A stretch of DNA of 64,000 nt from positions 6,133-70,132 of the forward strand of contig CAJUKJ010000007.1 of assembly GCA_910587365.1 (NCBI GenBank), given 5' to 3'. A program made the translations under genes and the position numbers. The notes below the pieces were generated by a model that did not search any database, was not told the origin of the DNA, and saw only the letters and a program-made list of their open reading frames with translations. This document shows positions 1 through 64,000 of this stretch, in pieces. Positions within the stretch are counted from its first letter, which is position 1. Each line of letters starts with the position of its first letter. Source of the DNA: an uncultured Christensenellaceae bacterium (lineage in GTDB: Bacteria > Bacillota > Clostridia > Christensenellales > Borkfalkiaceae).

Positions 1-2
1 TT

Positions 3-2420
3 GCCCGCGCACTTATAAACGACCCTGAAATAGTGCTTGCGGACGAACCTACGGGCGCGCTCGACTCCAAGACGAGCGTGCAGATAATGGATCTTTTAAA
101 GGAGATTTCAAAAGACAGGCTCGTAATAATGGTAACCCACAACCCCGAGCTTGCCGAACAGTACTCAACCCGTATAGTAAGGCTTTTGGACGGACTTGTT
201 ACCGACGATACTATGCCCTACGGCGGGGAAGAAGAAGTTGTCAATTCTTCCGTATCGGAAGAGGAAGCAAAAAAGACGAATAAGGGCAAAAAGAAAAAAT
301 CGTCAATGTCGTTCGGTATGGCGTTTATGCTTTCGCTTAAAAACCTTTTGTCCAAGTTAAAGCGTACCTCTATGGTTGCCGTTGCGGGAAGTATAGGCAT
401 AATAGGCGTATCGATGGTGCTTGCCATTTCCTCGGGTGTGCAGGGCTACATAAAAAATATGCAGGACGATATGCTTTCGGGCTATCCGTTAACTGTTACC
501 GAATCGGCTATCGATATGCAGGCGTTAATGGAGTTTTCCACCGAAACCAAGCCCGATATAACCAAGCTTAAAGATAAAGTTTACGTCGATTCGCTTTTGG
601 AAGCTTTAATGGGAATGAGCAAGACGCTTACTACCAACAATATTACCAAGGAATACGTGCATTACGTTGAAAAGCTTCCGTCGGAATATTATAACGCAAT
701 CCAGTACGGATACGAATTTAATATGGCGAATAATATTTTTACCGACTTTAAGATAACCAACGGCGAAATTGCAAAAGAGGACGACGCAAGCGGCAATTAT
801 TCGATTACGGCAATCCGCCAGATGTACACTTCCGTATTGCAGAGGGAAGCGGAATATGCAAACTATGCGTCTATGATTTCGTCTTTCGGCTCGTTTGAGG
901 AAATACCCGATAATTACGAATATATCCTATCCCAGTACGATATTCTTGCAACGTCAAACGGTAAAACGCAAAACCTTACGGAATCAGAGCTTAAAGATAT
1001 CTTTGAAAATAAGGGCAGTCTGATAATCGTTTTAAATGACAATGCCATTTCGGACATAACCCTCGGACAGTTCGGCTATATGACGCAGGAAGAATTTGTC
1101 AATTTTGCGTACAAGGCTTTAAAGGAAAACGGTACTGCGGGCGGGGAAAATTATGACGAAGATATTGTAAAGGATTTCCTTGACGGTAAAGACTTTGAAG
1201 AGTTCGTAGGCGAAAACGCGCATTCGTTTACCTGGTACCCCAACGACACCGTGTATTCAAGGGTAGATGAAACCGCAGGGGAGCAGTTCTATACTACTGA
1301 CACCGTAGAGCTGTACGAACTGTACAATAAGCTTATTGCTTCTGGCTACGACCCCGACGCAACCCCTACGCCCGAACAGGTTGAAATAATGAAGCAGATG
1401 CAAAATTGCATAACTTCCATTACCGATAAAGTCGTGTTTAAATACAACCACGATTCGGCGGATTTCAATAAGGAAAACGCGGTTGATTTAAAGGTAAAGG
1501 TAATTTTGCAAAAGAAAGAAAATATTTCTTACGGCTGTTTAAGCTCGGGCTTATATTACACCAACGCGCTGACAAAGCATATGCTCGAAACCTCGGAAAC
1601 GAGTGAAATAGTCGGATACCTAAATAATACCACGCTTCCGTACATAGCTTACAATTACAGCTTTTCCTATATGCAGGACGGCAAGTTCTGGAAAAGCTCG
1701 GGTGTGAACGGTATTCCCAATACGGGCTTGGTTACGGGCAGAACCTCCGACGGAATGATGTCAATGATGATGGGGTCAGGCTCGTCCAATAAAATAACGG
1801 CGGCTATGATGGGCGGAAGCACGCTTCCCGTGTATATCGGTATTTATCCCGTTGACTTTAAAAGTAAGGACAAAATAACAGAATATCTCGACGGCTGGAA
1901 CGATATGTGCAAAGCAGGCGAAACTTACGAGGGCGTCAAGCTCGACGATGCGGATATTGTCAAGTATACGGACACCGTCGGACTTATCGTAAGTATGATT
2001 AACACAATGATACAAATGATAACAATCGCGCTTGTCGCGTTTACGGCTTTGTCGCTTGTCGTGTCAACGGTAATGGTAGGAATTATTACCTACGTTTCGG
2101 TAGTGGAGCGAATAAAGGAAATAGGAATACTCCGTTCCGTCGGCGCAAGGAAAAAGGATATAAAACGGCTGTTCATTGCCGAAACGTTTATCATAGGACT
2201 TGCCGCGGGTATAGTCGGCGTTGCGGTAACTTATATAATTTCTCTTATAATAAACCTCATAGTAGGCTCGCTTGTCGGAATATTCACAATTGCTTCGCTT
2301 CCAGTATGGCAGGCACTTATAATGGTCGTAATAAGCGTTGTGCTTACCTTGATTTCGGGACTTATCCCCGCGTCGGCAGCAGCCAAGAAAGACCCCGTAG
2401 TCGCATTAAGGACGGAATAA
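3..2420 (+). CDS. ABC transporter with fused ATPase (only the C-terminal part is visible) and FtsX/MacB-type permease; 5' end lies outside the window
   Basis: The frame is open from nt 3 and reads ARALINDPEIVLADEPTGALD (ABC signature end and Walker B). A large extracytoplasmic region follows, then C-terminal TM helices with the FtsX-like EIGILRSVGARKKDI motif. Confidence 0.85.
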   Translation, partial: ARALINDPEIVLADEPTGALDSKTSVQIMDLLKEISKDRLVIMVTHNPELAEQYSTRIVRLLDGLVTDDTMPYGGEEEVVNSSVSEEEAKKTNKGKKKKSSMSFGMAFMLSLKNLLSKLKRTSMVAVAGSIGIIGVSMVLAISSGVQGYIKNMQDDMLSGYPLTVTESAIDMQALMEFSTETKPDITKLKDKVYVDSLLEALMGMSKTLTTNNITKEYVHYVEKLPSEYYNAIQYGYEFNMANNIFTDFKITNGEIAKEDDASGNYSITAIRQMYTSVLQREAEYANYASMISSFGSFEEIPDNYEYILSQYDILATSNGKTQNLTESELKDIFENKGSLIIVLNDNAISDITLGQFGYMTQEEFVNFAYKALKENGTAGGENYDEDIVKDFLDGKDFEEFVGENAHSFTWYPNDTVYSRVDETAGEQFYTTDTVELYELYNKLIASGYDPDATPTPEQVEIMKQMQNCITSITDKVVFKYNHDSADFNKENAVDLKVKVILQKKENISYGCLSSGLYYTNALTKHMLETSETSEIVGYLNNTTLPYIAYNYSFSYMQDGKFWKSSGVNGIPNTGLVTGRTSDGMMSMMMGSGSSNKITAAMMGGSTLPVYIGIYPVDFKSKDKITEYLDGWNDMCKAGETYEGVKLDDADIVKYTDTVGLIVSMINTMIQMITIALVAFTALSLVVSTVMVGIITYVSVVERIKEIGILRSVGARKKDIKRLFIAETFIIGLAAGIVGVAVTYIISLIINLIVGSLVGIFTIASLPVWQALIMVVISVVLTLISGLIPASAAAKKDPVVALRTE

Positions 2421-2450
2421 AATTTTAAGTATAAAAGTATCGATATTCTG

Positions 2451-2479
2451 TTGACAAGCTTTCAGCCGAGTGGTAAAAT
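2451..2479 (+). promoter_or_regulatory. SigmaA-type promoter TTGACA-17-TAAAAT with a TGn extension
   Basis: TTGACA at 2451-2456, a 17-nt spacer ending in TGG, and TAAAAT at 2474-2479. An AGGAG RBS precedes the ATG at 2516. Confidence 0.6.
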
Positions 2480-2515
2480 ATTCCTATAAAAAATTATTTT
2501 TAGGAGAAATAAACT

Positions 2516-3019
2516 ATGAAAAAACTTTTAAAAGTTTTGGCACTTGTTGCAGTTGTTGCATGCTGTGCAGTTGCTGTTGCATTTGCAGGCTGCGGCGAAT
2601 CCGCTAAGACCTATGACGGCGAGTACAAGTATGAAAATGCTTGGACTGCCGGAAACTACTACGGCGTTAAAGTACACGTTACCGTTAAAGGCGACAAAAT
2701 CACTAAAGTAACCTACGATGCAGACACTGATACTATGCACAACGTTACTCCCACTTGGGACGGTCACGATGTAACGGTAGCTGCTCTTGACAGCTATCTT
2801 GCTAAATTTGAAGGCAAGACTGTTGAGGAAGTAAAGGCTCTTAAAGTTAAGGTTGAGGAAGGTGGCGCGCCTTCAACAGTTGACAAGGGACAGACTCTTG
2901 CTGCGGCATGGCTCTTTGATTTATCGTATGTCAAGGACGGTGAAACAATTAAAACCGGTGCAACCCAGACAGCAGGCAGATTCGTTCTTGCAATTCAGGA
3001 TGCACTTAAAAACGTTTAA
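2516..3019 (+). CDS. FMN-binding-domain lipoprotein (predicted flavinylation substrate)
   Basis: Signal peptide with lipobox LAFAGC. YGVKVHVTVKGDKITKV followed by C-terminal IKTGATQTAGRFVLAIQDAL resembles the FMN_bind fold with the [ST]GA[TS] core. An ApbE gene lies directly downstream. Confidence 0.6.
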   Translation: MKKLLKVLALVAVVACCAVAVAFAGCGESAKTYDGEYKYENAWTAGNYYGVKVHVTVKGDKITKVTYDADTDTMHNVTPTWDGHDVTVAALDSYLAKFEGKTVEEVKALKVKVEEGGAPSTVDKGQTLAAAWLFDLSYVKDGETIKTGATQTAGRFVLAIQDALKNV

Positions 3020-3042
3020 TTAATAATTAGACATAAATAAAA

Positions 3043-3076
3043 ATAAGTCCGCTTTTTGGTCGGACTTATTTTTATT
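3043..3076 (+). terminator. Rho-independent terminator
   Basis: Stem ATAAGTCCG / CGGACTTAT (3043-3051 / 3061-3069) followed by a T-run. Confidence 0.7.
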
Positions 3077-3104
3077 TGCATTTTTATTGCCTTTACTATA
3101 TAAT
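3076..3104 (+). promoter_or_regulatory. Promoter TTGCAT-17-TATAAT directly abutting the apbE start codon
   Basis: TTGCAT at 3076-3081, 17-nt spacer, TATAAT at 3099-3104. Only 6 nt separate the -10 from the ATG at 3111, and no SD is visible. Confidence 0.45.
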
Positions 3105-3110
3105 TAAACT

Positions 3111-4289
3111 ATGAAAAAAATAATTTCCGCAATAACTGCGGTTTGCGCGTCTTTAATATTGTTTACCGGCTGTACGCCCAAAGAAGAAACCGAGTATTCA
3201 AGCCGTAACAGCCTTTTTTTAAGTATGAATACCGAAGCAAGCTTAATTGTTTCCGATATATTCACTACGGAAAAGAAAAACAAGTTTGAAGAAATGAGCC
3301 AAGATATTTCAAATACGTTAAACAAAATAAATAACTCCCTGTCGGTAAACGTCTTAAATTCAAGTATAAACAAATTCAATCAGGCAGACGCGGGGGAAAC
3401 GGTTGAAATAGACAATACCGCGTTTGAGGTGCTAACCCTTGCAAAAAACGTTTACGACCTTACAGGGGGATATTACAACCCTGCCGTCTATTACAACGTG
3501 CAGGCATACGGCTTTAACGAGTCATCCGTTTTAGGGAAACCGCTTGACGAAAGAATTCCTTCCGACGTGGTTATTGAAAAGTATAACAGTCTTTCTTCGC
3601 ATTTCGGCGAGGTTGAAGTTTATCAGGCGGAAAACAATAAATACTATGCGAAAAAACCTACGGCAACAATCGATATAGACGGCGTAACTTATTCAATGAA
3701 AATCGACCTCGGCGGTATAGGAAAGGGCTACGCCGTAGACGAGGTTAACAAGCTTATCGACGGGTACGGGTTCAAGTACGGATATTTTTCTTTCGGGACA
3801 AGCAGTATTTTAATTAAAGAGCATTATAAAAACGGCGGCTATAATCTCGGTATTACCAACCCGCGTACCGATATGGAAGGCAACGTATATTTAAGCGTAT
3901 CGGTAAAAAACGAAAGCTTATCTTCAAGCGGCGATTACGAGCAGTTCTTTTTATACGACAGTGACGGCGACGGCGTAAAGGAGTGGTATTGCCACGTATT
4001 CGACCCTACGACGGGCAAACCCGTTCAGACGGGTATAATGTCGGCAACGGTTATCGGCGGCTCTGCGGCGGAAGACGACGCTCTTACAACGGCAATTATG
4101 GCAATGGGTAAGGAAAGGGCTGTTGAATTCATAAACGAAAAGCTATCTTCAAGAAGAGTTGCTTTCTCATATGACGCCAACGGGAAATATGAAATTATAA
4201 CCAACATTCCCGAAAGCGAATTAAGCGTAGTCCACAGCAAATTTGAAATAGTCAGCACTTTATCTGACGGTAAAATCGTTTTAGGTTAA
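3111..4289 (+). CDS. apbE: FAD:protein FMN transferase (ApbE family) lipoprotein
   Basis: Lipobox LFTGC and the ApbE hallmark DLGGIGKGYAVD. Length is typical, and SSGDYEQ and AEDDALTTA regions are present. Confidence 0.85.
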   Translation: MKKIISAITAVCASLILFTGCTPKEETEYSSRNSLFLSMNTEASLIVSDIFTTEKKNKFEEMSQDISNTLNKINNSLSVNVLNSSINKFNQADAGETVEIDNTAFEVLTLAKNVYDLTGGYYNPAVYYNVQAYGFNESSVLGKPLDERIPSDVVIEKYNSLSSHFGEVEVYQAENNKYYAKKPTATIDIDGVTYSMKIDLGGIGKGYAVDEVNKLIDGYGFKYGYFSFGTSSILIKEHYKNGGYNLGITNPRTDMEGNVYLSVSVKNESLSSSGDYEQFFLYDSDGDGVKEWYCHVFDPTTGKPVQTGIMSATVIGGSAAEDDALTTAIMAMGKERAVEFINEKLSSRRVAFSYDANGKYEIITNIPESELSVVHSKFEIVSTLSDGKIVLG

Positions 4290-4290
4290 A

Positions 4291-4773
4291 ATGTCTTTAA
4301 AAAAAGTTGAACAAGTCAAGTCCGACAAAGGCTTTAAAATATGGGACGTGATAATTTACGGCATAATCATTGCTTTGGTTGTAGTGCTGTTTATCGTGGT
4401 GTTTGCCAAACGCGACACAAGTCCTTTAAAGGGAGTAAGGTTTAAGTACGTCAATGAAATCGTTTATGAATACGATTTTGAAAAGGGCGAAATAAGCCGT
4501 AACCAAGCTTACGTGGAAATTACCGAAGATACGGACGAAAAGCTTGTTTTAAGGGTAAGCCTGGCAGACGGCGGGTACAACGTCGTCGAAATAAATAAAA
4601 GCGGTCTTGTAAGAATAATAAGTGCAAACTGTCCCAAACAGGACTGTGTATACGGAAACACTTTCTTTAATTCGGAAATTAAGGATAACAGCGGATATTT
4701 ACACTGCTTACCGCACAATTTCCAGATTTTGCCGTATGGCTATGATATCGATGACGGAAACATAATAATATAA
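4291..4773 (+). CDS. NusG domain II-like single-pass membrane protein
   Basis: One N-terminal TM helix. The C-terminal NCPKQDCVYG...GYLHCLPHNFQI pattern is recalled from NusG_II family proteins that accompany ApbE and Gx transporters. The start lies 1 nt after the apbE stop. Confidence 0.5.
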   Translation: MSLKKVEQVKSDKGFKIWDVIIYGIIIALVVVLFIVVFAKRDTSPLKGVRFKYVNEIVYEYDFEKGEISRNQAYVEITEDTDEKLVLRVSLADGGYNVVEINKSGLVRIISANCPKQDCVYGNTFFNSEIKDNSGYLHCLPHNFQILPYGYDIDDGNIII

Positions 4774-4777
4774 AAAA

Positions 4778-4814
4778 TAGCGGGGTCTGCAAATGCAGAC
4801 CCCGCTATTTTTAT
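4778..4814. terminator. Bidirectional terminator between convergent genes
   Basis: 13-bp stem TAGCGGGGTCTGC / GCAGACCCCGCTA, flanked by an A-run on the left and a T-run on the right. Confidence 0.8.
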
Positions 4815-4821
4815 TTAAGGA

Positions 4822-5697
4822 CTATTCTGCGTCCTCGGTTTTAATTTCTTCCTGTGCGGGTGTTTCTTCGGCAACTACCTTACGGCTTATAATAATCTTT
4901 CTGGGACAAGCATCTACACAGGTTAAACAACCCGTACACTTGGTATAATCGAATACAGGTAAATTGTCCTGCATAGTTATTGCGCCGTGGGGGCAAACCC
5001 TTGAACACTTGCCGCAGCCTATACAGCCGACCTTACAAACGCTCATTACCTCTTTCGCCTTGCACTTTGACGAGCAGGCAACGTAAACGGGAGCGGAGGC
5101 GGGAATACGGTCGATTATGTTCTTGGGGCAGGTTGTAATACAAGCTCCGCAGGATACGCACCTGTCGGGGTCTACTTCGGCAAGTCTGCCCGAAACGTTT
5201 ATTGCGTTTTCGGGACAAACGTCTTTGCAGTCGCCGCAACCCAGGCAGGCGTGGCTACACGCTTTGTTTCCGCCTAAGAGAGAATTTACGGAAGCGCAGG
5301 TGGGGTTGCCCTTGTATTCAAATTTATCGGCACAGTTTTCAATTCCGCCGTTGCAGTGGACTACCGCAACGGTAGGCTGTTCGTCGGTAAGCTCTATGCC
5401 CAAAATTTTAGCAATTTCCGCTTTGCTTTCGGGGGAGGTTACGTGGCAGTCTGAAAGGTTCGCGCTTCCCGATGCAAGCTTACTTGCAAAGCCCGAGCAG
5501 CCCGAGCAGCCGCAACCGCCGCAGTTCGCGCCCGCAAGATTGTTGCAGATTTTTTCAATCTTTTCATCAACGTCAACCTTGAAGAACTTGCCTACTAAAA
5601 ATATAAGTAATCCTATTATAATTGCGGTACCGGCAAAAATACCTGCAACTATTCCGACCGATATCCAGGTATCGGCGGTAACGTTAAGTAAATTCAT
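4822..5697 (-). CDS. rnfB: Rnf electron transport complex subunit B
   Basis: N-terminal TM helix, a CGGCGCSGC cluster and several CxxCxxCxxxCP ferredoxin motifs. It is the last gene of the rnfCDGEAB order. Confidence 0.9.
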   Translation of the reverse strand: MNLLNVTADTWISVGIVAGIFAGTAIIIGLLIFLVGKFFKVDVDEKIEKICNNLAGANCGGCGCSGCSGFASKLASGSANLSDCHVTSPESKAEIAKILGIELTDEQPTVAVVHCNGGIENCADKFEYKGNPTCASVNSLLGGNKACSHACLGCGDCKDVCPENAINVSGRLAEVDPDRCVSCGACITTCPKNIIDRIPASAPVYVACSSKCKAKEVMSVCKVGCIGCGKCSRVCPHGAITMQDNLPVFDYTKCTGCLTCVDACPRKIIISRKVVAEETPAQEEIKTEDAE

Positions 5698-5708
5698 TTA
5701 TTTCCTCC

Positions 5709-6317
5709 TTAACCTAAACTAATATAGCTGAATACCGTAAACGCCATACAGATGAAGCTGGCAGTTACCATAGCGATGGGGAAGCCCGCAATCGCTTTCG
5801 GAAGTTTGTAGCAGTTGAGTCTTTCGCGCATACCGCTCATTATAACCATAACAAGCGTGAAGCCAAGTCCCGCAAACAGTGCGTACAGTATTGCCCAGCC
5901 CATATTCATTGCTACACCCTCGCCGAGTATTTTCGACATATCGCCGATAACCATTTCTGTTACGCCGAGTACCGCACAGTTTGTGGTAATTAAGGGAAGG
6001 TAAATTCCCATTGCACCGTAGAGGGAGGGGGAAATTTTCTTTATTATAACTTCAAGCATCTGAACGAGCGAAGCGATTATAAAGATGAAGAATATAATCT
6101 CTAAAAATTCTATCTTTAACGGCACCATCACATAGGTGTAAATGGGATAGGTAACCAAGGTTGCAATAACCATTACAAGGGTTACCGCAATTCCCATACC
6201 TGCCGCGGAAGAAGTCTTTTTGGAAACGCCGAGGAAGGGGCAGATACCGTAGGTTTTGGAAGTGATGAAGTTGTTCGTCAGAACAGCCGCAAGAACAATA
6301 GCAATAAACGTACCCAT
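5709..6317 (-). CDS. rnfA: Rnf complex subunit A
   Basis: 202-aa polytopic membrane protein, paralogous to the adjacent RnfE, in the expected operon position. Confidence 0.9.
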   Translation of the reverse strand: MGTFIAIVLAAVLTNNFITSKTYGICPFLGVSKKTSSAAGMGIAVTLVMVIATLVTYPIYTYVMVPLKIEFLEIIFFIFIIASLVQMLEVIIKKISPSLYGAMGIYLPLITTNCAVLGVTEMVIGDMSKILGEGVAMNMGWAILYALFAGLGFTLVMVIMSGMRERLNCYKLPKAIAGFPIAMVTASFICMAFTVFSYISLG

Positions 6318-6318
6318 T

Positions 6319-6966
6319 TTACACGCCCTCCTTCAACATATTTTCACGCGCAAGCTTGTTTGCCTTAACGCGTCTTGCCCTTTCAAAGCCGTCCACGATA
6401 TATACGAACACTGCAATGCAGATGCCGTAGATAAGGAACGCGCCTGCGGGACTTGTCAGCATAGCAATCTTGAAGTCCATTATCTGATATCCGAACAGCG
6501 AACCTTTGCCGAAGAATTCACAGATAAAGCCCATTATCGTAAGAGCAACGGTAAAACCGAGTCCGTTTGCAATTCCGTCTACGGCAGACTCCAATACGGT
6601 GTGCTTATTTGCAAATGCTTCCGCTCTGCCTAATATTATACAGTTAACGACTATCAGTGCGAGGAAGGTTCCTAAGCTGTCGTACAAATCGGGTATAAAC
6701 TTTTGGAGGAACATTCTTGCAAATGTAACCAGCGTTGCGATAACTACTATATAGCAAGGAATACGTACTTCGTTAGGAATAACCTTTCTCAGTGCGGAGA
6801 TGATTATATTGCTTAACGTAAGTACTACAAGGACGGTAAGTCCCATTCCAAGCGAAGAAAATGCCGAGTTTATAAGTCCGAGAGTGGGGCAGGTACCCAG
6901 CACCAGCATAAAGGTGGGGTTCTGGAAAATAAGTCCGTCTAAGGTAATCTTTTTATACTTATTCAT
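6319..6966 (-). CDS. rnfE: Rnf complex subunit E
   Basis: 215-aa polytopic membrane protein with an RnfE/NqrD-like N-terminus (NPTFMLVLGTCPTLG). Confidence 0.9.
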   Translation of the reverse strand: MNKYKKITLDGLIFQNPTFMLVLGTCPTLGLINSAFSSLGMGLTVLVVLTLSNIIISALRKVIPNEVRIPCYIVVIATLVTFARMFLQKFIPDLYDSLGTFLALIVVNCIILGRAEAFANKHTVLESAVDGIANGLGFTVALTIMGFICEFFGKGSLFGYQIMDFKIAMLTSPAGAFLIYGICIAVFVYIVDGFERARRVKANKLARENMLKEGV

Positions 6967-8425
6967 TTGTGCTGCCTCCTGTCAATAAAGCTAAATCGTA
7001 ATTAGCCGTAGCAAACGCGCCTGCATACATACACACGTAAGTAGACCTTGAAGCGACCGATTGTGTTGTGGCTCCTGTTGTAACGCTTGTGTCATCATAG
7101 CCGGATAATGCCGTATAAGACATATCCTCGCCGTAAATTCCCGTAAAGTAGGATAGGTCTTTATCTTTAAGAATATTTTGAACGTCGGGCATAGAATTTT
7201 CAAAGCCGTAGGTTGAACCGTTTCCGCCCTCGGGGATAACGAAGCTTTCAATCTTCTTTTCGCTGTTAACGACTATCTGGATAGTGAAAGGATTGACAAC
7301 GCCGCCGTAAGCCACCGTTTTAATGTTGTAGGTTACTTTGCCGTCCTCGCCGACCGTCCAGCTTGTATTGTCCATATTGAGTATTTCTGTATACTCAATT
7401 CCCTTCAACAAAGCGTTGTCGTAGTTAGCCGTAGCAAACGCGCCTGCGTACATACAAACGTAAGTAGACCTTGACGCAACCGACATCGTAGTGGCTCCTG
7501 CGGTAACGCTTGTATCGTCATAGCTGGATAATGCCGTATAAGCCATATCCTCGCCGTAAATTCCCGTAAAGTAGGAAAGGTCTTTGTCTTTAAGGATATT
7601 CTGAACATCGGGCATATAATTTTCAAAGCCTTCGGTAGAACCGTTTCCGCCTTCGGGGATAACGAAGCTTTCAATCTTCTTTTCGCTGTTAACGACTATC
7701 TGGATAGTGAAAGGATTGACAACGCCGCCGTAAGCTACCGTTTTAATATTGTAGGTTACTTTGCCGTCCGCAAACGAAACTGTGGTTTCTTCCTGATTGA
7801 TAAGCTCGTTATATAAGAAGTCTTCATAAGGAGATTCGCCTATACTGCCGCCGCTTGCATAAGCCTGTATGAAGGTTATAGCGTCGTTAACGCAGCCGCA
7901 GACGGTAGCAAATGAAACCGACGCACCCGTATTGATATACATATCGTCGCCCTTGGTACCGTAAGCATATTTAATCCCTTCTTCATAGTCTTTGGAGAAG
8001 TTGGAAATATTTGAATTCCAGCCCGGTATTTTATCTGCATATTCGGAAGCTACTTTGTCGTACACAAGCACCGTGCCGACGCCGCTTACGTTTTTGTCCT
8101 TCGTTTCGACTATAACCCATACGGTAAGCTTTCCGTCTCTGCCGCTTCCGTAAATCTGTACGAGGTAGTCGTTCTTTTCAGGGATAAACCAAACTTTTTC
8201 AACGGTTGAGGTTCCGACCTTTGTCTCTTCGACTTCCTGTAATTCTGCCGTAACCTGCGAGCTGTCGGGGTAAAGCTTGCCGACCTGTCTGTTGAACTTT
8301 TCTTCCTCGCTTACGGCAAGAAGTCCGTTCATAAGCGTAAGGAATATTCCGCTTATTAAAAGCACGCAAAGAAGGGTTACAACGCATTTAAATGCGGTAC
8401 TTTTGAAAAACTGTTTAGCCGACAT
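6959..8425 (-). CDS. rnfG: Rnf complex subunit G, expanded to three FMN-binding domains
   Basis: N-terminal TM helix, then three FMN_bind-like modules with cores NTGASVSF, TAGATTMS and TTGATTQS. Its position between rnfD and rnfE matches RnfG. At 488 aa it is much longer than the RnfG proteins I recall, which have a single FMN-binding domain. Confidence 0.85.
   Translation of the reverse strand: MSAKQFFKSTAFKCVVTLLCVLLISGIFLTLMNGLLAVSEEEKFNRQVGKLYPDSSQVTAELQEVEETKVGTSTVEKVWFIPEKNDYLVQIYGSGRDGKLTVWVIVETKDKNVSGVGTVLVYDKVASEYADKIPGWNSNISNFSKDYEEGIKYAYGTKGDDMYINTGASVSFATVCGCVNDAITFIQAYASGGSIGESPYEDFLYNELINQEETTVSFADGKVTYNIKTVAYGGVVNPFTIQIVVNSEKKIESFVIPEGGNGSTEGFENYMPDVQNILKDKDLSYFTGIYGEDMAYTALSSYDDTSVTAGATTMSVASRSTYVCMYAGAFATANYDNALLKGIEYTEILNMDNTSWTVGEDGKVTYNIKTVAYGGVVNPFTIQIVVNSEKKIESFVIPEGGNGSTYGFENSMPDVQNILKDKDLSYFTGIYGEDMSYTALSGYDDTSVTTGATTQSVASRSTYVCMYAGAFATANYDLALLTGGSTNE
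7002..7770. repeat. Tandem direct duplication inside rnfG with a 423-bp period
   Basis: 7002-7347 closely matches 7425-7770 at a constant offset of 423 nt. The encoded units of about 115 aa (GKVTYNIKTVAYGG...ATANYD) differ at only a handful of residues. Confidence 0.9.
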
Positions 8426-8427
8426 AA

Positions 8428-9483
8428 TTATTTGCCCTCCTTAACTTTCTTTTCCTTTCTGTATCCGAAGGGACGGGGTCTTATGTATTTGTCTATTAAA
8501 GGTACGAACAAATTCATAAGTATAATTACGAATGACGCAACTTCCATACCCGTTAAATAACGGAGAACCGCAAGAACTAATGCGGAAACTATGAAGAAGA
8601 AAAGCTGAGCCCATACGTTTTTAGGCGAAGTAACATAGTCTGTGAACATAAACACTGCCGCGAACAGAACGCCGCCCGATAAAATATGGGGCAGGAACAG
8701 CGTCATATCGAATTTATATCCGTCTTCAAATCCGAAGCCCGACATAAACACTGCGGCAAACCCGAACACTGCTATAAACAGCAGGGGCTGCCACCATTTG
8801 ATAACGTTTCTTACGCAGAGGTAGATATAGCCTACTATAATTGCAATCTTGCAGGTTTCGCCTATACAGCCGGGGACGCCCGTACCGATAAATAAGTCAA
8901 GCGCGCTCAAAGGGCTTTCGGGGTTCTTGCCGAGAAGGTTGCCGAGATTTGTCGCACCTGTCGCAAGTGTTCCGCTATCCGCTACCGTGCCGAAATTGCA
9001 AGCAACGTAAGTCGTCAAGCTAAAGCTCAAAAACATAAACACGCGTGCCGCCGATGCGGGGTTGACAAGGTTTTTACCCGTTCCGCCGAACAGCATCTTT
9101 ACTATTGCAATAGCGAATATCGCGCCGATTATAACCTGATAAAATACGTTGTACCACTTGTCCGTTACGGGGAGAATAAGTGCGAGTATCAGACCCGTTA
9201 CGACGGAGGTAAAGTCGAATTGTTTAAGCCACCTAACGCAAACAGTTTTCGCTTCGGCACACTTTTTTGCAAAGCCCTTGTTCGCTATGAAGTAATATAC
9301 GAACTCGGTCGCAACGCAGGCAAATACCGACATAAGAATTATCAGCAACGCCTGCCATCCGAAGAAAACGCAGCCCGCAATCGCACTGGGTAAAAGCGCG
9401 ATGCTTACGTCAATCATTATGCCGCGCGTAGTGCGCCTTGATTTGACGTGAGGAGGCGTGGAAACTACTACTGTATTATCCAT
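8428..9483 (-). CDS. rnfD: Rnf complex subunit D
   Basis: 351-aa polytopic NqrB/RnfD-like protein carrying a TLATGATNLG flavinylation-type motif. Confidence 0.9.
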   Translation of the reverse strand: MDNTVVVSTPPHVKSRRTTRGIMIDVSIALLPSAIAGCVFFGWQALLIILMSVFACVATEFVYYFIANKGFAKKCAEAKTVCVRWLKQFDFTSVVTGLILALILPVTDKWYNVFYQVIIGAIFAIAIVKMLFGGTGKNLVNPASAARVFMFLSFSLTTYVACNFGTVADSGTLATGATNLGNLLGKNPESPLSALDLFIGTGVPGCIGETCKIAIIVGYIYLCVRNVIKWWQPLLFIAVFGFAAVFMSGFGFEDGYKFDMTLFLPHILSGGVLFAAVFMFTDYVTSPKNVWAQLFFFIVSALVLAVLRYLTGMEVASFVIILMNLFVPLIDKYIRPRPFGYRKEKKVKEGK

Positions 9484-9493
9484 ATTTTTTCTC

Positions 9494-10789
9494 CTATTTC
9501 TTATTGCGAAGGGCAGCCTTCGTCTTTCTTATTGCTTGTATCAAAGGACGCTTAGCGGGGCAGATATATTCGCACGCACCGCATTCTATGCAAGCCATCG
9601 TCTGACCGTACTGCGCCGCCGCGTCAAAGTCGTTTGCCGCCGCATAGAACGCAGTATTCATAGGCATAAGGTGCATAGGGCATACGTCCGCACACTTTCC
9701 GCAGTTTACGCAGGGTGTGGGTTCCTCGGCTGCCGCTTCCTTTTCAGTCATCAACAAAATACCGGATGTGGTCTTGTGTGTGTAGTTGTCGTAGTTTGCA
9801 AGTGCGACGCCCGTCATAGGCCCGCCCTGGACTACTTTCTTAGGCGTAACGCTTTCGCCGCCGCAATAATCGATTATCGACCGGACGGGAGTGCCTACCC
9901 TGACCCAAAGATTTTTGGGATTTTGAACGGCCTTGCCCGAAACGGTTAGAACGCGTTCGTAAAGGGGCTTGCCCAATTCAACCGCTTCGCATACCGCGTA
10001 GCAGGTTGCAACGTTCTGCACCACGACGCCGACGTCAGCGGGAAGCTTGCCGATACCGACCTTTCTGCCCGTGGTCACGTAAATAAGCTGCTTTTCGCCG
10101 CCCATAGGGTACTGCTTTTTGAGTATTACGGGCTGTATATCGTCGTACTTTTCAAAAACAGCAATACAGTCGGGCTTGTTTGCCTCGATGCCTATAATAA
10201 TTTTTTCAACGCCCAACGCCTTGGCAACGTACCTTGCACCGCGCGCAATCTCGTCCGCTTTTTCAAGCATAAGACGGTGGTCGCAGGTAAGATAGGGTTC
10301 GCACTCCGCGCCGTTTAAAATCAACGTGTCAACGGGTGTTTTGGGCGCAACCTTAACGGCGGTAGGGAAACCCGCTCCGCCCAGACCTACAATGCCTGCA
10401 TCCTTAATCCTTGCCTTAATCTCGTCTGCCGAAGGGTCGGTAAGAGGGGGCAAATAGCTTTTTTCCCCGCTTGCGTCGGATTTGATAACGATAAACGTTT
10501 CATCCGTTCCGTTTGCACCGTTTTCGGTTTTAATTTCCGTAACCGTACCGCAAATGCTTGCAAACACGTCGGAAGAAATTAATCCCTCGGCTCTTGCAAT
10601 TAACTCGCCTTCCTTGACGGTCTGACCTGCTGAAACAACCGGGGTTGCGGGTCTGCCAAGCGATTGCGACGTGGAAATTGCCACGGTTTCAGGCATCGGC
10701 AATACTTCAAGGGCTGCGTCTTTTGCGATATTTTTCATATCGTGGGGATGAACGCCGCCGAAGTAGTATTTTCCTTTTACTGCTTTCAA
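9494..10789 (-). CDS. rnfC: Rnf complex subunit C
   Basis: GLGGAGFPT NADH/FMN-binding motif and two C-terminal CxxCxxCxxxCP clusters. TTG start codon with an AAGGAG RBS upstream. Confidence 0.9.
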   Translation of the reverse strand: MKAVKGKYYFGGVHPHDMKNIAKDAALEVLPMPETVAISTSQSLGRPATPVVSAGQTVKEGELIARAEGLISSDVFASICGTVTEIKTENGANGTDETFIVIKSDASGEKSYLPPLTDPSADEIKARIKDAGIVGLGGAGFPTAVKVAPKTPVDTLILNGAECEPYLTCDHRLMLEKADEIARGARYVAKALGVEKIIIGIEANKPDCIAVFEKYDDIQPVILKKQYPMGGEKQLIYVTTGRKVGIGKLPADVGVVVQNVATCYAVCEAVELGKPLYERVLTVSGKAVQNPKNLWVRVGTPVRSIIDYCGGESVTPKKVVQGGPMTGVALANYDNYTHKTTSGILLMTEKEAAAEEPTPCVNCGKCADVCPMHLMPMNTAFYAAANDFDAAAQYGQTMACIECGACEYICPAKRPLIQAIRKTKAALRNKK

Positions 10790-10856
10790 CTTTTTTCGCT
10801 CCTTTTAATAGTTTTCTTATTTAATTTCAGCCCAAAGGAAAACCTTTGCGCATAAT

Positions 10857-11390
10857 TTATTTTCTGATTATTGCTTTTTCGAAAACGCTTTTAGGCACTT
10901 TCTTGAAAATTAACATTATAACTCCGCCAACCACTGCGCCCGAAAGTATTCCAAGCAGCACGAAGTAGGGCAGGTTAAAAAACATATTTAACGTGTTGGT
11001 CATAAGCACGAAAACGCACACCTGCGTTACGTTATGCGCTACGGCGGCGCATACGCTTACCGCCATTACCGAAATTTTCGGGTAAGCGGTGTACATAAGA
11101 AGGGATGAAACCGCCATTGAAATTATACCGCCCGAAAAGCTGTATAATACGGCGGAAAGGTTGCCCGCGAAAATCGCGCCAAGACCCGTTCTTATAGCAA
11201 CTATCGCAAACGCCTCCAACGGGGAAAACATTATAAGCGCGGCAAATGAAAATATATTCGCAAGACCCATTTTCGCCCCCGGGAAAAACAGAGGGGGAAA
11301 CTGATTTTCGATTATAAAAGTTATTAAACTAAGCGCGGTAAATATTGCAAGCGTTGCAATTTTTTTTGCGGTCGGTTTGCCGTTTTTCAT
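10857..11390 (-). CDS. Gx transporter family membrane protein (heptaprenyl diphosphate synthase component I-like)
   Basis: 177-aa polytopic protein. The N-terminal ...IENQFPPLFFPGAKMGLANI... pattern is recalled from this family. It lies directly upstream of rnfC on the same strand. Confidence 0.6.
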   Translation of the reverse strand: MKNGKPTAKKIATLAIFTALSLITFIIENQFPPLFFPGAKMGLANIFSFAALIMFSPLEAFAIVAIRTGLGAIFAGNLSAVLYSFSGGIISMAVSSLLMYTAYPKISVMAVSVCAAVAHNVTQVCVFVLMTNTLNMFFNLPYFVLLGILSGAVVGGVIMLIFKKVPKSVFEKAIIRK

Positions 11391-11422
11391 AAAATTTTAA
11401 CCTTTTGCTGCAAACTGTTATT

Positions 11423-11451
11423 ATTATACACTATTATTAATAAATAGTAAA
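11423..11451 (-). promoter_or_regulatory. Candidate promoter for the Gx-rnf transcription unit
   Basis: On the minus strand: TTTACT (11446-11451), 17-nt spacer, TATAAT (11423-11428). Confidence 0.4.
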
Positions 11452-11509
11452 ATCTTTACCGATTGATTTTTTAAAATTTTTTTCTTTGCATTGCAAATTA
11501 AGGGTTTAC

Positions 11510-11538
11510 TTGACAAATTTAAGGGTTATTAATATAAT
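11510..11538 (+). promoter_or_regulatory. SigmaA-type promoter TTGACA-17-TATAAT
   Basis: Consensus hexamers at 11510-11515 and 11533-11538. A GGAGG RBS precedes the ATG at 11568. Confidence 0.6.
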
Positions 11539-11567
11539 AAATAGCGAAATTATTTCAGGAGGAAATT

Positions 11568-12935
11568 ATGGATTTAAAATACACGCGGAAAAATGTTTAC
11601 AAGGAAGCCGACGGCAAAGAGCTTAAAAATATTTACGACTTTGCGGAAGGTTACAAAAAATTTCTCGATAATTCCAAGACGGAGCGCGACGCCTCGCGCG
11701 AAGCGGAAAAACTCGCCCTCGAAAACGGCTTCAAGCCTTTCAGCTTCGCCGAAAAGCTTAAAGCAGGCGATAAACGGTATTTTCTCAACAGGGACAAAAA
11801 TATCTTTCTCATAAGGGTCGGCAAGGAGGACGTTTCAAAGGACGGTATACGCATAATGGTGGCGCACGTCGACTCGCCCAGACTCGATTTGAAACCCAAT
11901 CCTATGTATGAGGACGCGGGACTTTGCTATCTCAAAACCCACTATTACGGCGGTATAAAAAAATACCAGTGGACCGCGCTTCCCCTTGCGTTACACGGCG
12001 TGGTAATGCTTAAAGGCGGAAAGAAGCAGGAAATTTGCGTCGGAGAAGACGAGAACGACCCTATATTCTATATAACTGACCTGCTTCCCCATCTCGCGGG
12101 AGAGCAGAGCCAGAAAACTTTGGGTAAAGCAATTGACGGCGAAAACCTTAACGCGGTAATAGGCGCGCTTCCCGCCGTCGGCGACGATGAAGAAAAGGAG
12201 TGCGTAAAAGCTGCGGTATTAAAGCTTTTAAACAAGAAGTACGGCATAACGGAAGTCGACTTCCAATGCTCGGAGCTTTGCTTTGTTCCCGCAGGCAAGG
12301 CGCGCGACGTCGGTTTTGACGGTGCCTTGATATCCGCATACGGACACGACGACAAAGTTTGCGCATATCCCGAGATGAAAGCTATTTTCGACTGCGACTC
12401 GCCCCACACCGTGGTTGCGGTGTTTGCCGATAAAGAAGAGGTGGGAAGCGACGGAACGACGGGTATGCAGAGCAAGGTCATCTGCGACGTTATAGACACA
12501 ATAGCAAACTCATTCGGGGCAAACCCCATTGAAGTAAGATATAATTCAAAATGTATTTCGGCTGACGTAACGGCGGGCTATGACCCTGCATACGCTTCCG
12601 CTTTTGAAAAACGTAATTCAACCTTTATGTCGTGCGGTGCAGCCGTTTCCAAGTACACGGGCGCACGCGGCAAGTCCTCTACAAACGACGCTTCGGCAGA
12701 GTTTATGGGCTTCATACGCGACATATTCGACGATAACGGCGTTTATTGGCAGACGGGCGAACTCGGCGCAATAGATATAGGCGGAGGCGGAACTGTTGCC
12801 AAATATATTTCTAATCTCGGTATAGACACCGTGGACGTCGGCGTTCCCGTGCTTTCTATGCACGCCCCTTACGAACTTATTTCCAAAGCCGACGTGTATT
12901 CTCTTTACAAGGCTTGCCTTGCGTTTTGCAAATAA
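11568..12935 (+). CDS. M18-family aminopeptidase
   Basis: MVAHVDSPRLDLKPNP, GHDDKVC, DKEEVGS and SMHAP motifs, typical of aspartyl/M18 aminopeptidases. Confidence 0.8.
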   Translation: MDLKYTRKNVYKEADGKELKNIYDFAEGYKKFLDNSKTERDASREAEKLALENGFKPFSFAEKLKAGDKRYFLNRDKNIFLIRVGKEDVSKDGIRIMVAHVDSPRLDLKPNPMYEDAGLCYLKTHYYGGIKKYQWTALPLALHGVVMLKGGKKQEICVGEDENDPIFYITDLLPHLAGEQSQKTLGKAIDGENLNAVIGALPAVGDDEEKECVKAAVLKLLNKKYGITEVDFQCSELCFVPAGKARDVGFDGALISAYGHDDKVCAYPEMKAIFDCDSPHTVVAVFADKEEVGSDGTTGMQSKVICDVIDTIANSFGANPIEVRYNSKCISADVTAGYDPAYASAFEKRNSTFMSCGAAVSKYTGARGKSSTNDASAEFMGFIRDIFDDNGVYWQTGELGAIDIGGGGTVAKYISNLGIDTVDVGVPVLSMHAPYELISKADVYSLYKACLAFCK

Positions 12936-12954
12936 AATTTAAGCGAATAAACAA

Positions 12955-12994
12955 TCCCCCCGCCGTGCGACGCACGGCGGGGGGATTTTTATTT
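12955..12994. terminator. Strong GC-rich terminator
   Basis: TCCCCCCGCCGTGCG / CGCACGGCGGGGGGA stem followed by T-runs. Confidence 0.85.
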
Positions 12995-13182
12995 TGTATT
13001 TTAACGGCGCAAGCAAAACTGCGCTTTTGCGCAGCGCACTCAATTTGTGCATACTTGCACTTTAGCGGATTGAATGCCCGCAATTACATAATAAGTTTGC
13101 CCTTATGGTTGCGGGCAGAAAGGCATAGCCTTTCATATAACGAAATTTTTTCCTTGCAGAATAGACGAAAAAATTTGTGAAC

Positions 13183-14520
13183 TTATTTATTGTGCGGTAT
13201 AAAGCTGTATACGTTTTTCAAAGGCTCGCGCACGAAAGCTCTATATTTTTTGCTTGCGGACTCGAACAGTACGTAAACCCTCGTGCTTGCAGCATTACTG
13301 CTTGTGTTGGGAGTAACTACACACATACCTTCCGACATTGAGGGTATGGAGTAATCGTTTATAAGCATTTCCCCGTTGCCGTTGTCAACGTAATATACGT
13401 ATAAACTATCGTCGGTATAAGGAATCGACTGGCTGCCTACCGTCTTGACCACGCCGTCGTATTCAAAGCTGAATCTTCGGTCTTCGGCGTTTTCCGCCTT
13501 ACCCGAACCGTCTTTATGCAGTTCGTTATACTTTACCCTGTTTGTGTTAGCCGTAATTTTACTGTAATCGTAGCACAACAGGTGCGAGTTTGCAAGTCCG
13601 TAGCTCTGTGAAAGAACAAGCGTACAGGTGGTGGAGTTATAGCTCGTCCTGCCTGAAAACGCTGCCCCCTGAATTTTTTCGGGAATGGAGAATATCTTCT
13701 GTATTTTAGGAACCTTGTTTTCGTCGGTAAGATTGTCGTCGCTTAAAGTAATAAGCCCGTATTTGTTTTCCGTGTTGGAAGTTACGTTGTATTCATACAT
13801 AAACGCGTTGTTTTTATAGCCGTTCGGCGTCGTCAGTTTATGGTTTTCCGACGTCTTGTAATTGACGGGTCTGTAAAACTCGCCTACGTAAAGTCTGTCG
13901 TTGGAAACGGTGGTGTAGGTGGGGTCGTCGAAATAGTAACAAAACGACGCCCTGTTGTTTGCCTTGAACGAAGAGGTAAAGGTTATAACATTATTTGTTT
14001 CTTCCCCTTCAAGTGTAAGTCCGCCCGCTTTTTCAACTATTTCCTGCGTGATGTTTTTCTTTACTTTATTGTAAGCTTCGCTTGCCTTTGCTACGTTGAC
14101 TACGCTTTCGCCCGTTATCCAAAGGGTGTAGCCGTTTGTGGCAATTCCTCCGCAGTGACCGGTAAAATCGCTTCCGTCGGAATTTTTCAGCGTTACATAT
14201 CCTACGTATCCCGTTGACGCGCCCGTGACGTAAATGCGCGAAGCGGAGCCGTCCTTCATATACGCGCTGATAAGGAAGTACTGCTGGGTTTTATCCGTCG
14301 TCTTTCCGTCGCTGTCGGTTTCCTTATAACCTGCCGTATAGGCGGTCATACCTTGCGGGACTGCACCGTCTTTAAGACCTTCAATTTCAAACTCTTTCCT
14401 GAAATTGTTTTTAAAGTCCTTATAAGTGTCGCCGACGAACCATATCATAAGAAACACGCCTATAAATACCAATACGGTAAGTATTGCCGTCAGCGCGACT
14501 ACGGTTTTTTTATTTTTCAT
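13183..14520 (-). CDS. Membrane-anchored extracytoplasmic protein of unknown function
   Basis: Long ORF (445 aa) with one N-terminal TM helix. I recognise no family. Confidence 0.6.
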   Translation of the reverse strand: MKNKKTVVALTAILTVLVFIGVFLMIWFVGDTYKDFKNNFRKEFEIEGLKDGAVPQGMTAYTAGYKETDSDGKTTDKTQQYFLISAYMKDGSASRIYVTGASTGYVGYVTLKNSDGSDFTGHCGGIATNGYTLWITGESVVNVAKASEAYNKVKKNITQEIVEKAGGLTLEGEETNNVITFTSSFKANNRASFCYYFDDPTYTTVSNDRLYVGEFYRPVNYKTSENHKLTTPNGYKNNAFMYEYNVTSNTENKYGLITLSDDNLTDENKVPKIQKIFSIPEKIQGAAFSGRTSYNSTTCTLVLSQSYGLANSHLLCYDYSKITANTNRVKYNELHKDGSGKAENAEDRRFSFEYDGVVKTVGSQSIPYTDDSLYVYYVDNGNGEMLINDYSIPSMSEGMCVVTPNTSSNAASTRVYVLFESASKKYRAFVREPLKNVYSFIPHNK

Positions 14521-14563
14521 AATTTTTCCTCGTAAAAATTAATTACTATAATTGTACCAAGCC

Positions 14564-14615
14564 GTACAAAAAAAAGCAAACAAAAACTATCCGTTAGGAC
14601 TTTTTTGTTTGCTTT
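14564..14615 (-). terminator. Rho-independent terminator (minus strand)
   Basis: AAAAGCAAACAAAAA / TTTTTGTTTGCTTTT stem. On the minus strand it is followed by a run of eight U. Confidence 0.7.
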
Positions 14616-14975
14616 TTAACCGAATATACCCTTTATTATCAAACCGAATATAAACGTAGCCGCCGCTCCTATAAAAGCAAGCATAATGCGGAAAGCGATA
14701 TCACGCTGTTTTTGCTTTGCGCATCTTTTGTACGCAAAGCCGTTTTCTTTCAGGTTTATCACGTACATTTTTTCGCCTTTTCTTTCCGAAATAATCAAGT
14801 CGAAATAGCCGTCGCACATAAGGTCGTGTAAAATGCCGTCTATTTTTTCCGGGTTGTATTTCCGTTTTGCAGGCAGGATAGACAGAATTTCAAGCGGGGA
14901 TACAAGGCACCCGTCCGTCCCGTCGCAAAGGCTGTACACTGCGGACATTACCTCGTTTTCACTCTTTGAAAGCAT
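14616..14975 (-). CDS. Small tail-anchored protein, winged-helix-like N-domain (hypothetical)
   Basis: 119 aa: a soluble N-terminal domain plus one C-terminal TM helix. It has the same architecture as the adjacent ORF. Confidence 0.6.
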   Translation of the reverse strand: MLSKSENEVMSAVYSLCDGTDGCLVSPLEILSILPAKRKYNPEKIDGILHDLMCDGYFDLIISERKGEKMYVINLKENGFAYKRCAKQKQRDIAFRIMLAFIGAAATFIFGLIIKGIFG

Positions 14976-14976
14976 A

Positions 14977-15339
14977 TTAGATAAATGCGAATATAAGCGA
15001 AATTATTAGGCTTCCCAACGCGCTTCCCGCAAAGGCGGAGATGAACACGATATCCCATTTCCGCGTTTTTACAGGTTCGGGCGGAGGGGGTGTGGGAATA
15101 GTAACCTCTTCGGTGTACTCTTTAAGGGGTGCTACGCAGTACATATCCCCGCGCGAATATTTAAGGTCGATGTAACCGCCGCGCCTTAAAACCGTCAAAG
15201 CGCGGTCAAGTTCCTGAAAGCTTTTTTCGCTTCCTTCGGGAAAGTCCTCGTAAAATTCGTCCTCGGCAATAATTACGTACCGCCCCGCAGGGCTTAGCTT
15301 TTGTATCTTATCCAATACCGCAACGCAAATTCTGTCCAT
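14977..15339 (-). CDS. Small tail-anchored protein, architectural paralogue of the downstream ORF (hypothetical)
   Basis: 120 aa: soluble domain (..GGYIDLKYSRGDMYCV..), a PTPPPPEP linker and a C-terminal TM helix. It is spaced 1 nt from the next ORF. Confidence 0.6.
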   Translation of the reverse strand: MDRICVAVLDKIQKLSPAGRYVIIAEDEFYEDFPEGSEKSFQELDRALTVLRRGGYIDLKYSRGDMYCVAPLKEYTEEVTIPTPPPPEPVKTRKWDIVFISAFAGSALGSLIISLIFAFI

Positions 15340-15371
15340 TATAATTTAATAATGGCACACTTTTAAAAATT

Positions 15372-15677
15372 TTATTCCATCGAATAAAAAACTCCGCCTA
15401 CGAAAATGATTATTGCCGCCGCAAACACCGCGTAAGTAATTATTTTTATAATTTTAAGCTGCTTGAAATCGTTTTTTCGCTTCTGCACGTTTTCAAACGT
15501 GAGTGCGGCAAGCGTAAGAATTAACGAAGTTATCAGCGAATAAATTCCCATTACGGTAAACGAAAGCCCTAAAAACAATGCGCCCGCGGCAGTGAGCGCG
15601 ACTGCGATAAATGCGTACATTTTGCCCGTATATTTTTTGTCGTTAACTTGTTTATTTGTTTCATTATTATTGTTCAT
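15372..15677 (-). CDS. Small three-TM membrane protein (hypothetical)
   Basis: I trimmed the start to the ATG at 15677 (MNNNNETNK...). The longer tracked ORF would run 100 nt into rqcH. With this start the overlap with the rqcH stop is 11 nt. Confidence 0.55.
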   Translation of the reverse strand: MNNNNETNKQVNDKKYTGKMYAFIAVALTAAGALFLGLSFTVMGIYSLITSLILTLAALTFENVQKRKNDFKQLKIIKIITYAVFAAAIIIFVGGVFYSME

Positions 15678-17346
15678 CGTTGTTACCTGTAATTTCTGTA
15701 TGGCTTTTCGGGTCTGCCAGAATTGTTTTGTAATCGGTGTAAATGACGAAGCCCGCATTGGATTTGGGCGGTTTTTTAACAAACTTCTTTTTTGTATAGT
15801 CTACGGGGATTTTACTTCCGTGTTTTCCGTCGGAATAATAAGCGCATATTTCAGCCGCAGTCTGCAAAACCCCGTCGGGTACTTCCCGTCCGCCGCACAA
15901 AATCCCAACGTGGGAGGAGTGGTATTTTTGGGTATGCAACCAAATATCTTCGGGCGAAAGCCCCTTTGTAAGTCTTTCGTTCTGTAAATTATTTCTGCCC
16001 GCAATAATTTTAAATCCGTCATAAACGTATGTGCGGTAAGGTGTAGGCGTCGCTTTCTTCTTGCGCGACGTCGCGCGTCTTAAAATTTCAAGTCCGATAA
16101 GCTCTTCTTCGGTTTCTTCAAGGTCGCATATCTGTTCGGCGGAGCATATGTTCGTATGAATACTTTTAAGGTAGTCAAGCTTGCTTTCGGCTTCTTCAAG
16201 CTGTCCGCAGGCGGCAGTCTGCGTTCTTTTCAGCTTCGCGTACTTTTTGTAATATTTTTGCGCGTTCTGCGACGGGGTAAGGGTACGGTCGAGTTCGATT
16301 TTTATTTTTCCGCATTCGGGGTCGTAATAGTTTACCGCCTCGAAGTCCGTCATACCGCGTTCAAGTGCGTATATATTGGCTGTAACCAATTCGCCTTTTA
16401 GCTTTATATCCTCGGCACCGCGACATTCTTCAAGCTTTGCATTTATCGAAGAAAGTCTTTTTTCAATCTTTTTTATTGCCGAAGCAAGCGCGCTTTCAAG
16501 CTGTCTTTTCTTTTCGTCGAAAGTGCGTTTTTTATAAACATAGGAGTAGTATTCGCATTGCGCCTGCAAAATGCCTGAATATTCTTTTCGCCCTTCCATA
16601 ACCGAACGCACCCTGAAATCGTTGGGTTTTCCGTCAATGCAGGTTACACAGGGTTTTGCCGGGATATTGAAAATGTAATCGTAAATATTCTGCGCCGTTA
16701 TGTCATCCCCGTAAAGCATAACCATTTCAAGCGCAGTGGCGTAGGCGACGCCCTTTATCTTTTCGCAAATGAATTTCGCCTTATCGCCCGTAGCGTATTT
16801 CATAACTTCTTCAAGCCCGCTTAAATCATACGGCGCAACCTTGTCCTGCGGTTCGGGAGGAGTGTATTTTACCCCGCCGAACAAAACCCGTCTGGTATTC
16901 TCGCCAATAGAAGTGGTTTTCAGCGCACCGACGATAATTCCGTTTTCGGTTAATATCGCGTTCGAGTACTTACCCATAATTTCAAAGTAAAGCCGCATTA
17001 CCGACGATGAAAAGTCGGACGTGCATTTCAAATCGAAGTAAATTATCCTCTCGAAGTCAGGTTGCACTATATCCAGAATTTCCGCATTCTGCAAATGCTT
17101 TCTCAACAGCATACAAAAATTAGGTGCGGAAAGGGGGACGGGCTTGTCGTCGTTCGATAAACTCAGTCTTGAAGATTGCGCCGAAAGGCACGCGTCAAGT
17201 TTAATATTGCTTTTGCCGGTGTATATAATAAACGTAAGCTCGTCGCGCGAGGGCTGTATAATGCGCGATATTTTACCGCCGCATAAAAGCTCTTTAAGTT
17301 CTTTAGCTACGTATTTAATTGTAAATGCGTCTTGCGGCATAAGCAT
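15667..17346 (-). CDS. rqcH: NFACT-family ribosome quality control protein RqcH (formerly fibronectin-binding protein A-like)
   Basis: N-terminal NFACT-N pattern (FTIKYVAKELKELLCGGKISRIIQP), a central coiled coil and a C-terminal DUF814-like IWLHTQKYHSSHV. Confidence 0.85.
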   Translation of the reverse strand: MLMPQDAFTIKYVAKELKELLCGGKISRIIQPSRDELTFIIYTGKSNIKLDACLSAQSSRLSLSNDDKPVPLSAPNFCMLLRKHLQNAEILDIVQPDFERIIYFDLKCTSDFSSSVMRLYFEIMGKYSNAILTENGIIVGALKTTSIGENTRRVLFGGVKYTPPEPQDKVAPYDLSGLEEVMKYATGDKAKFICEKIKGVAYATALEMVMLYGDDITAQNIYDYIFNIPAKPCVTCIDGKPNDFRVRSVMEGRKEYSGILQAQCEYYSYVYKKRTFDEKKRQLESALASAIKKIEKRLSSINAKLEECRGAEDIKLKGELVTANIYALERGMTDFEAVNYYDPECGKIKIELDRTLTPSQNAQKYYKKYAKLKRTQTAACGQLEEAESKLDYLKSIHTNICSAEQICDLEETEEELIGLEILRRATSRKKKATPTPYRTYVYDGFKIIAGRNNLQNERLTKGLSPEDIWLHTQKYHSSHVGILCGGREVPDGVLQTAAEICAYYSDGKHGSKIPVDYTKKKFVKKPPKSNAGFVIYTDYKTILADPKSHTEITGNNDEQ

Positions 17347-17507
17347 TCCTCCGCGTCCTGTTTGCGTCTTGACAGTCAGTCAAACCTGCTTGTTCCTATT
17401 ATAAGTTAAATTTTACCAAAAGTAAATGCAAAATGCTTTTCAAAACAAAAGTATTGTGTTAAAATATTATCCAAATAAAAACTAAAAATACTTTCAGGAG
17501 ATTAATA

Positions 17508-18803
17508 ATGAAGTACACTCAGGCAGTCGGCGAAAAAAGCACGGTTAAGCTTTCTATCGCATTTTCAGAAGAAGAATGGCAGGACGCATTAAATAAGTCC
17601 TATGCAAAAATCAGGGGCAAATATTCCGTTCCCGGTTTCAGAAAGGGCAAGGTTCCCAGACCCGTGCTTGAAAACTATTACGGTAAAGGCGTTTTATACG
17701 AAGAGGCGTTCAACCATCTCTATTCTACCCATTATCCCGAAATCCTCGGTAAGGAAAAGGATAATTTCACGGCTGTGGGCGAGCCTTCGCTTGAAGTCGA
17801 AGATATGACCGATGGAAACGGCGTGGTTCTTGCCGCAGTCGTACCCGTTAAACCCGAAGTGACTATCGAAGCTTATACAGGTTTAAAAATCAAAAAGTTT
17901 GAATATAATGTATCCGATGAGGACGTTGACAAGGAAGTCAATAAAATACTCGAAAGCTCGGCTGAGGACGTTGAGGTTACGGACAGAGCCTGCAAATTAG
18001 GCGATAAAGTCAATATCGACTTTTCGGGCAGCGTTGACGGCGTTAAGTTCCCCGGCGGTACTGCGGACGGTTACGACCTCGTACTTGGCAGCGGTTCGTT
18101 TATTCCCGGCTTTGAAGACGCTGTCGTCGGTATGAAGCTTAATGAAAACAGGGATATAAACGTGAAGTTCCCCGAAGATTATCAGGCTGAAAATCTCCGT
18201 GCGAAGGATGCGGTGTTCAATATCACGCTTAACAAGATAACCGAAAAGAAGCTTCCCGAATTAACCGACGAATTTGTGAAAAAGCACGCAGGCGTAGACA
18301 CTGTCGAAGAGTATAGGAATAAAGCCCGCACCCGTCTTGAAAAGAGCGCGGAAAATAAGAGCAGGGACGAAACCGAAAATAGCATAATTTCCGAAATTTG
18401 CAAGCACGCAAAGGCGGAAATTCCCGATGCGATGATTGAAAACGAAATCGACAGAATGGTTCAGGATTTCAGCTACCGTCTTATGTATCAGGGACTTAAA
18501 CTTGAAGATTATCTCAAATATATGCACCTTTCAATGGAGGACTTCCGTTCGCAGTTCAAAGCACAGGCACAGCCCAGAGTTATGAGCCAGCTTGTAATCG
18601 ACAAGATTATCAAGTCGGAAAATATCAAGGTCGAAGACGGCGAGCTTGACGCTAAGATTGAAGAACAGGCAAAATCCGTTGAAAAGACGGCTGAAGAATA
18701 TAAGAAGACTATGGACCCCAGGCAGGTTGAATATATCACAAGCGATATAATAATCACTAAATTATTCGACTTTTTGAAAGCAAATAACGAATTAACCGAC
18801 TAA
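17508..18803 (+). CDS. tig: Trigger factor
   Basis: N-terminal ribosome-binding GFRKGKVP motif and a central FKBP-type PPIase domain (GGTADGYDLVLGSGSFIPGFE). Confidence 0.95.
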   Translation: MKYTQAVGEKSTVKLSIAFSEEEWQDALNKSYAKIRGKYSVPGFRKGKVPRPVLENYYGKGVLYEEAFNHLYSTHYPEILGKEKDNFTAVGEPSLEVEDMTDGNGVVLAAVVPVKPEVTIEAYTGLKIKKFEYNVSDEDVDKEVNKILESSAEDVEVTDRACKLGDKVNIDFSGSVDGVKFPGGTADGYDLVLGSGSFIPGFEDAVVGMKLNENRDINVKFPEDYQAENLRAKDAVFNITLNKITEKKLPELTDEFVKKHAGVDTVEEYRNKARTRLEKSAENKSRDETENSIISEICKHAKAEIPDAMIENEIDRMVQDFSYRLMYQGLKLEDYLKYMHLSMEDFRSQFKAQAQPRVMSQLVIDKIIKSENIKVEDGELDAKIEEQAKSVEKTAEEYKKTMDPRQVEYITSDIIITKLFDFLKANNELTD

Positions 18804-18858
18804 ACAAAATATTTTGCTACCGCTTTAATTAAAACAAAAACGGGATAAAGGAGTAATT

Positions 18859-19440
18859 ATGGCATTAGTTCCTTACATCGTCGAACAGACTTCCAGAGGG
18901 GAGCGTTCATACGATATTTACAGCAGACTTTTAGAGGACAGAATTATATTTTTAAGCGGAGAGATTGACGACGCGGTTGCAAACACCGTCGTTGCCCAGC
19001 TTATCTATCTTGAAGCAAAAGACCCCCAGAAGGATATTTCACTTTATATAAACAGCCCCGGCGGCTCGGTTTCCGCGGGACTTGCGATTTACGATACGAT
19101 GAATTATATCAAATGCGACGTTTCCACAATCTGTATAGGTATGGCGGCGTCGATGGGCGCGTTCCTGCTTTCAAGCGGCGCAAAGGGTAAAAGGTTTGCC
19201 CTTCCCAACAGCGAAATTATGATTCATCAGCCCTTAGGCGGCGCGCAGGGTCAGGCAAGCGATATTAAAATAGCTGCGGAGCATATTCTCCGCACCAAAC
19301 AGAAATTAAACGAAATCCTTGCCCAAAATTCGGGCAAGCCGCTTTCCGTTATCGAGCGCGACACCGACAGGGATAATTACTTGTCGGCTAACGAGGCGAA
19401 GGAGTACGGTTTAATCGACAAGGTATTCTACAAGCGTTAA
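18859..19440 (+). CDS. clpP: ATP-dependent Clp protease proteolytic subunit
   Basis: [22 protein letters not shown], the GMAASMG active-site Ser and MIHQPLGG. Confidence 0.97.
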
Positions 19441-19587
19441 AAATATAAATTCAATTCATTAATAATTAATATTAACGCCGGGTAAACGCAAAGTGCGGTA
19501 AATTTCCGCCGCTTAGCGTTTCTACGGCAAAAGTAACCTCGTAGCAAATATTTTGCTGTGCAAAATATTTGGGCGAAAGGAGAAGTT

Positions 19588-20814
19588 TTGAAAGAAAAAA
19601 GATTTTGTTCGTTTTGCGGAAAATCAGAAGATAAAGTCCACCGTTTAATCAGCGGACAGGACGGCGCGTGCATCTGCGACGAGTGCGTTACTATTTGCGG
19701 CGATATGGTAAAGGAGTTAGAGGTAACGGGACTTGAACCCGTTCCCCTTAAAAAACCTTCCGAAATAAAGGACGAGTTGGATAAATACATCGTGGGACAG
19801 GACGAAGCGAAAAAGGTTTTATCCGTTGCGGTGTATAACCACTATAAGCGCATAAACCATATGCCCGACAAAAAGTCCGACGACAGCGAAGTGGAAATAG
19901 AAAAAAGCAACATTCTGCTGTTGGGCCCCACGGGCTGCGGAAAAACTTTGCTTGCGCGCACGCTTGCAAGAATACTCAACGTGCCGTTCGCATCTTCGGA
20001 CGCAACCACGCTTACGGAAGCGGGCTATGTCGGAGAAGACGTTGAAAATATTCTTTTAAAGCTTATCCAAAACGCCGACTACGATATCGAAAAGGCGCAG
20101 CGCGGTATCATATATATAGACGAAATCGATAAAATCGCAAGAAAGAGCGAAAACGTATCGATTACCCGCGACGTATCGGGCGAAGGCGTGCAGCAGGCAC
20201 TGTTGAAAATAATTGAAAGCACGGTTGCTAACGTCCCCCCGCAGGGCGGCAGAAAGCACCCGCAGCAGGAGTGCCTGAGGATAGATACGACTAATATTCT
20301 GTTTATCTGCGGCGGCGCGTTTGTGGGACTTGATAAAATAGTGCAGAAGCGCAAGGACAATACCTCGCTCGGCTTCGGCGGAAGCGTTAAGGATAATGAA
20401 GAAAACGCCTACGAAATGCTTGAAGACGTCAAACCTCAGGATTTGACAAGCTTCGGACTCATTCCCGAATTTGTCGGGCGTGTTCCAATCGTAGTAAGTC
20501 TGCATCCGTTAAACGAGGACGCTTTGGTCAACATTCTGACCCGACCCAAAAACGCGATAATCAAGCAATACCAGAAGCTTATCGCCATGGACGGAGTCAA
20601 GCTGACGGTAGAGGACGGCGCGGTACGCGAAATCGCAAACACGGCAATTCGTTTAAAGACGGGTGCAAGGGGACTGAGGACTATCATTGAAAGCTTTATG
20701 ACTTCGGTAATGTATAAGCTCCCCTCGGAAAAGGACGTTGAAGAAGTTATCGTTACCAAAGAGTGCGTTACCGACAAGGCGGAGCCTAAACTCGTCTATA
20801 AAAAAACGGCATAA
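19588..20814 (+). CDS. clpX: ATP-dependent Clp protease ATP-binding subunit ClpX
   Basis: Zinc-binding CSFCGK...CICDEC, Walker A GPTGCGKT and IYIDEIDK. I prefer the TTG at 19588 (RBS GAAAGGAGAAG) over the tracked ATG at 19558. Confidence 0.95.
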
Positions 20815-20883
20815 AAATAAAAAATGATGCGCCGAATTTGCTTTTAGGGCAGATTTGGCGCATACTGTTAAATTGGAGTTTTT

Positions 20884-23190
20884 ATGGGTAAATTTGAAGA
20901 TTTTCCTCTGCTTGCATTGCGCGGCAGAGTATTATTTCCCGACACCACGGTCAACTTCGACGTGGGCAGACCTATTTCCATTTCGGCTGTCAAAAGCTCG
21001 GCAGAGTACGAGTCGCGCCTGTTCGTATGCGCGCAAAAGCAGTCCGATAAGGAGGATATTACGGACGAGGACGTATACACCGCAGGCACGGTAGTAAAAA
21101 TCCGCCAGATAACCCGCCTTCCCGGCAGTACTGTCCGTCTTACCGTAGAGGGGCTTTTTCGCGCTCAGGCAAGACAGGTCAGGAAGGAGAACGGGACTTA
21201 TATCGCAACGGTTGAAGAAATAGTCCCCGTCCGCGGCGACAAGTCTTTGGAGGAAGCGTATTTTCGCACCTCAAAGGAAATTTTAAAGGACATAACTTCA
21301 ACGGACAGCCGTCTGTCAAAGGACGCGCTTTCCGCGCTTGACAGATGCTCCGACCCCGACGTGTTCGTAAACCTCGCCGCGCATTATCTGCAAATTAAAA
21401 CCGAACAAAAGCAAGACCTTTTGCAGTGCGCGCGCACGGTTGACAGGTTAAAAAAGGTGGACAAGCTTTTAAACGACGAGCTGGAAATAATGCGTTTGGA
21501 ACGCAAAATAAACACCGTCGTAAGGCAGAATATAGATAAAAACCAGAAAGAATACTATTTAAGAGAGCAGCTTAAAGCTATCCATTCCGAGCTTGGCGAC
21601 GACGGCGAGGAATGCGACGAACTCAAAGAGAAGATTGAGGGTATGGATATGCCCGAAGAGGCGAAGAATAAATGCCTTAAAGAGCTTTCGCGTATGTCCA
21701 GAATGCAGACCTCTTCGCCCGACTATAACGTTTTACGCGTCTATCTCGATTGGATGCTCGATATCCCGTGGAGCGAATGTACCGAGGATACCGAGGTGCT
21801 TGCGGACGCGGTAAAGGTGCTTGAAGACGACCATTACGGGCTTGAAAAGATTAAGGAACGCATAACCGAATATCTTGCCGTGTTAAAGCGGACGGGCGGA
21901 CACAACGCGCCCATACTCTGTTTCGTAGGTCCTCCGGGCGTCGGAAAAACCTCTATTGCAAGCTCGATTGCCCGCGCCCTCGGCAGAAACTTCGTCAGAA
22001 TGAGCTTCGGCGGCGTCAAGGACGAGGCTGAAGTAAGGGGACACAGAAAGACCTACGTCGGCGCAATGCCGGGGCGCATTATAAGCGGAATGAAAAAGGC
22101 GGGTTCTATAAACCCCGTGTTCCTTCTTGACGAGGTGGATAAAATTTCGTCGGATATGAGGGGCGACCCCGCGGGCGCGCTTTTGGAAGTTCTCGACCCT
22201 GCGCAGAACTCGACCTTCGTCGACAGATACATCGAAGTACCTTACGATTTAAGCAAGGTATTGTTTATAACCACGGCAAACAGTCTTGACACTATCCCCG
22301 TTCCCCTGCTTGACAGAATGGAAATAATCGAGCTTACGGGCTACACTCCCGAAGAAAAGCGTGAAATAGCAAAACGCTATCTCGTTCCCAGAAGGCGCGA
22401 AGCGAACGGACTTAAAGCTTCGGAAATTTCAATAACCGACCGCGCCATCGACGCTATAATCGACGGTTACACTATGGAAGCGGGCGTGCGCGGTTTAGAG
22501 CGAAAGATTGACGCGGTATGCCGCAAAGCCGCAGTAAAGCTTTCGGACGGCAAAGCTAAAAAGCTTAGCGTAACCGATAAAAACCTTGAAGAAATTCTCG
22601 GTTCAAAGCGTTACGTTCGCGACGGCGGCGCGTTAAAGGGCGACGAGGTCGGCGCGGCTACGGGACTTGCCTGGACGTCAGTCGGCGGAACTACTTTGAC
22701 TATCGAAGTTTCCGCAATGCAAGGTAAAGGCGACGTTCTTTTAACGGGCAAGCTCGGCGACGTAATGAAGGAGAGCGCGCGTGCGGCGATAAGCTATATC
22801 CGCTCCAACAGCGCAAGCTACGGAATAGACAACTCTCTGTTTGAAAAAACGGATATACACATTCACGTTCCCGAAGGCGCAACTCCCAAGGACGGGCCCA
22901 GCGCGGGTATTACTATGGCAACGGCAATACTTTCCGCGTTCACTCACAAACCCGTAAAGAAGAGTATTGCGATGACGGGGGAAATTACCCTTCGCGGCAA
23001 AGTTCTGCCCATAGGCGGGCTTAAAGAAAAGGCTCTTGCCGCATACCGCATAGGTATACACGACGTAATTATCCCTGCCGAAAACCAGAAGGATTTAGAG
23101 GATATTCCCAAATCCGTCCGCGAAAGTATAAACTTTATACCCGTAACGGAAGTGGATACCGTTTTCAAAAACGCCATTCAAGGTATTTAA
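20884..23190 (+). CDS. lon: ATP-dependent Lon protease
   Basis: LON N-domain, Walker A GPPGVGKTS and the proteolytic motif PKDGPSAGITMATA. Confidence 0.95.
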   Translation: MGKFEDFPLLALRGRVLFPDTTVNFDVGRPISISAVKSSAEYESRLFVCAQKQSDKEDITDEDVYTAGTVVKIRQITRLPGSTVRLTVEGLFRAQARQVRKENGTYIATVEEIVPVRGDKSLEEAYFRTSKEILKDITSTDSRLSKDALSALDRCSDPDVFVNLAAHYLQIKTEQKQDLLQCARTVDRLKKVDKLLNDELEIMRLERKINTVVRQNIDKNQKEYYLREQLKAIHSELGDDGEECDELKEKIEGMDMPEEAKNKCLKELSRMSRMQTSSPDYNVLRVYLDWMLDIPWSECTEDTEVLADAVKVLEDDHYGLEKIKERITEYLAVLKRTGGHNAPILCFVGPPGVGKTSIASSIARALGRNFVRMSFGGVKDEAEVRGHRKTYVGAMPGRIISGMKKAGSINPVFLLDEVDKISSDMRGDPAGALLEVLDPAQNSTFVDRYIEVPYDLSKVLFITTANSLDTIPVPLLDRMEIIELTGYTPEEKREIAKRYLVPRRREANGLKASEISITDRAIDAIIDGYTMEAGVRGLERKIDAVCRKAAVKLSDGKAKKLSVTDKNLEEILGSKRYVRDGGALKGDEVGAATGLAWTSVGGTTLTIEVSAMQGKGDVLLTGKLGDVMKESARAAISYIRSNSASYGIDNSLFEKTDIHIHVPEGATPKDGPSAGITMATAILSAFTHKPVKKSIAMTGEITLRGKVLPIGGLKEKALAAYRIGIHDVIIPAENQKDLEDIPKSVRESINFIPVTEVDTVFKNAIQGI

Positions 23191-23231
23191 AACGCGTATA
23201 TACTTCGCATTTTATAAAAGAGGGTAAAAAT

Positions 23232-23813
23232 ATGCTGAAAATCACAAAAGCCGAATTTATCACAAGCGCGGCAAGCAAAGCGCAGTTCGTAAAGACTGAC
23301 AAGCCGATTATTGCCGTGTGCGGTAAATCAAACGTGGGTAAATCGAGCTTTATAAATATGCTTGCGGGCAGAAAAAAGCTTGCCAAGGTTTCAAAAGAAC
23401 CGGGCAGAACCCGCCTTATAAACTATTTCGACTTCGGCGCGTTTGTGCTTGCGGACTTGCCGGGGTACGGCTTTGCCCGCGTTTCCAAGGAAGAAAAGGC
23501 AAAGTGGGCAAAGCTTCTTGACGAATTTTTTGCCGAAAGGGAGGCGGCGCACGTTTTCGCGCTCTGCGATATCCGTCACGACCCAACGGCAGACGATAAG
23601 CAGATGATAGAGTACCTGTATTACAACATAATCCCGTTTACGGTAATCGCAACCAAGGCGGACAAGCTTTCAAAAGCCGCGTGCGCGCGCAGTGCGCAAA
23701 GCATAGCCGCAACATTCAAGTGCGGAAGCGGCGATATCCTTATAACCTCGTCGGAAACCCGTCAGGGACTTGACAAAGTACTTGAAAGGCTTGAAAGTAT
23801 AATTAATTTATAA
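23232..23813 (+). CDS. engB: Ribosome biogenesis GTPase EngB/YsxC
   Basis: G1 GKSNVGKSS, DLPGYG and TKADK motifs. This is its conserved position after lon. Confidence 0.9.
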   Translation: MLKITKAEFITSAASKAQFVKTDKPIIAVCGKSNVGKSSFINMLAGRKKLAKVSKEPGRTRLINYFDFGAFVLADLPGYGFARVSKEEKAKWAKLLDEFFAEREAAHVFALCDIRHDPTADDKQMIEYLYYNIIPFTVIATKADKLSKAACARSAQSIAATFKCGSGDILITSSETRQGLDKVLERLESIINL

Positions 23814-23822
23814 ATTAACCGC

Positions 23823-23852
23823 AAAAAGACCTCTTGGACGAGGTCTTTTTTT
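23823..23852 (+). terminator. Rho-independent terminator
   Basis: AAAAAGACCTC / GAGGTCTTTTT stem followed by a T-run. Confidence 0.8.
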
Positions 23853-23980
23853 ACGCTGTAAGTTTTTTTGCAAAGCTTCGCTAAAATTATAATACTTTAA
23901 AACCAAAACCGCAATCTGTCAAATTTCGACGTTTTTCGTTAGCAAAGTTGCATTAAAATATAGCACAGGAGATTTGGCTT

Positions 23981-24178
23981 ATGAAAAACGAAAAACAGCT
24001 TCTTCATAAATTTATTAATTTTCTTATAGGCAGTCTTGGCGAACTAAACCGTATGGTCAGGTCTGATTTCAACGACGGGGAGTTTTGGGCTTTTATCGAA
24101 TGTCTTGAAATTCTCGGCGAATGGAGCGGGTTTAAAGAATACGGCATAAACGATATCGAAAAGCATTTTTCGGTATAA
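23981..24178 (+). CDS. Small acidic hypothetical protein (65 aa)
   Basis: An ORF with a GGAG-like RBS, followed by a long hairpin. No family recognised. Confidence 0.4.
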   Translation: MKNEKQLLHKFINFLIGSLGELNRMVRSDFNDGEFWAFIECLEILGEWSGFKEYGINDIEKHFSV

Positions 24179-24188
24179 ATTAACCTTT

Positions 24189-24230
24189 AACGTCCCGCAG
24201 CGGTAATTGCGTTTACCGCTGCGGGACGTT
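24189..24230 (+). terminator. 18-bp stem hairpin (probable terminator)
   Basis: AACGTCCCGCAGCGGTAA / TTACCGCTGCGGGACGTT. The trailing T-run is weak. Confidence 0.6.
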
Positions 24231-24251
24231 AAATATTTTCCGCATTTTTAA

Positions 24252-24280
24252 TTGATTTTTTCTTTCCGATGACATATAAT
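24252..24280 (+). promoter_or_regulatory. Promoter TTGATT-17-TATAAT
   Basis: Hexamers at 24252-24257 and 24275-24280, upstream of the sigma-factor gene. Confidence 0.55.
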
Positions 24281-24341
24281 CAAAAAGCAAAATGGGTTTT
24301 TCAGACTTAAAACATTAAATTTTTCATTATCGATAAAAGTT

Positions 24342-24872
24342 ATGACGGAAGAAGAAAATAAGCAATTAGGCAAACTGATATTTGAAGTAGCCAAAAACAA
24401 TAAAGACTTGTTAGTTGATATTTATGACAGGATAAAAGGTATTTTATACAGCGTAGGAAATACCTATTACAGCAACTTAGAAGACTTGAAAGACTCTATT
24501 CAGGACCTTTTAGAGCAGATTCTTAAAAAAGCTAAAAAATTCAGAAAGAACGCTAACGCCTGTGCCTGGATAATGAAAATTTACAAAAATTCATTCATAA
24601 ATTTCGACAGGCACGAAAAGGTTGAAAGGGAGTATCTGGAAAAGCTTATCGAACAGGTTCGCTCATCTTATTTGTCAAGCGACGATTATTTAAGCAGGTA
24701 CGTCTTATATAACTACATACTCGATAATCTGAATAAGTTTGAACGGAAATTGTTCTATTACAGGTTTCTTTGCCAATTATCAATCAATGATGTGGCAAAT
24801 ATATTGGGTAAACCCAAAAGCACAATACAGTACCGTATTACCCAATTAGAGCAAAAAATAAGAAAATTATAA
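24342..24872 (+). CDS. Divergent sigma-70 family (ECF/TcdR-like) RNA polymerase sigma factor
   Basis: 176 aa. The C-terminal region-4 HTH LSINDVANILGKPKSTIQYRITQLEQKIRKL is clear. The region-2-like segment (NANACAWIMKIYKNSFINFDR) is divergent. Confidence 0.65.
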   Translation: MTEEENKQLGKLIFEVAKNNKDLLVDIYDRIKGILYSVGNTYYSNLEDLKDSIQDLLEQILKKAKKFRKNANACAWIMKIYKNSFINFDRHEKVEREYLEKLIEQVRSSYLSSDDYLSRYVLYNYILDNLNKFERKLFYYRFLCQLSINDVANILGKPKSTIQYRITQLEQKIRKL

Positions 24873-24942
24873 TTTTTTTCGTACGAATCGCCTCCTTGCC
24901 TTGTTTTATTATTATAGAATGTTTTACAAAGGAGGTGCATTT

Positions 24943-25818
24943 GTGGAAAATGCAACTACAAGGTTTCTTTTTTCAATTTTGGCTTTTGCGCTATGCGCAA
25001 TTTTGTCGTTGACGCTGTTATGCGGCATTAAACCCGCTAAGGCGATAGCCGACAGCCAGTCCGTGTATTGCGACGACGGTACATATAACGGAACGGGAAC
25101 GCAGACAAGCGCGACTTATGATATTCCCTGCGACGACTATAAAGTTATCGACGGAGCTATGCATGGTTTTCCGCCTTCGTTCGGTAACGGCGATACTTCA
25201 ATGTCTAACACCTGCGGGCCGCTTGCGGCTATGAATATCGTAACGTTTTACGACAGATGGTGTACGGAGCTTATTCCCGACTACGACCCGGGAGTGTTGT
25301 TCAGCTCGGGTTATCAGTATTGGACTGACAGAAATTTAGAGCAGACGGAAAAGGCAATAAGGTCGCTTTACAGCCTTATGAAGACAGCAGAACTCGGCGG
25401 TACGACTTCGGCAAATTTTAAAAGCGGATTAAAGGCATACGTTGAAAATGCAGGTTACAGCGTGTCGTATACGTCCTTTTATAACGGTGCAACTTCCGTC
25501 AATTTAAGTAAACTTAAAACCGCTATCGGACAGATGAAAGTCGGCTTAATTATGTGCGAAAGGTTCAACTTCGTTTCTAATATTATTATTTCTCCGGCAG
25601 ATTCAATTGCAAGAATTGTAAAGGTAAACCATGACGCGGCACATATAATGGCGGTAACGGGTTGGGAAACCTTTGCTTTTTATAAAAACGGCGTTACAGT
25701 CGCAACTGAAACGTTTTTGTGCGTAAGCAGCGGTTTCAGCTCAGGCGAAAGAGGTTACGTCCAGTTAAGCGACGGCTATCTCAATATTAACGAAGCATTA
25801 ATTTATACAATTTCTTAA
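24943..25818 (+). CDS. Secreted papain-fold cysteine peptidase-like protein
   Basis: I prefer the GTG at 24943, 7 nt after AAAGGAGG. Signal peptide present. Candidate catalytic Cys in SNTCGPLAAMNIVTFYDRW and His in AAHIMAVTGWE, a pattern like C10/C39-type peptidases. Confidence 0.5.
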   Translation: MENATTRFLFSILAFALCAILSLTLLCGIKPAKAIADSQSVYCDDGTYNGTGTQTSATYDIPCDDYKVIDGAMHGFPPSFGNGDTSMSNTCGPLAAMNIVTFYDRWCTELIPDYDPGVLFSSGYQYWTDRNLEQTEKAIRSLYSLMKTAELGGTTSANFKSGLKAYVENAGYSVSYTSFYNGATSVNLSKLKTAIGQMKVGLIMCERFNFVSNIIISPADSIARIVKVNHDAAHIMAVTGWETFAFYKNGVTVATETFLCVSSGFSSGERGYVQLSDGYLNINEALIYTIS

Positions 25819-25829
25819 GAGGTGTAATT

Positions 25830-26495
25830 ATGGAAGAAAATCAGGATTTATTTGAAAAACTCAGACAGATCAGGGACAGCTATGACCCCGACCCCGATTT
25901 GGCAAACAGGGTAATTGAAAAAGTTAACCAGCGCGAGGCAACGGTTGCCTTTAAAAAGCCCGTACCTAAGTGGATATGGTATTTAATAGGCGGTATAATA
26001 GCCGCGTTTTTGGCTGTTTTCTTGCCCGTATATCTTACAAAAAACAATTCAAAGTTAGCCATATATTCTTCTGAAAGTATAATTTTTGAAGACATAAGCG
26101 ATATGGACGGCTTTCTTTCGGAAAACAATTTAACTTTAAATTATTTCAAAACAGAACCTGAAAATAACAGGCTTGCTAAAATAAAAGATAACGGTATTTA
26201 TGCTTATATAACGCAAGAGTTTACCGGTATCGGAGAAAACGGATTTGATGTTGTTGTTCTTAACATGGTTTTATTGAAAAATGCGGAGTTTGAGTTCTAT
26301 AATTCTTATAATTCACTTACAAACACCGCATCAATAGGAGGATTAGATATTAAATATTCTATTGTCAGCGAATTAACTAATAATAGAATTTACGCTAAAT
26401 TTATTTTAAAAGGCAAAACATATTTCCTTCAAATAGACACACAAGACGGCGGTACGGCTGTTCTGGAAAAATACATCAATCAATTATTAAATTAA
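25830..26495 (+). CDS. Single-pass membrane protein (possible anti-sigma factor)
   Basis: A cytoplasmic N-terminus of about 47 aa, one TM helix (WIWYLIGGIIAAFLAVFLPVYL) and an external domain of about 150 aa. It lies in the same operon as the sigma factor. Confidence 0.5.
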   Translation: MEENQDLFEKLRQIRDSYDPDPDLANRVIEKVNQREATVAFKKPVPKWIWYLIGGIIAAFLAVFLPVYLTKNNSKLAIYSSESIIFEDISDMDGFLSENNLTLNYFKTEPENNRLAKIKDNGIYAYITQEFTGIGENGFDVVVLNMVLLKNAEFEFYNSYNSLTNTASIGGLDIKYSIVSELTNNRIYAKFILKGKTYFLQIDTQDGGTAVLEKYINQLLN

Positions 26496-26514
26496 ATATT
26501 AAAGCACGTTTAAA

Positions 26515-26551
26515 GGACGGCGTTACTTTTTTAAGTAACGCCCCTTTTTTT
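26515..26551 (+). terminator. Rho-independent terminator
   Basis: GGCGTTACTT / AAGTAACGCC stem followed by a run of seven T. Confidence 0.75.
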
Positions 26552-26573
26552 GTGCAAAAAAATGGAGTGCAAA

Positions 26574-26924
26574 ATGAAAAACCATAAAAATTATGAAAAC
26601 AAAATCTATAAAAATGAAACCAGAAATAAGGAGCTAAAGCTTGTCAAATTATATTCTCGCGGCAGCGACAATGATGAAAAAGCTAAAAAAATTCTTACTA
26701 TTCTCAATATCTGTTTCAGCGGTATAAGCGCATTTACCGAAACCGACCATAATAAAATCGTAGATAATCTTTATTTCAACCAAGCATATAATCTTATGGA
26801 TACAAAAATCGTAAAAATGACGCAGCTTGTTTCCGTCAGTGAAAGTACTCTCGGGCGTTACCGCAATAAATACTGTAACGTGGCGGAGGTGGTTTTGTAT
26901 CTTATCGAGCATAGCAATCTGTAA
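26574..26924 (+). CDS. Small sigma-region-4/ArpU-like HTH protein, paralogue A
   Basis: I prefer the ATG at 26574, 6 nt after GGAG, because the tracked TTG at 26550 sits inside the terminator tail. The C-terminal SVSESTLGRYRNKYCNVAEVVLYL matches the pattern of paralogues B and C. Confidence 0.45.
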   Translation: MKNHKNYENKIYKNETRNKELKLVKLYSRGSDNDEKAKKILTILNICFSGISAFTETDHNKIVDNLYFNQAYNLMDTKIVKMTQLVSVSESTLGRYRNKYCNVAEVVLYLIEHSNL

Positions 26925-26930
26925 AAAAAC

Positions 26931-26956
26931 GGGTGCCTTAACTTATTAAGGCACCC
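26931..26956. terminator. Hairpin between convergent small genes
   Basis: GGGTGCCTTA / TAAGGCACCC stem. The A-run on its left side supplies a U-run for the minus-strand gene. Confidence 0.6.
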
Positions 26957-27312
26957 TAATTGCTTATTGTTATTGCGGCTTCGTTTATAGGGCTTACGCT
27001 TTCTTTTGCTTTTTCGGTAAAGTAAATAAAAATACTTTTAAATTTCTTTCTTCTGTCTTCAAGCGTGCTTACGCTTGTAAACAATACGTGTTGCGCAATG
27101 TAGTCATAGCTCAGCCCTTCATGGTTTTTTGTGTACAGATAATAAAAAAATTTTATCTCTTCATTGCGGTTTTCAAGTACGGCGTTGGCTTCTATATAAA
27201 TTGTTGACAATTTATAAGCAAGGTTCAAAATTTCGTCGTTGCAGCTTCTCGCCTCACATATTAACTTTTCCGTTTTGCTAAGTAACGCCATATTGTAAAA
27301 ATATGGTATCAT
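26956..27312 (-). CDS. Small sigma-region-4/ArpU-like HTH protein, paralogue B
   Basis: 118 aa. YDYIAQHVLFTSVSTLEDRRKKFKSIFIYF parallels paralogues A and C. Confidence 0.45.
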   Translation of the reverse strand: MIPYFYNMALLSKTEKLICEARSCNDEILNLAYKLSTIYIEANAVLENRNEEIKFFYYLYTKNHEGLSYDYIAQHVLFTSVSTLEDRRKKFKSIFIYFTEKAKESVSPINEAAITISN

Positions 27313-27374
27313 TTTTTAACGCAAAAAATCTGTCAAAATTCGACGGCATTCGCATCCATCGGAAAATCAGGCAT

Positions 27375-27412
27375 AAAAAAATGTACGCACTGTTCAGTGC
27401 GTACATTTTTTT
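27375..27412 (-). terminator. Rho-independent terminator (works on both strands)
   Basis: AAAAAAATGTACGCAC / GTGCGTACATTTTTTT perfect stem with flanking A and T runs. Confidence 0.75.
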
Positions 27413-27725
27413 ATTCCGATAAAATATTTAAAAGTGGTTCCGTCCTGACTCCATTGAGGAAGTAGACAAACCATTCTACATATTGGTTACGGTGTTTTCT
27501 TAAAGCATTGTCGTTTGTGTGCAGTTCGCGTGCAATTCGTTCATAGGTGTAAACGCGCTTAGTAACGTTATACAGTGCGGCAAGAGTTTTCTCATGGCAG
27601 GTTTGTTTCTTAATATCAATAAATTGCATTACTGTTGCCATTTTATTGAACGCATCGGCGTATTCGCGGTTTGCAAGTCTTGAATCAAGCATCATAAGTT
27701 TCTCAATTTTTTTGATGTTTTTCAT
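27411..27725 (-). CDS. Small sigma-region-4/ArpU-like HTH protein, paralogue C
   Basis: 104 aa. YTYERIARELHTNDNALRKHRNQYVEWFVYFL resembles a region-4.2-like HTH. Confidence 0.5.
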   Translation of the reverse strand: MKNIKKIEKLMMLDSRLANREYADAFNKMATVMQFIDIKKQTCHEKTLAALYNVTKRVYTYERIARELHTNDNALRKHRNQYVEWFVYFLNGVRTEPLLNILSE

Positions 27726-27790
27726 TTTGTTACCTCTTATAAATTTTTTCCACTAAAAATAAAACATTTTAAATCCTTCAAAATACGACG

Positions 27791-28071
27791 AATTTTACAA
27801 ATTTTTTTATATATAAGTATTTTTATTAGTGAATTAATTGTAAAAGAGTAATTTTAGGATATATATTTTCGTATAAATCGACAATATTTTTGTTTAATTT
27901 ACATAGAAAGGTGCATTTGGGCATATAATTTAATACTTTAAATTTCGGAGAGAAGTATGTTTGACTATATTGCCGAACGAGTGATAAAGGAAGGGAATTA
28001 CATTATAGAAACAGGTACGACCGTAAGGTCGGCAGCAACACATTTCAATATTTCTAAATCTACTGTACATA
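27791..28071 (+). repeat. Left copy of the long direct repeat (spoIIID promoter plus codons 1-39)
   Basis: It aligns to 53897-54177 at an offset of 26106 nt. I saw only one T indel at the left edge and one C/T difference (28046 vs 54152). Confidence 0.95.
27903..27929 (+). promoter_or_regulatory. SigmaE-like promoter (ATA-16-CATATAAT) within the left repeat copy
   Basis: ATA at 27903-27905 and CATATAAT at 27922-27929. This resembles the mother-cell sigmaE -10 consensus CATACA-T as I recall it. B. subtilis spoIIID is sigmaE-dependent. Confidence 0.35.
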
Positions 28072-28109
28072 CGGTTGTAATAAAACAGAAAGCTTTGTAT
28101 GGCTCATAA
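27957..28109 (+). pseudogene. Truncated spoIIID 5' fragment (39 native codons plus 11 unrelated codons)
   Basis: Translates as MFDYIAERVIKEGNYIIETGTTVRSAATHFNISKSTVH, then TVVIKQKALYGS and a stop. The first 39 aa are identical to the intact gene at 54063. Confidence 0.85.
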
Positions 28110-28112
28110 ACT

Positions 28113-28146
28113 AAAATCGGGAAGCAAATGCTTCCCGATTTTTTTA
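28113..28146. terminator. Bidirectional terminator
   Basis: AAATCGGGAAGC / GCTTCCCGATTT stem with a T-run. It overlaps the permease stop codon. Confidence 0.8.
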
Positions 28147-29283
28147 TACTAAATATCCAAGTAGTAGCACACCTGTTAATATGAACAGAAATGCAAAATT
28201 GAACGCAGAGAAAATCAAAAGATATTTTCCGCCCTTACCTGGATTGTGCGAACAGTATTCCCTGAACGTTATCAGACTTGCAAGAGAGGAAATCAGCGTT
28301 CCCACACCGCCGATATTCACGCCTATTAAAAGGGGCGCGTAGTTGTCTGTAAACTGTGACAGAAGTATCGCCGACGGCACGTTACTGATTACCTGACAGG
28401 ACATTACGCTGAACAGTAGCGTGTTCAACCCCAAGAGGTACGAGAAGAACGAACGCACCACTTCGATTCTCGCCATGTTACCAGCAAATATGAAGAAGAA
28501 TACGAAGGTAAGAAGCAGGGGATAGTCAACCTTTAACAACACTTTCCTATCTACGATTATCAGCATCATAAGAATTATTGACAGCCCTATCCAGTAAGGG
28601 ACTACCCTGAATACCATTACAATCGAAAGTGTGAAAAGTATTAGATAAAGCGTTGTGCGCTTGGGCTCGGGCTTGGTCGTTTCGCCTTCGAAAACAAGCG
28701 GTTCTTTCCTGACGAATATAAAACAGCAGACCGTAATCAAGAAAATCGAAATTGCAAATGGTATCGCCATTATCGCCATAAATTCAAGAGTAGGAATATT
28801 GAACTTCGAGTAGAGGTATAAGTTCTGCGGGTTGCCGAAGGGGGTCAGCATACCGCCGAGGTTCGCCGCAATGTTCTGCATTACGAAAGTGAAAACCATA
28901 TACTTTTCTTTTCTGGTGTTCGTCAACACAATGTAGCCCAGCGGCAGAAAGGTCAACAGCGCCATGTCGTTTGCAATCAGCATCGAACCGATGAACGTTA
29001 TGTAAACAAGCGCGATTATTGAAGCCCGCGTCGTTTTAAACAGCTTGACCGTCTGCTGTGCAAGGAAGTAGAAGAAGTTCACGTTTTTTAACGCGCATAC
29101 GATAGCCAGCACGGCAAGTAGACACGACAAAGTCCGTAAGTCAAAGTAATTTAAATATTGTTCATCGGGCGGAACCAAAAAACACGTAACTATTGCAAGT
29201 AGTAACGCAATAAGCATAACAACGTTTTTTCTTGCGAATTTTAGCGTAACCCTGCCCGTTTTTCTCAACAACTCGCTTTTCAT
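28144..29283 (-). CDS. Ion-transporter superfamily permease (ArsB/NhaD / citrate-transporter-like)
   Basis: 379-aa polytopic membrane protein. MLTPFGNPQNLYLY and NIGGVGTLISSLASLI resemble the paired hairpin motifs of this superfamily. Confidence 0.7.
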   Translation of the reverse strand: MKSELLRKTGRVTLKFARKNVVMLIALLLAIVTCFLVPPDEQYLNYFDLRTLSCLLAVLAIVCALKNVNFFYFLAQQTVKLFKTTRASIIALVYITFIGSMLIANDMALLTFLPLGYIVLTNTRKEKYMVFTFVMQNIAANLGGMLTPFGNPQNLYLYSKFNIPTLEFMAIMAIPFAISIFLITVCCFIFVRKEPLVFEGETTKPEPKRTTLYLILFTLSIVMVFRVVPYWIGLSIILMMLIIVDRKVLLKVDYPLLLTFVFFFIFAGNMARIEVVRSFFSYLLGLNTLLFSVMSCQVISNVPSAILLSQFTDNYAPLLIGVNIGGVGTLISSLASLITFREYCSHNPGKGGKYLLIFSAFNFAFLFILTGVLLLGYLV

Positions 29284-29391
29284 AATCCGATTATATCACT
29301 ATTTCATAAAAAGGGCATTGTTTTAAGCATTATTTTCATATTTTTAACCAAAATAAATACAACGGCAAACTGGAAAATTTATGTAATTCTA

Positions 29392-29420
29392 TTGCTTTTT
29401 ACTTTATATTGTTGTATAAT
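29392..29420 (+). promoter_or_regulatory. Promoter TTGCTT-17-TATAAT upstream of the polysaccharide locus
   Basis: Hexamers at 29392-29397 and 29415-29420. Confidence 0.5.
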
Positions 29421-29456
29421 TAACAATGTATAATTGCGTGATTACGGAAGATTGAA

Positions 29457-30704
29457 ATGTTCACACAAAATAATAAATTTAAGCGATTTGAAAAAAAAGT
29501 TTGGTTAGCTACTCCAACAATGCATGGGGAAGAGCTTCAATGGATGACCGACGCGTTCAATAAAAACTGGATGTCGACGGTAGGAGAGAACATAAACGAA
29601 GTCGAACGTATAGTTGCCGAAAAAATCGGTTGTAAGTACGCTGTCGGACTTGCAACAGGAACGGCATCTTTGCACCTTGCAATGAAGCTTGCTGGAATTA
29701 AACGCGGAGATAAAGTCTTTTGTACAGATATGACGTTCTCTGCTACGCTCAACCCCGTTGTTTATGAGGGAGGGGTTCCCATATTTGTCGATACTGAACG
29801 CGATACTTGGAATATGGATCCAGTTGCCCTTGAAAAAGCGTTCAAGTTGTATCCCGAAGTTAAGCATATAGTTATTGCCAATCTTTACGGTGTTCCGGGG
29901 AAGATGGACGAAATTCGTAAGATTGCTGATAGACACGGTGCCGCTATTATTGAGGACGCCGCCGAATCTTTTGGTGCGACCTATAAGGGCAAACAGACAG
30001 GCACGTTCGGCGATATAGGAATTATTAGCTTTAATGGCAATAAAATTATAACCGGTTCCGCAGGCGGAATGCTTTTAACCGACGATTTGGAACAGGCAAA
30101 CAAAGCCCGTAAATGGTCAACACAGAGCAGAGAAAATGCGCCTTGGTATCAGCACGAAGAACTTGGCTATAATTATCGTATGAGCAATGTGATTGCAGGT
30201 GTAATTCGCGGGCAGTTGCCTCATCTTGAAGAACATATCTCGCAAAAGCGTGCCGTATACGAAAGATATAAAAAGGGGTTGAAGGGCTTGCCCGTTACAA
30301 TGAACCCTTTCGATGAAAAAAATTCCGTTCCTAATTATTGGCTTTCTTGTTTATTGATAGATGAAAGTGCTATGTGCAAACAGGTTCGTGGGGAACAGGA
30401 AGCTTGTTATATAAAAGAACACGGTAAATCTTGTCCTACGGAAATTCTGGAAACACTTGCAAGCTATAATGCGGAAGGCAGACCTATCTGGAAACCCATG
30501 CACATGCAGCCCATTTTCAGAATGAACCCGTTTGTGACGCGTGAGGGCGACGGAAGGGGCAGAACGAACGCTTATATCGCAGGCAGTTGCGTTGACGTCG
30601 GAATGGATATTTTTAATCGTGGATTGTGTTTACCTTCGGATAATAAGATGACCGAAGAGGAACAGGATAAAGTAATAGAAATCGTAAGGGCATGCTTTGA
30701 CTGA
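29457..30704 (+). CDS. DegT/DnrJ/EryC1/StrS-family PLP-dependent sugar aminotransferase
   Basis: ISFNGNKIITGSAGG (PLP lysine region), YNYRMSNV and a typical N-terminus. Confidence 0.85.
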   Translation: MFTQNNKFKRFEKKVWLATPTMHGEELQWMTDAFNKNWMSTVGENINEVERIVAEKIGCKYAVGLATGTASLHLAMKLAGIKRGDKVFCTDMTFSATLNPVVYEGGVPIFVDTERDTWNMDPVALEKAFKLYPEVKHIVIANLYGVPGKMDEIRKIADRHGAAIIEDAAESFGATYKGKQTGTFGDIGIISFNGNKIITGSAGGMLLTDDLEQANKARKWSTQSRENAPWYQHEELGYNYRMSNVIAGVIRGQLPHLEEHISQKRAVYERYKKGLKGLPVTMNPFDEKNSVPNYWLSCLLIDESAMCKQVRGEQEACYIKEHGKSCPTEILETLASYNAEGRPIWKPMHMQPIFRMNPFVTREGDGRGRTNAYIAGSCVDVGMDIFNRGLCLPSDNKMTEEEQDKVIEIVRACFD

Positions 30705-31465
30705 TGAAAGAGTTTTTAGAAAACCTTATTTCTACTTGGTGGGGAATATTAATAATCTGCTTAGTCTGCGTTGCCGTGTGGATATTACTTTCTGCTTTGC
30801 TATATAGGCCGTTTTTTAAACGCTTCTACGACATAGTTTTAAGTGGACTCGCAATTCTTGTATTTTCCTGGCTTTTAATTATTCTTATAATTGTTGGCGC
30901 AATTAAAATGAAGGGCAACCCGTTTTTTATGCAATTGCGCCCTGGACGAAGAAAAAAGCTGTCTAAAAAACAGTGTAAAAAGCAAGGAGTTCCTTACGGA
31001 ACTTACGGCGAAGAAAAGATTTTCAAACTTACCAAATTCCGCACAATGACTTGTGAAAAGGACGAAAACGGCGAACTTCTTCCCGACGAAAAACGCTTAA
31101 CTAAGTATGGCAAGTTCCTTCGCAGTACGTCTTTGGACGAACTTCCCGAATTATTTAATATATTCGTAGGACATATGTCCATAGTCGGCCCCAGACCGTT
31201 GCTTGTTCAGTATTTGCCGTTGTATAGTGAGGAGCAAAGACACAGGCACGACGTTCGGCCTGGACTTACTGGCTATGCGCAGGTTCATGGCAGAAACGCC
31301 ATTTCTTGGGACGAAAAATTCAAACTCGATATAAAATACATACAAAAGATTTCGTTTTGGAAAGATATTAAAATTTTATTGCAGACTGTGTTAAAGGTGT
31401 TTAAACGTTCGGGAATTAATTCGGATACTTCAGCAACAATGGAAGAATTTAAAGGAAATGAATAG
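30704..31465 (+). CDS. Initiating phosphoglycosyl transferase (bacterial sugar transferase family, PglC/EpsL-like)
   Basis: One TM region, then KFRTM...DELPELFNIFVGHMSIVGPRP...PGLTGYAQV. Confidence 0.85.
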   Translation: MKEFLENLISTWWGILIICLVCVAVWILLSALLYRPFFKRFYDIVLSGLAILVFSWLLIILIIVGAIKMKGNPFFMQLRPGRRKKLSKKQCKKQGVPYGTYGEEKIFKLTKFRTMTCEKDENGELLPDEKRLTKYGKFLRSTSLDELPELFNIFVGHMSIVGPRPLLVQYLPLYSEEQRHRHDVRPGLTGYAQVHGRNAISWDEKFKLDIKYIQKISFWKDIKILLQTVLKVFKRSGINSDTSATMEEFKGNE

Positions 31466-32063
31466 GAATTGCGAAAAGAAAAACGTAGTTATACTTGGAG
31501 CAGGCGGACATGCTCATGTGATTGCTGATATTGTTTCTGCAATGGGGGATAAAGTTATTGCCTTTTTGGATGATGATACACGAATTGTAGAGCGCAGTGG
31601 AAATATAGGAGATTACGTATTATTTAGTAACTTCGAGTTCGTAATCGGTATTGGTAATGCAGAAATCAGAGAAAGAATGGCTAATAATCTGAAAGTCAAA
31701 TGGTATACGGCAATCCATCCTAGTGCTATAGTTTCTTCGTCTGCTTTAATAAAAGAAGGTACTGTTGTTATGCCCAATGCAGTTGTAAATGCAAGGGCGA
31801 CAGTTGGCAAGCATTGTATAATAAATAGCGGTGCTATTGTAGAACACGATAATAAGGTAGATGATTTTGCTCATATATCTGTTGGCGTTAGACTTGGCGG
31901 AACAGTAACTGTAGGAAGAAAAACGTGGGTTGGTATAGGTTCAACGGTAAAAAATAATATAACAATTTGTGATAATTGTATGATTGGTGCTGGTGCAGTG
32001 GTTGTCAAAGATATTAAAGAGGCGGGAACATTTATTGGCGTGCCAGTGAGGAAAATAAAGTGA
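31458..32063 (+). CDS. Hexapeptide-repeat sugar N-acetyltransferase (NeuD/PglD family)
   Basis: An N-terminal GAGGHA Rossmann-like motif and C-terminal left-handed beta-helix repeats. Confidence 0.8.
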   Translation: MNRNCEKKNVVILGAGGHAHVIADIVSAMGDKVIAFLDDDTRIVERSGNIGDYVLFSNFEFVIGIGNAEIRERMANNLKVKWYTAIHPSAIVSSSALIKEGTVVMPNAVVNARATVGKHCIINSGAIVEHDNKVDDFAHISVGVRLGGTVTVGRKTWVGIGSTVKNNITICDNCMIGAGAVVVKDIKEAGTFIGVPVRKIK

Positions 32064-33148
32064 AAATACTTTTAATCTGTCCTACATCAAATCAAATAAT
32101 TACATTTAGAAAAGCGTTGATTGAGAAGTTTCAATCAGAAGGCTTTGAAGTGTTTACGATAGCGTTTGATGAGGAAAACAGAGATATAATTGAAAATAGA
32201 GCAATAAAACATTTTTGTGTGCATGGCGCAAATCGTAGTTTAAATCCTCTAAAAATTCTTAGTTTAAAAAATAATTACGCCAAAATTATGGAACAAGTTA
32301 AGCCGGATATTGTTTTTACTTTTATGTTGAAACCGAATATATTCGGCGTTAGAGCTGCGAAGAAATGCGGCATCAAAAAAATATTTTCTATGGTTGAGGG
32401 TGCAGGCGACGTTTTTATTAATAATGGGTTGAAGTGGAAGGCCATTCGCTCCGTTGTTTGCAAAATGTACCGTAAGTCCTTTAAGAGTGCAAATAAAGTT
32501 TTCTTCTTAAATAACGACGATAAAGAGGAGTTTGTTGGGCGTAAGTTAGTAAAACCGGAACAGTGCGAGGTTATTCCGGGTATAGGTGTAGATACGGAGT
32601 ATTTTGCATATAAGCCGATTAAGAATTATCGAACATTTCTTATGATTGCACGTATGCTCAAAACCAAAGGTGTTATCGAGTATTGCAAAGCCGCGCGTAT
32701 CGTTAAACAAAAATATCCGGATGCGGTATTTAACTATCTCGGCGCGGAAGGAAATATAAAGATATCTAATATACAAGAGTATATCAACGACGGTAGTATC
32801 AATTATTTGGGTACAACGAAAGATGTAAGACCGTATTTAGAAGATTGCGCAGTATATGTTTTGCCATCGTATAGAGAAGGGATGCCAGTATCAATAATGG
32901 AAGCCGAAGCGGTTGGTAGGGCTATTGTTTCTACTAATGTTCAGGGTTGCAAACATACGGTTATCGACGGAGTGAATGGTTATTTGGTAGATAAATATGA
33001 TGTGCGGCAGACTGCGGTTAAAATAATATATCTTATTGAAAATGCCGCTGAAATTGATAAGATGTCAAAGGCAAGCCGATATTTGGCGGAGGAGAAATTT
33101 GACTCAAATAAAATAAGCGAACAAATAATAAAAGTGGTGGAACGATAA
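32060..33148 (+). CDS. Glycosyltransferase, GT-B fold (GT4-like)
   Basis: C-terminal LPSYREGMPVSIMEAEAVGRAIVSTNVQG, i.e. the EX7E region. Confidence 0.8.
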   Translation: MKILLICPTSNQIITFRKALIEKFQSEGFEVFTIAFDEENRDIIENRAIKHFCVHGANRSLNPLKILSLKNNYAKIMEQVKPDIVFTFMLKPNIFGVRAAKKCGIKKIFSMVEGAGDVFINNGLKWKAIRSVVCKMYRKSFKSANKVFFLNNDDKEEFVGRKLVKPEQCEVIPGIGVDTEYFAYKPIKNYRTFLMIARMLKTKGVIEYCKAARIVKQKYPDAVFNYLGAEGNIKISNIQEYINDGSINYLGTTKDVRPYLEDCAVYVLPSYREGMPVSIMEAEAVGRAIVSTNVQGCKHTVIDGVNGYLVDKYDVRQTAVKIIYLIENAAEIDKMSKASRYLAEEKFDSNKISEQIIKVVER

Positions 33149-34126
33149 GTGCTTTTTTCCGTTATAGTGCCGATATATAAAGTTGAAAAATATTTAAGAC
33201 AATGTGTCGATAGTATATTGGCGCAAACTTTTTCTGATTTTGAATTGATTTTGGTTGACGACGGTTCACCTGACTGTTGCCCTAAAATTTGCGACTGTTT
33301 TGCGCAAAACGACGATAGGGTTAGGGTAATTCACAAAATAAACGAGGGTGTCGCTAAAGCACGGCAAACGGGTGTAGAAATCGCAAAAGGTAATTATGTT
33401 GTTTTTGTGGACGGGGACGATACTATAGAACCTGAGTGCTTGGAAATTTTAAGTAAATATTCAGATGTGGACATAATACGATTTGGTTATTATTATGAAA
33501 CAGGGAAAGGTGTTGTAAGAAAAACAATGCCCGAAAGAAAGGGATATTATAACAAAAAAGATATCGTAAATGATATATATCCTAGGCTTATACAAACTCA
33601 GGATGCAAAATATTTTTTACCTAATGTATGGGGTGGAGCGTTTAGAACCGAATTGTTTAAATCAAATATGTTAAAGGATATTCGCTTGGCGATAGGCGAG
33701 GACAGCGCATGTGTAATGCCGTGCGTGTATAACGCCGAAAATATGGTAATTTTGGAAGAATGCTTATATTTTTATAGACTAAATCTTTCTTCAATTACAA
33801 AAGGTAGAAAAGTTTTTCAATGGGATGCACCCGAAATTATTGCAAACCATTTAAAAAGCAAACTGGATATTGCGGAATTTGATTTTCAGGAACAGCTATA
33901 TAGAAAAATTGTTCACGAGTTGTTTTCCGTGGTTGTATCGCAATTTTATAGAAAGGCAAAAAACGGTGAAATAAAACGTAATATAAATAGAAATTTAGAG
34001 AATCCTGTTTATAAAGAGGCTATAGAAAAGGCTAAATTTAAAGGATCTCTAAAAGCAAATTTAATGCATTTTGCTTTAAAGCATAGATGTTTTGCATTGA
34101 TAAAATTATATAGTCTGATAAGATAG
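33149..34126 (+). CDS. Glycosyltransferase family 2
   Basis: SVIVPIYKVEKYLRQCVDSILAQTF...LVDDGSPD...VDGDD motifs. GTG start. Confidence 0.85.
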   Translation: MLFSVIVPIYKVEKYLRQCVDSILAQTFSDFELILVDDGSPDCCPKICDCFAQNDDRVRVIHKINEGVAKARQTGVEIAKGNYVVFVDGDDTIEPECLEILSKYSDVDIIRFGYYYETGKGVVRKTMPERKGYYNKKDIVNDIYPRLIQTQDAKYFLPNVWGGAFRTELFKSNMLKDIRLAIGEDSACVMPCVYNAENMVILEECLYFYRLNLSSITKGRKVFQWDAPEIIANHLKSKLDIAEFDFQEQLYRKIVHELFSVVVSQFYRKAKNGEIKRNINRNLENPVYKEAIEKAKFKGSLKANLMHFALKHRCFALIKLYSLIR

Positions 34127-34141
34127 TAAATTGAGAATAAT

Positions 34142-35248
34142 ATGCGAAAAATAAGGATTTTGGTTGTTGTCGGTTCTCTTAGGGTTGGAGGACAAGAAAG
34201 AGTTGCTACAAGCATAGTTGAGTATATTGATAAGGAGAAGTTTCAAGTAGACTATTTAGTTTACGACGATATTGAAAGCTCAAATACGCAAACTGTAATT
34301 AATAACGGTGGAAAGTTAATAAGGGATAAAAATATATTTGCTGACCGTACAAAAATTGTTAAGCGTTTAACGAAGATTATAATAGATAACGGCCCTTATG
34401 ATATTGTACACTCACACGGAATGTTTAATAACGGTTACGTTATGCTTGCCTCAAAAAAAGCTGGGATAAAATGTCGCATAGCTCATTCCCATTCCACAAA
34501 TGCAGGAAAAAATACAAATAGCTTGGTGTACAAATTTTATATGATGCTAATGCGTTTTTATATGTTGAAATATGCAACTTCGATTGTAGCTTGTGGTACT
34601 CAAGCGGGAGAATTTCTATTTGGTAAAAGTGCTTTTAAAAAGTATGGTGGTATTTTTTATAATAGAATAGATTCGGATGTGTTTGAGTACTCTGAAACTC
34701 GTAAATTGAATTTGCGACAGAAGTTAAATATCACTAAGCATAAAATATTTATTATAGTAGGTCATATTATTCCTTTAAAAAATCATAGGTTTGCATTTCA
34801 AGTATTTGAAAAATACCATTCTATAAATCAAGATTCAGAATTGCTTATTCTAGGCGACGGGGAATTAAGACAAGAATTGGAGGAAGAAGTTGCAAGTAGG
34901 AATTTGAATGACAGTATCATATTTTTAGGTAACGTTAATAATGTTAACGAATATATGATTGTATCGGACTGTCTTTTAATGCCTTCTTGGTATGAGGGTT
35001 TACCTGTAACGCTTGTTGAGGCGCAATCTGCAGGGTTGCATTGTATAGTTTCCGATACTGTAACCAAAGAAGTAGATATTACTGGTTTAATAAGCTGGCG
35101 TAGTCTAGACGATTTAAGCGGTTGGGTAAAGGATATGCAGTCGGAATATAAACGTAAAAGTATGAAAGAAAAGATTGTTGAAAAGAATTACGATTTTTGT
35201 AATTATACTGAATGGTTAACAAATTTTTATTTTGATTTATTAAGGTAA
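34142..35248 (+). CDS. Glycosyltransferase, GT-B fold (GT4-like)
   Basis: MPSWYEGLPVTLVEAQSAGLHCIVSD, i.e. the EX7E region. Confidence 0.8.
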   Translation: MRKIRILVVVGSLRVGGQERVATSIVEYIDKEKFQVDYLVYDDIESSNTQTVINNGGKLIRDKNIFADRTKIVKRLTKIIIDNGPYDIVHSHGMFNNGYVMLASKKAGIKCRIAHSHSTNAGKNTNSLVYKFYMMLMRFYMLKYATSIVACGTQAGEFLFGKSAFKKYGGIFYNRIDSDVFEYSETRKLNLRQKLNITKHKIFIIVGHIIPLKNHRFAFQVFEKYHSINQDSELLILGDGELRQELEEEVASRNLNDSIIFLGNVNNVNEYMIVSDCLLMPSWYEGLPVTLVEAQSAGLHCIVSDTVTKEVDITGLISWRSLDDLSGWVKDMQSEYKRKSMKEKIVEKNYDFCNYTEWLTNFYFDLLR

Positions 35249-35257
35249 TAAATAAAA

Positions 35258-36673
35258 ATGAGTAATTTAAATGGTAAAGATAAAAGAATTGTTTATTGCA
35301 TTTTACTGATTGGTATTTCTTTTATATTATTTCTTTTTCTTAAATTAACTAATGAAAGTTTAAATTATCAGACATGGCTAACTGTTTTTGCTTTAACTGT
35401 ATTATTGACTTTTGTTTTAAATCTTATTTTTTTGCATTGTAGAGGTTATCGTTTAGTTTCCTTTTTTACTATATTTGTTGCACTTTTATATTTGTTTCAT
35501 TTTGGTCAAGTGATTTTATATGGAATTTTCCCAACATATAAAACATCGGGTTATAATTTCATTGCAAAAGGAGGACAAAGTGTCGTAGACGCATTATTGT
35601 TTTCTTATGTGATTATTAATTTCATTATATTAGGAGGGCTTTTAGTTAAAAAACGTAGTACAAGCAATGTTAGATTAGTTAGTAAAAAAAATTATAAGTT
35701 ATTAGCTCTAATATTTATTTGTATTTCGTTACCATTGCAGTTGTATATCGTAGTCAAACAACTTATTGTCAGTCATACAGAAGGATATAATGAGGTTTTA
35801 CATTTAGGATTAAGTGGAGCACTTACACAAATAGCAAATTTCTATATTATCGGTTTTGTTATGTTACTGATAATCTATAAAAATAATTTAATGAAAAAGA
35901 ATGTAATATTTGTATTGGAAGTAAGCTTTTTGCTTGTAAGTATGCTATCAGGAAGCCGAATATATGCAATGACTTCACTTCTTGTTTTAATTATTGTATA
36001 TTTCTACATTAGTAAAACTAGGTTGTATAGTAAACTTATATGGTGCATATTGTTGCTGATTATTATGCAATTTGTTGTTGCGATTGCAAAAGTTAGAGAA
36101 GTAGTCGGTGTAGATATATTTTTAATTATTAAAACGATGTTTGACCTAAATAATAATGCTATTCTATCTGTACTAGATGAATTTGGTAGCAGTATTGTAT
36201 CAGTTTATACTACTATAGAGCAAGTTCCTTCAAGCATGAATTATTCTTTCGGAATAACATATCTAAAATCATTGGCTGGTGTTTTTATAAATATTCCGGG
36301 AATAGATGTTTATGGCTTTGTTGATAGTGCTTGCTATATAAAGCAATTATCAGGTACTTTATCTTACGGTGGCAGCTTAATAGGTGAGCTTTACTTCAAC
36401 TTTGGTTTTATTTTATCTTTACCTGTGTCATTTTTGATTGGTTATGTTTCTGGATGTATAGATAGAAAGGCCGAAGTTTCCATTTTAAATGACTTCAACG
36501 TGGATTTGCTACTTTTAATAATGGTTATGTATACGCATTTTATTTGGGTTAGAGGATATTTCTCAAATATTATAAGAGCGGTTGCATGGTCGGCAATAAT
36601 AATATATTTGTTTTATTCCATTGTTAAATCAAAATCAGTTAGGAAGGAGGCAACTAAATGCAAACATGTGTAA
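35258..36673 (+). CDS. O-antigen/EPS polymerase (Wzy-like) polytopic membrane protein
   Basis: 471 aa with more than ten predicted TM helices, extremely AT-rich, located between glycosyltransferases and the flippase. Confidence 0.65.
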   Translation: MSNLNGKDKRIVYCILLIGISFILFLFLKLTNESLNYQTWLTVFALTVLLTFVLNLIFLHCRGYRLVSFFTIFVALLYLFHFGQVILYGIFPTYKTSGYNFIAKGGQSVVDALLFSYVIINFIILGGLLVKKRSTSNVRLVSKKNYKLLALIFICISLPLQLYIVVKQLIVSHTEGYNEVLHLGLSGALTQIANFYIIGFVMLLIIYKNNLMKKNVIFVLEVSFLLVSMLSGSRIYAMTSLLVLIIVYFYISKTRLYSKLIWCILLLIIMQFVVAIAKVREVVGVDIFLIIKTMFDLNNNAILSVLDEFGSSIVSVYTTIEQVPSSMNYSFGITYLKSLAGVFINIPGIDVYGFVDSACYIKQLSGTLSYGGSLIGELYFNFGFILSLPVSFLIGYVSGCIDRKAEVSILNDFNVDLLLLIMVMYTHFIWVRGYFSNIIRAVAWSAIIIYLFYSIVKSKSVRKEATKCKHV

Positions 36674-37719
36674 GCGTTATTATGTCATTATACAATACTC
36701 CAGCTGATTGGTTAAAAGCGGCTATGGATAGTATAATTCATCAGACTTATCAAGATTTTGAGTTTATAATATTTACAGATAAACCAACAGACGGATCGGA
36801 TAAAATTGTACATGAATATGCTAAAAAGGATCAAAGAATCAAGTTGATTGATAACAAAGTGAATGCCGGTTTAACAGTCAACTTATTCAATGCAGTGTTA
36901 ATGTCGAGGGGAAAATATATAGCAAGAATGGATAGCGACGATATAGCTTGCCTAGATAGATTTGCTAAACAAGTAAAGTATTTGGATATGCATTCTGATG
37001 TTGCCGTTGTTGGGTCAATGGTTAACGTGTTTTCGGATGCGGGATATTCTATAGGAATGGATAATTTGGGAAGTAATTCTGAGATAACAAAAATTAGAAT
37101 GCTTTTTGCTAATTCAGGTGTTGCTCATTCTAGTGCAATGATTAGAAAGGAATTTTTGATTACTAAAGGTATCAATTATAATATAAACTTTAAGAAATCT
37201 CAGGACTATGCCCTTTGGGTCGATGTGTTAAATAACGGCGGTAAGATTGCTGTTATTCCTGAAATACTTCTTGATTATCGAGTCCATGATAATCAAATAA
37301 GCAAGAAAAATAATTCGGAACAAAATGATTGCGCAAAGGAAATAATAAGGACACAGTTAATTAAGTTATTACCTGGTTTAACGAGCAATGAATTTAATGT
37401 ACATTTGGCTATTACTAATTTTACTACACATATAAAGAAAAAAGAATATGTTTCTTATATCAAAAAATTAATTAGAACTAACAATAAAGTAGGTTTATAT
37501 GAAAGGAAAGCTTTTAAAAAAGAAATATTTGCTTTATGGCAAAAAAACATTATTAAAGCGTGTAAATCGGGATATTTAAATTTTCTGTTTGGTATTTTAG
37601 CACTTAGAACTTTTAGTCCTAGTATAATAAGTTATAATATAGGCAAAGTTAAGAAGAGAATACGCAGTTCAAATATTTTGAAAAAATATTTGAGACAAAA
37701 GAAGAATTTGTATGAGTAA
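36658..37719 (+). CDS. Glycosyltransferase family 2
   Basis: VSVIMSLYNTP...IHQTYQDFEFIIFTD...ARMDSDD motifs. Confidence 0.85.
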   Translation: MQTCVSVIMSLYNTPADWLKAAMDSIIHQTYQDFEFIIFTDKPTDGSDKIVHEYAKKDQRIKLIDNKVNAGLTVNLFNAVLMSRGKYIARMDSDDIACLDRFAKQVKYLDMHSDVAVVGSMVNVFSDAGYSIGMDNLGSNSEITKIRMLFANSGVAHSSAMIRKEFLITKGINYNINFKKSQDYALWVDVLNNGGKIAVIPEILLDYRVHDNQISKKNNSEQNDCAKEIIRTQLIKLLPGLTSNEFNVHLAITNFTTHIKKKEYVSYIKKLIRTNNKVGLYERKAFKKEIFALWQKNIIKACKSGYLNFLFGILALRTFSPSIISYNIGKVKKRIRSSNILKKYLRQKKNLYE

Positions 37720-39268
37720 AAGTCAAAGTAAAATATTTTCATCTTTTATATGGAAATTTTTAGAGCAAGTGGCTACACAATTTACTGGCATAGTCTTTCA
37801 AATTTTACTTGCTAGGTTGTTAGATCCAAAAGATTTCGGCAATTTAGCAATTCTAATAACCTTTACAAATTTTGCCCTTATATTTATTCAGTCAGGCATA
37901 ACTGTTGCGTTAATACAAAAAAAAGAGTTGGAAGAGTATGATATCTGTTCGGTATTTCTTATTTGCTTGCTAATAGCTGCAGTATTGTATGTCGTCTTGT
38001 TTTTCTCTGCGCCTTTAATTGCTGGTTTTTATGAAGAACCTAATTTAGTAGGACCATTAAGGATTTTGTCAATTGTTCTTTTTATAGGGGCAATCAATTC
38101 AATCCAAATTGCCATATTAACTCGTGCGTTTAAATTTAAAATTATGTTTTTTTGTAATTTTATTTCCGCAATGTTATCTGGAACTATTGGTATTGTTTTA
38201 GCAATAAAAGGATATGGTATTTGGGCGTTAGTCTATCATACGCTTTTAAATAGAGCTATAGTAACAATAGTAATGGCATTCTTTGTAAGAGTTAAAATAA
38301 AAATTGGAATCTCCAGAAATAGTATTAAAAATATTTTCTCTTTTAGTATTAAGATTCTAGCGGCAAATTTGGTCTCTGGGACTTATGACTCATTTAGGAC
38401 TTTGATCATTGGCAAAAACTATTCAAAAGAGAAACTTGCTTATTACGATAAAGCATATACGTATTCTTCTTATATCTCTCAGCTATCTTCCAATTGTATA
38501 TCTGGTGTTTTGTTGCCTGTCTTTTCCGAAAAGCAAGATAATATTAACCAGTTAAAAGGAATGGTAAGGAAATCCGTTAGGTTAACATCCTTTTTAATGT
38601 TTCCCGTATTTATTGGCGTAGCGGTAATTGCGTATCCTTTTGTGATGGTATTGCTGACTGAAAAGTGGATCGACTGTGTTCCATTTCTAATAATCTTTTG
38701 TTTGTTACGTTTACCAGGATGTATAACACAGATTGATAAACAAATTCTTTATTCATTAAAAAAAGGTAGCGTGTGTCTAATTTATGAGATAATCATTTTG
38801 CTTTTAAATTTAGGTGCGGTATTTGCTTTTATTAATTTTGGTATAATTTATATCGCTCTTGCTGCTCTTGCGGTTGAATATATTGGTTTTATAGCATATT
38901 CCATAATTAGTTTTAAAATATACGGATATTCTTTAAGAGAAAGGATAATGGATATGGCAAGACCTTTAATAAGTACTTTAATAATGGTTGCAATAATATA
39001 TCCTATTAGCTTGATTCCAATGGATATTATCTGGATTTTGACGTTGCAAATTGTTTTTGGTATTGCATTTTATATTTTATTGACATATCTAATTGATAGG
39101 GAAGATTTTAATTACTTTCTTGAGAAAATTGCCAATATTTTTAAAAAGGCAAGCTCAAAAGCTAAATCGGAAAAAGAAGTCCATAATTGTCAAAATTTGA
39201 ACGAATCACAAGATAACGTAGATGAAAAGAAAGAAGATATTGTAGGAAATCGTGAAGATGATGAATAA
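37712..39268 (+). CDS. Polysaccharide flippase (Wzx, MOP superfamily)
   Basis: 518 aa with about 14 TM helices and a typical N-terminus (FIWKFLEQVATQFTGIVFQILLARLL). Confidence 0.8.
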   Translation: MSKSQSKIFSSFIWKFLEQVATQFTGIVFQILLARLLDPKDFGNLAILITFTNFALIFIQSGITVALIQKKELEEYDICSVFLICLLIAAVLYVVLFFSAPLIAGFYEEPNLVGPLRILSIVLFIGAINSIQIAILTRAFKFKIMFFCNFISAMLSGTIGIVLAIKGYGIWALVYHTLLNRAIVTIVMAFFVRVKIKIGISRNSIKNIFSFSIKILAANLVSGTYDSFRTLIIGKNYSKEKLAYYDKAYTYSSYISQLSSNCISGVLLPVFSEKQDNINQLKGMVRKSVRLTSFLMFPVFIGVAVIAYPFVMVLLTEKWIDCVPFLIIFCLLRLPGCITQIDKQILYSLKKGSVCLIYEIIILLLNLGAVFAFINFGIIYIALAALAVEYIGFIAYSIISFKIYGYSLRERIMDMARPLISTLIMVAIIYPISLIPMDIIWILTLQIVFGIAFYILLTYLIDREDFNYFLEKIANIFKKASSKAKSEKEVHNCQNLNESQDNVDEKKEDIVGNREDDE

Positions 39269-40304
39269 TGGAAACATTAAATTACCGCAATTTAATTTTA
39301 AATATAATTATGTATTTTTTAATTATTATGATAATCCTAACAAGATTATGGAGGATGGGTATTACAATATTTGTTTGCGGGATTTAAAATGTTTAAAAAA
39401 TGTACAATTAGTTTCGTTTCCCCTTGATAAAAGAAATAGATTTGAAAGATTTCTTTATCGAATTAATCATTCTTATAAATTGAATAAAGTAGTAAATCTT
39501 CCTTTTAAAAAGGCTTGGTATCATCTTTATTTTGATGAAAAATATTTTAAAGAAAAGAAACCATATTGCTTTGTTGCAATTGGTCCGTATATTACCATCG
39601 ACTATATAGTGTATTTGAAAAAGAAATATCCGGATGCTAAGTTTGTAAAAGTTCATAGGGATTTAGTGGAGGTGTATCAGAGAGGAAGTCCAGAATGGAC
39701 TGATGACAAGTTGAGACAGTACTTTGATTTATGGATGTCTTATGATAAGAATGAGGCTTTAAAGAAGGGAATGATTCATTTTAATGAATTTGAATCCAAA
39801 ATTGATATAAAAAAAACTGAATGGAATCAGTCGGATTTGTTTTTTGCTGGCGTGGCTAAAAATAGGTTGGATATTATAATGTCTGTTTATGAGCGATTTA
39901 TGTCATTAGGCAAAAAATGTGACTTTTATTTAGTAGGTGTCGATGAAAGTCGGAGAATTGACAGACCAGGTTTAATATATGCAGACAAGTTTCTACCATA
40001 CAGAGAAGTTCTTTTAAGATCAATTAACTCTAATTGTATTCTAGAAGTTAATCAACAGGGAGCAATAGGATATACTGCTAGATTTTTAGAAGCAGTTATT
40101 TATAACAAAAAATTAATAACCAACAACTTTGATGTAAAAAAGTCGAAATTTTATAATCCGCAGTATATAAAATGTTTCAAAAATGCAAATGAAATTGACT
40201 CCAACTTTATTTTAGATAATAAATCAATAGATTATCGCTATAATGGAGAATTTTCTCCAATCAACTTATTGTTACAAATTGAAGATGAACTTAATAAATT
40301 ATAA
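39252..40304 (+). CDS. Uncharacterized polysaccharide-locus protein (possible glycosyltransferase-like)
   Basis: A long ORF with no recognisable motif. Its C-terminal half has a GT-B-like layout (DLFFAGVAKNRLD...). The start is ambiguous (GTG 39252, ATG 39258 or ATG 39261). Confidence 0.5.
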   Translation: MKMMNNGNIKLPQFNFKYNYVFFNYYDNPNKIMEDGYYNICLRDLKCLKNVQLVSFPLDKRNRFERFLYRINHSYKLNKVVNLPFKKAWYHLYFDEKYFKEKKPYCFVAIGPYITIDYIVYLKKKYPDAKFVKVHRDLVEVYQRGSPEWTDDKLRQYFDLWMSYDKNEALKKGMIHFNEFESKIDIKKTEWNQSDLFFAGVAKNRLDIIMSVYERFMSLGKKCDFYLVGVDESRRIDRPGLIYADKFLPYREVLLRSINSNCILEVNQQGAIGYTARFLEAVIYNKKLITNNFDVKKSKFYNPQYIKCFKNANEIDSNFILDNKSIDYRYNGEFSPINLLLQIEDELNKL

Positions 40305-40331
40305 TTTTACGATTTTTTTGAGAGGTATCAT

Positions 40332-41462
40332 ATGATTCAAGTATTTCAACCTACTTTGGGAAAGGAAGAGCTTAAAAGTTTAGAAACGGTTTTTAATTCA
40401 AATTGGATAGGAAAAGGTAAACTAGTTGATAAATTTGAAGGCTTATTTGCAGAGCATTTAGGCAGTACGCCTAATCATGTTTTGACTACAAATTGTTGTA
40501 GTGAAGGTCTGTTTTCTTCAATGCCTTTATGCAATATAAGTAAAGACGATGAAGTTATTTTACCTACAATTAGTTTTATCGGGGCAGGTAATGCTGTTTG
40601 TGCGAACGGTTCCAAAATGGTGCTTTGTGATGTCGATAAAAGAACATTGAACGCAAGACCTGAAGATATTGAGAAGGTTATAACCAAAAAAACTAAAGCA
40701 ATTTTGCTTTTACACTATGGGGGTATACCCTGCGATATGGATTCAATAATGAGTCTGGCTAAGACATATAACTTGAAAGTAATTGAAGACTGTGCTGCGG
40801 GTGTCTGTTCAACATATAATGGAAAAGCTTTAGGAACTTTTGGTGATATTGGTATGTGGTCGTTTGATGCTATGAAGATTCTTGTATGTGGCGACGGAGC
40901 TTGTTTACATTTTAGAGATCCTGAATTGAGGGAAAAAGCAGAAAAGCTACTTTATTTTGGTTTGCAAACAAAAAGCGGTTATCAAAATAGCGTGGCGCAA
41001 AAGTGGTGGGAATTTGATATTTCTTGTTTTGGACATAGAGCGATAATGAATGATTTGACAGCGGCTATTGCTATTGAGCAATATAAGAAATTGCCGACCT
41101 ATATGCAAAAGAGAGCAGCCGTACACAAATTTTATGATAGTAATTTAAATAATATAGAATGGCTTGATTTGCCTTTGCCAATTCCTGAAGGATGTGAAAC
41201 TTCATATTATTTTTATCATATACAAATAAAAAATGGTAAAAGGGATTTGTTGGCAAAATATTTACGAGAAAAAGATATTTATACGACATATAGATATTTT
41301 CCGTTGCATAGAGTTCCTGGGTATAAAGTTGGGGGAGTGTACCCTAATGCGGATTATGCTGCCGATAATACTTTATGTCTTCCTATGCACCAGAGCTTGT
41401 CGGTAAATGATTTGGAATATATTGTAGACACAATTCAAGAATTCGACAAGAAATATTGTTAA
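40332..41462 (+). CDS. DegT/DnrJ/EryC1-family sugar aminotransferase (WecE-like)
   Basis: WSFDAMKIL PLP-lysine region and typical length. It is adjacent to the rml genes. Confidence 0.85.
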   Translation: MIQVFQPTLGKEELKSLETVFNSNWIGKGKLVDKFEGLFAEHLGSTPNHVLTTNCCSEGLFSSMPLCNISKDDEVILPTISFIGAGNAVCANGSKMVLCDVDKRTLNARPEDIEKVITKKTKAILLLHYGGIPCDMDSIMSLAKTYNLKVIEDCAAGVCSTYNGKALGTFGDIGMWSFDAMKILVCGDGACLHFRDPELREKAEKLLYFGLQTKSGYQNSVAQKWWEFDISCFGHRAIMNDLTAAIAIEQYKKLPTYMQKRAAVHKFYDSNLNNIEWLDLPLPIPEGCETSYYFYHIQIKNGKRDLLAKYLREKDIYTTYRYFPLHRVPGYKVGGVYPNADYAADNTLCLPMHQSLSVNDLEYIVDTIQEFDKKYC

Positions 41463-41475
41463 TATTGAGATTTAT

Positions 41476-42357
41476 ATGAAAGGAATTATTTTGGCGGGTG
41501 GTAGCGGAACAAGACTTTATCCGTTGACGAAAATCACAAGTAAACAACTTTTGCCTATATATGATAAACCGATGATTTACTATCCATTATCTACACTAAT
41601 GCTTGCAGGGATAAGGGACATTTTAATTATATCAACGCCTTCCGATTTGCCTAACTTTGAGCGGTTGCTTGGTGACGGAAGTGATTACGGTATAAAGCTT
41701 AATTATAAAATTCAATCACGTCCGGAAGGGCTTGCGCAGGCTTTTATTATAGCTGAAGATTTTATTGGAAGTCAGCCGTGCGCAATGGTTTTAGGTGATA
41801 ATATTTTTTATGGCGGTGGGCTTGGAGATAGACTGAAAGAGGCTGCTGAGAATGCTGAAAATGGGTTAGCAACTGTATTTGGCTACTATGTTAACGATCC
41901 TAAGCGATTTGGTATAATGGAACTTAGTGACAACGGAAAAATTTTATCGGTTGAAGAAAAACCAAATGAGCCTAAATCAAACTATGCTATTACGGGTTTA
42001 TATTTTTATCCGGGGGGCGTAAGCAAGAAGGCTCATAGTGTAAAAAAATCTAAACGTGGCGAATATGAAATAACAACTCTTAATGATATATATTTGAAAA
42101 AATCATTATTGCATGGCATAATTTTAGGACGTGGCTTTGCTTGGCTTGATACAGGCACAATGGATAGTTTAATTGAGGCTTCGGAATTTGTGCAAATGCT
42201 TGAAAAAAGGCAGGGTGTAAAGATCTCTGCAATTGAAGAGATTGCTTACCGTAAGGGTTGGATATCTAAGGAAAAACTTTTGGAAGCTGCAGAAAAATAT
42301 GGGAAATCACCTTATGGAGAGCATCTGAAAAATGTTTCTGAAGGCAAAATAATATGA
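41476..42357 (+). CDS. rfbA: Glucose-1-phosphate thymidylyltransferase
   Basis: MKGIILAGGSGTRLYPLT...SKQLLPIYDKPMIYYPLS. Confidence 0.95.
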   Translation: MKGIILAGGSGTRLYPLTKITSKQLLPIYDKPMIYYPLSTLMLAGIRDILIISTPSDLPNFERLLGDGSDYGIKLNYKIQSRPEGLAQAFIIAEDFIGSQPCAMVLGDNIFYGGGLGDRLKEAAENAENGLATVFGYYVNDPKRFGIMELSDNGKILSVEEKPNEPKSNYAITGLYFYPGGVSKKAHSVKKSKRGEYEITTLNDIYLKKSLLHGIILGRGFAWLDTGTMDSLIEASEFVQMLEKRQGVKISAIEEIAYRKGWISKEKLLEAAEKYGKSPYGEHLKNVSEGKII

Positions 42358-42911
42358 ATAATTTTGACTTTATTAAGACTGCTATAGATGGTGTGATTAT
42401 AATCGAATCTAAAGTATTTGGTGACGAACGAGGCTATTTTACCGAGACTTATAATCAGGAAGAGTTTAGAGCTAATGCTTTAAACTATGTTTTCGTGCAG
42501 GATAATCAATCCAGAAGCAAAAAGGGTGTATTACGCGGATTACATTTTCAAAAGACTTATCCGCAGGCGAAGCTTGTGCGCGTATTAGAGGGTGAAGTTT
42601 TTGATGTGGCTGTGGACTTGCGAAAAGGAAGTGCTACTTATGGGAAATGGGTAGGTGTTGTGCTTTCAGGAGGGAATAAAAAACAGTTAATGATTCCGCG
42701 CGGGTTTGCTCATGGTTTTTTGGTGTTGTCCGATACGGCGACATTTTGCTATAAATGCGACGAATTTTATCACCCTGAAGACGAAGGGGGTATCATTTGG
42801 AACGATCCCGATATTGCAATTGACTGGGGTAATCTTTCTGATGTTCTTCTCAGTGAAAAAGATAAAAAACACCCAATGTTAAAAGAAAGTGGGGTTGTAT
42901 TTGATTTATGA
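42354..42911 (+). CDS. rfbC: dTDP-4-dehydrorhamnose 3,5-epimerase
   Basis: FGDERGYF...GVLRGLHFQ...AKLVRV..GEVFDVAVDLR...PRGFAHGF. Confidence 0.9.
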   Translation: MNNFDFIKTAIDGVIIIESKVFGDERGYFTETYNQEEFRANALNYVFVQDNQSRSKKGVLRGLHFQKTYPQAKLVRVLEGEVFDVAVDLRKGSATYGKWVGVVLSGGNKKQLMIPRGFAHGFLVLSDTATFCYKCDEFYHPEDEGGIIWNDPDIAIDWGNLSDVLLSEKDKKHPMLKESGVVFDL

Positions 42912-43939
42912 AACAAATTATTATAGTGACTGGTGGTGCCGGGTTTATTGGTAGCAACTTTATCTTTTATATGATTAAAAAACATCCCGAGTATAGGATT
43001 GTTTGTCTGGACAAGCTGACCTATGCGGGCAATCTTTCTACGCTCAAAGAAGTGATGGACAACCCTAACTTCTGCTTCGTTAAGGCTGATATATGCGACA
43101 GGGAAGCGGTGTTTAAGCTTTTTGAAGAGGAAAAGCCCGACTTGGTTGTCAACTTCGCTGCGGAAAGCCACGTTGACAGGAGCATTGAAGACCCTGGCAT
43201 TTTCCTTCAAACCAACATTATAGGCACGGCAACGCTTATGGACGCTTGCCGCAAGTACGGCATCAAGCGTTATCATCAGGTTTCCACCGACGAGGTTTAC
43301 GGCGATTTACCTCTTGACAGGCCCGATTTGTTTTTCACGGAAGCCACGCCTATTCATACGAGCAGTCCTTATTCTTCGAGCAAGGCTTCGGCGGATTTGC
43401 TCGTGTTGGCATATTATAGGACGTACGGCTTGCCCGTTTCGATTAGCCGCTGCTCTAATAACTACGGACCTTATCATTTCCCTGAAAAACTCATTCCGCT
43501 TATGATAGCCAACGCGTTGAACGATAAGGAGTTGCCGATATACGGCAATGGTGCAAACGTGCGTGACTGGCTGTATGTCGAGGATCACTGCAAGGCGATT
43601 GATCTTATTATCCATAAGGGCAGATTGGGGGAAGTGTATAACGTCGGCGGTCATAATGAGATGGCGAATATCGATATTGTCAAGCTCATTTGTAAAGAGC
43701 TTGGTAAGCAACCCGAAAGCCTTATTAAATACGTTGCGGACAGAAAGGGACACGATATGCGTTATGCAATTGACCCGACAAAAATTCACAATGAATTGGG
43801 TTGGCTGCCTGAAACTAAGTTTGTGGACGGCATAAAAAAGACGATAAAATGGTATCTTGAAAACCGCAGCTGGTGGGAAGAAATCATTTCCGGAGAGTAC
43901 CAAAATTATTATCAAAAAATTTATGGGGATAGAAAATAA
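42908..43939 (+). CDS. rfbB: dTDP-glucose 4,6-dehydratase
   Basis: VTGGAGFIGSNF, HQVSTDEVYG and YSSSKASADLLV motifs. Confidence 0.95.
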   Translation: MKQIIIVTGGAGFIGSNFIFYMIKKHPEYRIVCLDKLTYAGNLSTLKEVMDNPNFCFVKADICDREAVFKLFEEEKPDLVVNFAAESHVDRSIEDPGIFLQTNIIGTATLMDACRKYGIKRYHQVSTDEVYGDLPLDRPDLFFTEATPIHTSSPYSSSKASADLLVLAYYRTYGLPVSISRCSNNYGPYHFPEKLIPLMIANALNDKELPIYGNGANVRDWLYVEDHCKAIDLIIHKGRLGEVYNVGGHNEMANIDIVKLICKELGKQPESLIKYVADRKGHDMRYAIDPTKIHNELGWLPETKFVDGIKKTIKWYLENRSWWEEIISGEYQNYYQKIYGDRK

Positions 43940-43948
43940 AAAATAAAT

Positions 43949-45037
43949 ATGTTTCAGTCAAAAACAATTTTAGTTACGGGTGCTGCAGGATTTATTGGTG
44001 CTAACTTGATTTTATCATTGTTTAAAAATTATCGTAATATTAATATTATAGGTGTTGATAACATTAATGACTATTATGATATATCGTTAAAAGAATATAG
44101 ACTTACTTTAATCGACGAACAAATAAGAAATGAAACTTCTAATTGTTGGACATTTGTAAAAGGCAATATTGCAGATAAGCAACTTATTGAGAATCTTTTT
44201 TCTAAATTTAATCCAGCATTTGTAGTAAATCTCGCTGCACAGGCAGGTGTTAGATACTCTATATCTAATCCAGATGCGTACATCGAGGCGAATCTTATAG
44301 GATTTTATAATATCTTAGAAGCTTGTCGTCATTCTTATGATAACGACAAAGGTGGGGTACAGCATCTTATCTATGCCTCATCTTCAAGCGTTTATGGTAG
44401 CAATGAAAAAGTACCGTATTCTACGGACGATAAAGTAGACAATCCTGTTTCTCTTTATGCGGCGACAAAAAAGAGCAATGAGTTAATGGCTCATGCTTAT
44501 TCAAAGTTATATAATATTCCTTCAACGGGATTGCGCTTTTTTACGGTATATGGTCCTGCGGGGAGACCCGATATGGCATATTTCGGCTTTACGAATAAGT
44601 TGCGTGAAGGAAAAACAATAGAAATATTCAATTACGGCAACTGTAAGCGCGATTTCACATATATCGACGATATCGTGGAGGGGGTTATACGTGTAATTCA
44701 GAAACCTCCCGAACGAATATTGGGTAAAGATGGTTTGCCTATTCCGCCGTATAAAGTTTATAACATTGGGAATAGTAACCCTGAAAACTTGTTGGAGTTT
44801 GTAGATGTTTTACAGCAAGAATTAATTCGTGCAAAGGTCTTACCTGAGGATTATGATTTTGAAAAACATAAAATACTTGTGCCTATGCAAGCGGGTGACG
44901 TGCCTATAACCTATGCCGATACTACACCTTTGGAAAAAGATTTCGGGTTTAGACCGAATACGCCGTTAAGAGAAGGGCTTAGCCGTTTTGCCGATTGGTA
45001 CTATGAGTTTTATTTAAAAGGGAAAGAGGTAAATTAA
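43949..45037 (+). CDS. NAD-dependent sugar epimerase (UDP-glucuronate 4-epimerase-like)
   Basis: VTGAAGFIGANL and YAATKKSNELMAH. It is paired with ugd immediately downstream. Confidence 0.8.
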   Translation: MFQSKTILVTGAAGFIGANLILSLFKNYRNINIIGVDNINDYYDISLKEYRLTLIDEQIRNETSNCWTFVKGNIADKQLIENLFSKFNPAFVVNLAAQAGVRYSISNPDAYIEANLIGFYNILEACRHSYDNDKGGVQHLIYASSSSVYGSNEKVPYSTDDKVDNPVSLYAATKKSNELMAHAYSKLYNIPSTGLRFFTVYGPAGRPDMAYFGFTNKLREGKTIEIFNYGNCKRDFTYIDDIVEGVIRVIQKPPERILGKDGLPIPPYKVYNIGNSNPENLLEFVDVLQQELIRAKVLPEDYDFEKHKILVPMQAGDVPITYADTTPLEKDFGFRPNTPLREGLSRFADWYYEFYLKGKEVN

Positions 45038-46270
45038 ATGAAAATTGCGGTAGCGGGAACAGGATACGTCGGTTTATCTTTGGCTGTATTGCTTGCGCAA
45101 AATAACGAGGTTATTGCCGTTGACGTAGTGCCTGAAAAAGTTGAACTTATTAATCAGAAAAAATCGCCTATTCAGGATGAATATATTGAAAAATATCTTA
45201 TAGAAAAAGAATTGAATTTGGTAGCTACGCTAGATGCTGAAAAGGCATATCAAAATGCGGAAATAGTTGTGATTGCCGCTCCCACTAATTATGACAGTCA
45301 GAAAAACTATTTTGATACTTCTGCTGTAGAAACTGTAATTGAGCTTGTTATCAAAAATAATCCTAACGCAATTATGGTAATAAAGTCTACGATACCTGTA
45401 GGATATACCGAAAGTATTAGAAAAAAAATGGGAAGCAAAAATATTATTTTCAGTCCTGAATTTTTGCGTGAGAGTAAAGCACTATACGATAATTTATATC
45501 CAAGCAGAATAATAGTCGGAACGGATTTAAGTGATACGAAATTGATTAATATTTCACAAACATTTATCGAGCTATTAAAGCAAGGTGCTATTAAGAAAGA
45601 TATAGAAACTCGAATAATGGGACTTACCGAAGCAGAAGCTGTAAAGCTGTTTGCAAATACTTATCTTGCGCTTCGTGTATCTTATTTTAATGAACTCGAC
45701 ACATATGCTGAGATGAAAGGACTTGATACTAAAGCAATTATTGACGGTGTATGCTTAGATCCGCGTATAGGAATGCATTATAATAATCCGTCTTTTGGCT
45801 ACGGTGGATATTGTTTACCCAAAGATACCAAACAACTTTTGGCAAATTATGCGGACGTTCCTGAAAATTTAATAGGAGCAATTGTTGAATCAAATCGAAC
45901 AAGAAAAGATTTTATCGCTGACAGAGTTTTGGAATTGGCGGGATATTACAGCAAAAACGGCGAGTATTCCGCAGAAAAGGAAAGGAAAGTGGTTATAGGC
46001 GTTTATCGTTTGACTATGAAAAGCAATTCAGACAATTTCAGACAAAGCTCGATTCAAGGGGTTATGAAGCGTATAAAGGCAAAAGGTGCTAAAGTTATTG
46101 TTTATGAACCTACATTAAGTGACGGCGATACTTTTTTTGGTAGTTTAATAGTTAATAATTTGCAAAAATTTAAAGATTTAAGCAATGCTATTATAGCGAA
46201 TAGATACGATAGTTGTTTAGCTGAAGTTAAGTTTAAAGTATATACAAGAGATATATATTTGCGAGATTAA
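45038..46270 (+). CDS. ugd: UDP-glucose 6-dehydrogenase
   Basis: [28 protein letters not shown] and [14 protein letters not shown]. Confidence 0.9.
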
Positions 46271-46419
46271 TTTTAAAATATAAAAACTGATAATTGCCTA
46301 AAGTCTAGTGCTTTTGGCGATTTTAGTTATTGACAATGATAAGAAGTTGAAATAAAATTAAATGCCCCATCTGTTTGCGAGGAAAACAGATATATATTAA
46401 ATATTATTCAAAAGATAAA

Positions 46420-47079
46420 ATGTTATTTAACTCGCTTGAATTTTTGATATTTCTTCCAATAGTGTTTTAATCTAATAGATAATACCGTAAAAGTTTCGCT
46501 GGTTGCTTTTATTAGTTGCCAGCTACTTTTTCTATATGTATTGGAATTTGTGTTTCTAATTCATTTTACTTCTGTAGTATCTTATTAGGCGGAACTATTA
46601 TCAGAAAAATGCAAATATAGCCGAAAGATTAAAATTTCCGTATTGGTTATATCGGCAGTAGTTTGTCTGGGCGTTTTATTATTCTTTAAATATTTCAATT
46701 TCTTCTATAATATTGTTTGGCATATTATAGGATTAATCAGTAACAAAGAACATTCTGGTTATTTCAGCCTTTATCTTATGTCATTGACATTTATAAATCT
46801 AAAATCAATACCGAAAGACATTTTGGTTATTACGCATTATTTGTTTGTTTCTTCCCGCAATTGGTCGCAAGACCTATCGAACGTCAGCAGGACTTGATTC
46901 TTAAATTAAAGCAAAAGCATTATATAAAATAAATTGAATAGAGTGGTGCATTCCGCATAATGCTTACAGGTTTTTTCAAAAAAATTGCTGTTGCCGATAT
47001 TATAGGTATAGTAGTTAATACAATCTTTAACGATATAGGATTGCCTATTCCGCCGTATATAATTTATAACATTTTTTGA
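46420..47079 (+). pseudogene. Fragmented MBOAT (AlgI/DltB-like) O-acyltransferase gene
   Basis: MLFNSLEFLIFLPIVF then a stop. KFRWLLLLVASYFFYMYWN, FFKYFNFF, FFPQLVARPIER and FFKKIAVADIIG all appear, but in different frames. Confidence 0.75.
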
Positions 47080-47115
47080 ATTTCCAAATCGAGATGAAAG
47101 TGCTATAATTCCCTT

Positions 47116-49369
47116 ATGAATAATGGATATCGAATAATATCTGTCGAGGCGGTGGATGTATATAAGAGCGAACAAGAATACGGCGTTGCTGTCGGGTATA
47201 AACTACCCGAATTAAAGAGCGACGCCTATTTTTGGTTATTCAAAAACGAATTGGATTATTCGTTGGATAGTATTGAGCTTGAAAAGGCATATACGAGAAT
47301 TTGCCGCAAAAAGTTTTCCTTTGTGGACGAACATAATAATAGTTATACCCTTGCCGTAATCAATGTGAAGTTTAATTATACATACAAGCCGCAGGATGGC
47401 AAGCCTACAAAAGTCAACAATTGCGAGAATATTTTTATGTCAACGGCTTTAATGTGAACGGCATTCACTACGTCAGATACAAGCGTAGTGCCGGAAGCTC
47501 GCGCGAAGGCACTTGTCTATTTATAGACGAGCGGTTATATAAGTATATGACGAAATGGAGCGCGTGTGGTTTAGAACCAAAAAGCGATCTCGCTTCGTGG
47601 GAATCATATAGGGCTTTGTCGTTAAGCGGAATAAAAGGCACAATAGAAATACCTTTGGACGGAATACTTTTTGTGCCGGACTATAAAAGCACGTTTATAG
47701 ACGAAGTTGTATCGGTAGAATTGAAAGACGGCAAACTGACAGCCGAACAAAAGTAAACGCAAATCACCAACGATATTTGGGACGGAGAAAGCTTATTAGA
47801 CGAAAGTCTGTTTTCGGGCGAGTATGAAGATAAGCATTTTTTATTGCTTCGCAACAAGTTTTTCAAGTCTTGCGCTTTTAAGACGAAACTTCAAAAATGG
47901 CTCAAAGATAAAGGCATTACTCTCGCCGATTTGACATGCGCTATCATTTTACGGATGCGTTTGCACGTGAAAGGGACGATGAGGAACGGGAAAGCTCGGA
48001 CGGACTTGCCGAATGCGCGGACGTTATATTTACTCTGATGCATAAGTGTCCGCATTTCGACGAAACCGAACTGTACGCTAATTTTCGCTACGACGTGGTC
48101 GCAAGCCTGAAAGAAAGATTGAAATGCGGACATATTTTATTAAACGGCACGAATGCCACTTTATTCGGTAACGGCCCCGAACTGCTGAAATATATCGCCG
48201 GCGAAGAAGTTATAAGCGAATTAAAGAAATGGCAAATTCATTGTCAAAGATTCGAACACAGCGCGAAGTTACTTTGCGCACGTTCGCCGCATATTACAAT
48301 GGGCAATCTTTATCTCGCGGAAAATAATCTCGACGGCGAGATATGGGATTACTTTGACTTGGGCGAGAATATTGTCTGTGTAAACGCTATCAATGAAAAT
48401 ATACAGCAACGGCTAAACGGCTGTGATTACGATTCCGACACAATGCTTATAACGGATGATGCGCTGCTGGTTGAGACGGCTGAAAAAGACGATAGCTTGT
48501 TCAAAGTTCCCGTTTGTAATATAATGTCGGGCGGTAATTCAAACAATGCTCTTTCCGAACTCGACCACAGGACAAGCGAAAACAAAATCGGCGAAATAGT
48601 CAATCTGTCGCAAAAGCTGAACAGTATTATTTGGGATAAACTCAACAATGGCGCAAGCAAAATGGATATACTACCTATCTATAAAGATATTTGTAAACTC
48701 GCAGTTCTTTCGGGTATCGAAATAGATAAAGCAAAGCGTAATTACGACAATATAAACGCAGGAAAAGAGTTTGCTGACATTCGCAAAAGATACGATAAAC
48801 CCAACCCGGATTTCTTTCGTGAGATAGACGAGAAAAGTTATGACGGAAAGAAAGAGTATAAATTCTATGATACGGCGATGGATTTTATCTATGAGCTTGT
48901 AAGTAAAATACACTTCCGTGATGGCAGGGAGCAGTACAGTCTTTACCGTCCTATTTCGTCGGGGTTGGCGTATGATATTTCTTTGGGCAATGCTACGGAG
49001 TATAGACATAAAGATAAAATAGTAAAGATAATAGACGAATCCAAAGCGAGAGCCAATCGTCTATATATGGAACTTCGTTCTGCCGACGATCGAGAACGAG
49101 AAGTTATCTATGACCGGATAAAAGAAGAGAAGGAAGAGCGGGATAAGCAAGTTTCCAAATGGCTGTCGAACGCGAACGTGCTTATCTTAGTACTCAGACA
49201 TTATGAAAAGAACAGTGTGGCGGATTGGCGAATTTATGCAGCGTTAATAAAGCACCCTGTTTTTTCCAAACTCTTATTCGAATTATATGATAGATTTATT
49301 GTAAAGGTGGTAGAAGATTCAAACGGAGAGTATTCCATTTATGGGCGAAAATTTACAAAAAAGCTCTGA
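47116..49369 (+). pseudogene. YonO / cellular-RdRP-like two-barrel polymerase homologue, disrupted
   Basis: RYKRSAGSSREGTCLFIDE, NDIWDGESLL, CARSPHITMGNLYL and NGCDYDSDTML resemble the RdRP/YonO barrel motifs and a DbDGD-type metal site. There are two frame changes (about 47440 and about 47935) and an in-frame TAA at 47754. Confidence 0.5.
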
Positions 49370-49520
49370 AAAATGAGAATAAAAAAATTTGAATGTGGGA
49401 CGAATTGCCACAAACAAAGTAAAAAGCAGCCCGAATCAGCCGTTTTAGTGAGAAAAAATAGCAAAAATCAGTTGCATTTTGGGATAGTTAAAATTATCTA
49501 TAATCGGCGTAATAGAGGGG

Positions 49521-49553
49521 AAAGCCCGACCGCTATTTGCGGTCGGGCTTTTG
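49521..49553 (+). terminator. Rho-independent terminator
   Basis: AAAGCCCGACCGC / GCGGTCGGGCTTT stem followed by Ts. Confidence 0.7.
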
Positions 49554-49602
49554 CTATATCAAAAATAAGGAGGGCAGATAGAATATTTATAAAGACTGAT
49601 TG

Positions 49603-49676
49603 AGGCGAAATAGCGAGAAACGTATTTGGCTTGCCAAATACCGAGCGTAAACGCTCGCCTCGTTAGGGAGTACCCT
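49603..49676. promoter_or_regulatory. Cluster of nested inverted repeats (candidate oriT)
   Basis: GTATTTGG/CCAAATAC at 49622-49641, GAGCG/CGCTC at 49643-49656, outer GAGGCGA/TCGCCTC, and AGGG/CCCT at 49665-49676. The cluster lies directly upstream of the mobC remnant. Confidence 0.35.
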
Positions 49677-49737
49677 AAAACCCCGGATAAAACAAAACGA
49701 ACAAGGAGATAAAAATTATAGGTATAGGTATAGGTAA

Positions 49738-50058
49738 CAGAACAAGACCGTTCGTTACACATTCAGAGCGACGGACAAAGAACGGCAAATCATCGACGAG
49801 AAAATCAAACAAGGCGGACTGAATATGACGGAGTTCATAATACGCGCAATCACGGGCAAGCCTATTAACGTAGTCGAGAACGCGGGCGAAATTTTGACCG
49901 AATTAAAAAGGCAAGGCAATAATCTCAATCAGGCGGTGCGTAATTACTACTGCGACAACGACACGGGAGCAGAACTCGATTCGTGCGTGTGAAAACTGAA
50001 AGAGTTGTACAGCGTGTTGATTGCCGCAATAGACGGAAAGAACAATGCCGCTTCTTAA
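49738..50058 (+). pseudogene. MobC-like relaxosome accessory protein remnant
   Basis: TVRYTFRATDKERQIIDEKI...ELKRQGNNLNQAVRN is a MobC-type motif. There is no start codon after the upstream TAA (49735), and there is an in-frame TGA at 49990. Confidence 0.7.
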
Positions 50059-51392
50059 ATGCAGTGCGGGAAAAGCGAGATCGCAAGCGGCTATCGGGTA
50101 CATAACAAACCCCAAGAAAGTTGAAATGGTCTCGGTAAGAAATCTTTTCGAGGACGAGGACTACGCAAAACAATTCGAAGAAACCGCGGAGTTATACGGA
50201 AAAGGAAAAGGCTTTCACGAGCGCAAGTATTACCATTTCAAACTGTAGTGCGCGAGGCAAGATAACCTTATTCCGCAAGAAGCGCATAAGTTCGCGGAAG
50301 AAGTTGCGGAAAAGCTGTTTCGAGACTATGAATGCGTTTTAGCCACGCATACGGATACCGATACCGTCCACAGCCACATAATTGTAAACGCCGTCAATCC
50401 GCTTACGGGAAAGAAGTTACAGTTCAGTACCAAAGATTACATTGCTATGAAAGACGAGGTCAACCGCATGGGAAAAGAGCGCGGCTATACCGAAACGGAT
50501 TTCCGTAAACGCGGCAAGAACAGCCGTACTGCGGTTGAAAGAAAAATTATGCTTAATGGCGGTGTATCTTGGAAAGAAGAATTGCGCGAGGTTATAGTTG
50601 AAGCCATTGGAAAAACCAAAGACGAGCAATGCTTCAAAGACTATCTCAAAAAGTGTTACGGCGTAGAGATAACGAGAAGCGGCAAAGATTATTCCTATCT
50701 TCATCCGCAAAAGCAAAAGCCTATCCGAGGGGCAAAGCTCGGAACATACTATACAAAAAGCGAGGTATTAAGAAAACTTGGAGAACAAAATAACGGGCAA
50801 AAGTCCGCAACCGATAGCGGACGCGGACGCGATATCGTTCGAGGACAATCTTCTGGCGCAAGCGTTGTGCGAACAAGTAGACCTACTTACCGCAGAAGCG
50901 CGGGAAGGGCTATTGTACAAAGCCTTGACAGTATCGAACGCGAAATGCAACAAATTAGTTTCGGATCAGAATGCGCGAATCGAGGAACTGACGTGGCAAG
51001 TGAAGAACGTAAGATTGAACGTGAACGAACTCGAATGGAATCTGAAAGAAGAAAACGAGAGCTTGCTGAAAAGAATGAAGCAGCAAGCCGAGAGTATGCA
51101 GACGAACATACGGGAGAATGTTCGTCAGTTGCAGAGTCTGACGGAACAGATACAAGCCGAAGTAAGTACGGCTACGGCAAAGGCGACTGACGAGGCGGCA
51201 AATCTATTAACTCGGCGCATCGATGATGCGGCAGATAAAGCCACGCAAAGGATAACCGAGAACACGGAAGAAATTACAGGGAAATTGAAAGACATAGGAA
51301 AAGAAATAGACGAAGCGAAAAAAGATATTTATTACGAGCGCGGCTTCCGTAAGTTTATGTTCTGGGTAACGCCTATTCTTCTTCTCGCTTAA
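50045..51392 (+). pseudogene. MobA/VirD2-family relaxase, disrupted
   Basis: N-terminal MPLLKC...YYHFKL, then an in-frame TAG at 50246. The same frame continues through ATHTDTDTVHSHIIVNAV (the HxDxxHxH-type motif). The coiled-coil and TM tail lies in another frame from about 50778. Confidence 0.75.
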
Positions 51393-51458
51393 ACCGTAGT
51401 AAACGTATTTTTGCTTTTACACTGAAAACTTTTCTCTAAAACTCTTGACAAACGGCAA

Positions 51459-51498
51459 AAAATATTTCATATCGTATATATACGATATGAAATATTTT
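51459..51498. repeat. Perfect 40-bp palindrome (candidate operator)
   Basis: AAATATTTCATATCGTATA | TATACGATATGAAATATTT. I checked it base by base from the centre at 51478/51479. It sits between a TTGACA box (51446-51451) and the GGAGG RBS of the next ORF. Confidence 0.9.
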
Positions 51499-51509
51499 GG
51501 AGGTTTGTT

Positions 51510-53477
<1,968 letters not shown>

Positions 53478-53503
53478 AAACAAAATGTGTGATTGCCTTG
53501 GGG

Positions 53504-53900
53504 ATGATAAAAAAATCCCCAAGGACAATTAGCACATACGAAATGGAATTGCAAGTATCACATAGTGTTCGCACCGAAGTACAGACGAAAAGTATTTATT
53601 GAAGAGAAGCGTTTAGAAATACGTGAAATATTGCGCACATTATGCCAATGGAAAGGAGTAGAGGTAATCGAGGGCGTAATATGTCCAGATCATATACATA
53701 TGTTGGTAAGTATACCACCCAAAATGAGAGTTGCGGGGTTTATGGGATATTTGAAAGGAAAAAGTAGCCTTATGATAAACCAAAAGTGTGGGAATATGAA
53801 ATTTGCATACCGCAATCGCGAATTTTGGTGTAAAGGTTACTATGTGGATACGGTAGGCAAAAATACTGCTACAATAAAAGAGTATATAGCAAGCCAATTT
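53504..53900 (+). mobile_element. tnpA: IS200/IS605-family tnpA (Y1 HUH transposase), frameshifted at the 5' end and truncated at the 3' end
   Basis: LAHTKWNCKYHIVFAPKYRRK...CPDHIHMLVSIPPK...GYLKGKSS...YRNREFWCKGYYVDTVG. The ATG at 53504 is 61 nt (one nt out of frame) from the GTG at 53565, across a run of seven A. Homology ends at the repeat edge, about 53897. Confidence 0.8.
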
Positions 53901-54177
53901 TTACAAATTTTTTTATATATAAGTATTTTTATTAGTGAATTAATTGTAAAAGAGTAATTTTAGGATATATATTTTCGTATAAATCGACAATATTTTTGTT
54001 TAATTTACATAGAAAGGTGCATTTGGGCATATAATTTAATACTTTAAATTTCGGAGAGAAGTATGTTTGACTATATTGCCGAACGAGTGATAAAGGAAGG
54101 GAATTACATTATAGAAACAGGTACGACCGTAAGGTCGGCAGCAACACATTTTAATATTTCTAAATCTACTGTACATA
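53897..54177 (+). repeat. Right copy of the long direct repeat (spoIIID promoter plus codons 1-39)
   Basis: See the left copy at 27791-28071. This copy continues into the rest of spoIIID. Confidence 0.95.
54009..54035 (+). promoter_or_regulatory. SigmaE-like promoter of spoIIID
   Basis: Same sequence as 27903-27929 (ATA-16-CATATAAT), about 28 nt upstream of the ATG. Confidence 0.35.
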
Positions 54178-54311
54178 AAGATGTAACTGAACGACTTAAA
54201 GGTATTGACAGGCAACTTTATATAGAAGTAAGGGAGGTTCTTAATAAAAACCTCTCGGAGCGGCATATTCGCGGAGGTTTAGCAACAAGGAATAAATATT
54301 TAAACAAATAA
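54063..54311 (+). CDS. spoIIID: Stage III sporulation transcriptional regulator SpoIIID
   Basis: 82 aa: MFDYIAERVIKEGNYIIETGTTVRSAATHFNISKSTVHKDVTERL...RHIRGGLATRNKY. It is colinear with B. subtilis SpoIIID as I recall it (KSTVHKD.TERL, RH.RGG.AT). Confidence 0.92.
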   Translation: MFDYIAERVIKEGNYIIETGTTVRSAATHFNISKSTVHKDVTERLKGIDRQLYIEVREVLNKNLSERHIRGGLATRNKYLNK

Positions 54312-54450
54312 TAAATATTGAAATAGAAGTAAAATAAATTTTATACTATTCCGACATTGCTATGTAAAATGGGAATTTGCATAAGAAAACACAATGTAAG
54401 TATGAAAGTAAATTTTACCCTAATTTTACACTTTTTTCATTGTTTAAAAA

Positions 54451-54479
54451 TTGAAAAATCGCGCTTATTGTGATATAAT
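54451..54479 (+). promoter_or_regulatory. SigmaA-type promoter TTGAAA-17-TATAAT with TGn
   Basis: TTGAAA at 54451-54456 and TGATATAAT at 54471-54479. The tracked TTG start at 54451 is this -35 box. Confidence 0.65.
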
Positions 54480-54510
54480 GAATTTAATAAACATAATGTC
54501 GGATAAGCTA

Positions 54511-57426
54511 ATGACGAAACTTTTAGGTATAGACGTCGGTTCTACCACTGTAAAGGTCACGGTAATCGACGGCGTTAACGTAATATATAAATCCTACGTC
54601 CGCCATTTTGCGCGCGTTAAAGAAACCGTACTTTCGGAACTTAAAAACGTGCGCGAAAAGTTTGGCGGAGAATATTCCGTAAGTATAACGGGCAGTGCGG
54701 GGTTAGGGCTTTCACAGCGAAGCGGGCTGAACTTCATTCAGGAGGTACAGGCTGCCTTTATTGCTATACGTAAATTTTACCCCGACGCGGATGCTGCGGT
54801 AGAGCTTGGCGGAGAAGATGCGAAGATAATTTTCATAACTGGCGGAACCGAACAGCGTATGAACGGTAGCTGTGCCGGCGGAACAGGCGCATTTATCGAC
54901 CAGATGGCAACCCTTTTGAATATAACCGTTACGGAAATGGACGATTATGCTTTAAAGTCCAATAAAATTTACCCCATCGCTTCGCGTTGCGGCGTATTTG
55001 CTAAGTCGGATATCCAGCCTCTTATAAACCAAGGCGCACTCAAAGAAGATATAGCGGCGTCAATATTTCAGGCAGTTGTAGACCAAACCGTATCGGGTCT
55101 TGCGCAAGGCAGGCGCATAAAAGGTAAAGTTTTGTTTCTCGGCGGACCTTTACACTTTTTGAAGGCATTGAGAAAAGCTTTTGTAACGACCTTGAAACTT
55201 ACTGACGAAAACGCAATTTTTCCTGAGGACGCCCCCTGCTTTATGTCCATAGGTGCGGCACTCGGCTCTGTCGGAGTTGAAGCATTAAACATATATGAAA
55301 TTATCTCGAAGGTCGAGGGTGTGCAGGAAAGCGACGATATCGTCACGGGAGAGCCGCTTTTTGAAAGTAAAGAAGAATATGCACAATTTGTAAAGCGTCA
55401 CCGTGCAACCGATTTGAAGTTCGCAGATATCGAAACTTATACGGGCGACTGCTATCTCGGCATCGATTCGGGTTCGACTACGACGAAGCTTATGCTTATA
55501 ACCCCCGATTGCCGCATACTTTACTCACACTACCAATCAAATAACGGGCAACCGTTGGATGTTATAATTTCTAAATTAAAAGAAATTTACAAATTGGGTG
55601 CGGGTAGATTAAAGATACGCGGAAGTGCGGTTACGGGATACGGAGAGGATTTAATAAAAAGTGCAATAAAAGCAGATTTCGGCATAGTTGAAACGGTTGC
55701 GCATTTTAAGGCGGCACTTCATTTTAATCCTAAGGTAGATTTTATAATAGATATCGGCGGACAGGATATAAAATGTTTTAAGATTAAAAACGGCGCAATA
55801 GACTCGATAATGCTTAACGAGGCATGCTCGTCGGGCTGCGGATCGTTTATCCAGACTTTTGCCCGTGCAATGGGAATGGAAATAGACAAGTTCTCGCAAG
55901 AGGGCTTATATGCAAAACATCCCGTCGAACTCGGTTCGCGCTGTACCGTATTTATGAACAGTGCGGTAAAGCAAGCACAGAAAGAGGGTGCGGGCGTTGA
56001 CGATATTTCAGCAGGATTGTCTTCCTCGATAGTCAAAAACGCGATATATAAAGTAATCCGTGCGGCAAGCGCGGACGAGCTTGGCGATAACATCGTCGTT
56101 CAGGGCGGAACCTTCTTAAACGATGCAGTTCTTCGCTCATTTGAAAAGGAAACGGGTAAAAACGTAATCCGTCCCGGAATTGCGGGACTTATGGGTGCAT
56201 TCGGTGCGGCGTTATACGCCATCGAAAACTCAAAGGGCGAAAGCACGACTCTTCCCGAGAATGAGCTTGAAAGCTTTACGTATATTTCAAAATCGGCAAA
56301 CTGTCACGGCTGTACTTCAAACTGCAACATAAATATAATTTCCTTCGGCGACGGCAGAAGGTACGTTTCGGGAAATAAGTGCGAAAAAGGCGCGGGACTT
56401 AAACCCGCATCGTCCGAGCTTGATATTTATACATACAAGCAGACAAGGCTTCTTGAAAGCGTGAAGGGAGTTAAGGGCGGACGCGGAAAGGTTGGGTTGC
56501 CCCTGCAACTCGGTATGTACGAACAGCTTCCTTTATGGGCGGGCTTTTTTGAAAAAATCGGTTTTGAAGTAATTCTTTCCGAAAAGTCTTCACGTTCGCT
56601 GTATTTCAAAGGTCAGCATACCGTTGCTTCGGATACGGCTTGCTATCCCGCTAAGCTTATGCACGGTCATATCGAAAGTCTTCTCGATAAAGGTGTGGAC
56701 TTCATATTTCTGCCCTGTGAAAGCTACAATATAGACGAACACTGCTCAACCAACCACTACAACTGCCCGGTTGTTGCATATTATCCCGAGCTTTTGAAAG
56801 CAAATAACGAGCGTTTGACCGAACAAAACTTTATAATGCCGTATATCGATTTGAATATGCGCGCCAATACGGTTAAAAAGCTTCACGCCATATTTAAAAA
56901 ATACGGTGTTAAAAAACGCGAAATAGCTAACGGGCTTGACGAGGGCTTTGCTTGCCTCGAAGCTTATCATAAAGATGTAAAAAATAAAGCCGACGACATT
57001 CTTGCAAAGGCAACACAGGAGGGTAAGCAGGTTATAATTCTTGCAGGCAGACCTTACCACCTCGACAATGAAATAAACCACGGCATAAATAAACTTCTTA
57101 CCTCTTTAAACCTTGCAGTTCTTTCTGAGGACAGCATTTTCGATAAAACCGACGTCGTTAAAGTAAATGTGTTAAACCAATGGACTTACCACGCTCGGCT
57201 TTACCGAGCCGCCGATTTTGCGGCAAAACACGACAACGTAAACTTAGTACAGCTTGTATCGTTCGGATGCGGGCTTGACGCAATTACTGCGGATGAAGTA
57301 CGTTCTATTATGGAAAAGAACGGTAAGCTTTACACTCAGATAAAGATTGATGAAATAAACAACCTCGGCGTAGTTAAGATAAGACTGAGAAGTCTGCTTG
57401 CAGCAATAGAGGAAACCAATAAATAA
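54511..57426 (+). CDS. Fused double BcrAD/BadFG-type ATPase (acyl-CoA dehydratase activase-like) with a DUF2229-type C-terminal domain
   Basis: Two LGIDxGSTTxK ATPase starts (MTKLLGIDVGSTTVK and CYLGIDSGSTTTK), each followed by a GGQD/GGED motif, then a long C-terminal domain. The start could instead be the ATG at 54496. Confidence 0.8.
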   Translation: MTKLLGIDVGSTTVKVTVIDGVNVIYKSYVRHFARVKETVLSELKNVREKFGGEYSVSITGSAGLGLSQRSGLNFIQEVQAAFIAIRKFYPDADAAVELGGEDAKIIFITGGTEQRMNGSCAGGTGAFIDQMATLLNITVTEMDDYALKSNKIYPIASRCGVFAKSDIQPLINQGALKEDIAASIFQAVVDQTVSGLAQGRRIKGKVLFLGGPLHFLKALRKAFVTTLKLTDENAIFPEDAPCFMSIGAALGSVGVEALNIYEIISKVEGVQESDDIVTGEPLFESKEEYAQFVKRHRATDLKFADIETYTGDCYLGIDSGSTTTKLMLITPDCRILYSHYQSNNGQPLDVIISKLKEIYKLGAGRLKIRGSAVTGYGEDLIKSAIKADFGIVETVAHFKAALHFNPKVDFIIDIGGQDIKCFKIKNGAIDSIMLNEACSSGCGSFIQTFARAMGMEIDKFSQEGLYAKHPVELGSRCTVFMNSAVKQAQKEGAGVDDISAGLSSSIVKNAIYKVIRAASADELGDNIVVQGGTFLNDAVLRSFEKETGKNVIRPGIAGLMGAFGAALYAIENSKGESTTLPENELESFTYISKSANCHGCTSNCNINIISFGDGRRYVSGNKCEKGAGLKPASSELDIYTYKQTRLLESVKGVKGGRGKVGLPLQLGMYEQLPLWAGFFEKIGFEVILSEKSSRSLYFKGQHTVASDTACYPAKLMHGHIESLLDKGVDFIFLPCESYNIDEHCSTNHYNCPVVAYYPELLKANNERLTEQNFIMPYIDLNMRANTVKKLHAIFKKYGVKKREIANGLDEGFACLEAYHKDVKNKADDILAKATQEGKQVIILAGRPYHLDNEINHGINKLLTSLNLAVLSEDSIFDKTDVVKVNVLNQWTYHARLYRAADFAAKHDNVNLVQLVSFGCGLDAITADEVRSIMEKNGKLYTQIKIDEINNLGVVKIRLRSLLAAIEETNK

Positions 57427-57465
57427 AATGCAAAGATACATTGCTATTGCAGCTTTGCATTTTTG
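57425..57465 (+). terminator. Hairpin with T-run between the two activase-related genes (terminator or attenuator)
   Basis: AAAATGCAAAG / CTTTGCATTTT stem with a 17-nt loop. Confidence 0.45.
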
Positions 57466-57493
57466 AAAATTTTTAAACTAAACGCTATTGAAT

Positions 57494-58759
57494 ATGGATA
57501 AAATTACCGACTATACAAACGACTACCCCAAGTGGGACAAGTCTATGAAGGCAACTCATAAAATACTTGTGCCGAATATGCTTCCATGGCATTTTCTTAT
57601 AATTCAGGAACTGCTGAAAATGGAAGGGTATAATGTAGAAGTGCTTACGAACGATTCCCGCAACGTAATCGACGAGGGGTTGAAGCACGTTCATAATGAT
57701 ACGTGCTATCCTTGCCTTTGCGTAGTGGGTCAGTACATCGACGCGCTTAAAAGCGGCAAGTACGATTTGGAGCATACCGCGCTTTTGATAACGCAGACGG
57801 GCGGCGGTTGCCGTGCTTCCAATTACGTTCCGCTTATAAGAAAAGCTATCGCGGCAGAGTTTCCCAAAGTTCCCGTTTTGTCCGTAAATTTTTCGGGTCT
57901 TGAAAAAAATTCGTCTTTTGAAATGACGTTAAGTCTGCTACTAAAAATGGCTTATGCGATTTTCTATGGCGACAGCATTATGTGGTGTTATAACCAGACC
58001 AAGCCGTATGAATTAAATGCAGGCGATGCGGACAAAGCCCGCGACGAAACCGTAAAATTTATAGTCGACGCGTTTAAGGCAGGTAAGTACGGCAAATATA
58101 AAAAGCTGAATAAACGCATTATAGACACTTTTTCCGCAGTCAGGCGCAGCGGGGAAAAGAAAGTTAAAGTCGGCATCGTCGGGGAAATTTACGTCAAGTA
58201 CGCACACCTCGGAAATAACCGACTTGAAGAGTTTTTAATTTCCGAAAACTGCGAACCCGTAGTTCCCGCACTTATGGACTTTGTGTTGTACTGTATTATA
58301 AACGTGGTAAATGACAGAAAGCTTTACGGGCATAATGCGGGTACGGCTTTTTTATATAAGCTGGTCTATAACGTTCTGCACGGTAAGCAGAAAAAAATAA
58401 TAAAGCAGTTCAAAAAGGACGGCAATTTTGAACCTGTCCACGACTTCGAGCATTTGCGCAAGTGTGCGGACAAGGTGTTAAACCAGGGCGTAAAGATGGG
58501 CGAGGGTTGGCTTATCCCCGCGGAAATGGCTGCGCTTGCGGAAACGGATGTACCTAACATAGTCTGCGCACAGCCCTTCGGGTGTCTTCCGAACCACATA
58601 GCGGGCAAGGGCGCAATACGCACCCTTAAAAATCTGTACGCTGACGAAAATATCGTCGCGGTGGATTACGACCCGTCGGCAACCAAGGTCAACCAGGAAA
58701 ACAGGATAAAATTAATGCTTGCAACTGCAAGGGAAAATAATGGACGAATAAATAATTAA
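57494..58759 (+). CDS. 2-hydroxyacyl-CoA dehydratase-related protein (activase partner)
   Basis: About 420 aa with DTCYPC and GGGCRASNY motifs recalled from the HgdB/BcrC-like family. ATG at 57494 (tracked TTG at 57488). Confidence 0.7.
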   Translation: MDKITDYTNDYPKWDKSMKATHKILVPNMLPWHFLIIQELLKMEGYNVEVLTNDSRNVIDEGLKHVHNDTCYPCLCVVGQYIDALKSGKYDLEHTALLITQTGGGCRASNYVPLIRKAIAAEFPKVPVLSVNFSGLEKNSSFEMTLSLLLKMAYAIFYGDSIMWCYNQTKPYELNAGDADKARDETVKFIVDAFKAGKYGKYKKLNKRIIDTFSAVRRSGEKKVKVGIVGEIYVKYAHLGNNRLEEFLISENCEPVVPALMDFVLYCIINVVNDRKLYGHNAGTAFLYKLVYNVLHGKQKKIIKQFKKDGNFEPVHDFEHLRKCADKVLNQGVKMGEGWLIPAEMAALAETDVPNIVCAQPFGCLPNHIAGKGAIRTLKNLYADENIVAVDYDPSATKVNQENRIKLMLATARENNGRINN

Positions 58760-58805
58760 CGTCAAAGCGACCTGGTTTTCTGTAAAAATGAACTTAATAT
58801 AACTA

Positions 58806-58836
58806 AAAGAGTCAAGCTGTGGCTTGACTCTTTTTC
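58806..58836 (+). terminator. Rho-independent terminator
   Basis: AAAGAGTCAAGC / GCTTGACTCTTT stem followed by Ts. Confidence 0.8.
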
Positions 58837-58886
58837 TATATCGAAAAATCAGGTAAAATGAAAGTAAAACTTTAAGGAGAGAATAA

Positions 58887-59831
58887 ATGCAATATAAATA
58901 TTGGCTAAAAGAATGGCTTGAATGTTATGTCAAGCCTACATCTAAACGCAAAACTTATATAAGGTATTCGGAAATAATAACGGGACACTTAATGGGTACA
59001 CTCGGGAATTATGAGATGAACGCCTTGACTCCGCTCATATTGCAACGCTTCACAAAGGAGCTTTTACATAACGGAAATATAAAAACAGGGAAGGGTCTTT
59101 CGGCAAATTCGGTAAACGGCATAATAACCGTAATCCAGAACTCGTTAAAAGAGGCTTGTGCCATAGGGCATATAACTGAATATACGGCGGATAAAATTAA
59201 ACGTCCAAAGGTAAGAGAAAAACAGATAACGAGCTTTACACCCGCCGAACAGAAATTAATAGAACATGCAGTTTTAAGCGGTAAAAAATCTAAGATGTTC
59301 GGGGTGGTATTGTGCCTTTATACCGGCTTGCGCATAGGCGAACTTCTCGCGTTGGAATGGAAGGACATAGATTTCAGTAATGGAACAATCTCTGTTACGA
59401 AAACTTGTTACGATGGAAAGGACAATAACGGCAAATACACCCGCATAACAGATACACCCAAAACGCCGACTTCGCAAAGGGTAATTCCATTTCCAAAGCA
59501 ATTAATATCTTATTTAAAGAGTGTAAGAAAACAAGATAAATCTGATTTTGTAGTTTCTTCCGGTTCAAACAAGTCATTATCCGTAAGGGCATATCAGCGT
59601 AGTTTCGAATTGCTTTTGAAAAAATTAAATATTTCGCATAAGGGATTTCACGCGCTTCGCCATACCTTTGCGACGCGTGCGCTCGAATGCGGAATGGATG
59701 TAAAAACCCTTTCGGAAATACTCGGTCATAAAAATGCTACGGTAACTTTGAACAGATATGTACACAGCCTTATGGAGCATAAGAAAGATATGATGAACCG
59801 TGTAGGTAAGTTATTTACTATGGCAGTTTGA
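58887..59831 (+). CDS. Tyrosine site-specific recombinase (phage integrase family)
   Basis: TGLRIGELLAL (Arg I), HALRHTFAT (HxxR), LGH and NRYVH (catalytic Tyr), plus an N-terminal SAM-like core-binding domain. Confidence 0.85.
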   Translation: MQYKYWLKEWLECYVKPTSKRKTYIRYSEIITGHLMGTLGNYEMNALTPLILQRFTKELLHNGNIKTGKGLSANSVNGIITVIQNSLKEACAIGHITEYTADKIKRPKVREKQITSFTPAEQKLIEHAVLSGKKSKMFGVVLCLYTGLRIGELLALEWKDIDFSNGTISVTKTCYDGKDNNGKYTRITDTPKTPTSQRVIPFPKQLISYLKSVRKQDKSDFVVSSGSNKSLSVRAYQRSFELLLKKLNISHKGFHALRHTFATRALECGMDVKTLSEILGHKNATVTLNRYVHSLMEHKKDMMNRVGKLFTMAV

Positions 59832-59839
59832 TAAAGTAA

Positions 59840-59869
59840 TGGCGGCATCGGTAATTTTACCGATGCCGC
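59840..59869. other. 11-bp GC-rich hairpin after the recombinase gene
   Basis: GGCGGCATCGG / CCGATGCCGCC. There is no clear U-run on either strand. Confidence 0.5.
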
Positions 59870-59875
59870 CAATTG

Positions 59876-60046
59876 TCATCTAATACAATAATAGGTGGAA
59901 TTAAAGTATTCTTATTATATATCATTATGAACTAAAACGCAATAGATTATTAAAAACTTTCTCAAATCTGCAAGAAAAAAAGTCATATTATCTTCAAATA
60001 GGTGGTTGTTACTCATAAAAAGCAACCACCTATTATTGTATTAGGT
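59876..60046. repeat. 22-bp inverted repeats (21/22 match) flanking a 127-bp segment
   Basis: IRL is CATCTAATACAATAATAGGTGG (59876-59897). IRR is CCACCTATTATTGTATTAGGTG (60025-60046). A third partial copy, ATAGGTGGTTG (59997-60007), pairs with IRR to form a hairpin. Confidence 0.85.
59913..59941 (-). promoter_or_regulatory. Near-consensus promoter TTGCGT-17-TATAAT inside the IR-flanked segment, pointing away from the helicase gene
   Basis: On the minus strand: TTGCGT (59936-59941), 17-nt spacer, TATAAT (59913-59918). A second, weaker TTGCAG-16-AATAAT lies just upstream on the same strand. Confidence 0.55.
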
Positions 60047-60079
60047 GAACGTTTACGAAAGTAATTTGTACATCTAAAA

Positions 60080-62446
60080 ATGGCTAAATTCGAATTGTTT
60101 TCTCACAATTTAACAGCTTATCGGGCAGCGGTTGAAATGCTTGCCGAAACGGGCAAGGCGGCTATTATCCATCCCACGGGGACGGGTAAGTCTTTTATTG
60201 CTTTTAAGTTGTGCGAGGATAATGCGGATAAGCATATTTTATGGTTAAGCCCAAGCGAGTATATTTTCAAAACACAGCTTGAAAATCTGAGAGCGATTTC
60301 AAACGGCTACGTTCCTGAAAATATCGTTTTCTATACCTACGCTAAGCTCACGTATATGAGTGAAAAAGAAATCGAAAATATCAAGCCCGACTATATCATT
60401 TTGGACGAATTTCACCGTTGCGGTGCCGAAGTATGGGGAAAGGGTGTTCAGTCTGTTTTAGATACTTTTGCGGGCGTGCCTGTTCTTGGACTTTCTGCAA
60501 CGAATATCCGTTATTTGGATAACCAGCGAGATATGGCGGACGAATTATTTGAAGGCAACGTGGCAAGTGAAATGACGCTTGGCGAGGCAATAGTCAGAGG
60601 TATACTCAATCCGCCCAAGTATGTGCTTTCGGTATTTCAGTATAAGAAGGATGTACAAAAGTACAGCAAGCGCGTTCATAACGCAAAGAGTAAAGCCGTG
60701 CGTGACGAGGGCGAAAAGTTATTGGATAAGCTTCGCCGCGCGTTGGAAAATGCGGACGGATTACCGCAGATATTCAAAAAGCATATTCCCGTTCAAAACG
60801 GAAAGTATATCGTGTTCTGCGCCAATGTAGAACATATGACTGAAATGGTATCGCACGTTGACGAGTGGTTCGGCGACATAGACAGCAATCCGCACGTATA
60901 TAAAGCATATTCGGATGACCCCGAAACGAGCAAAGCGTTTGCAGGCTTTAAAAAGGATAACAGCGAACACTTAAAGTTGCTGTTCTGTATAGATATGCTC
61001 AATGAGGGAGTACACGTAGAGGACGTGAACGGCGTTATTCTTTTGCGCCCTACCGTATCGCCTATTATTTATAAACAGCAAATAGGACGTGCGCTTTCCG
61101 CAAGTAAGACAACCAATGCCGTTATATTCGACGTTGTAATGAATATCGAAAACCTGTATTCGATAGGAACAGTTCAAAACGAAATGCAGGTAGTTATTGG
61201 CTATTACCGCGAACACGGCATGGAAGACAGCATAATCAACGATCGTTTTAAAATCGTGGATGAAGTGCGCGATTGTGTGCAGCTGTTTGAAAAACTTAAC
61301 GATACGTTGGTTGCGTCTTGGGACTATATGTTTGCGGAGGCTAAAAAGTATTACGACTTAAACGGCAATTTGGAAGTACCCAAACGCTATAAGACGGACG
61401 AGGGATATTCACTCGGCAGTTGGTTAATGACGCAACGTAAAGTGCGCAGAGGAGAACAGTTCGGAATACTCGGCGAGGACAGAATTAAAAAGCTTGACAG
61501 CATAGGTATGGTTTGGGAGAGCTTCCGTGATTTGTCCTGGAACAGATACTACGATGCGGCTTTAAGCTATTATACCCAACACGGCGATTTAAAAGTTCCC
61601 GCGCAGTATGTTAAGGACGGTATAAAGCTCGGTTCATGGCTTTCCAATTTGCGTACTTACCGTAAATGCGGAGCGCAGAGCAATTACCTTACGGAAGAGA
61701 GAATTGCCGCACTGGATAGTATAGGAATGATATGGGACGTTTTGGATATGTTGTGGCAACGCAACTATGCTGCGGCGAAATTATATTTTGAACAGTATGG
61801 TAATCTTGACGTTTCCGTTGAGTACGTCAATGAAAACGGAGTTAAGCTTGGCGTTTGGCTGAATAACCTGCGAAATGCATATAAGGGTAAGTCGGGCGGT
61901 TACCGCCTTACGCAGGAGCAAATAGATGCTTTGACGAATATCGGTATGACATGGACTTGCAAGTTTGAAAGAGCTTGGGAGTGCGGTTATGCGCAGGCAG
62001 AGCAGTATTTTGCAGAATACGGCGACTTGAACGTTCCCGCAACTTATGCAACAAAGGACGGGTATATGCTCGGGCGTTGGCTTGATAGACAGCGTGAGCG
62101 TAAAGACAAGCTTTCTCAGGATAGAGTTGAAAGGTTGAATGCGCTTGGAATGGTTTGGGATAAGCCCGATTCTTGGGAAGTGCGTTATGCGCTTGCAAAG
62201 CAGTATTTTGACGAACACGGCAATTTGAACGTTCCGCCTAAATATATTGCGGACGGAGTATGGCTCAATAAGTGGCTTAACGAGCAGAAGCATATTTATC
62301 TCGGCAAGCGCAAAGGTAAGAGTTTAACCGCAGACCAAATAAAAAGACTTAACGCAATCGGTATGCGTTGGGGTAAGAGTGAAAGGGTTGTAGCCATTCC
62401 AAATATAAAAATAGCAAACGATAGAAAGAGAGCGATTGGCGTATGA
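60080..62446 (+). CDS. Superfamily-2 DEAD/DEAH-type helicase with five C-terminal helicase-associated (HA) repeats
   Basis: HPTGTGKS (motif I), ILDEFHRCG (motif II), SATN and QQIGRALS (motif VI). Five units of about 65 aa follow, each of the form W..Y..A..Y....G.L.VP..Y...G..LG.WL...R......L...R...L..IGM.W. Confidence 0.8.
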   Translation: MAKFELFSHNLTAYRAAVEMLAETGKAAIIHPTGTGKSFIAFKLCEDNADKHILWLSPSEYIFKTQLENLRAISNGYVPENIVFYTYAKLTYMSEKEIENIKPDYIILDEFHRCGAEVWGKGVQSVLDTFAGVPVLGLSATNIRYLDNQRDMADELFEGNVASEMTLGEAIVRGILNPPKYVLSVFQYKKDVQKYSKRVHNAKSKAVRDEGEKLLDKLRRALENADGLPQIFKKHIPVQNGKYIVFCANVEHMTEMVSHVDEWFGDIDSNPHVYKAYSDDPETSKAFAGFKKDNSEHLKLLFCIDMLNEGVHVEDVNGVILLRPTVSPIIYKQQIGRALSASKTTNAVIFDVVMNIENLYSIGTVQNEMQVVIGYYREHGMEDSIINDRFKIVDEVRDCVQLFEKLNDTLVASWDYMFAEAKKYYDLNGNLEVPKRYKTDEGYSLGSWLMTQRKVRRGEQFGILGEDRIKKLDSIGMVWESFRDLSWNRYYDAALSYYTQHGDLKVPAQYVKDGIKLGSWLSNLRTYRKCGAQSNYLTEERIAALDSIGMIWDVLDMLWQRNYAAAKLYFEQYGNLDVSVEYVNENGVKLGVWLNNLRNAYKGKSGGYRLTQEQIDALTNIGMTWTCKFERAWECGYAQAEQYFAEYGDLNVPATYATKDGYMLGRWLDRQRERKDKLSQDRVERLNALGMVWDKPDSWEVRYALAKQYFDEHGNLNVPPKYIADGVWLNKWLNEQKHIYLGKRKGKSLTADQIKRLNAIGMRWGKSERVVAIPNIKIANDRKRAIGV

Positions 62447-62739
62447 TTGAAAAGATTCTATTTGCTGACAGCGAATTATGCGCTGAGGAAGTTAAAAAAC
62501 TGTTTATCAAGGCGATTTGTGTTCCTAAAACAGTAATCACGGAAGAAGAAATTACCGAAAAAAATGACAATGCAGTTATCTGTTTATCCAATGGTTCCGA
62601 TTATACTTCCGTAGCTAAAAACCTTAATGCGCTTGGATATAAAACTGTTTTATTGGCTTATACCGATGAATTGTTAAAAGAAAAGATAGACAACAGTGAT
62701 TTGGAAAAACACGGATATAAATTTGAAGATGGAGTGTAG
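62443..62739 (+). CDS. Small hypothetical protein (98 aa)
   Basis: ATGA overlap with the helicase stop suggests translational coupling. No family recognised. Confidence 0.5.
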   Translation: MIEKILFADSELCAEEVKKLFIKAICVPKTVITEEEITEKNDNAVICLSNGSDYTSVAKNLNALGYKTVLLAYTDELLKEKIDNSDLEKHGYKFEDGV

Positions 62740-62741
62740 AT

Positions 62742-63956
62742 ATGAATATTAAATTTTCGCCGCCTGACATCTCGGAATCAGAAATACAAGAGGTTGCCGA
62801 AGCGTTAAGGTCGGGATGGATTACAACCGGACCGAGAGTGAAAAAACTTGAAAAATTAATCGCAGAATATGTGGATACTCCGAAATGTGTATGTCTTAAT
62901 TCGCAAACGGCTTGTGCTGAAATGGCTTTACGCATTCTTGGAATAGGCGAAGGCGACGAGGTAATTACGTCGGCATATACATACACCGCAACGGCTTCGG
63001 TAGTATGTCATGTCGGGGCAAAACTTGTACTTGTAGACACACAAAAAGACAGCCTTGAAATGGATTATGACGCTGTACAGTCTGCAATTACCGAACGCAC
63101 GAAGGCAATTATTTCCGTTGATTTAGGCGGTGTTCCGTGCGATTACGATAGAATTTTCGATATAGTAAACAGCAATAGAAAACTGTTTAAGCCTAATAAC
63201 GATATACAAAAAGCAATAGGGCGGATAGCTGTTTTAGCCGATACTGCCCACGCTTTTGGGGCGGAATGGCACGGAAAAAAAGTAGGCAGTATAGCGGATT
63301 TTTCAGCGTTTAGTTTTCATGCAGTTAAAAATTTTACAACGGGTGAAGGCGGTGCGCTTACTTGGCAACATATCGAAGGCGTTGATGATGAGGAGATTTA
63401 TCATCAATTGCAGTTACTGTCTTTACACGGACAGAGCAAAGACGCACTTGCAAAAACTCAGCTTGGAGCATGGGAGTACGACATTATCGGTACTTGGTAC
63501 AAATGCAATATGACCGATGTTGCAGCTGCTATGGGGTTGACACAGTTTGAACGTTATCCGCAAATGTTAAAGCGTCGGCGCGAAATAATCGAAAAATACG
63601 ATAATGCGTTTAAGCCGTCGGGCATAAAAGTTTTAACTCACTATTCTAAAAAATACTCTTCGTCGGGACATTTGTATATAACGCGAGTACCTAATATAAC
63701 TGCCGAACAGCGTAGTGAAATAATTACGCTTATGGCGCAAAAGGGCATTGCTTGCAATGTGCATTATAAGCCGCTTCCGATGCATACGGCTTATAAACAA
63801 CTCGGTTTTGATATAAGGAATTTTCCCAACGCTTATGCGCAGTATGCAAATGAAATTACTCTGCCTTTACACACTTGCCTTACCGATGAGGAAGTGGATT
63901 ATATAATCGAAAACTATTGCGAAATTGTTACCGAGTATTTGTATGCTGATTTGTAA
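62742..63956 (+). CDS. DegT/DnrJ/EryC1-family sugar aminotransferase
   Basis: SFHAVKNFTTGEGGA PLP-lysine region and a typical N-terminus (FSPPDISESEIQEV..LRSGWITTGP). Confidence 0.85.
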   Translation: MNIKFSPPDISESEIQEVAEALRSGWITTGPRVKKLEKLIAEYVDTPKCVCLNSQTACAEMALRILGIGEGDEVITSAYTYTATASVVCHVGAKLVLVDTQKDSLEMDYDAVQSAITERTKAIISVDLGGVPCDYDRIFDIVNSNRKLFKPNNDIQKAIGRIAVLADTAHAFGAEWHGKKVGSIADFSAFSFHAVKNFTTGEGGALTWQHIEGVDDEEIYHQLQLLSLHGQSKDALAKTQLGAWEYDIIGTWYKCNMTDVAAAMGLTQFERYPQMLKRRREIIEKYDNAFKPSGIKVLTHYSKKYSSSGHLYITRVPNITAEQRSEIITLMAQKGIACNVHYKPLPMHTAYKQLGFDIRNFPNAYAQYANEITLPLHTCLTDEEVDYIIENYCEIVTEYLYADL

Positions 63957-64000
63957 ATGGGAAAAGCTTCCCGAAGAGATGAAAAATGACGCCGTTTATC
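63943..64000 (+). CDS. 5' end of an ORF (possibly a sugar transferase); 3' end lies outside the window
   Basis: The ATG at 63943 overlaps the previous gene. It reads MLICKWEKLPEEMKNDAVY, which resembles N-termini of clostridial bacterial sugar transferases as I recall them. Very little sequence is available. Confidence 0.35.
   Translation, partial: MLICKWEKLPEEMKNDAVY

Follow-up and report, generated by a model that had tools for sequence, protein, structure and literature searches.

We found that the window, the whole 64,000-nt stretch of DNA analysed here, very probably carries a working DNA-inversion switch, or inverton, whose inverting promoter controls a polysaccharide operon. An earlier note on the same sequence had proposed such a promoter switch, and its proposal is supported by the presence of both orientations in public assemblies, by a conserved promoter and hairpin, and by a second lineage in which both forms were again observed. 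The features of the switch and the gene upstream of it are as follows.

58887..59831, plus strand: tyrosine recombinase, presumed invertase (314 aa; Pfam Phage_int_SAM_3 and Phage_integrase)
59832-60079: intergenic region that holds the switch, between two plus-strand genes
59840..59871, no strand assigned: stem-loop between recombinase and switch, with 15-nt complementary arms (-27.9 kcal/mol) and a T-rich tail on the minus strand
59876..59898: left inverted repeat (IRL), 23 nt, imperfectly palindromic, its two half-sites flanking an asymmetric centre
59899..60025: invertible segment, 127 nt, whose exact reverse complement is seen in contigs L001/L026, L004 and L025
59914..59942, minus strand: main promoter of sigma-70 type, TTGCGT-17-TATAAT (TTGCGT at 59942..59937, TATAAT at 59919..59914)
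59915-60016, minus strand: 33-aa ORF inside the segment, reported by gene callers and probably spurious
59946..59973, minus strand: weaker promoter-like site, TTGCAG-16-AATAAT (consensus match only)
59997..60034, plus strand: junction hairpin, in which a third copy of the half-site inside the segment (59997-60008) pairs with the inner part of IRR; the stem is followed by TATTATTGTATT
60026..60048: right inverted repeat (IRR), 23 nt, from the repeat search

In the repeat search of the window, IRL and IRR were complementary at 22 of 23 positions, the one mismatch being the T at 59879, whose IRR counterpart on the complementary strand is C. Allowing up to three mismatches, the 23-mer has only two sites in the 64-kb window, IRL and IRR themselves, and it was matched in 0 of 100 shuffles of the sequence, with zero matches expected by chance. 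The window-wide search returned no other long, well-matched, spaced inverted repeat, and an Rfam search of the intergenic region found nothing near any gathering score. The earlier note had described 22-bp repeats at 59876-59897 and 60025-60046 with 21/22 complementarity, separated by 127 bp. The repeat pair and the 127-nt spacing both hold, but the arms are 23 nt long and 22/23 complementary, and the right arm lies 1-2 nt from where it had been placed. Similarly, the adjacency of the repeats to the two genes was as described, with corrected distances: 44 nt rather than 45 from the end of the recombinase ORF at 59831 to IRL, and 31 nt rather than 34 from IRR to the helicase ATG at 60080. The strand of the 33-aa ORF relative to its neighbours provides a handy orientation marker in annotated assemblies.

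Public assemblies were retrieved through exact look-ups of the recombinase, the DegT aminotransferase and the 33-aa ORF, and were oriented by the recombinase gene. Twelve independent assemblies of the same sequence type were found. Nine have the segment as in the window (ERR4129510, GCA_948636035.1, GCA_949074055.1, GCA_948877335.1, SRR22941763, GCA_948735245.1, GCA_948521485.1, SRR35271092 and SRR35271102), and three have the exact reverse complement of 59899-60025 (GCA_948651345.1, SRR18038151 and GCA_948834195.1). All 12 have both repeats unchanged and flanks identical to those of the window; in L001-L004, where longer flanks were compared, the 100% identity extends over 199 nt to the left and 275 nt to the right. 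The comparison of assemblies also showed that the mismatch between IRL and IRR remains with its flank in both orientations, so the crossover lies inside that position, which would fit, as expected, strand exchange at the centre of a core site. The earlier note had held that a single orientation in the data would speak against a switch; the split of nine assemblies to three, together with a second lineage that has both forms, is the opposite. In that second lineage, whose helicase is 72% identical, the promoter points toward the recombinase in three contigs and toward the helicase in two. The inverted, helicase-facing form was also observed in nine contigs of a lineage with a 90%-identical recombinase, and in the sister-species MAG Christensenella sp. 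MGBC110736 (~87% DNA identity). Pumilibacter, L070 and L076 each showed a single orientation among the few contigs seen.

These orientation differences lie between samples and were read from consensus contigs. The two orientations could then be old, fixed strain differences left by a one-off inherited inversion, with no ongoing phase variation, and the nine contigs of the 90%-identical lineage, which share one orientation, fit that reading as well. We consider it improbable, since the flanks and 1 kb of the helicase gene are identical between the two forms, both forms recur in the second lineage, and an intact recombinase is kept beside the repeats across lineages. In addition, the contig of GCA_948612065.1 stops exactly at the last base common to both forms (...AATAGGTGG), at the inner edge of IRL. 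An assembly graph would branch at this base if one sample held both forms, which suggests mixing within a clone. Small contigs of the opposite orientation from the same sample were sought through the 33-aa ORF, and none was present among the matches listed. Switching would presumably take place within a clone.

Several contigs from the related lineages have structures of their own at the switch. The MGBC110736 copy (L011:1880-2190) contains a ~116-nt tandem duplication, giving two promoter copies with a 17-nt partial right repeat between them and three repeat copies overall; the duplication could be real or an effect of assembly. In the second polymorphic lineage (L084:4985-5014), the right repeat overlaps the helicase ATG, so that inversion alters the bases just upstream of it, to AAGAG in the ON form and to no such motif in the OFF form. 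A Pumilibacter-type contig (L068:3175-3300, ENA ERZ12802901) has lost the left inverted repeat and the hairpin through a deletion between two GCCTAA direct repeats. Its promoter is left facing the helicase, and this may be a locked-ON variant.

The main promoter points at the recombinase gene in the window and at the helicase after inversion, when it lies on the plus strand ~75 nt upstream of the helicase ATG. Its -35 box is weak, matching the consensus at only 3 of 6 positions. With its promoter directed away from the helicase, the copy in the window is rightly read as "OFF", as the earlier note had it. The note's TTGCGT-17-TATAAT promoter was recovered on the minus strand, 1 nt from the 59913-59941 given for it, and its weaker TTGCAG-16-AATAAT site was found as described. 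A consensus scan of 59832-60079 also agreed with the note that there is no comparable plus-strand promoter in this region, the best candidate being a poorly spaced TTGTTA-19-TATTAT. No clear Shine-Dalgarno sequence was seen at the helicase ATG. Across the wider family described below, an outward near-consensus promoter occurs at the same end of the segment in all 11 switch instances from eight lineages, often with an extended -10 (TGn). L070 has a perfect TTGACA-17-TGnTATAAT, and the -35 box of Pumilibacter has the same position as that of the window, 107 of 173. Reading from the sequence, we expect that transcription would start inside the segment and follow its orientation, giving ON/OFF expression.

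The junction hairpin had been described as 11 bp formed by 59997-60007 with IRR. It is present, but larger, with 12 perfect pairs between 59997-60008 and 60023-60034, and an RNA fold gives 14 pairs at -19.1 kcal/mol. In the OFF form its place is just ahead of the helicase, and inversion carries it upstream of the promoter, to IRL, where the earlier note had predicted it and where it is seen in the inverted assemblies. Its OFF-form location makes it a candidate OFF-state terminator ahead of the helicase. The terminator scan did not call it, because its loop is long (10-14 nt) and its tail only moderately T-rich. Hairpins with a third half-site are also visible in the Pumilibacter, L070, L076 and L084 switches, with differing sequences and loops of 4-14 nt; this variation argues for a folding element and against a recombination site with fixed spacing. 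The second, terminator-like structure, the stem-loop at 59840-59871, would end recombinase transcripts before they reach the switch, and would keep antisense transcripts of the OFF-state promoter out of the recombinase gene.

A related possibility is that the segment does invert, but that its main output is a cwpV-like terminator that, depending on orientation, acts on transcripts begun at an outside promoter, or is antisense tuning of the recombinase. The cwpV switch is a precedent for this, the hairpin upstream of the helicase in the OFF form is conserved, and Acholeplasmatales-type relatives have a fixed promoter that reads into the switch. That promoter, TTGACT-17-TACAAT, is made up of a conserved ATTGACTA box outside the repeat (L012:5595-5660, L017:2105-2170 and L006:4420-4460) and a -10 inside it, and reads toward the recombinase; the window has no equivalent. 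Since no outside plus-strand promoter was found here, a strong stem-loop parts the recombinase gene from the switch, and a near-consensus promoter is conserved inside every family member, we regard a purely terminator or antisense output as decidedly improbable. With promoter inversion as the preferred reading, the junction hairpin may well supplement the effect of the promoter instead of standing in for it.

All six catalytic residues of the recombinase are present (R149, K192, H255, R258, H281 and Y291) and align with those of Tn1549 Int, which is also its closest solved structure. None of the curated NCBIfam families was reached. An invertase of FimB/FimE type was rejected on scores of 29.7 bits against a cutoff of 222 for NF007371 and 17.7 against 221 for NF007370. 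Its position and intact active site suggest that the adjacent recombinase would perform the inversion. A protein search returned more than 7400 homologs at E <= 1e-20, named only "site-specific integrase" and coming from Lachnospiraceae, Clostridia and Pumilibacter. The adjacent switch was checked in eight lineages, and in all eight the recombinase homolog lies beside a cognate repeat pair. Homologs of 60-81% identity share a layout in which a pair of 18-30 nt repeats, tens of bases past the recombinase stop, flanks 104-133 nt. The repeats beside homologs of 45-81% identity have the consensus CACCTAWTA..TAWTAGGTG. In other genomes with the repeat 19-mer, recombinase homologs of 43-48% identity lie beside pairs with the same core (ACAATAATAGGTGG). 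Each repeat of the family reads as an imperfect palindrome, the form expected of a tyrosine-recombinase core site.

Searches with the repeat itself also returned matches that we attribute to chance. The JGI metagenome matches to a degenerate form of the 19-mer were single in 36 of 36 cases, with neither a second repeat nor a nearby recombinase, and exact 19-mers in Pelagibacteraceae, Saccharibacteria, Chitinophagaceae, Bacillaceae and the unclassified MAG L015 were likewise single and unpaired, with no recombinase near. The 23-nt repeats are presumably shorter than the k-mers of final assembly stages, and, if so, each junction needs real reads to be assembled. It is highly improbable, and already largely refuted, that the inverted form is an assembly artefact or that the repeats bound a small mobile element; the earlier note had thought that repeats ending a longer, multi-copy element would count against a switch. 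Inverted repeats can confuse assemblers and the 19-mer is present in several genomes, but different pipelines recovered the inverted form, in three assemblies drawn from NCBI MAGs and Logan. The repeat occurs just twice in the window and at a single locus in the sister genome, the segment has flipped in situ, the stray matches are unpaired, and a plasmid search gave no match.

Downstream of the switch, the window contains the start of an operon. Its genes, and a second polysaccharide locus elsewhere in the window, are as follows.

60080..62446, plus strand: SF2 helicase with five HA repeats (helicase-HA; Pfam ResIII and Helicase_C), heading the downstream operon
62443..62739, plus strand: 98-aa ORF, overlapping the helicase stop codon
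62742..63956, plus strand: DegT-type aminotransferase (Pfam)
63943..64000, plus strand: start of an initiating sugar transferase (Bac_transf), first 58 nt, cut by the window end
29457-46270, plus strand: second Wzx/Wzy polysaccharide locus (DegT, GT1, Wzy, flippase, DegT, epimerase, UDP-sugar dehydrogenase)

Longer contigs (L018 and L024) continue past Bac_transf with GT2, a UDP-glucose/GDP-mannose dehydrogenase, GT2, a 440-aa ORF, GT2, a Branch-family transferase, a 607-aa protein, GT1 and a Polysacc_synt flippase. The 440-aa ORF has no Pfam match and is possibly the polymerase. The downstream genes overlap or abut on the same strand, and the operon comprises at least 13 genes. The earlier note had named the helicase, the small ORF, the DegT aminotransferase and the sugar transferase; these members are right, but the operon extends well beyond them. 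By its predicted gene content, it is a complete Wzx/Wzy-type surface polysaccharide locus. The second locus, at 29457-46270, has neither a helicase-HA lead gene nor a repeat pair. The 98-aa ORF belongs to no family in Pfam, NCBIfam or PADLOC, and its Pumilibacter counterpart is 91 aa long.

The helicase motifs (Walker A, DEFH, SAT and QQIGRA) are invariant in 44 homologs, and the motor domain of its structural model resembles RadD, XPB and SauUSI. The structure search returned generic SF2 motors only and gave no information on the HA repeats. A known defence protein was considered and rejected, the similarity to PbeA and type IV restriction enzymes being weak and at the level of the motor. In each of the five lineages examined (51-100% identity), the helicase-HA homolog leads a polysaccharide locus and has a tyrosine recombinase upstream. 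Homologs range from ~750 to 1270 aa, and the number of repeats varies. A literature search returned no paper linking the HA-repeat helicase domain to invertons or polysaccharide loci.

Several irregularities were observed in and around these genes. In L003/L020 (GCA_949074055.1, OFF), the helicase was called as two ORFs of 390 and 416 aa, which is either a frameshift (pseudogene) or a sequencing error. In the OFF strains L020, L021 and L023, the locus is interrupted after a GT2 gene (lengthened to 421 aa), ~3.8 kb past the window end, by a gene for a 558-aa large serine recombinase (Resolvase, Recombinase, Zn_ribbon and DUF4368), which suggests insertion of a mobile element. All three disrupted strains are OFF, a number too small to interpret. 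Among L089-L098 (SRR10089987-SRR10090103), from the lineage with the 90%-identical recombinase, 8 of the 10 contigs shown break off at one common base that lies 114 nt into the helicase gene, within the Walker A coding sequence, a pattern suggestive of several near-identical paralogs of helicase-HA in the communities or genomes concerned. L079 (3605-4972) has a 455-aa ORF directly upstream of its helicase-HA gene, an odd fusion of PglD_N/Hexapep domains with a weak match to Phage_integrase, and two further integrase genes lie upstream of it. Elsewhere in the window, a truncated serine recombinase ORF (52600-53163) has a perfect 40-nt palindrome upstream of it, at 51459-51498 (AAAATATTTCATATCGTATA / TATACGATATGAAATATTTT).

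It was observed that recombinase similarity does not track cargo across the family. The 81%-identical recombinase adjoins an FtsK/SpoIIIE gene with an LHH toxin gene downstream, the 75%-identical one adjoins an unknown 170-aa gene, and those of 68% and 60% identity precede helicase-HA genes, as in the window. The Acholeplasmatales-type relatives have the switch upstream of the recombinase, facing either a DndC-like PAPS reductase with DUF4007 or a D12 methyltransferase with GmrSD. In one of these MAGs, Acholeplasmatales BRZ_KG bin78, the end of contig L006 and the start of contig L014 share 77 nt at the repeat, a sign that the assembly graph branched at the switch. Its cargo (D12 methyltransferase, a 133-aa ORF and GmrSD) may form a phase-variable defence locus.

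Since helicase-HA leads the locus in every lineage examined and its repeat number varies, it may not be a bystander. A tentative and rather unlikely extension of these observations is that helicase-HA is a locus-specific factor for expressing long operons, and that recombinase and switch together form a portable regulatory cassette with varied cargo. The helicase could act, for example, as a transcription processivity factor or as a regulator between loci. If so, it would play in Clostridia the part that UpxY/UpxZ play in Bacteroides, or that of RfaH, with a DNA translocase as its core, and the cassette would be coupled to glycan loci, to a type VII secretion-like toxin locus, and to Dnd-like or GmrSD defence genes. 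Both the helicase-HA lead gene and the portable cassette architecture seem undescribed.

In the mechanism we propose for promoter inversion, the adjacent tyrosine recombinase would bind both 23-nt repeats, each a palindrome-like core site, and exchange strands at their centres, flipping the 127-nt segment. The segment carries an outward sigma-70 promoter near one end and, near the other, the hairpin made of the extra half-site and the inner half of the repeat. In the OFF state, the promoter would fire toward the recombinase gene and be halted by the stem-loop at 59840-59871, and the junction hairpin and its T-rich tail, lying just ahead of the helicase, could block read-through. In the ON state, the promoter would face the helicase and drive the operon of at least 13 genes, making the surface polysaccharide.

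Phase-variable capsules are central to the persistence of Bacteroides in the gut and to its evasion of phage and immunity. To our knowledge, far less has been established about phase-variable capsules in gut Clostridia, most of which are uncultured. The present reading, reached from public data alone, is of a Clostridia commensal that would flip a promoter ahead of a complete polysaccharide locus. The habitat appears to be the mouse gut, because the sister MAG has MGBC in its name, which we take to stand for a mouse gut catalogue, and the cultured relative Pumilibacter comes from the mouse intestinal collection. The compact cassette, present in all eight lineages checked, is widespread and attached to different surface or defence cargo, and its presence in cultured Pumilibacter isolates offers a testable model; Pumilibacter muris and P. 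intestinalis have the homologous switch (L064/L065). It also raises the question of what an HA-repeat helicase does at the head of glycan operons.

Several known systems resemble the proposed switch in part. Like fimS of E. coli, which is inverted by FimB and FimE, it is a short invertible segment with a promoter for surface-structure genes, as in ON/OFF phase variation, and the tyrosine recombinase gene just upstream is transcribed toward it. It differs from fimS in the length of the repeats (23 nt here, 9 bp in fimS) and of the segment (127 nt against 314 bp), in having one adjacent recombinase, not of Fim type, instead of two, and in its cargo, a polysaccharide operon. The cwpV switch of C. 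difficile also belongs to the class Clostridia, and is inverted by a tyrosine recombinase, RecV, at imperfect repeats of ~21 nt. Its OFF-state terminator is a stem-loop at the junction of repeat and segment; the promoter is located outside that segment, and termination is the sole means of control. A stem-loop is found at the same junction in the OFF form here, in a putative terminator role. A switch of cwpV type was nevertheless rejected, the promoter here lying inside the segment and no outside plus-strand promoter having been found. RecV, which is not linked to its switches, acts on several of them; the recombinase here adjoins a single switch.

The capsular polysaccharide promoters of Bacteroides, inverted by Mpi or by locus-adjacent Tsr recombinases, are similar in that promoter inversion in a gut commensal controls whole polysaccharide loci, several per genome; in the present case, a second locus lies within the window. 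Most of these promoters are flipped by the serine recombinase Mpi, are of Bacteroidota type, and precede upxY and upxZ as the first genes. The Bacteroides system was rejected as a direct match, given the tyrosine-type recombinase and the lead genes found here, helicase-HA and the 98-aa ORF. Phylum and promoter type also differ, and the first gene here is an SF2 helicase with HA repeats.

Finally, a recent survey of hCom2, a defined human gut community, tightly links Clostridia inverton group 139 to tyrosine invertase group 35 (PMC11892184). As described in the passages of that paper on the group, 32 of its 33 members are intergenic, they come from 17 strains, nearly all have a tyrosine recombinase gene close by, and their orientation shifted during passaging (PMC11892184). 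Compared by description only, these intergenic invertons of gut Clostridia near tyrosine recombinases resemble the switch of the window, and groups 139 and 35 may represent the same or a sister family (PMC11892184). The two segments quoted in those passages are longer (~205 and ~228 nt), and the passages mention no link to a helicase or to polysaccharide (PMC11892184). Taken by analogy with these systems, the mechanism here would be inversion of a promoter as in fimS, carried out by the neighbouring tyrosine recombinase, with a junction hairpin like that of cwpV in addition.
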